Shown here: one piece after another, positions 1 to 64,000 of the stretch
Numbering within the stretch: the stretch's first letter is position 1
Layout: each line of letters begins with the position of its first letter
Assembly (NCBI GenBank): GCA_002269645.1
Contig: NIVC01002056.1
Span: 1 to 64,000 of the forward strand
From: Macrostomum lignano
Taxonomy: Eukaryota
Direction: 5' to 3'
Length of the DNA: 64,000 bases
The notes under the pieces: model-generated
Told to the model about the DNA's origin: nothing
The model's input: only the letters and a program-made list of their open reading frames with translations
Databases searched by the model: none
Position numbers and translations under genes: made by a program

Positions 1-1104
1 CAATCTTAAACAACTCTACATCTCCCTTATCTCAACCTACATCTCCCTTATCTCAACCCTACATCTCCCTTATCTCAACCCTACATCTCCTTATATCTCA
101 ACCCTACATCTCCCTTATCTCAATCTTAAACAACTCTACATCTCCCTTATCTCAATCTTAAACAAATCTACATCTCCTTATCTCAACCCTACATCTCCTT
201 ATATCAACCCTACATCTCCCTTATCTCAACCCTACATCTCCCTTATCTCAACCCTACATCTCCCTTATCTCAATCTTAAACAACTCTACATCTCCCTTAT
301 CTCAACCTACATCTCCCTTATCTCAACCCTACATCTCCTTATCTCAACCTACATCTCCCTTATCTCAATCTTAAACAACTCTACATCTCCCTTATCTCAA
401 TCTTAAACAACTCTACATCTCCCTTATCTCAACCCTACATCTCCCTTATCTCACCCTACATCTCCCTTATCTCAACCCTATATCTCCCTTATCTCAACCC
501 TACATCTCCCTTATCTCAACCCTACATCTCCCTTATTCAACCCTACATCTCCCTTATCTCAACCCTACATCTCCCTTATCTCAACCTGCATGTCCCTTAT
601 CTTAACCCTACATCTCCCTTATCTCAACCCTACATCTCCCTTATCTCAACCCTACATCTCCCTTATCTTAACCCTACATCTCCCTTATCTCAACCCTATA
701 TCTCCCTTATCTCAACCCTACATCTCCCTTATCTTAACCCTACATCTCCCTTATCTCAACCCTATATCTCCCTTATCTCAACCCTACATGTCCTTATCTC
801 AAACCTACATCTCCCTTATCTCAACCCTACATGTCCCTTATCTCAACCCTACATCTCCTTATCTTAACCCTACATCTCCCTTATCTTAACCCTACATCTC
901 CCTTATCTTAACCCTACATCTCCTTATCTCAACCTATATCTCCCTTATCTCAACCCTACATGTCCCTTATCTCAAACCTACATCTCCCTTATCTTAACCC
1001 TACATCTCCCTTATCTTAACCCTACATCTCCCTTATCTTAACCCTACATCTCCCTTATCTTAACCCTACATCTCCTTATTTAACCCTACATCTCCTTATC
1101 TTAA
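1..1104. repeat. 22-bp minisatellite (ATCTCAACCCTACATCTCCCTT)n, runs off the left edge; in Pax intron
   Basis: Direct tandem periodicity of ~21-22 bp with a minor variant ATCTCAATCTTAAACAACTCTAC. Confidence 0.95.
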
Positions 1105-1153
1105 CCCCAGAAACCCAACATCTCCCAATCTCCCAATCTCCGTCCAGCCTCAC

Positions 1154-1349
1154 CGCTGCGCTCATCAACCGGCTGATGGCGGCCACGCTGGGTGCCGTCC
1201 GCTCGTCGCACAGCCGCCAGCGACCAGACGAGCCCGAATCTCCCAGGCCGGCAGGCTGGGCTCCCGGGCCCGGATCGCTTGGATTCGCCGATCAACCGGT
1301 TCCGCCACGGCTCGCCGGTTGCCGCCGGTGACGCCGGGTGTCACCGTTC
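1154..1349 (-). CDS. pax3/7: Paired-box gene coding exon 3 (RED subdomain of the paired domain), one frameshift at ~1217-1218
   Basis: AG acceptor before 1349 and GTGAG donor after 1154; reads (G)TVTPGVTGGNRRAVAEPVDRRIQAIRAREPSLPAWEIRARLVA then, after a 1-nt shift, RLCDERTAPSVAAISRLMSAA, matching paired-domain GSIRPGAIGGS...AWEIR..L...G.C....PSVSSI.R. Confidence 0.85.
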
Positions 1350-1544
1350 CTTGCCGTGCGCGGACAAGGTGCATGCACGGCTTTACACATGTTTTTCTTC
1401 AGCTAAAACTTATACGCCTGAGATCTACTCACCTCTCAACAATGTGTCTTCTCTGCTCACTCTTTTCTCATTGTTTTGCATTCTATCCTTCTTGAGATGT
1501 ATACTTCTAGGCCCGCTCTTTACTTCTCATTTCTCTGTTTCGCA

Positions 1545-1795
1545 TGATTGTCTCTTTCCATGGATCTCTCGTCTCTTTCTCATGGATCTCTCGTCTCTTT
1601 CTCATGGATCTCTCGTCTCTTTCTCACGGATCTCTCGTCTCTTTTGCATAGATCGCTTTGTCTCTTTCTCATGAATCTCTCGTCTCTTTCTCATGAATCT
1701 CTTGTCTCTTTTCATGGATCTCTCGTCTCTTTCTCATGGATCTCTCGTCTCTTTTTCATGGATCTTTCGACTCTTTCTCACGGAACTCTCATATC
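1545..1795. repeat. 22-bp minisatellite (CATGGATCTCTCGTCTCTTTCT)n in Pax intron 2
   Basis: Direct tandem periodicity, ~11 degenerate copies. Confidence 0.85.
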
Positions 1796-1866
1796 TTTCT
1801 CAATCTTTTTCTAACTTAAGTAATCCGTCTAAATATAAATTGTATTATATCAAATACTTATTTTCA

Positions 1867-2073
<207 letters not shown>

Positions 2074-2124
2074 TCAGAGAGCATGCGTGAATTTTTTGTT
2101 ATTTATAAATTTGTCAATTGTTTT

Positions 2125-3280
2125 GTCTCTTGGTCTGCATTCCTGTCGTCTCTTGGTTGGCAACCCCTGTCTCTTGGTTGGCAACCCCTGTCTCTTGGTG
2201 GGCGCCCCTGTCTCTTGGTGGGCGCCCCTGTCTCTTGGTGGGCGCCCCTGTCTCTTGGTGGGCGTCCCTGTCTTTTGGTTAGCGCCCCGTCTCTGGTTGG
2301 CGCCCCTGTCTCTGGTTGGCGCCCCTGTCTCTGGTTGGCGCCCCTGTCTCTGGTTGTCGCCTCTGTCTCTGGTTGGCGCCCCTGTCTCTGGTTGGCGCCC
2401 CTGTCTCTGGTTGGCGCCCTTGGTGGGCGCTCCTGTCTCTGGTTGGCGCCCCTGTCTCTGGTTGGCGCCCTTGGTGGGCGCCCCTGTCTCTGGTTGGCGC
2501 CCCTGTCTCTGGTTGGCGCCCCTGTCTCTGGTTGGCGCCCCTTGGTGGGCGCTCCTGTCTCTGGTTGGCGCCCTGTCTCTGGTTGGCGCCCCCTGTCGCT
2601 TGGTGGGCGCTCCTGTCTCTTGGTGGTCACCCCTGTCTCTTGGGGCGTCCCTTGGTGGGCGCCCCTGTCTTTTGGTTGGCGCCCCTTGGTGGGCGCCCCT
2701 GTCTCTGGTTGGCGCCCCCTGTCGCTTGGTGGGCGCTCCTGTCTCTTGGTGGGCGTCCCTGTCTTTTGGTTAGCGCCCCGTCTCTGGTTGGCGCCCCTGT
2801 CTCTGGTTGGCGCCCCCTGTCTCTGGTTGGCGCCCCTGTCTCTGGTTGTCGCCCCTGTCTCTGGTTGTCGCCCCTGTCTCTGGTTGGCGCCCTGTCTCTG
2901 GTTGGCGCCCCTTGGTGGGCGCCCCTGTCTCTTGGTTGGCGCCCCTGTCGCTTGGCGGGCGCTCCTGTCTATTGATGGTCACCCCTGTCTCTTGGTGGGC
3001 TCCCTTGGTGGCGCCCCTGTCTTTTGGTTGGCGCCCCTTGGTGGGCGCCCCTGTCTCTGGTTGGCGCCCCCTGTCGCTTGGTGGGCGCTCCTGTCTCTTG
3101 GTGGGGTCACCCCTGTCTCTTGGTGGGCGTCCCTTGGTGGGCGCCCCTGTCTTTTGGTTGGCGCCCCTTGGTGGGCGCCCCTGTCTCTTGGTGGGCGTCC
3201 CTGTCTTTTGGTTGGCGCCACTGTCTCTTGGTTGGCGCCTCTGTCTCTTGGTGGTCTCCCCTTGGTGGGCGCCCCCACCC
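2125..3280. repeat. GC-rich ~19-21-bp minisatellite (GGCGCCCCTGTCTCTGGTT / CTTGGTGGGC variants) in Pax intron 1
   Basis: Direct tandem periodicity; source of the spurious ORFs at 1997-3372. Confidence 0.95.
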
Positions 3281-4149
3281 CTGTCTTAGGCCGCTGGAGG
3301 TTAACGTCCAACAGGTGGCAAAAATCGAACTTCTGTCATTCGCCGAGCTCTTTCATTTATAATTCGTTGTAGCGCAATTTTGTGGGGCCTTAGCCGCCTT
3401 ATTTAGATTCATCTAACAGCTTAAAATCATTGCTTTCGTGCAGCAGGCGACTTAGGCTTACGCCTGTTTGTTGCTACACCGATAGCATACGTGGTTTAAA
3501 GGCATCTTGGTATTGGTATAATAGCTAAACTGCTATAATTAACTTCATCAGTTCTAAATGATAAATAACTGACCAGGTGTATTAAAGGAGCTCAAAAACA
3601 AAAGCTTTGTTATTCTATACCTGGAATCACTGTATTGGCACTCCAACTATCTACTATCTAACATCGCTTGCTCACACTTGCCTGCTCACTGGCGCGGAAG
3701 CTGAAATTATCCTCAAACAGAAATGATTTCAAAGTTGAAATATCCTCTTATATAATTGGCCTCGGGGTGTATATGGGAAGGTGTATGGCACCATGCACCA
3801 GCCCGCATGCAAAAACTTGGCTAGACAGAGCATTCAAGCGAAGTGCAAAGGCTCCAATATAAGCCTATAATGCATATATATGCCAAGGGCGAAGATTAAA
3901 CGGAATCATTGTTAAGCCTATACACTACAGCTCCATTGTAAATGACTTTGCCGAAATCTGGGAGACAAAAGTCAACGATGCGCGCGCGTCAAGGAGATTT
4001 TTGCTCTGCGAATAACTTTAAAAAATTCGCGTCGAAAACCTTTTTTTATCTTCCAGGCAATGGAATCCCTGGTTAGCCGGGAAATAACCCAGGTGAGGTG
4101 AAAAAATCCAAGATAGAATCCCTGGCAACTGTAAAATAACCAAGATGGA

Positions 4150-5160
4150 ACCCCTGTCACCCATATCTATCTACAGAAACCCCTATTGTCACCCATATCT
4201 ATCTACAGACAGAAACCCCTATTGTCACCCATATCTATCTACAGAAACCCCTATTGTCACCCATATCTATCTATAGAAACCCCTGTCACCCATACCAATC
4301 TATAAGAACCCCTGTTGTCACCCACATCTATCTATAGGAACCCCTGTCACCCACATCTATCTATAGGAACCCCTGTCACCCATATCTATCTACAGAAACC
4401 CCTATTGTCACCCATATCTATCTATAGAAACCCCTGTCACCCATACCAATCTATAAGAACCCTGTTGTCACCCACATCTATCTATAGGAACCCCTGTCAC
4501 CCATATCTATAGGAACCCATGTCACCCATATCTATCTATAGGAACCCCTGTCACCCACATCTATCTATAGGAACCCCTGTCACCCATATCTATCTACAGA
4601 AACCCCTATTGTCACCCATATCTATCTATAGAAACCCCTGTCACCCATACCAATCTGTAAGAACCCCTGTTGTCACCCACATCTATCTATAGGAACCCCT
4701 GTCACCCATATCTATCTATAGGAACCCCTGTCACCCATATAGGAACCCCTGTCACCCATATCTATAGGAACCCCTGTCACCCATATCTATAAGAACCCCT
4801 GTCACCCATATCTAGCTATAGGAACCCCTGTCACCCATATCTATTTATAGGAACCCCCTGTCACCCACATCTATCTATAGGAACCCCTGTCACCCATATC
4901 TATAAGAACCCTGTCACCCATATCTATAAGAACCCCTGTCACCCATATCTATAGGAACCCCTGTCACCCATATCTATAAGAACCCCTGTCACCCATATCT
5001 ATAGGAACCCCTGTCACCCATATCTATAAGAACCCCTGTCACCCATATCTATAAGAACCCCTGTCACCCATATCTATAGGAACCCCTGTCACCCATATCT
5101 ATAAGAACCCCTGTCACCCATATCTAGCTATAGGAACCCCTGTCACCCATATCTATTTCC
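4150..5160. repeat. ~24-28-bp minisatellite (ACCCCTGTCACCCATATCTAT[CTAT]AGGA)n in Pax intron 1
   Basis: Direct tandem periodicity; unit length varies with CTAT copy number. Confidence 0.95.
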
Positions 5161-5247
5161 ATATCTATTGGAAAAAACCTAGGTAATCCTTGTAAGGGTC
5201 CCTGTCGGTGACCTCTATATATATCACTTAAACTAATAGTAACTTAC

Positions 5248-5359
5248 CGTCAAACATCATTGTCGGAAGCTGCGAGCGCCTTGCTGGCTGCTGCGGCTGA
5301 GGCAGCGGTGGTGGCGGTGGCGGTGGCGCTTGAGGGTGTGACAGGAAATTGTCCATCAT
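5248..5359 (-). CDS. pax3/7: Paired-box gene first coding exon (Pro/Gln-rich leader)
   Basis: ATG at 5359; MMDNFLSHPQAPPPPPPPLPQPQQPARRSQLPTMMFD+G, then a perfect GTAAGT donor in phase 1 that joins exon 2 to give [12 protein letters not shown]. Confidence 0.8.
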
Positions 5360-5524
5360 TTTCCTCTCCAACCGAAAAAAACTTCCACTGATTAAAAGCG
5401 GCAAGCCTCAGTGCCGATGAGGGTTGGTCAACAGCTTGGCAATAAATAACTGCAGATTCCCAGTTATAAATTGCCTTCCATTTGTCTTAAACACCAGAGT
5501 GGAAGGGGAGCAGGGCAGCGCTGT

Positions 5525-5570
5525 GAGCCAGCCAATGAAAAGTTGAGCAGATAAATGTGGCGGAACCAAT
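5525..5570. promoter_or_regulatory. Two CCAAT boxes upstream of the Pax start codon
   Basis: AGCCAATG (CCAAT at 5532-5536) and AACCAATC (CCAAT at 5566-5570), ~170-210 bp upstream of ATG 5359. Confidence 0.45.
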
Positions 5571-5942
5571 CAGACCGGACTTGAATCAGCGCTTGAATCA
5601 TTTGTAAATAGTGAGGGGGGGCATTCTTATCGCAATTCCCTTAATCTATGAAAGCCTGTCTGTCTCAGTGACTGTCGACTCGGAGGAACTGGAGTCGATT
5701 TCTCTTTGGGTATGGATCATTAGTTTCTCTTATTAGGGAGTCTTATCGCCTAGTAACTGTTACTGCTACATGCTTCACTGCCTCTCGCTTGTTCCAATCT
5801 GCTTGATTTATTTGCAGGAACAGCTAGTGGGTGGCAGGGAGATGGATTGGGTGCGGAAGCGAACTGAGAGACCAGCCCATCGAATTCAGCTTGTTTTTAA
5901 CGGTCAAGACAGATGCTGAAGCTGAGAAATTGGATAATTAAA

Positions 5943-6495
<553 letters not shown>

Positions 6496-7359
6496 TAGCT
6501 GCATGCTGAGTATAGTTCACATCCATAAACCTCACTAATCAGCCAAAATGCAAGATACAAGAGAATAAAAAGACAAAGTGAAAATATTGATGCTGGGTCT
6601 TAGCAGATCATGACGTCCCGAAATTCGATTCAGCCAGCCTCCCCTCCTCCTACATCCCCTCAGCCGTCGCTCGTGCTAATTCGCAAAACCAGAGCAGCCT
6701 GGCGGGGGAGAGTAAAAATTCCTCACTATTAAAATTTGAAAATTTAAAACAGCCCCCCCCCCCTGCAGAGTCAGCCAGAGACTGCAGAATCCAAATGTAT
6801 CCAAATTCCATGGCGTTATGAGCTGGGAGAGCAACAAGTTTTTTTTCTGCAAACCGCCGCCAGGGGCTTTGCGTTTAGAGATGCGCAAGGGCGGCGGCGG
6901 TGGGTTTGGAGGAAATTTCGTATTTTTGATGAGGCTGACAGGTGGCGCTGCTCTTGGAGCGAGGAAAAAGTGACAGTTGCGCAGATTGGCAGCGGCGGCG
7001 ACAGCCTCTGGCGCGGGTGTTGGGCAGACCCAGTTAGCAGATAAAATTTCCTATTACATTATATAGGCCTATTAGGCCACTTAGACGGCCCGTTAAACCC
7101 GGGCCGTTAGCTTGCTGCAGGAGAAAGGTGCTCGCAACTGGAACATTATTCTGAAGGAATTTTAGGCCTATGCAGACTGATCCCCTTGAAGGACAACGGG
7201 CAATATAGAGAGCGGTATTGAGCTTGCCGCAGCTTAAAGATAGCTCAGACATGCCACTGCAGTCATGATGCATGCAGTTCATCTCTGATGATGGAGAAAT
7301 CTGGCGCGATATTTTGAACAGAATTTTTGAAAGTTTGAAGTTTACGGAGGGTCTTTCAG

Positions 7360-10300
7360 AGTGGATTTACAGAGTGCTATTTTGGATTTACAGAACGCCA
7401 TTTTGGATTTACAGAACGCCATTTTGGATTTACAGAGTGCCATTTTGGATTTACAGAATGCCATTTTGGATTTACAGAACGCCATTTTGGATTTACAGAG
7501 TGCCATTTTGGATTTACAGAGTGCCATTTTGGATTTACAGAGTGCCATATTGGATTTACAGAGTGCCATTTTGGATTTACAGAGTGCCATTTTGGATTTA
7601 CAGAGTGCCATTTTGGATTTACAGAGTGCCATTTTGGATTTTCAGAGTGCCATATTGGATTTACAGAGTGCCATTTTGGATTTACAGAGTGCCATTTTGT
7701 ATTTACAGAGTGCCATTTTGGATTTACAGAGTGCTATTTTGGATTTACACAACGCCATTTTGGATTTACAGAGTGCCATTTCGGATTTACAGAGCGCCAT
7801 TTTGGATTTACAGAGTGCCCTTTTGGATTTTCAGAGTGCCCTTTTGGATTTACAGAGTGCCCTTTTGGATTTTCAGAGTGCCATTTTGGATTTACAGAGT
7901 GTCTTTTGGATTTTCAGAGTGCCATTTTGGATTTACAGAGTGCCCTTTTGGATTTTCAGAGTGCCATTTTGGATTTACAGAGTGCCATTTTGGATTTACA
8001 GAGTGCCATTTTGGATTTTCAGAGTGCCATTTTGGATTTACAGAGTGCCATATTGAATTTACAGAGTGCCATTTTGGATTTCAGAGTGCCATTTTGGATT
8101 TACAGAACGCCATTTTGGATTTACAGAGTGCCATTTTGGATTTACAGAGTGCCATTTTGGATTTACAGAGTGCCATATTGAATTTACAGAGTGCCATTTT
8201 GGATTTACAGAGTGCCATTTTGATTGAATTTACAGAGTGCCATTTTGATTGGATTTACAGAGTGCCATTTTGATTGGATTTACAGAGTGCCATTTTGGAT
8301 TTACAGAGTGCCATTTTGATTGGATTTACAGAGTGCCATTTTGGATTTACAGAGTGCCATTTTGGATTTACAGAGTGCCATTTTGGATTTACAGAGTGCC
8401 ATTTTGGATTTACAGAGTGCCATTTTGATTTACAGAGTGCCATTTTGGATTTACAGAGTGCCATTTTGGATTTACAGAGTGCCATTTTGGATTTACAGAG
8501 TGCCATTTTGGATTTACAGAGCGCCATTTTGGATTTACAGAGTGCCATTTTGGATTTACAGAGTGCCATTTTGGATTTACAGAGTGCCATTTTGGATTTA
8601 CAGAGTGCCATTTTGGATTTACAGAGTGCCATTTTGGATTTACAGAATGCCATATTGGATTTACAGAGTGCCATTTTGGATTTACAGAGTGCCATTTTGG
8701 ATTTCAGAGTGCCATTTTGGATTTACAGAGTGCCTTTTTGGATTTACAGAACGCCATTTTGGATTTACAGAGTGCCATTTTGGATTTACAGAGTGCTATT
8801 TTGGATTTACAGAACGCCATTTTGGATTTACAGAACGCCATTTTGGATTTACAGAGTGCTATTTTGGATTTACAGAGCGCCATTTTGGATTTACAGAGTG
8901 CCCTTTTGGATTTTCAGAGTGCTTTTGGATTTACAGAGTGCCCTTTTGGATTTTCAGAGTGCCATTTTGGATTTACAGAGTGCCCTTTTGGATTTTCAGA
9001 GTGCCATTTTGGATTTACAGAGTGCCCTTTTGGATTTTCAGAGTGCCATTTTGGATTTACAGAGTGCCCTTTTGGATTTTCAGAGTGCCATTTTGGATTT
9101 ACAGAGTGCCATTTTGGATTTACAGAGTGCCATTTTGGATTTACAGAGTGCCATTTTGGATTTACAGAGTGCCATATTGATTTACAGAGTGCCATTTTGG
9201 ATTTCAGAGTGCCATTTTGGATTTACAGAGTGCCATTTTGGATTTACAGAGTGCCATTTTGGATTTACAGAGTGCCATTTTGGATTTACAGAGTGCCATA
9301 TTGAATTTACAGAGTGCCATTTTGGATTTACAGAGTGCCATTTTGGATTTACAGAGTGCCATTTTGGATTTACAGAGTGCCATTTTGATTGATTTACAGA
9401 GTGCCATTTTGGATTTACAGAGTGCCATTTTGGATTTACAGAGTGCCATTTTGGATTTACAGAGTGCCATATTGAATTTACAGAGTGCCATTTTGGATTT
9501 ACAGAGTGCCATTTTGGATTTACAGAGCCATTTTGGATTTACAGAGTGCCATTTTGGATTTACAGAGTGCCATTTTGGATTTACAGAGTGCCATATTGAA
9601 TTTACAGAGTGCCATTTTGGATTTACAGAGTGCCATTTTGATTGATTTACAGAGTGCCATTTTGGATTTACAGAGTGCCATTTTGGATTTACAGAGTGCC
9701 ATTTTGGATTTACAGAGTGCCATTTTGATTGGATTTACAGAGTGCCATTTTGGATTTACAGAGTGCCATTTTGGATTTACAGAGTGCCATATTGGATTTA
9801 CAGAGTGCCATTTTGGATTTACAGAGTGCCATTTTGGATTTACAGAGTGCCATTTTGGATTTTCAGAGTGCCATTTTGGATTTACAGAGTGCCATTTTGG
9901 ATTTACAGAGTGCCATTTTGGATTTACAGAGTGCCATTTTGGATTTACAGAGTGCCATTTTGGATTTACAGAGTGCCATTTTGGATTTACAGAGTGCCAT
10001 ATTTGGATTTACAGAGTGCCATTTTGGATTTCAGAGTGCCATTTTGGATTTACAGAGTGCCATTTTGGATTTACAGAGTGCCATTTTGGATTTACAGAGT
10101 GCCATTTGGATTTACAGAGTGCCATTTTGGATTTACAGAGTGCCATTTTGGATTTACAGAGTGCCATTTGATTTACAGAGTGCCATTTTGGATTTACAGA
10201 GTGCCATTTTGATTGGATTTACAGAGTGCCATTTTGATTGGATTTACAGAGTGCCATTTTGATTGGATTTACAGAGTGCCATTTTGGATTTACAGAGTGC

Positions 10301-10640
10301 CATTTTGGATTTAAAGAGTGCCATTTTGGATTTACAGAGTGCCATTTTGATTGGATTTACAGAGCGCCATTTTGGATTTAAAGAGTGTCATTTTGGATTT
10401 ACAGAGCGCCATTTTGGATTTACAGAGTGCCATATTGGATTTACAGAGTGCCATATTGAATTTACAGAGTGCCATTTTGGATTTACAGAGTGCCATTTTG
10501 ATTGAATTTACAGAGTGCCATTTTGATTGGATTTACAGAGTGCCATTTTGATTGGATTTACAGAGTGCCATTTTGGATTTACAGAGTGCCATTTTGATTG
10601 GATTTACAGAGTGCCATTCTGGATTTACAGAGTGCCATAT
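7360..10640. repeat. 21-bp satellite (GGATTTACAGAGTGCCATTTT)n, ~155 copies
   Basis: Direct tandem periodicity over ~3.3 kb; source of the DLQSAIL/WIYRVPF pseudo-ORFs. Confidence 0.99.
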
Positions 10641-11079
10641 TAATGGGATTTACTGAGCGTCACTTTGGAACTCTAGTATTCTTATTTTTTGCATATTAAT
10701 ACTGCAAAAAAGATGCCAAATTTATTAGCAAGTCTTTACTACTCAGATCAGTAGTTTATAAGGAAAATTTAAAAGTTTCTCGGTATAAAAATGAAGCTGA
10801 AACTAATTGAAGCACAAGAACAGAAGCAGATTTTATCAAAAAGCTGTAAAAATCAAATGCAGCAGGAAAGCAGTTGGACCACCTTCCAGCTCAAAAAATT
10901 CTTTGCATATTTTTATATTTTGAATAAACTATCGAAAGAAAACCATTAACAAAAAGGTGATAAAGCAAAAAAGAAACGTTTCTATAACAACTAGAAATAT
11001 TGGGGAGGCAAGCTTAGGGTGAGACTTTGACATGCGATTGCAGAACGCGACTCTTATTAAATGATATTATCAAATCTGC

Positions 11080-11600
11080 CTGAATAGTATGACTCTAATA
11101 GGGTGAGATTATCAAATTCGATTGAATAGAATGATTCTCATAGGGTGAGATTATCAAATCCGATTCGATGGATTGATTCTAATAGGGTGAGATCACCAAA
11201 TCCGATTCGATAGATTGATCCTAATAGGGTGAGAATATCAGATCCGATTCGATGGATTGATTCTCATAGAGTGAGATTATCAAATCTAATTCGATTGATT
11301 GATTCTCATAGGGTGAGATTATCAAATATGATTCGATGGATAGATTCTCATAGAGTGAGATTATCAAATCTAATTCGATTGATTGATTCTCATAGGGTGA
11401 AATTATCAAATCCGATTCGATGAATTGATTCTAATAGGGTGAGATTATCAAATCCGATTGAATAGAACAAATTTCATAGGGTAAGATTATCAAATCCGAT
11501 TCGATGGATTGATTCTCATAGGGTGAGATTTTCAAATCCGATTGAATAGAATGATTCTCTTAGGGTGAGATTCTCCCAAAAATTGAATGGTCGATTCTCA
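11080..11600. repeat. 42-bp minisatellite (CTCATAGGGTGAGATTATCAAATCCGATTCGATGGATTGATT)n, ~12 copies
   Basis: GGGTGAGA recurs at 11101, 11143, 11185, 11227; lies just downstream of the TEX11-like stop codon (possible 3'UTR). Confidence 0.9.
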
Positions 11601-11720
11601 TAGATGAGACTCTAATTGGAAACTGTTCTTCGGTTAAACCAATTAATTCTCAGGGGTCAAGAAAACGCAAAAAAATTCAAGACGAACTAAAGTCAGAACA
11701 GTAACCAGAACAAAAAACTC

Positions 11721-14700
11721 TCAATCAATATTAATAGGCGATTCTGGCACGCCGGATCCACTCGGCTCTGGCGAGCTTCCAGTTGACTGGCTGGCATCGA
11801 GATCCACTGGCGCTAATCGACGTCTGCCGAAACTTTTAAAATTGAAGCTTCGGGCCTGCGGTTTCGACTGCTTCTGCTGCTGTTGGTGCTGCTGCGGACC
11901 GGACCCACAAGCAAACATTTCTGACTGAGCCAAACTGAACAGCTCCGATCGGCCGGCCGCAGCTGCACTAAGCAGGCCAGGCAGAGGCGTCGAGTGGCCA
12001 ACGGACGAGGAAGCGGCCGACGTCCAAAAGCAGGGAGTCGATGGCGGCGGCGGTGGATCGACTGACTTCTTTAAACCCGGCAACGGCAGGTATGGACTAC
12101 GAATCAAGTTTTCTTTTAGCGCCAAAGGTAACACGGATGTTGGTTGGTTGCTAGGTCGGTTGCTTTCGCTGCTGAATACGGCGGAAGCGTCGACGACGAA
12201 CGAATTATTGTTGTCGATGCTGGAGACTTCGGAGAGCTTAAATAGCGGCTGCTGCTGCGGTGGTGGTTTTGCAGTTTCTGTGCCAGCCGAGGCATTGGAT
12301 AAAGAGAGCGAACTCAAGGACAACATCTGGCTAAACCGTGGAGCCTGCTGCTGTTCTTGTAGCTTACTTTTGTTGTTGACACCTTCGTCACCACATTGCT
12401 CTGTGAGATGTTCCTCGGCTGCAACTGGAGTTGGCGCCTGCGATGTGGCTCCTGGGGATTCAAGTTGATCGTTAAAGAAGTGCGGCTCAATATCGCCGGA
12501 GGGAACTTCTGCCATAGTTGACTGCGTGGACGATTTAGCTGCATCAGTCTGCGAGGTTGAAGACTCATTAACCGTTGCATCAGTCGACTTCTCAACTAGT
12601 TCATCTGGTGAAGTATCTCTTGAATAACTTGATCTCGGTACTGAAGCCTCACCAGTGTTCTTGCCTGATGGTTCAGCGTTTGAGTGTTTTGCGCGTAACG
12701 ACACTGAAGCCTCAGAGGCAGTTTGACCCGATGACTCAACGATTGAGTGATTTGATGTTGGTACCGAGTTTTCAGCTGTATTTTGGTCCGATGACTTAAC
12801 AGTTGGTTTATATGATGTCGGAATAGAGTTCTGGGATGTAGTATGGCTTGATGGCTCAGCAGTAGGCTGGTGTGATGACTCAACGGTTGAGCGTACCGAT
12901 GTCGGTACTGAAACTTTGGAAGAAGCATGGCTTGATGATTCAGCAGCAGACTGGTGTGATGACTCAACGGTTGAGCGTACCGATGTCGGTACTGAAACTT
13001 TTGAAGAAGCATGGCCTGACGACTCAACGGCTAAGCAGTCCGGTATCGTTACCTTGGCAGAAGTCTGGTTTGACGACTCAACGGTTGAGCACTCTGATGT
13101 CGGTACCGAAGCCTTGGCAGAATTTGGACGAGAAGAATCGACAACAGTCAATTCTTCTGTTGATTTTTTCAGCTCCGTGAACTGAATGGTTGACTTGGAG
13201 TTTGATTGTGCAGCAGAAGTTTCATTATGCGTCAGAGCATGGGAGCTGCTCAAAGTGGCCGATGAGGCGGTAAACTTTGACGCAGACAAATCAATCGCAC
13301 CCAGTTGCCGACACACTCGACTTCTATTGAATATGGGTGACTGCGGTACAGCATTGAAATCTGTGCTACCTGCTGCATTGTGCGTTGACGAGACTGCCGA
13401 CTGCCTGCACACGGTGGACTTTGAGTCACAAGTCTGTTCTGCTGCATATCTCACATACTCAACAGCTGGGGGAGGCATATCAGGTGCAGTTAATGGGTTT
13501 GCGTTGCTGCACAAAGCTTGGCTGCTCTTGTTAGCAGTGCAATTGGTACTAGCATTTTTCTTGACTTGCACCTCGGCTTCAGAAAATTCCTTCACTGTAT
13601 TAACAGGCGGCAAGACTCCCGTTGAATCTAGACCATTAGCAACTGCGAGTGTTAAAGTGCTGTAAGAATCCTCAAGAATTGGCGATGTAATATGCTCCTC
13701 ATCCAGCTTCACTTTAGTATTTCGACCATGACAGCTCGATGCAGCGGATGTCTGCGACAGACTTCTCTTCCGACTAGTAGGCGCAACAGATAGCGTAGCG
13801 CTTTGTGACTCGCACGTGAACTCCTCATTTGGACTTCGAATCAAGTCAGTTGAGCCTCCTGTCTGAGAAAAACGAGCTGCATTTTTATCAGAATTCTGAG
13901 ACAGTATCAGCTTTTCCAGAGTCTCATAGACAGAAGTAGTCGCGGGAGACTCAAATGACGGCTCTTTCAGAATCTTCTTGTCCAGAGTCTCGTAGACGGA
14001 GGCGTTCGCGGGAGACTTGAATGAAGAAGCTTTCTGAGTCTTCTTGTCCAGAGACTCGTAGGCAGAAGCATTCGCGGGAGACTCAAACGACGGCTCTTTC
14101 AGAATCTTCTTGTCCTGAGACTCGTAGGCAGAAGCATTCGCGGGAGACTCGAATGACGGCTCTTTCAGAATCTTCTTGTCCAGAGACTCGTAGGCAGAAG
14201 CGTTCGCAGGAGACACAAATGACGGCTCTTTCAGAATCTTCTTGTCCAGAGACTCGTAGGCAGAAGCATTCGCGGGAGACTCGAATGACGGCTCTTTCAG
14301 AATCTTCTTGTCCAGAGACTCGTAGGCAGAAGCATTCGCGGGAGACTCAAACGACGGCTCTTTCAGAATCTTCTTGTCCTGAGACTCGTAGGCAGAAGCA
14401 TTCGCGGGAGACTCGAATGACGGCTCTTTCAGAATCTTCTTGTCCAGAGACTCGTAGGCAGAAGCGTTCGCAGGAGACACAAATGACGGCTCTTTCAGAA
14501 TCTTCTTGTCCAGAGACTCGTAGGCAGAAGCATTCGCGGGAGACTCGAATGAAGAAGCTTTCTGAGTCTTCTTGTCCAGAGTCTCGTAGACGGAGGCGTT
14601 CGTGGGAGACCCAAATGAAGAAGCTTTCTGAGTCTTCTTGTCCAGAGACTCGTAGACAGAAGCATTCGCGGGAGACTCAAATGAAGAAGCTTTCTGAGTC

Positions 14701-15577
14701 TTCTTGTCCAGAGACTCGTAGACAGAAGCATTCGCGGGAGACTCAAATGAAGAAGCTTTCTGAGTCTTCTTGTCCAGAGACTCGTAGACGGAGGCACTTG
14801 CAGTAGACTTTAGCAGAGACTCTTTGTAAACTTTTCTGTCCAGAGACTCGTAGGCAGAAGCGTTCCCAGCAGACTCTGACGAAGACTCTTTCTGCATTTT
14901 GGCATTCAGAAGGCTATCAAGCCTCGTGGCCGGCGATCTAGCAAACATTGGAGTATCCGATCTTGAGAAGGCTGAAGAAGGCCTATCCGGTAGGCACTTG
15001 TCGATAGCTGGGAAAGCTTCATCAAGCGATTCGTTGGGAGCAGCGGTGGTGTCGGAGCTCGGTCCAGCAGCTGCCGGAGCTGCGCCACCCGGTGCCAAGG
15101 ACTGCCAATAGGACGGAGCCTCGCTACGCAACCGATTCATCGTTGACATAATGGATTGGTATTTGCTGCTCAGAGTGTTCAGCTGGGCGGCGTAGGAGCT
15201 GCTTGGCACTGACTTCGGTGGCAATGGCTGGACGCGCGGCGACAGGGGTACAGGAGACGGCGGCGGAAATGGTGGCGACTGAGGCAGACGCGGTGGTCTT
15301 GAAGATTCATCAGTGATGAAGTTCTTGGCTACGGTGAACTTGACATTCGAGGAAGTGGTTACAGATGATGTTGATTTAGCTGCTGTTGTTATTGCTTTTG
15401 TTTCTGCTGTTGCTGCTGTTGTTTCTGTTGTTGTTATTGTTGTTATTGTTGTTATTGTTGTTGCTGTTGTTGTTGTTTCTGCTGCGGCTGCTGATTGACT
15501 GCCAGTGTTCACAAGCTTGGCCAGATCCGGGAGGCGGCTGTGGATGTAGCGGGACTCCGATTCCTTTAGGCTGAGAG
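11721..15577 (-). CDS. Giant terminal exon (3857 nt, ~1285 codons): Ser/Thr/Pro-rich disordered region with poly-Thr, PxxP stretches and 22-aa repeats
   Basis: Uninterrupted ORF (track 11721-15512) extends 5' to a polypyrimidine TTTTCCAG acceptor before 15577, phase 1, matching the GTAAGA donor after 15834; TGA at 11721-11723. Confidence 0.9.
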
Positions 15578-18500
15578 CTGGAAAACAAGGAATAAAAGTA
15601 GGAACTGCGTGGGCTTATTGTGTAAAAACTCTTAGTAATCATTATTATTAAATTCTGTGGGCTTCAAGACATCAGAGATATACTATGTAGATGTTAGATT
15701 GATATCAGATACATGTACACGCTAGATAGATATCAATGATATTAGACAAATGTTGGATAGACATGAAATATAAAATTTATAGATACTAATTGGACACAAA
15801 GTACGCTCCCATTAGATGTAAAAACAGTCTTACTAGCAAGCAGTTTGGCACCGTGAGCCGTCGCTTCAGCTCGGGTGCTGTCGTTCAACAGTAGCACCTG
15901 AAGTTGCAGGAGTCCAACGAATGCGAGCTTGCCTCGAGTCAGTTGCAGCTTCTCTGTTGCCATAGTAACACTCAGACCGATTAGTTCGGGCATTCGAAGC
16001 AATTCCCCGTCCGAGTTGATGATTTTGCTACAAATGAGAAATAATGAATTGCTGACATGAAGTTCATAAAAGTTTTAATCTACACTGAGGTGGTACGAGT
16101 CAATTTGCCCCAGTCTCACTTGATGCAGTAGGCCTGAAACTCAATTGCTGCTTTGGCAATTGGCCAACAGAAATCTTTGCAAGCGGCTAGTCGAGTCAGC
16201 TGTTCCAGGGCGCCGGTGAACTGACCGAGGCCCTTGATGTAGGACACGATTGAAAAGCGAAAACTGAGGTACCTGCCGATGGCGGAGTCCTGCAGCTGCG
16301 GGTTGTTGAGGAGATCAAAACTTGACAAAGAACTTTTGTCGAGGTTCCGAAATCACGAAATCAAATATCCTTCCCAGTTCTAAATCCCAACGCCGATTAG
16401 AAATCTCGATTTGAAATCCCAGAAATCAGCTTTATAGATTTTGAGGATGGATTAACTCATTGTAGATAAACCTTAGCTATTCACGATGGAAATACATGTA
16501 AAATATAGAAATAAAGTTTTTACAAACAAAAAAGGTTCCAAAATCGATTATGACTTATCAAGGTCAACGAAAATATAATATAATAACTAATAAGGATGAT
16601 AAAATATTTGATTACACCTGTCCTAATGGGCAGATGTGCAACCGACAGCTCAGCCGCAGCTATTGCGCGGCGCATCTGAAGGCTGCGTACGGCTGTTCAG
16701 TCCAAGGACTGGGGGTCGCCACACACACCCTCAATTACCCCAGCTAATGCTGGCACCCATTTTACAGCTGGGTGAACTGAAGCAATGCAGAGTTAAGTGT
16801 CTTGCTCAAGGACAATAATTGTTCCGAATGGGTCCAGAATCGAACCCCCGACCTTTCAGTCGCGAGTCCAAGGGGATATCGTCCTACAACCAGCACTGAG
16901 ACAATTCTGCCCATTCCGCTACTCCTGAGCCAATAATGTACGGGCACGCACTCACAGGGTGTAAAGTGGCCCTGACTTTCTAAATGTCAGACATGAATGT
17001 GGCCACAAACCACGGTAACTATATATTATCTCCCATACACCCGCTGTCATTGCATCCCGCTCTCACCTCATTAGCCATCCCGGCAACAGTGACTCCAGTA
17101 GCAATGGATTCTTTGCTGCCCTCCTGAAGCAGAGTCTCAGCGTATAGGCGCAACAGGATCGCCTGAAAGAATCGGTTCAATGGTTATTGAAAAATGCTTT
17201 CATTTTAAAATACTCAGTCTCTTTCATAGAGAGAGAGAGTGAGAGAGAGAGAGACAGTACCTTATCGAAGCTGGCCATGCGCACTGAGGAGCTTTTTGCC
17301 AGATTAAATGCAACGCTGAGCCAGTGAATGGCGTCAGAAAATTTTCCATCTTGGAAGCGTTGCAGCCCGAAGCGGTAGAGCAGGCTGATAAATCGGAGCG
17401 ACTGGTTTATTGGCAGGTTGGAGTAGATTTATAATAACGTAGGTTGGATTGTTAGATTGGTAGTTGGACACGTCGGTAGATAGTTAAGTAGTTTTATATT
17501 TAGGTATGTCGACAGTTTAACAAATTGGTTGCTGGGTAGTTTGGTAGTTGGGTAGGTTTGTTTTTGGGTAGGTTGGGTGCTAGGTAGGTTGGGTGCTAGA
17601 TGGGTTGGTTGTTGGGTAGGTTGGGTGCTAGGTAGGTTGGGTGCTAGGTAGGTTGGGTGCTAGATGGGTTGGTTGTTGGGTAGGCTGGGTGCTAGGTAGG
17701 TTGGGTGCTAGGTAGGTTGGGTGCTAGATGGGTTGGTTGTTGGGTAGGCTGGGTGCTAGGTAGGTTGGGTGCTGGGTATCTTTGGGTAGGTTGGGTGTTG
17801 GTTAGGTTGGTTGTTGGGTATTGTTGAGTAGGTTGGGTGTTGGTTAGGTTGGTTGTTGGGTAGTTTATATTGGGTTATGTTAGGCTGGTTGTTGGCAGCA
17901 TTGATAGATCTATGTTGGCAACTGTGTTGGGTAGATAAGCACTGCGTCAAGCGGTAGTCAGCCATTAACTTACGTGCATATTGAGTTTAGCATCGCTAAC
18001 TAAATCTAGCAGAAGATTCTCATAGTCCAATACCTTGTGATCTTTGTTCCTGCCGTCCATCTGGAAAGCATTAGTTTGAAACCATAACTGTAATACTACG
18101 TCTATTAGAGTGCAATAGCGGTTAGGCTGTATGCTCGCGCACTTACAAACCAGATCTCTAACTGCATTTTAATCATAGTCAATGCTACTGAATTTGAAAA
18201 ATGTCTCAAATCGACGTTTCCGCCGCTAAAGTACACCTTGGCCTCGTTGTAATAGGCCTTGGTGAAGCCCAGCACTCGCTGACAGTCGGCCGTACTGTTG
18301 TGGATAAGGAACAGGCTGCAAGTTTCCATGGCACACTGGAAGTTGGTACGTTTTTAAAAAGTAAAACTGATAAACAGGCGCGATTCTTGTCAATTGTAGA
18401 GACTAGTCTCTAATAAATAAAAGCATCATACCACGCAAAAGAACTTCATATCGCGGATGCGCTCGCTAAACGATGGTTCAACAGACAGAAACAGTTCGAG

Positions 18501-20389
18501 CAAAAGGGCTTTGACTGTAAAAAAAAGAGTTGGTGAAAGTCGAAAGTGCAATCGATATTACGAGTACAAATGTGAGCTTATGATCGAGTTGGTTGAGGAT
18601 TTAATGGCTGCTTAAATGGCGGAGGCGGATTGAATGGCGGATAGAGGGGGCGGATTGAATGGTGAATAGAGGGGGCGGATCGAATGGTGGATAGAGGGGG
18701 CGGATTGAATGGCGGATAGAGGGGGCGGATTGAATGGCGGATAGAGGGGGCCGATTGAATGGCGGATAGAGGGGGCCGATTGAATGGCGGATAGAGGGAG
18801 CCGATTGAATGGCGGATAGAGGGGGGCGATTGAATGGCGGATAGAGGGGGCCGATTGAATGGCGGATAGAGGGAGGCGATTGAATGGCGGATAGAGGGGG
18901 CCGATTGAATGGCGGATAGAGGGGGCCGATTGAATGTCGGGTGGAGGGGGCGGGTTGGATGGCGCATATAGAAGGTGGATTGAATTGAGGAAACAAATAA
19001 ATAGAAGGTGCAAGAATTCAAAGGCAGCATACATGCATCACCAACCTTCAAAGAATGGCTTTCCCACACGCAGTCGTTTTCCGGAAGAGGTGGCAACAGA
19101 GTTCCACAAATTGCAGCATTGCTCCAGAATCTGCAAACGTTTTAGTTCGGTTCCGGTTGTTTTGGGAAATCCTACATCAAATGATTAAAGCCTACGTAAA
19201 GCACAAATTGCGTACCTGAAAACGATGTTCGCTCAGGTGCAAACCGGCCAATAATTGCCTCGAAATCAATCTTCGACAGCTGGTTATACTGTCAAAAAGA
19301 TTTTGACGCCTGCAGAACGCTGCCTTGACGTCTTTGAGATGGTCTATTAAGGATTGAGGAGAAATAAGTTAACAGAACAGCATAGCCTTTTGAAATTAAG
19401 GAGTCTGGAGGATGCATCCTTGAAATACGACCTAATCAGTTGTCAACATCTTAATACACGACACTAGCTACCAGTGGTTGACACTCTTCTGGCAGTGTCA
19501 ACAACTTACAAGCAACACTAGCAGTGGCTCGTCACTCTCTCCTGATACAATGTCAAACAACTTACTAAGCAACACTACCAATGGCTCGTCACTCTCTCCT
19601 GACACAATGTCAAACAACTTACTAAGCAACACTATCAGTGGCTCGTCACTCTCTCCTGATACAATGTCAAACAACTTACTAAGCAACACTACCAATGGCT
19701 CGTCACTCTCTCCTGACACAATGTCAAACAACTTACTAAGCAACACTATCAGTGGCTCGTCACTCTCTCCTGATACAATGTCAAACAACTTACTAAGCAA
19801 CACTATCAGTGGCTCGTCACTCTCTCCTGACACAATGTCAAACAACTTACTAAGCAACACTACCAATGGCTCGTCACTCTCTCCTGGCACAATGTCAAAC
19901 AACTTACTAAGCAACACTAGCAGTGGCTCGTCACTCTCTCCTGGCACAATGTCGCTCACAGACGGCGCCATATATGATTCTGTGCATTGATAATCACAGT
20001 CAGAAGTTGCGACAGCAGTCGAGTCAATGTTGCCGGCACCTGTGTCAATATCGCTGTCGCTTTCATCGCTGTCCCTGTTGTGGCTGGATGCCTGCGGCAC
20101 CATTGGACTCCATTGAGTTTGATAGGCATCTTTAGAACTTCCGTTAGTTGAAATGAATCGCTTCTTTCTTGGCACGTTTACGTTTGCCTCAGATTCTTAA
20201 GATAAAAGGTAAGGGATGATTAATTATTTTTTTACTAAATGAGCACTTTATTTTTATCGGTTTAGAGGGTGTTTCAAATTTAATATAATATATACATACC
20301 ATCATCTAGACTTGATGACGTCAAGGATGATGGATTGGGACTTCCTGCACGCCTCATCGACACAACTCGGTCCATAGAGAATTGCTGTC
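11721..20389 (-). CDS. TEX11: TEX11/ZIP4/Spo22-like TPR protein with a long disordered C-terminal extension (multi-exon gene model)
   Basis: Exons 20300-20389, (19566 to 19908)-20195, 19216-19343, ~19046-19130, 18147-18335, 17974-18060, 17261-17401, 17067-17162, 16120-16295, 15834-16027, 11721-15577; all junctions phase-compatible except 19130-exon/18335. Ordered motifs Q-ILEQCCNLWNSVAT, DHKVLDYE, LYRFGLQRFQDGKFSDAIHWLSVAFNLAK and AILLRLYAETLL...MANE resemble, from memory, human TEX11 [53 protein letters not shown] and AKVLRLLATNYL...LANKE; no database search was run. Confidence 0.65.
13918..14870 (-). repeat. Coding 66-bp tandem repeat, 15 units of ~SAYESLDKKILKEPSFESPANA
   Basis: 66-bp period (GACTCG at 14053 and 14119); translation in the ORF track. 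Confidence 0.95.
15370..15480. repeat. (GTT/GCT)n trinucleotide tract encoding poly-Thr/Ala on the minus strand
   Basis: TTG/CTG triplet run within the giant exon. Confidence 0.85.
15834..16027 (-). CDS. TEX11-like internal exon (KIINSDGELLRMPELIG...HGAKLLA)
   Basis: TAG acceptor (phase 2), GTAAGA donor (phase 1), open frame. Confidence 0.75.
16120..16295 (-). CDS. TEX11-like internal exon (LQDSAIGRYLSFRFSIVSYIKG...FQAYCI)
   Basis: CAG acceptor (phase 0), GTGAGA donor (phase 2), open frame. Confidence 0.72.
16620..16900 (-). mobile_element. tRNA-derived CORE-SINE-like element in an intron
   Basis: Minus strand has Pol III B-box GGTTCGATTC (16837-16846) followed by TGTCCTTGAGCAAGACACTTAACTCTGCATTGCTTCAGTTCACCCAGCTGTAAAATGGG (16756-16815), closely resembling the MIR/CORE consensus GTGACCTTGGGCAAGTCACTTAACCTCTCTGTGCCTCAGTTTCCTCATCTGTAAAATGGG; A-box degenerate, element ends uncertain. 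Confidence 0.75.
17067..17162 (-). CDS. TEX11-like exon (AILLRLYAETLLQEGSKESIATGVTVAGMANE)
   Basis: TTTCAG acceptor, GTGAGA donor, 96 nt, phase 0-0. Confidence 0.82.
17261..17401 (-). CDS. TEX11-like TPR exon (SLRFISLLYRFGLQRFQDGKFSDAIHWLSVAFNLAKSSSVRMASFDK)
   Basis: CAG acceptor, GTACTG donor, 141 nt, phase 0-0; TPR-like helix pattern. Confidence 0.82.
17530..17900. repeat. ~16-20-bp GT-rich minisatellite (GGGTGCTAGGTAGGTT-like)
   Basis: Degenerate tandem periodicity in a TEX11-like intron. Confidence 0.8.
17974..18060 (-). CDS. TEX11-like exon (MDGRNKDHKVLDYENLLLDLVSDAKLNMH)
   Basis: TTTCCAG acceptor, GTAAGT donor, 87 nt, phase 0-0. Confidence 0.78.
18147..18335 (-). CDS. TEX11-like exon (CAMETCSLFLIHNSTADCQRVLG...QLEIWF)
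   Basis: TTCCAG acceptor, GTAAGT donor, 189 nt, phase 0-0. Confidence 0.75.
18615..18940. repeat. 25-bp minisatellite (GATTGAATGGCGGATAGAGGGGGCG)n, ~13 copies
   Basis: 25-bp period (TGAAT at 18631, 18656). Confidence 0.95.
19046..19130 (-). CDS. TEX11-like exon (ILEQCCNLWNSVATSSGKRLR...), 3' boundary uncertain
   Basis: TTTGCAG acceptor, phase 0; NLWN motif; the best donor (GTTGGT after 19046) is phase 1 whereas the next exon needs phase 0. Confidence 0.6.
19216..19343 (-). CDS. TEX11-like exon (HLKDVKAAFCRRQNLFDSITSC...SEHRFQ)
   Basis: TAG acceptor (phase 1), CAG|GTACGC donor (phase 0), only one open frame. Confidence 0.65.
19500..19955 (-). repeat. 57-bp minisatellite, 8 units, each carrying a GTAAGT 5' splice site; open in frame (SKLFDIVSGESDEPLxVLL)
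   Basis: ACTTAC on + strand at 19504, 19560, 19617, 19674, 19731, 19788, 19845, 19902. Confidence 0.95.
19908..20195 (-). CDS. TEX11-like N-terminal exon (acidic/Ser-rich, basic motif PRKKR); 3' end at one of seven in-phase donors between 19908 and 19566
   Basis: TTAAG acceptor (phase 1), open frame, phase-1 donors in the repeat. Confidence 0.6.
20300..20389 (-). CDS. Probable upstream exon of the TEX11-like gene, contains candidate ATG at 20375 (MDRVVSMRRAGSPNPSSLTSSSLDD)
   Basis: TTGCAG acceptor, GTATGT donor, phase 1 matching the acceptor at 20195. Confidence 0.55.
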
Positions 20390-23154
20390 CTGCAATTAGA
20401 AACAAACTTTTTTTAAGAAGATTGGTGAATTTATTTTTTATCTTAACAATCAATAAGTACATAAAAAAATAATATGTCTATCAATACATATAATTACGAA
20501 ATTAGCCCAGTACTTATTAATATGAAAAACTTGAATATAAATTCCTGACTTTAATAATCAAAATTATCATGCAAACTGCACCAAGTTGTAGAGGGCTTCT
20601 GACTATACAAAATAAATAAAATTAGCTTTTAAATTAAAAATGGGATAAATAAAAAAATATTCTAATCTCTACTTTTTGATCAATTCTATTTACACATAAG
20701 AGGTCAAGCTTTATCTTTAATTTAAAAGAAATGACACTGTTTTTTATTTTTTCATATTCTAATTTGCAATTATATTTTTATCAATCATATTTATTTTTTA
20801 GCTGTCAGCCTAAGATTGCTATTGTAACTGATATGAATATTCAGGGGCTAGCGGAATGGGCGACCCTTGCCTCCCCACTGTGTCTATGGACCACCCTGCA
20901 GCTAAGTCAAGTAAGATATGAATATATATTGACAAGTTTGAAAGTAAGTTATTGCAGATGCAAATAAAAATCAATGATTAATAAAATATTTAGCTATTGA
21001 TAGTTGTTCACATTTTATTGTAACTTTTTGTTTTATAAATTATGAATCTTCAAAACATTTTTTGCTATAGCTAATAATTTCTAGTGTAGTATCATGAGTC
21101 CTGAAAGATTTTTTCATTATCTTGAGAAATTAAAGATAGTATTCTGTTCTTTATAGTTCTTTAGAACCTAATAAATTAAACATAACTAACTCCAACTTAT
21201 TCTAAATTTTCTAATGAATTTTTTTCATTTCAACAACTACACCACTGCACTTGGTACTATTAAAATTTTTAGAACTGCTTATTATTTTTCATATTTTTCA
21301 TAAATTTCATTCTGGCAATGTCTTTAATTAAACGTGAAATTTATTTACATCAATAACTAAAAAATTCTACGATTATGTTATGTCACATATATTCTAAATA
21401 TTTCTATAATTTCCTGAAAAGCTAGCAGTTTTTGATGAGCAGAACAAAAGTAAAACATATTTACACCTAGAAAAGAAGGCAGAGAGAATCAATGGAGTGT
21501 TCTGGAAATTAGCGAAAAATCGATCTAAGAATACCAAAAATGAAATAAAGCTTAAACTAAATTTGAAAACAAAAGTTTCTGTCGAATGTATATATTTCAT
21601 GATTATTTGCTACAGCATGTTGACTTATGCCGACTTTAACGTGAGCTCATGGAGTAAGTCTCGACTCGAGTAGTCTGGCCTAGCAGTCTAGCAGCTTACA
21701 AGTGCGTGCGAAAACTTTTTAAAAATATTTAAACGTTAATTCCACTTAAACTAGGTAAAACAAAAATATATCAATTTAAGTACTCCCAGTCTGTTTGAAA
21801 GAATTATATGTTTTATATTTAAATGTAAAACTACTAGATACTAAAAAATTCTAAGGTAGAAACTTTTACATGAAATAAACTATTAACACAGTTTCATGTA
21901 GATGTGCGAATTAAAGCTGTGCTTTAAGAACTTAATCATCCGATCCACAGCTCTAATTTTCGGTTGTAGATAGCTACCAGATATTTTAGACGAGAACTCG
22001 TTGCCAAATATGTTTATTTCAATTCTCTTTGCATTTCCAGAATCTTCTTTGTGCACTTTTGGATTTCTACATGTATATAGCGTCCACATTTTTAACGAAA
22101 ATATGAGAAACAATGTGAATAAGAAATAAGAAATATGTCAGAAATATAAGAAAATAGGAGAAATACTGTACTCGTCGTAATTAAATTCCATTGATTTTAA
22201 TTTATATACATGATGTAGCAGAGGTTATGCAGCCAAAGTTTGCTGAATAGTTCAAATTAGCTACATGTGCTAACCCACACACAGCTAGCGCTCGCGCCGT
22301 TGTAGAAAGCGCATCGCTTTCCGTTGGCGTGACTTTCGAAGACGCGCTCAGCCCTAATTGCTGAAAAGAGGCTGAAAAAAAGAAGAGAAATAAACAAAGC
22401 TGAGTAGGCAGAGAGCACTACATGCACAAGAAAGTGGATTTATTTTTATAGCAGCTATAATAGCATATACGAGCGTACGACGTACAATAAAAGCTATATG
22501 GACAGTTGCTGGGGAGCCACCCAGTTCCCATCTGTGTACTTGAGACTTGCTTCTGCACTCGGGTGCCCATGCAATGCAACCGCCTCTTTCTCAAACGCAC
22601 TTTGTACTCTCTAGACTCGACAATAGGCATATAAGCTTGAAAATTTTGAGCCCGCACAATTGGCAGGTGTTGGGGCGCGCAAGGGCGGAGACACCTCGGG
22701 AAGACATGCGGCAGCAGCTGCGCTTGATGTGCACGGTACCCGCCTCTCCTCCCTCTCTTAGCCACCTCAGCCCTTCCTCTGTTACTCTGCCCCGCTTTTC
22801 TCTTGCTCAGCAACTGTCTTTCTCTACACCCTATCCTTCTCTCTCTCCTTTTCACCTTCCCTTCCCTGTCGGTCCCGTCAATGTGTACATCCGAGTACAG
22901 CTTTCTGGACCGTGACTCAATAGGGAGAGACGAAGTCGGAAGCAAGCGAGAGCAAAGCAGCAGCTCACTCTGTCCTAAACCTCCAACGCTCTATCTAGAC
23001 TGGCCCAGCCTTGCCCTCTTTCTATATACTTTGCTTGCATAAGCGCAGCAGACACACTTAACGCTGAGCAGCCGGTCAATTGCCATATCTATATTCGCGG
23101 CTATAATAAACTATCCAATAAATAACTGCCCTACTGAAAGCTTGTTGGAATCTC

Positions 23155-23388
23155 ATGAGTGATAAGGCAGCGGCAGCAGCAGCAAAGGACAGCGCTAACA
23201 GTCAACAGGGTCAGGGCAACTCCGAAGCTAGGAACAGCGGCCAAGCAGACAAACACCGACGATCGTCAGCTGATCGGAGGAGCACCGCCTCCTCGCGAGA
23301 CAGCAGTCGGGAGAGGCCGATGTGCCTCTACGACTGGCTCTTTTACATCTGCTCGTGCAAGTGCTGCAAAAAGAATCGAGACGATTAA
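23155..23388 (+). CDS. 77-aa ORF, charged/Ser-rich with Cys cluster (CSCKCCKK); same frame as the downstream ORF
   Basis: ATG 23155, TAA 23386-23388; only 7 sense codons separate it from ATG 23410. Confidence 0.5.
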   Translation: MSDKAAAAAAKDSANSQQGQGNSEARNSGQADKHRRSSADRRSTASSRDSSRERPMCLYDWLFYICSCKCCKKNRDD

Positions 23389-23409
23389 AAGTTTAACAGG
23401 CAAGCTAAC

Positions 23410-25260
23410 ATGTTAAACGGACGCGGTCAACTGTCCTTATCGAGCCCTAAGCGTGACAGCTGGTCATCATCCGGTGATACCAGTTACTATGACGCCAGAG
23501 ACCAACTCACTGGCGACGAGCTTGAAGCAGACGAAGCCAATGCTGGGAGATACAACGCGGCGCTAAGCGTAGTTGACACTTCGCAGGACTTACAAAATGC
23601 GCACGACAGAGCCACAGCCTATTACGACAACACAGCCTATCTCCATGACAACGGTCCCGTAGCTACTAAGAGTCTAGCAAGCAGTGATGGCACTCTGAAA
23701 GGCACTTTCTACAAGAAGAAAAAGATGTTCCAACGAAACAAGAAGAACCAGTTACCAGCGCACCTGAGAGCTGAGACAAACATAGATTCTACAACAACCG
23801 GAGGGGAGGATGAAAGTGCCGCACCTGGCGTTGAAGTAGAAGAGACTGACGACGACTTCGGTTTTAAATTCCGGCCATCGATACCGCCGCCAAGGCCGCT
23901 GCTTCAGTCTGCACCATCCGTTGGCCTGACTCTCGAAGACACGCTCAGCATGAAGCGATCGGACCGCCCAGCAACTGCCGCGCATCCAGTAGGCTTCCCT
24001 AACGGCGGCGCAGAGATCCGCAGCAGCGGAATCCTGCTGGAAACCAACATCGACTCCGAATTGGACGACAACTCTTCAATCCCGTCATCGTACTACCCTG
24101 ATCAGATGAAGCGACCCGAACAACAGTCCCAGCAACAGCTACAAAGCTCTCACCATGACGGTCAACCGGGCATTTCTCAGCCATACGTTCGACCGCCTCC
24201 AGCCGTGGTGCCCATGGTGCCATTTCATTTCAACACCGCAGTTCGCGAAGAGGATGAGGATACAGATGCCACCGCGGCCGTGGAAGATGACGACGAAAAC
24301 TCTTCTGGGACAACACCCGCCGGCTTCCACGAGGAGGTACCTCGAATGGCATCAGGCAGCGGCTGGAGTCCATACTCTCCGGTGTCTCCAAGCGGAACCG
24401 TCATAGAAAACGGAGTGCCGCAGCACAAGTTTGCTCCGTCTCCTTTCAAATCGCCCGCGGCCACGTCAATGACCAAATCGGCTCAGTCGCAGGCTGGCAG
24501 GAGTCCGCATCAATACCCTGGCCCGGCGCCACCTCGGATGATGGCGCGGTTAGATACAGATTTTGAAGTGAGCTCAGACGAAATGGACTTCACAGAGACG
24601 ACGCCGGGAGACATGGCTATTCTGGAGTATTCCAGAGCCTTGGAGGAGGCCGAGCGAATGCGCCACATCGCCGGTGGTAACTACGTATTCGCTAAGCCTC
24701 CAGCCTCGCAGTTGACCAACTCAGTGCCCGATTTCCTCAATTACTCGGGTCGCTACGCTAGCAACATCACCGGCTCCGTGGGAATTCGGGCCAAGTCGAT
24801 GAACACGCTCACAGCGTCGCGCAGCTCCCTGCGCAGCAGCGGCGTCAGCGGCAAAGAACTACTGACGCCAGGCAGGGCCAGACGGGCCTCCCTGCGCAGG
24901 AGTCGCTTGGGTCTGGAGCCCGGCGGCGGCGTCTACACCATCCCGGTTTTTGACGACTCCAACCCGACTCTGGTGTCCGGCAACAGTCAAACTAACTTTG
25001 CAGGGCCGAGGCACTTGCCGGGAGAGTTCGACGAACCGACGGTACCCGAGGTACAGCATCACGGACCAGTGCGGTCGAGCAAGCAGATGAGCTGCCTGGA
25101 ACGATGCGACAATGTCTGCTGTCCGAACACGCCGCGTAGGCTACTGGTCCGGTATCTGCTCATTGCCGGCATCTGCGTCTGCTGCGTCCTGCTGGGTGTA
25201 GCGGTGGCGGTTATTGTCATCAGCACCAGGCCAAAGACGGATAATACCAGCGGCGCCTAG
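23410..25260 (+). CDS. 616-aa uncharacterised disordered protein with one C-terminal transmembrane helix (tail-anchored-like)
   Basis: Non-repetitive 1851-nt ORF; C-terminus CLERCDNVCC...RRLLVRYLLIAGICVCCVLLGVAVAVIVIS-TRPKTDNTSGA; AATAAA at 25457. Confidence 0.85.
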   Translation: MLNGRGQLSLSSPKRDSWSSSGDTSYYDARDQLTGDELEADEANAGRYNAALSVVDTSQDLQNAHDRATAYYDNTAYLHDNGPVATKSLASSDGTLKGTFYKKKKMFQRNKKNQLPAHLRAETNIDSTTTGGEDESAAPGVEVEETDDDFGFKFRPSIPPPRPLLQSAPSVGLTLEDTLSMKRSDRPATAAHPVGFPNGGAEIRSSGILLETNIDSELDDNSSIPSSYYPDQMKRPEQQSQQQLQSSHHDGQPGISQPYVRPPPAVVPMVPFHFNTAVREEDEDTDATAAVEDDDENSSGTTPAGFHEEVPRMASGSGWSPYSPVSPSGTVIENGVPQHKFAPSPFKSPAATSMTKSAQSQAGRSPHQYPGPAPPRMMARLDTDFEVSSDEMDFTETTPGDMAILEYSRALEEAERMRHIAGGNYVFAKPPASQLTNSVPDFLNYSGRYASNITGSVGIRAKSMNTLTASRSSLRSSGVSGKELLTPGRARRASLRRSRLGLEPGGGVYTIPVFDDSNPTLVSGNSQTNFAGPRHLPGEFDEPTVPEVQHHGPVRSSKQMSCLERCDNVCCPNTPRRLLVRYLLIAGICVCCVLLGVAVAVIVISTRPKTDNTSGA

Positions 25261-25456
25261 CGCTCTGCTGATCAATCAATCAATCACTTGAAGTGTTTCC
25301 TTTCCATTTTGCGTGTCTGCAAGTAGCTCAAAATCCTGCAAAATGCATTAATATTGTTTCTATGTTACTGACTGAGCAGTGAAAAGAGCCACAAAACGAT
25401 GCAAGAGTCAATACTCTTCAACTTGAAGTTAATCGACTGTCATTGTTACATTTACA

Positions 25457-25462
25457 AATAAA
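25457..25462 (+). terminator. Candidate polyadenylation signal AATAAA
   Basis: ~200 bp downstream of the TAG at 25260. Confidence 0.45.
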
Positions 25463-25870
25463 GACTTATTCTTACCTGTGTCATTTTGCTGGCTTCAAAA
25501 CAATTTCTGTGATGCATTGGAAATACTTCTTTTTACCTTACTTGGATAGCGTTGAAAGCTACCTTTTTGTTTATCTGTTTTGTACAGCTTCGCGTTTTTC
25601 CTGACCAAAAAGTAGCTCTTGTACTTTAAAACTGAGCGAAATTTTTCATGACACGATCTTTTCGCTTTTGCTATTTTGTAGTTCATATGTCTACTCTTTG
25701 TTGCATGTACTTTTTGTCAAATATTCCTGAAAATGTTATATCATATATCTATTAATAGGATTTTAGCTCATTATTTACAAAAAGTTAGAATAGTTGTTTC
25801 AGCTTCCAAGGCAAAATATAATCAGAATCGTCTTTAATATTTGTGCTTAAAGTCTACCAATAGTTACATG

Positions 25871-27115
25871 TTCCTTCCTTCCTTCCTTCCTTCCTTCCTT
25901 CCTTCCTTCCTCCCTTCCTTCCTTCGTTCCTTCCTTCCTTCCTTCCTTCCTTCGTTCCTTCCTTCCTTCCTTCCTTCCTTCCTTCCTTCCTTCCTTCCTT
26001 CCTTCCTCCTTCCTTCCTTCCTTCCTTCCTCCCTTGCTTCCTTCCTTCCTTCCTTCCTTCCTTCCTTCCTTCGTTCCTTCCTTCCTTCCTTCCTTCCTTC
26101 CTCCCTTCCTTCCTTCCTTCCTTCCTTCCTTCCTTCCTCCCTTCCTTCCTTCCTTCCTTCCTTCCTTCCTTCCTTCCTCCCTTGCTTCCTTCCTTCCTTC
26201 CTTCCTTCCTTCCTTCCTTCCTTCCTTCGTTCCTTCCTTCCTTCCTTCGTTCCTTCCTTCCTTCCTTCCTTCCTTCCTCCCTTGCTTCCTTCCTTCCTTC
26301 CTTCCTTCCTTCCTTCCTTCCTTCCTTCCTTCCTTCCTTCCTTCCTTCCTTCGTTCCTTCGTTCCTTCCTTCCTTCCTTCCTTCGTTCCTTCCTTCCTTC
26401 CTTCGTTCCTTCCTTCCTTCCTTCCTTCCTTCCTTCCTTCCTTCCTTCGTTCCTTCGTTCCTTCCTTCCTTCCTTCCTTCGTTCCTTCCTTCCTTCCTTC
26501 CTTCCTTCCTTCCTTCCTTCCTTCCTTCCTTCCTTCCTTCCTTCCTTCCTTCCTTCCTTCCTTCCTTCCTTCCTTCCTTCCTTCCTTCCTTCGTTCCTTC
26601 CTTCCTTCCTTCGTTCCTTCCTTCCTCCCTTCCTTCCTTCGTTCCTTCCTTCCTTCCTTCGTTCCTTCCTTCCTTCCTTCCTTCCTTCCTTCCTTCCTTC
26701 CTTCTTTCCTTCCTTCCTTCCTTCCTTCCTTCCTCCCTTGCTTCCTTCCTTCCTTCCTTCCTTCCTTCCTTCCTTCCTTCGTTCCTTCCTTCCTTCCTTC
26801 GTTCCTTCCTTCCTTCCTTCCTTCCTTCCTTCCTTCCTTCTTTCCTTCCTTCGTTCCTTCCTTCCTTCCTTCGTTCCTTCCTTCCTTCCTTCCTTCCTTC
26901 CTTCCTTCCTTCCTTCGTTCCTTCCTCCCTTCCTTCCTTCCTTCTTTCCTTCCTTCCTTCCTTCCTTCCTTCTTTCCTTCCTTCCTTCCTTCCTTCCTTC
27001 TTTCCTTCCTTCCTTCCTTCCTTCCTTCTTTCCTTCCTTCCTTCCTTCCTTCCTTCCTTCTTTCCTTCCTTCCTTCCTTCCTTCCTTCCTTCCTTCTTTC
27101 CTTCCTTCCTTCTTT
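25871..27115. repeat. (TTCC)n polypyrimidine microsatellite, ~1.25 kb
   Basis: Tetranucleotide run with scattered TTCG/TTTC variants, between convergent genes. Confidence 0.99.
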
Positions 27116-27904
27116 TCCCCCATTCATCAAATTCTTCTTCCTTCAAACTTCAACGGGTGACAGACTGTTAGTTACCGATTTTATCATCAAATTATTATTG
27201 AAATATTATCGTAATCGAATTGCAAAGTGAAGGGCAAATCTGTACATAGGAATAAAAATTTTTGATAGTTGAATGCGCAGCTGCGACAGGAACTGTATTC
27301 GCCAGAGTTCAATAGAAAAGCATGCCAAAATATCGGAGATCAGGTTGTTAAAATCCGAAATTCATGAATAGTAAATGCTTATACTTACATGTAACAAGCA
27401 ACAGTAAGCATATTATATTTAGATAGTATAGTTTGCAGCCAGACAATGCACCCTCTGACCTTTTGAGGAATTGGCTCTAATGAGTGTGAATCACACAATA
27501 ATTCGTTAACAAGACCAATCAGACAAAAATTTTGTTCAAATCCTCACTGAGCGGAATTATTGCTCAAGTAGTTTTTGCATTGACAACTGCAGGAAAATAT
27601 CGATATCTTCTTTTAAAATGAAACAAGATCAAATTTGTGAATGTATAGTCAAGCAGAGTAGCAAAGTGATGAGGACGACTTTTTGGGGCAAAGCTATAAG
27701 TCTGGCCTCTGACACCGTTCTGTGCATGTATATCGAAGCCAACAGATAAACTAGGGAGAATATTGCATATCAAGCATCAGTCGTCAGTCAAATTGATAAA
27801 GATGTCAATCCAGTTGATAATTCTACTCAAATCGGCACCCAGTGTAAAAATCAATTAAATCAAAGAGTCAAGACACTAAAAGTTCAGGACAAGCATGAGG
27901 CTCG

Positions 27905-28590
27905 GACACAGCAATAGGACAGACACAGCAATCGGACAGACACAGCAATCGGACACTAACACAGCAATCGGACACAGACACAGGAATCAGACACAGACAC
28001 AGCAATCGGACACAGACACAGGAATCGGACACTAACACAGCAATTGGAAACAGACACAGCAATCGGACACAGACACAACAATCGGACACAGACACAGCAA
28101 TCGGACACAGACACAGCAATCGGACACAGACACAACAATCGGACACTAACACAGCAATCGGACACAGACACAACAATCGGACACAGACACAGCAATCGGA
28201 CACAGACACAGGAATCGGACACTAACACAGCAATCGGACACAGACACAGCAATCGGACACAGACACAGGAATCGGACACTAACACAGCAATTGGAAACAG
28301 ACACAGCAATCGGACACAGACGCAGCAATCGGACACAGACACAGCAATCGGACACAGACACAGCAATCGGACACAGACACAGCAATCGGACACAGACACA
28401 GCAATCGGACACAGACACAGCAATCGGACACAGACACAGCAATCGGACACAGACACAGCAATCGGACACAGACACAGCAATCGGACACAGACACAGCAAT
28501 CGGACACAGACACAGCAATCGGACACAGACACAGCAATCGGACACAGACCAGCAATCAGACACAGACACAGGAATCTAACACAGACACAG
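27905..28590. repeat. 19-bp minisatellite (CAGCAATCGGACACAGACA)n, ~36 copies
   Basis: 19-bp period (CAATC at 28383, 28402, 28421). Confidence 0.97.
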
Positions 28591-28751
28591 GTCATAATTT
28601 GCGACAAAACTATAGTAGGCATTGTTAAAATAAAAAATTCACAATTTTTGCTACGTCCTTCTTAATCCTTAATCCTACTGTAAGTAGTCTGTTGATTTTC
28701 ATAGTAGTAGTATAAGATAATAAAATCTCCTAAAAAGATGCGAGTAAGCAA

Positions 28752-53800
<25,049 letters not shown>

Positions 53801-53945
53801 CGGGTTGCGGAAAGCAGCTTTGAGTCCGGATAGAATTAGATGGAGCGGCTCTGCGCGATTCAAAGAGACTGTTTGAGCTGTTGAAATCCGGCGACGGCTG
53901 GGCGGCGAGTTTTGGCAGAAATTTCCATTAGCATGCCGGGCCATT

Positions 53946-53972
53946 TTGATTGGCTGACGGAGCCAGCCAATG
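53946..53972. promoter_or_regulatory. Two opposed CCAAT boxes upstream of the Ig gene start codon
   Basis: GATTGGCTG and AGCCAATG about 150-170 bp upstream of ATG 53800. Confidence 0.5.
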
Positions 53973-54036
53973 GCGAGAGCCGGGCGAGAGTGGAAGCCAA
54001 CTTGACAGGATTGACTGCTGGCCGATCGGCAAGCCC

Positions 54037-54201
<165 letters not shown>

Positions 54202-54524
54202 TCGTCTAAATAAACAGGGACCCTCAAATTTTCTCGCAACTCAGCCACTCATCTCGTGTTCGTTAATTTATTCAGTCAGAGAAGTTGCCACCCCGTGAAA
54301 TGATTTACGGATGTTTGGGTAGCAGCACTTCGATCTGCTGAAGGATTAAACCTACTGAAAGGTGAACCAGCTTGAAGACTAATTATAATCCTTTTCCCAT
54401 TTTCTGATTTCATCGATTTATGAGCCTGATTGAGTTTCTTCACTAAAAGTCATAATTTCTTGGATTCTGGGAGACTAAAATTTCGTGAAATTAAAAATTT
54501 GAAGCTCTTCATTGTGATTTTGGA

Positions 54525-55406
54525 TTCCGATGTCGGGACTTGAGACTCTAATGTCGGGACTTGGAATTCCAATGTCGGGATTTGAGATTTTCATGTCGGG
54601 ATTTGAGACTCTAATGTCGGGACTTGGGATTCTAATCTCGGGAATTGGGATTCTAATTTCGGGAATTGGGATATTAATTTCGGGAATTGGGATTCTAATT
54701 TCGGGAATTGGGATTCTAATTTCGGGAATTGGGATTCTAATTTCGGGAATTGATTCTAATCTCGGAAATTGGGATTCTAATTTCGGGAATTGGGATTCTA
54801 ATCTCGGGAATTGGGATTTCAATGTCGGGACTTGGCATTCCAATGTCGGGACTTGTGATTCTAATATCGGGACTTGTGATTCTAATCTCGGGAATTGGGA
54901 TTCTAATTTCGGGAATTGGGATATTAATTTCGGGAATTGGGATTCTAATTTCGGGAATTGGGATTCTAATTTCGGGAATTGGGATTCTAATTTCGGGAAT
55001 TGATTCTAATCTCGGAAATTGGGATTCTAATTTCGGGAATTGGGATTCTTATCTCGGAAATTGGGATTCTAATTTCGGAAACTGGGATTCCAATGTCAGG
55101 ACTTGGGATTCCAATGTCGTGACTTGGGATTCTAATGTCGGGAGTTGGGATTCTAATCTCGGGAATTGGGATTCCAATGTCGGGACTTGGGATTCTAATG
55201 TCGAGACTTGGGGCTCCAATGTCGGGACTTGGAATTCTAATGTCGGGACTTGGAATTCTAATGTCGTGACTTGGGATTCTAATGTCGGGACTTGGGATTC
55301 TAATGTCGAGACTTGGGGCTCCAATGTCGGGACTTGGAATTCTAATGTCGGGACTTGGAATTCTAATGTCGTGACTTGGGATTCTAATGTCAGGACTTGG
55401 GATTCT
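54525..55406. repeat. 21-bp minisatellite (TGGGATTCTAATTTCGGGAAT / TGGGATTCTAATGTCGGGACT)n, ~42 copies
   Basis: 21-bp period with variant blocks. Confidence 0.96.
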
Positions 55407-55984
55407 CAAATGTTTTTGAATAATGTGTTGCGGGGGTGTGCCCCTCTGACGATGACTATGATCGTTGATGTTGCTGTTGAATCAAATAAGTCGGAGGTTC
55501 GATTTGTTTCTCTCGATCTCTAACCTTCAACAAGATGTTTATTACTAATCAATGTTAGTAGCAATTCCTAATAGGATATTGATCACGCAATTACGCAAAT
55601 TTGTTAAGCAATTCAGTGAAAATGGAGCCACAGGCTACTTATCAATATTGTTGCACGAATTGACGTTTGTCCGGATTTATCTCTGTTAAATCGGGATATT
55701 AGAGTTCAGGCCCGATTGTTGGGGCAAGCTAGCGGAGCAGTTGAGGAGGCAAAGAGGCGGAGAGCCAAGAACCGGGAAAAAACTGGAGAGAGGCTTCATT
55801 CTCACTGAACGCTAGTATATATATGATTTCTATAACGCATTTCATTGGTGTTCGCTTCACGCAATAGGATCTTTACTGGCGCACATGCATGTGCTGTACT
55901 TTCCTGATAGAAAAACCTTCTGAAGTTCGCATTAGACTAAAAAATAACATTGGGCATAACATGCTTAAATTAAGATCACTTCAA

Positions 55985-56302
55985 TTCTAATGTCAGGACT
56001 TGGGATTCTAATGTCAGGACTTGGGATTCTAATGTCAGGACTTGGGATTCTAATGTCAGGACTTGGGATTCTAATGTCAGGACTTGGGATTCTAATGTCA
56101 GGACTTGGGATTCTAATGTCAGGACTTGGGATTCTAATGTCAGGACTTGGGATTCTAATGTCAGGACTTGGGATTCTAATGTCAGGACTTGGGATTCTAA
56201 TGTCAGGACTTGGGATTCTAATGTCAGGACTTGGGATTCTAATGTCAGGACTTGGGATTCTAATGTCAGGACTTGGGATTCTAATGTCAGGACTTGGGAT
56301 TC
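55985..56302. repeat. 21-bp minisatellite (TTCTAATGTCAGGACTTGGGA)n, 15 identical copies
   Basis: Perfect tandem copies; same family as 54525-55406. Confidence 0.98.
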
Positions 56303-56887
56303 GGGGGGATTCTTGGGATTTTTTGCAGAGATGTAAATTTAACTATTTAATGCTGATTTATGAATCGTGGACGGAAATTACGATACTCGAAAAAGTAATT
56401 AGCTAAAATATTTGAGCTTCACATTGCCTGTCAAGGATCTCATTATTCGATTGCATCAAAAACGAGCCCAGAAATGTCCACGCATTCCTTCGATCCTGCA
56501 TCATCAGCCCTGGGTGGTCTCATCAAACTCCAAGCGCGTGATCAAACACGAGCCAGAAAAGCCAACAACCTCATTTTCCGCTGAGCACACAGACACCAGG
56601 ATCCCAGCAGCTCAAATCTCCCAAAGGGTGTTTGAACAACAGTCTGCGGTCTCATTGTCTTCCCAAATCGGTGTTTAGTTAGGGACCCCCGCTGTGAGCC
56701 CTGCCGGAGCAGGATTGTTTGTTTGAACTTCTTTTTTAGGCCTGTTTTCAGCAGGGTCAACTGAAATGGCGTTCATTGTCTTTGATTGACCGGGGTTCGC
56801 GTCATGGGTGGCTTGGATCCACTGCAGATGAAATTGTAGATCGCAATAGAGTAACTGGCTAATTATTTGCCAAACTGGCACGCATAC

Positions 56888-59800
56888 TTTCAGAAATGGC
56901 ACTCATAATTTCAGAAATGGCACTCATACTTTCAGAAATGGCACACATACTTTCTCAGAAATGGCACTCATACTTTCAGAAATGGCACACATACTTTCTC
57001 AGAAATGGCACTCATACTTTCAGAAATGGCACACATACTTTCTCAGAAATGGCACTCATACTTTCAGAAATGACACACATACTTTCTCAGAAATGGCACT
57101 CATACTTTCAGAAATGACACACATACTTTCTCAGAAATGGCACTCATACTTTCAGAAATGACACACATACTTTCTCAGAAATGGCACTCATAATTTCAGA
57201 AATGGCACTTATACTTTCAGAAATGGCACTCATAATTTCAGAAATGGCACTCATACTTTCAGAAATGGCACTCATAATTTCAGAAATGGCACTCATACTT
57301 TCAGAAATGGCACACATACTTTCTCAGAAATGGCACTCATACTTTCAGAAATGACACACATACTTTCTCAGAAAAGGCACTCATACTTTCAGAAATGGCA
57401 CTCATAATTTCAGAAATGGCACTTATACTTTTAGAAATGGCACTCATACTTTCAGAAATAGCACTCATACTTTCAGAAATGACACACATACTTTCTCAGA
57501 AATGGCACTCATACTTTCAGAAATGGCACTCATAATTTTAGAAATGGCACTCATACTTTCAGAAATGGCACACACTTTCTCAGAAATGGCACTCATACTT
57601 TCAGAAATGACACACATACTTTCTCAGAAATGGCACTCATACTTTCAGAAATGGCACTCATAATTTCAGAAATGGCACTTATACTTTTAGAAATGGCACT
57701 CATAATTTCAGAAATAGCACTCATACTTTCAGAAATGGCACTCATAATTTTAGAAATGGCACTCATACTTTCAGAAATGGCACACACTTTCTCAGAAATG
57801 GCACTCATACTTTCAGAAATGGCACACATACTTTCTCAGAAATGGCACTCATACTTTCAGAAATGGCACTCATACTTTCAGAAATGGCACTCATACTTTC
57901 AGAAATGGCACTCATAATTTCAGAAATGGCACTTATACTTTCAGAAATGGCACACATACTTTCTCAGAAATGGCACTCATACTTTCAGAAATGGCACACA
58001 TACTTTCACAGAAATGGCACTCATACTTTCAGAAATGGCACACATACTTTCTCAGAAATGGCACTCATAATTTCAGAAATGGCACTCATACTTTCAGAAA
58101 TGGCACTTATACTTTCAGAAATGGCACACATACTTTCTCAGAAATGGCAATCATACTTTCAGAAATGGCACTCATACTTTCTCAGAAATGGCACTTATAC
58201 TTTCAGAAATGGCACACATACTTTCAGAAATGGCACTCATACTTTCAGAAATGGCACACATACTTTCTCAGAAATGGCACTCATACTTTCAGAAATGGCA
58301 CACATACTTTCTCAGAAATGGCACTCATACTTTCAGAAATGAAACACATACTTTCTCAGAAATGGCACTCATACTTTCAGAAATGGCACACACTTTCTCA
58401 GAAATGGCACTCATACTTTCAGAAATGGCACACACTTTCTCAGAAATGGCACACACTTTCTCAGAAATGGCACTCATACTTTCAGAAATGGCACACATAC
58501 TTTCTCAGAAATGGCACTCATAATTTCAGAAATGGCACTCATAATTTCAGAAATGGCACACATACTTTCAGAAATGGCACACATACTTTCTCAGAAATGG
58601 CACTCATACTTTCAGAAATGGCACACATACTTTCAGAAATGGCACACATACTTTCAGAAATGGCACACATACTTTCTCAGAAATGGCACTCATACTTTCA
58701 GAAATGGCACACATACTTTCTCAGAAAAGGCACTCATACTTTCAGAAATGGCACACATACTTTCTCAGAAATGGCACTCATACTTTCAGAAATGGCACAC
58801 ATACTTTCTCAGAAATGGCACTCATACTTTCAGAAATGGCACACATACTTTCTCAGAAATGGCACTCATACTTTCAGAAATGGCACACATACTTTCTCAG
58901 AAATGGCTCTCATACTTTCAGAAATGGCACACATACTTTCTCAGAAATGGCACTCATACTTTCAGAAATGGCACACATACTTTCTCAGAAATGGCACTCA
59001 TACTTTCAGAAATGGCACTCATAATTTCAGAAATGGCACTCATACTTTCAGAAATGGCACACATACTTTCTCAGAAATGGCACTCATACTTTCAGAAATG
59101 ACACACATACTTTCTCAGAAATGGCACTCATACTTTCAGAAATGGCACTCATAATTTCAGAAATGGCACTTATACTTTTAGAAATGGCACTATAATTTCA
59201 GAAATAGCACTCATACTTTCAGAAATGACACACATACTTTCTCAGAAATGGCACTCATACTTTCAGAAATGGCACTCATAATTTTAGAAATGGCACTCAT
59301 ACTTTCAGAAATGGCACACACTTTCTCAGAAATGGCACTCATACTTTCAGAAATGGCACACATACTTTTTCAGAAATGGCACTCATACTTTCAGAAATGG
59401 CACTCATACTTTCAGAAATGGCACTCATACTTTCAGAAATGGCACTCATAATTTCAGAAATGGCACTTATACTTTCAGAAATGGCACACATACTTTCTCA
59501 GAAATGGCACTCATACTTTCAGAAATGGCACACATACTTTCACAGAAATGGCACTCATACTTTCAGAAATGGCACACATACTTTCTCAGAAATGGCACTC
59601 ATACTTTCAGAAATGGCACTCATACTTTCAGAAATGGCACTCATACTTTCAGAAATGGCACTCATACTTTCAGAAATGGCACTCATACTTTCAGAAATGG
59701 CACACATACTTTCTCAGAAATGGCACTCATAATTTCAGAAATGGCACTCATACTTTCAGAAATGGCACTTATACTTTCAGAAATGGCACACATACTTTCT

Positions 59801-61965
59801 CAGAAATGGCAATCATACTTTCAGAAATGGCACACATACTTTCTCAGAAATGGCACTCATACTTTCAGAAATGGCACACATACTTTCACAGAAATGGCAC
59901 TCATACTTTCAGAAATGGCACACATACTTTCTCAGAAATGGCACTCATACTTTCAGAAATGGCACACATACTTTCTCAGAAATGGCACTCATACTTTCAG
60001 AAATGGCACACATACTTTCTCAGAAATGGCACTCATACTTTCAGAAATGGCACACATACTTTCTCAGAAATGGCACTCATACTTTCAGAAATGGCACACA
60101 TACTTTCTCAGAAATGGCACTCATACTTTCAGAAATGGCACACATACTTTCTCAGAAATGGCTCTCATACTTTCAGAAATGGCACACATACTTTCTCAGA
60201 AATGGCACTCATACTTTCAGAAATGGCACACATACTTTCTCAGAAATGGCACTCATACTTTCAGAAATGGCACTCATAATTTCAGAAATGGCACTCATAC
60301 TTTCAGAAATGGCACACATACTTTCTCAGAAATGGCACTCGTACTTTCAGAAATGACACACATACTTTCTCAGAAATGGCACTCATACTTTCAGAAATGG
60401 CACTCATAATTTCAGAAATGGCACTTATACTTTTAGAAATGGCACTCATAATTTCAGAAATAGCACTCATACTTTCAGAAATGACACACATACTTTCTCA
60501 GAAATGGCACTCATACTTTCAGAAATGGCACTCATAATTTTAGAAATGGCACTCATACTTTCAGAAATGGCACACACTTTCTCAGAAATGGCACTCATAC
60601 TTTCAGAAATGGCACACATACTTTTTCAGAAATGGCACTCATACTTTCAGAAATGGCACTCATACTTTCAGAAATGGCACTCATACTTTCAGAAATGGCA
60701 CTTATACTTTCAGAAATGGCACACATACTTTCTTAGAAATGGCACTCATACTTTCAGAAATGGCACACATACTTTCACAGAAATGGCACTCATACTTTCA
60801 GAAATGGCACACATACTTTCTCAGAAATGGCACTCATAATTTCAGAAATGGCACACATAATTTCAGAAATGGCACTTATACTTTCAGAAATGGCACACAT
60901 ACTTTCTCAGAAATGGCACTCATACTTTCAGAAATGGCACACATACTTTCTCAGAAATGGCACTCATACTTTCAGAAATGGCACACATACTTTCTCAGAA
61001 ATGGCACTCATACTTTCAGAAATGGCACACATACTTTCTCAGAAATGGCACTCATACTTTCAGAAATGGCACACATACTTTCTCAGAAATGGCTCTCATA
61101 CTTTCAGAAATGGCACACATACTTTCTCAGAAATGTCACTCATACTTTCAGAAATGGCACACATACTTTCTCAGAAATGGCACTCATACTTTCAGAAATG
61201 GCACTCATAATTTCAGAAATGGCACTCATACTTTCAGAAATGGCACACATACTTTCTCAGAAATGGCACTCATACTTTCAGAAATGGCACACATACTTTC
61301 TCAGAAATGGCACTCATACTTTCAGAAATGGCACACATACTTTCTCAGAAATGGCTCTCATACTTTCAGAAATGGCACACATACTTTCTCAGAAATGGCA
61401 CTCATACTTTCAGAAATGGCACACATACTTTCTCAGAAATGGCACTCATACTTTCAGAAATGGCACTCATAATTTTAGAAATGGCACTCATACTTTCAGA
61501 AATGGCACACACTTTCTCAGAAATGGCACTCATACTTTCAGAAATGGCACTCATACTTTCAGAAATGGCACTCATACTTTCAGAAATGGCACTCATAATT
61601 TCAGAAATGGCACTTATACTTTCAGAAATGGCACACATACTTTCTCAGAAATGGCACTCATACTTTCAGAAATGGCACACATACTTTCACAGAAATGGCA
61701 CTCATACTTTCAGAAATGGCACACATACTTTCTCAGAAATGGCACTCATAATTTCAGAAATGGCACTCATAATTTCAGAAATGGCACTTATACTTTCAGA
61801 AATGGCACACATACTTTCTCAGAAATGGCACTCATACTTTCAGAAATGGCACACATACTTTCTCAGAAATGGCACTCATAATTTCAGAAATGGCACTCAT
61901 AATTTCAGAAATGGCACACATACTTTCTCAGAAATGGCACTCATACTTTCTCAGAAATGGCAATC
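56888..61965. repeat. 21/23-bp satellite (CAGAAATGGCACTCATACTTT / CAGAAATGGCACACATACTTTCT)n, ~5.1 kb
   Basis: Two unit types interspersed, with higher-order duplications. Confidence 0.99.
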
Positions 61966-63039
61966 ATACCACGTACATGTACACAGCAGATGAGACTGAC
62001 ACGCATAAATGCTCGATTTCCACATTGTCGCTCTCACTCAGTCTTGCCTGTGCTCACTCAGACAGCTGGCCCAGTTAATCCTGTCTCATCCTCGCATCCA
62101 CCTGCAGCCGCCCTACTTGCCTCGAAACCGCCCCCTCACAGAGGCAGAGCAGAGTGACAGAAGATAAGCATATTTCTCTCAGTGACTGCATCTCTGAACA
62201 GCTAGTTAGTTATTAATCGGCTTGCAAATTCTATCTTGCTCGCAGCATTAACCGCTCCGCTGATGAAGTGTAATTACTCGCTAATGCCTGCACAACTCGG
62301 ACTGAAGAGAGAGAGAGAGAGAGAGTGAGAGTGAGTCAGTAACAAGAGATATTTAGAGCTCCGATAAATAAGCAGCAGGTAAGTAATTCTGGTGTGAAGA
62401 TTAATGGAACTTCCATGATTACAATAAGTAGCTCAATATTCCAGTTTTCCAGTTTTCCATACGGCGGAACTTCTGGAACTTCAACTGGTGACCTCAAGCT
62501 TCTTCGAGCACTCGATTGGGAAGAGAACAGCCTCCTAAAAATAGGGCTCCTTCTGTTAATTTACAACTTTAGCCCGTTTGATTGACATGTTAGGCAACTT
62601 GTCATTGTTAAACAATGAGCTGGGATGCTGCAATATTGCATTAACCCCCTGCACTTGCTGGTCAAGCTTCACCCACTGATTGCCTGACTATAGCGCAAAC
62701 TTTATCAGTCTGCAGTAAGGCTTGAGAGCCTAATGGAGATCCTGCAAAAGTGCAAAGTAATTATTAAGTGTAGCATTATGGGCAGGGGCAGAGTTAACTA
62801 CAATTCCTGTCTGCCAATTATTGTCAATAAAGCTACTTAATGGAGCAGAGAGTTGATTATTCATAGTAGGCATGCTTGCTCACTACTTACTGTAAGTAGC
62901 GATAGGTGAATGTGCAGTTTCTTGGAAATCAATCTTTCGCCAGCCTCGTGATAATCTCGTGTAAAAATACCTTGACCTATTTTAGCGATATTTTCAGTTT
63001 CTACAAGCAAAACAATTTGATAACATTTAGAAGATTGAA

Positions 63040-63765
63040 AATTGAGAATCACACCTGAGTAGGTTGAGAATCACACCTGAATAGGTTGAGAATCACACCT
63101 GAGTAGGTTGAGAATCACACCTAATCAGATTGAGAATCACACATGAGTAGGTTGAGAATCACACCTGAATAGATTGAGAATCACACCTGAGTAGGTTGAG
63201 AATCACACCTAATCAGATTGAGAATCACACATGAGTAGGTTGAGAATCACACCTGAATAGATTGAGAATCACAACTGAGTAGGTTGAGAATCACACCTGA
63301 ATAGATTGAGAATCACACCTGAGTAAGGTTGAGAATCACACTTGAATAGATTGAGAATCACACCTGAATAGATTGAGAATCACACCTGAGTAGATTGAGA
63401 ATCACACCTGAATAGATTGAGAATCACACCTGAATAGATTGAGAATCACACCTGAATAGATTGAGAATCACACCTGAATAGATTGAGAATCACACCTGAG
63501 TAAGGTTGAGAATCACACTTGAATAGATTGAGAATCACACTTGAATAGATTGAGAATCACACCTGAATAGATTGAGAATCACACCTGAGTAGATTGAGAA
63601 TCACACCTGAATAGATTGAGAATCACACCTGAATAGATTGAGAATCACCCCTGAATAGATTGAGAATCACACCTGAATAGATTGAGAATCACACCTGAAT
63701 AGATTGAGAATCTCACCTGAGTAAGGTTGAGAATCACACATGAGTAGGTTGAGAATCACTCGAGA
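63040..63765. repeat. 22-bp minisatellite (GATTGAGAATCACACCTGAATA)n, ~33 copies
   Basis: 22-bp period (GAATCAC at 63421, 63443). Confidence 0.97.
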
Positions 63766-64000
63766 ACCTAATAAAAGCCTCATGTAAACTTTCCAGCCTC
63801 GCAGCGGCCTCAGAAGTTAATTAAGTCTGACTTGTTCAGCTTTTTAAGCTACACAGATCCACATCCTTGGCAAGCAGCCATAAATTTTTCTCTGCCCCGC
63901 CTTTCTCTTCATTACTCAGCTAAATCCGCTCCATACAGAAGCGGATGTCATTGTGTCAAGCTCAGGGGGAGTTTCCTTCCTTCAGGCCCGCGTGCATCCC

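Follow-up and report, generated by a model that had tools for sequence, protein, structure and literature searches.

The Macrostomum lignano gene Mlig015105 is real and transcribed; it is read as one transcript from the minus strand of the 64,000-nt stretch of DNA analysed here (the window). It is likely a single expressed gene for a protein of ~1,800 aa composed of three parts: a disordered N-terminus, a TEX11-related helical domain and a low-complexity tail. Judged by sequence comparison, the protein is related to TEX11 and is not a canonical member of the TEX11/ZIP4 family, because the whole-length TPR array and the C-terminal WN patch are absent. The gene is already present in GenBank (hypothetical protein BOX15_Mlig015105g4, contig NIVC01002056.1, RNA-seq-derived annotation), hence it is not an unannotated gene; the “hypothetical protein” now gains a tentative identity. 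Over 19.4 kb the window matches this contig at 100% identity. The initial annotation had described a TEX11/ZIP4-like N-terminal region joined to a giant low-complexity exon in place of further TPRs; this architecture is confirmed, and its interpretation as TEX11/ZIP4 is partly supported.

Gene structure and transcript

Reading of the minus strand yielded a continuous coding sequence of 5,400 nt in 12 exons, from the ATG at 20375 to the stop at 11721, with all introns of the GT-AG type. The features are listed below by their positions in the window (in sequences, the slash marks the exon boundary).

20300..20375, minus strand: exon 1, coding part; ATG at 20375-20373; the annotated protein of this copy begins QQFSMDRVV, which is the same sequence
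19908..20195, minus strand: exon 2; ends at the first CTTA/GTAAGT donor
19496..19953, minus strand: a 57-nt unit in 8.1 tandem copies, by which the boundary between exon 2 and intron 2 is duplicated
19216..19343, minus strand: exon 3; first helices of the predicted alpha-helical domain
19046..19130, minus strand: exon 4; contains QILEQCCNLWNSVAT, putative counterpart of the TEX11/ZIP4 motif QIEExAVNLWNWAVT
18432..18514, minus strand: exon 5
18147..18335, minus strand: exon 6
17974..18060, minus strand: exon 7
17261..17401, minus strand: exon 8; encodes LLYRFGLQRFQDGKFSDAIHWLSVAFNLAK, the best TEX11 match (LCYNFGVETY..KYEESSFWLSQSYDIGK); the Pfam SPO22 match begins here
17067..17162, minus strand: exon 9; AILLRLYAETLL, putative counterpart of TEX11 AKVLRLLATxYL
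16120..16295, minus strand: exon 10; contains KDFCWPIAKAAIE, putative counterpart of TEX11 LDFCLNIAKLL
15834..16027, minus strand: exon 11; carries the final helices of the TEX11-like domain; donor after 15834
11721..15577, minus strand: exon 12, giant terminal exon of 3,857 nt; stop TGA at 11723-11721
15123..15191, minus strand: sole predicted tail helix, residues ~644-666, AAQLNTLSSKYQSIMSTMNRLRSE (low-confidence single-sequence model)
13911..14876, minus strand: 66-nt in-frame tandem repeat within exon 12

The ATG is preceded, at a distance of 14 nt, by an AG acceptor (20391-20390). The transcript annotated for this copy begins directly after this acceptor (about 20387-20389), which fits the expectation for a spliced-leader acceptor; the AG may therefore be a trans-splice site. 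The N-terminal part (~110 aa), to which exon 2 contributes an acidic, Ser-rich and apparently disordered sequence, carries a basic patch (PRKKR) that resembles a nuclear-localisation signal, and the protein may be nuclear. At the end of exon 2, all seven full copies of the 57-nt repeat are in frame and have an in-phase CTTA/GTAAGT donor, while the GTAAGT donor of the last, truncated copy is in the wrong phase. The first of these donors is used by both PAA58640.1 and PAA61232.1 (...EPLLVLL/NHLKD) and the copies after the first are intronic according to the RNA-based annotation, whereas the UniProt fragment P0001 reads through six copies.

The exon 11/12 junction is in phase 1, with the donor TTGCTA/gtaaga after 15834 and the acceptor ttgttttccag/CTCTCA before 15577. 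An identical splice pattern, including this join, was found in three RNA-seq-derived GenBank proteins (PAA61232.1 from NIVC01002056.1, PAA58640.1 and PAA86506.1), and the annotated proteins also confirm the exon 10 acceptor at 16295 (..MANE/LQDSAIGRY). The gene has two near-identical copies, g5 and g6, spliced like g4 up to and into the giant exon; unique sequence is ~99.8% identical among the three. Between g4 and g5, unique exons and introns differ by ~0.2% and the non-repeat tail by 0 of 2,873 nt. Differences between the GenBank proteins and the genomic model are limited to the number of 22-aa repeat units in the tail and six substitutions (g5). We searched the available portions of the supplementary tables of PMC5816591, PMC5730564 and PMC12896417 for expression or localisation, and Mlig015105 is absent from these portions; the literature search returned no paper pairing Macrostomum with TEX11, nor ZIP4 with Platyhelminthes.

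These results bear on the gene as first outlined. The phase-compatible junction from 15834 to 15577 is real, as is the 3.86-kb low-complexity terminal exon. Of the extent proposed, 11721-19343, the stop holds and the upstream limit does not, since exon 3 begins at 19343 and the coding exons 20375-20300 and 20195-19908 had been missed. The tail had been put at ~1285 aa, which is the length of the exon 12 product (1,285 aa); the part beyond the helical domain comprises ~1,250 aa.

The helical domain is remotely related to TEX11

Single-sequence secondary-structure prediction placed about 20 helices, corresponding to roughly 10 TPR-like hairpins, in residues ~110-545 (~435 aa), and this predicted domain ends about where the SPO22 domain of TEX11 ends. 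Pfam SPO22 (PF08631) was its only credible Pfam match, with E 0.0014-0.003 and 17.5-18.5 bits over model positions 22-128 of 274, and reversed and shuffled control sequences gave no SPO22 match. The score lies below the Pfam gathering cut-off of 27.5 bits, the scan of the full-length protein gave nothing at E<=0.01, and Mus pahari TEX11 reaches 192.7 bits against the same family.

Direct comparison with TEX11 was more specific. A vertebrate HMM, made from the N-termini of 10 TEX11 proteins (listed in Suppl. Table S5 of PMC8575954), gave the flatworm protein 26.7 bits (E 1.4e-10 at Z=1), and none of 2,000 shuffles exceeded 7.7 bits. With a profile of seven TEX11 sequences, the best of 177,635 PDB sequences obtained 11.2 bits and the flatworm protein 24.1 bits (E 1.3e-4 for a database of that size). 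Furthermore, hhalign aligned 371 colinear columns (E 5.7e-5), with a probability of 66% for a low-diversity profile against a single sequence, and BLASTP against Mus pahari TEX11 gave E 8e-4. When the window was scanned in all six frames (1,529 segments) with the TEX11 profiles, exon 8 ranked first and exon 4 second. In other searches with the helical domain, phmmer against PDB returned designed consensus TPRs alone (E~0.05), and word-indexed protein searches with the crude and the spliced domain matched only UniProt fragment P0001. A word-limited profile search combining TEX11 and the flatworm domain returned six proteins, namely four rodent TEX11, one chimeric rodent protein and again this fragment. 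These word-based results say nothing about further TEX11 genes in flatworms.

On these alignments of the M. lignano sequence with vertebrate TEX11, the helical domain is a remote but statistically specific, colinear homologue of vertebrate TEX11 residues ~50-430, i.e. of the N-terminal region and the SPO22 domain. The order of exons along the N-terminal TEX11 region that the initial annotation had read from the sequence is thus borne out as a remote similarity. The TEX11-like region itself is present as proposed, with a structured part longer than the ~300 aa then given, and the SPO22 match suggested as a check was obtained with the domain and not with the full-length protein.

The giant exon encodes a low-complexity tail

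Exon 12 is open for 1,284 sense codons followed by TGA; each of the remaining five frames is interrupted by 38-81 stops. Shuffling with dinucleotides preserved (500 rounds) produced longest open frames of 145 codons on average and 267 at most, which means that the length of this reading frame is far beyond chance. The product is helical for its first ~30 aa and then turns into S/A/T/P/E/K-rich low-complexity sequence, within which a 22-aa unit, YESLDKK(TQKASS/ILKEPS)FESPANAS(A/V), is repeated in 14 copies and a degenerate 15th. The GenBank proteins carry 3-8 fewer of these units than the genome, leaving the repeat number in the real mRNA uncertain. Among the units, variable columns by codon position number 5/7/8 and codon differences are 158 synonymous versus 321 non-synonymous, with no clear constraint; codon usage in the domain correlates with that in the tail at r 0.25, a value that is uninformative next to the 0.34 of an out-of-frame control.

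The tail has no Pfam domain and no match to a profile of TEX11 residues 400-707, which matches nothing anywhere in the window either; it contains two Trp residues and no WN dipeptide. The method that predicts ~20 helices in the domain finds no secondary structure in the tail apart from one helix, and none in the last 950 aa, and both AlphaFold models are of low confidence (pLDDT 41 and 33). That single helix (residues ~644-666) may be a short binding element, a suggestion based on the predicted model. As far as sequence features tell, the tail is disorder-like and the C-terminal TPRs are absent. The minus strand at 1-11720, searched for further TEX11-like exons, holds only satellites and a PAX gene. 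As the initial annotation had it, the canonical further TPRs are therefore missing, neither the tail nor the rest of the window having TPR exons. Of the two outcomes that the initial annotation had named as speaking against it, neither occurred.

Alternative explanations

A different origin of the same architecture is possible, though less likely: a partial duplicate of the TEX11 N-terminal region might have been fused to new, repeat-derived coding sequence as a lineage-specific paralogue or chimera, with a canonical TEX11 elsewhere doing the ZMM job and a different or small function left here. This would fit the confinement of tail homologues to M. lignano, none having been found outside this species among 1.84 billion representative proteins, and a genome full of expanding minisatellites, including those within the coding sequence and at an exon boundary of this very gene. 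It would also fit the missing part being the most conserved one of the TEX11/ZIP4 family (PMC8763056), and the recent polyploidy of M. lignano with its many duplicated genes (PMC5730564, PMC12896417). On the other side, the six proteins returned by the word-limited profile search include no second M. lignano TEX11-like protein, which is weak evidence, and “TEX11” is absent among the rows listed of a M. lignano germline/neoblast gene table.

It is unlikely that the domain is a generic TPR-like solenoid whose resemblance to TEX11/ZIP4 is convergent. Identity to TEX11 is only 18-25%, the SPO22 score is under the cut-off, and no local match is stronger than that of a single TPR-like hairpin, which BLASTP also aligns weakly to a second TEX11 repeat. 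Against this, no ordinary TPR family of Pfam matched the domain better than E 0.1, and the TEX11 profiles separate the flatworm protein (24-27 bits) from the PDB maximum and from a consensus-TPR control, which scored -5.8 bits with the vertebrate HMM. Moreover, four motifs (LWN, YxFG, WLS and LRL) keep their spacing within one residue over 190 residues: 149/18/24 residues in the flatworm, 149/18/25 in zebrafish and 150/18/24 in mouse.

The giant reading frame could also belong to a second gene, located downstream in the same transcriptional unit, with a spliced leader added at the acceptor 15577; M. lignano commonly has polycistronic units that trans-splicing resolves (PMC5730564). We consider two such genes very improbable, with 159 open codons between that acceptor and the first ATG, a junction that is in phase, and an annotation that keeps one CDS. 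The M. lignano annotation is built on RNA-seq assemblies, and its gene ends were set by cutting at trans-splice and poly(A) sites that had been mapped by experiment (PMC5730564); after this TBONE processing, the CDS still spans exons 1-12 in g5 and crosses the 15834/15577 junction in g4 and g6. Finally, identity with FANCD2, the UniProt name of a 280-aa fragment (A0A1I8IUK2) corresponding to exons 1-4, has the database name alone in its favour and can practically be dismissed, the name being probably wrong: neither Pfam FancD2 nor any PDB FANCD2 chain matched at E<=10, and the real FancD2 Pfam domain is found in another M. lignano gene.

Possible function

Within the ZMM crossover machinery, Zip4/TEX11 acts as the hub. 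In a single three-part protein, which remains our preferred reading of Mlig015105, the retained TPR platform would dock partner proteins as this hub does, and the tail could offer short linear motifs in multivalent form, or sites for phosphorylation, instead of a rigid C-terminal TPR module; the protein may thus bind partners and have a role in meiosis. If the tail stands in for the C-terminal TPRs, the link to the central element of the synaptonemal complex would be made differently or lost. It is doubtful that we are dealing with the sole Macrostomum orthologue of TEX11/ZIP4, in which the C-terminal TPR/WN module would have been replaced by a repeat-bearing disordered tail coupling through multivalent motifs or phase separation. 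Were this true, a ZMM hub would have been rewired in a flatworm that is recently polyploid and amenable to transgenesis. More broadly, a relative of the N-terminal third with a huge disordered tail suggests either that the coupling of crossovers and synaptonemal complex may be buildable differently, or that a truncated duplicate took on a new role. M. lignano offers RNAi, transgenesis, transparent gonads and a recently duplicated karyotype, and the question is thus directly testable.

Comparison with known systems

Yeast Zip4 has 21 TPRs over the whole protein, and its C-terminal WN (aromatic-asparagine) patch binds Ecm11/TEX12 (PMC8763056). This patch is the best-conserved Zip4/TEX11 surface, is mutated in azoospermic men and has been proposed to couple crossover designation and synaptonemal-complex assembly from yeast to mouse (PMC8763056). 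Other partners of yeast Zip4 are the Zip2 N-terminus, Spo16, Zip3, Msh5 and Red1 (PMC5859969). Typical of the family are a complex formed with ZIP2/SHOC1 and SPO16, contacts to MSH5, ZIP3 and axis proteins, and expression specific to meiosis or the germline. With TEX11/ZIP4/Spo22 the flatworm protein appears to share the colinear N-terminal helical region and SPO22 domain, including the motifs QIxE..NLWN..T, LxYxFG, WLS..(F/Y)..(A/G)K, A..LRL.A and (D/E)FC...(A/V)K. In contrast to them, its helical repeats span ~435 aa and not a TPR array of ~900-1,000 aa, the C-terminal half (TPRs ~10-21 and the WN patch) is absent, and the helical part is preceded by an acidic N-terminal extension of 110 aa and followed by a low-complexity tail of 1,250 aa.

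Predictions for other animals also include TEX11 products with a shortened C-terminus, e.g. the short rodent isoforms of 569-709 aa such as Mus pahari isoform X2; unlike the flatworm protein, these keep ~270 aa of TPRs beyond the SPO22 domain and have no long disordered tail. With its docking domain and, behind it, a very long S/T/P-rich tail that contains repeats, the protein resembles scaffolds that combine a folded domain with a long disordered region, although it shares no sequence relationship with any described one, and condensate formation would be pure conjecture. Wheat TaZIP4-B2 (Ph1) is a duplicated, diverged ZIP4 in a polyploid genome (PMC8575954, PMC10266424) and, unlike the flatworm protein, retains the full-length TPR architecture; as M. 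lignano is also a recent polyploid, a ZIP4-family gene diverging in a polyploid might be a parallel, offered as an idea only.

Gene structure

Locating splice sites along 20600-15400 yielded a TEX11-like gene of 12 exons on the minus strand, with GT-AG boundaries at all 11 introns and a coding sequence of 5,400 nt whose single stop lies at its end.

Exons of the TEX11-like gene
20375-20300, minus, exon 1 (ATG at 20375)
20195-19908, minus, exon 2
19343-19216, minus, exon 3
19130-19046, minus, exon 4
18514-18432, minus, exon 5
18335-18147, minus, exon 6
18060-17974, minus, exon 7
17401-17261, minus, exon 8
17162-17067, minus, exon 9
16295-16120, minus, exon 10
16027-15834, minus, exon 11
15577-11721, minus, exon 12

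The initial annotation had placed the 15834/15577 junction exactly (phase 1); its upper limit of 19343 coincides with the start of exon 3, and two upstream coding exons were missed. Exon 12 comprises 1,284 open codons, with 38-81 stops in each of the other five frames; no open frame exceeded 267 codons in 500 dinucleotide-preserving shuffles.

The exon 2/intron 2 boundary is copied in a 57-nt tandem repeat (8.1 copies, 19496-19953, minus strand), all seven full copies of which are in frame with an in-phase CTTA/GTAAGT donor. Donor choice could, in principle, generate isoforms with 1-7 copies of the 19-aa unit SKLFDIV(S/P)GESDEPL(L/I/V)VLL. The RNA-based annotation takes the first donor, which is used in all three annotated proteins; in the UniProt ab initio model the coding sequence runs on across six copies. 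Satellite arrays also lie inside introns 4 (18624-18968) and 7 (17525-17863).

Relationship of the N-terminal domain to TEX11/ZIP4

Within Pfam, SPO22 (PF08631) was the sole credible match (E 0.0014-0.003, 17.5-18.5 bits, under the 27.5-bit cut-off) and was found neither in the reversed sequence nor in five shuffles. TEX11 profiles were derived from the first 399 residues of ZIP4/TEX11 of 16 species (Supplementary Table S5 of PMC8575954). With the ten-vertebrate profile the flatworm domain scored 26.7 bits (E 1.4e-10, single comparison); 2,000 global or local shuffles reached at most 7.7 bits, and a consensus TPR protein of eight repeats gave -5.8. The seven-sequence profile gave the full flatworm protein 24.1 bits (E 1.3e-4 at PDB-equal database size), against a maximum of 11.2 bits among the 177,635 distinct PDB sequences, many TPR proteins among them. 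In the six-frame TEX11-profile scan of the window (1,529 segments), exons 8 and 4 ranked first and second. BLASTP aligned Mus pahari TEX11 at E 8e-4 (25% identity across 144 aa), and a word-limited TEX11 profile search had only rodent proteins among its matches.

The proposal that the exons follow the TEX11 N-terminal region in order held: hhalign aligned the domain with TEX11 over 371 colinear columns (E 5.7e-5, probability 66%), and the spacing of the LWN, YxFG, WLS and LRL motifs is kept (149, 18 and 24 in the flatworm; 149, 18 and 25 in zebrafish; 150, 18 and 24 in mouse). These sequence comparisons lead us to regard the domain as genuinely, though remotely, related to the N-terminal third of TEX11/ZIP4, the match having good support over TEX11 residues ~50-347 and extending more loosely to ~430, the end of the rodent TEX11 SPO22 domain (176-431).

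The missing C-terminal half and the tail

Yeast Zip4 carries 21 TPRs over its full length, and surface conservation is highest in a C-terminal patch whose aromatic-asparagine (WN) motif binds Ecm11; the equivalent fragment of mouse TEX11 (637-947) interacts with TEX12 (PMC8763056). In the flatworm protein, single-sequence AlphaFold models of low confidence (pLDDT 41 and 33) predicted ~20 helices within residues 109-545, none of the domain beyond ~545, and in the tail one helix (~644-666), otherwise without regular structure. No further TPR-like exons were found downstream on the minus strand, and the TEX11 400-707 profile did not match the tail, in which the Pfam search and the WN motif were likewise negative. 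The ~1,250-residue tail is composed of Ser 19%, Ala 11%, Thr 8% and Pro 8%, with 29 S/T-P and 18 S/T-Q sites and 14 in-frame 22-aa units, which a 66-nt repeat (13911-14876) encodes. The search of 1.84 billion representative proteins found no tail homologue beyond M. lignano, the other matches being low-complexity ones on the repeat region (best E 1e-8). The main rival reading is a lineage-specific truncated paralogue.

Transcript support and gene copies

The exhaustive protein search with the tail identified GenBank PAA86506.1 (BOX15_Mlig015105g6), which clusters with PAA58640.1 (g5, 1,632 aa) and PAA61232.1 (g4, 844 aa). Over 19.4 kb, window and NIVC01002056.1 are 100% identical, so that the gene described here is g4; g6 is 99.3% and g5 ~99.8% (unique sequence) identical to it. 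GenBank lists the protein as hypothetical. All three annotated proteins match the exon model residue for residue, the exon 11/12 join included, apart from 3-8 fewer 22-aa units and, in g5, six substitutions. The GenBank annotation was built on genome-guided RNA-seq assemblies, whose gene ends were trimmed at trans-splice and poly(A) sites mapped by experiment (PMC5730564). It therefore counts as evidence at the transcript level for a single mRNA that includes the giant exon, as initially proposed. A separate downstream cistron is argued against by the 159 codons, open throughout, between the acceptor at 15577 and the first ATG.

The CDSs of all three copies carry fewer 22-aa units than the genome (13911-14876 in the window; 16380-17297 in locus L001), and the CDS annotated on NIVC01002056.1 ends within the repeat, at about 14403; the missing units look like repeat collapse in short-read transcript assemblies. 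The g6 locus differs from window 18135-11000 by 4 mismatches and 21 gaps in 7.1 kb, an indel-dominated pattern that points less to true divergence than to haplotigs or duplicates in which long-read errors were left uncorrected.

The first homology search matched a 280-aa M. lignano UniProt fragment (A0A1I8IUK2; 19046-20375, exons 1-4) named "Fanconi anemia group D2 protein". This name is probably wrong, because neither a FancD2 Pfam match nor similarity to solved PDB FANCD2 chains was detected at E<=10; the FancD2 domain sits in a different M. lignano gene.

Other features of the window

Mini- and microsatellites are extremely abundant in the window, which is eukaryotic. Tandem arrays occupy a very large share of it (5897-6560, 7272-10551, 25841-27230, 36306-38144, 38710-40724, 42583-44233, 56850-62000 and others) and yield long spurious ORFs in several frames.

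Other coding features
~2098-1850 and ~1398-1168, minus, PAX paired-box gene (Pfam PAX E 3e-33 for the stitched peptide, 2.6e-8 for the second part)
23410-25260, plus, 616-aa ORF, annotated gene, no introns, mostly low-complexity
30116-29451 and 35161-34865, minus, immunoglobulin-domain exon-like segments (Pfam ig E 2.4e-7; V-set E 0.007)

The first part of the PAX gene uses three reading frames within ~200 nt, reflecting either a pseudogene or long-read assembly indel errors. The 616-aa ORF, without a Pfam match, has a C-terminal hydrophobic (transmembrane-like) segment and lies ~3 kb upstream of the TEX11-like gene on the opposite strand at the g4 and g5 loci alike. The immunoglobulin segments are probably parts of an Ig-superfamily gene.

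Interpretation

The observation behind the initial annotation is confirmed and its interpretation partly supported. The proposed architecture was right: one transcript links an N-terminal TEX11-like platform with a giant disordered tail that stands where the C-terminal TPR half would be. The gene would be of considerably greater interest if it were the sole TEX11/ZIP4 gene of the species and expressed in meiocytes; our literature search found no expression data for Mlig015105. Three features defining the TEX11 family are lacking, namely a score above the Pfam cut-off, a TPR array over the full length and the WN patch; we therefore describe the protein as TEX11-related and do not count it as a member of the TEX11 family. 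Zip4 partners include the Zip2 N-terminus, Spo16, Zip3, Msh5 and Red1 (PMC5859969). By analogy with Zip4 we infer that the platform kept here probably serves as a docking site for partner proteins, and that short multivalent motifs or, at its S/T-P and S/T-Q positions, phosphorylation sites could be present in the tail.
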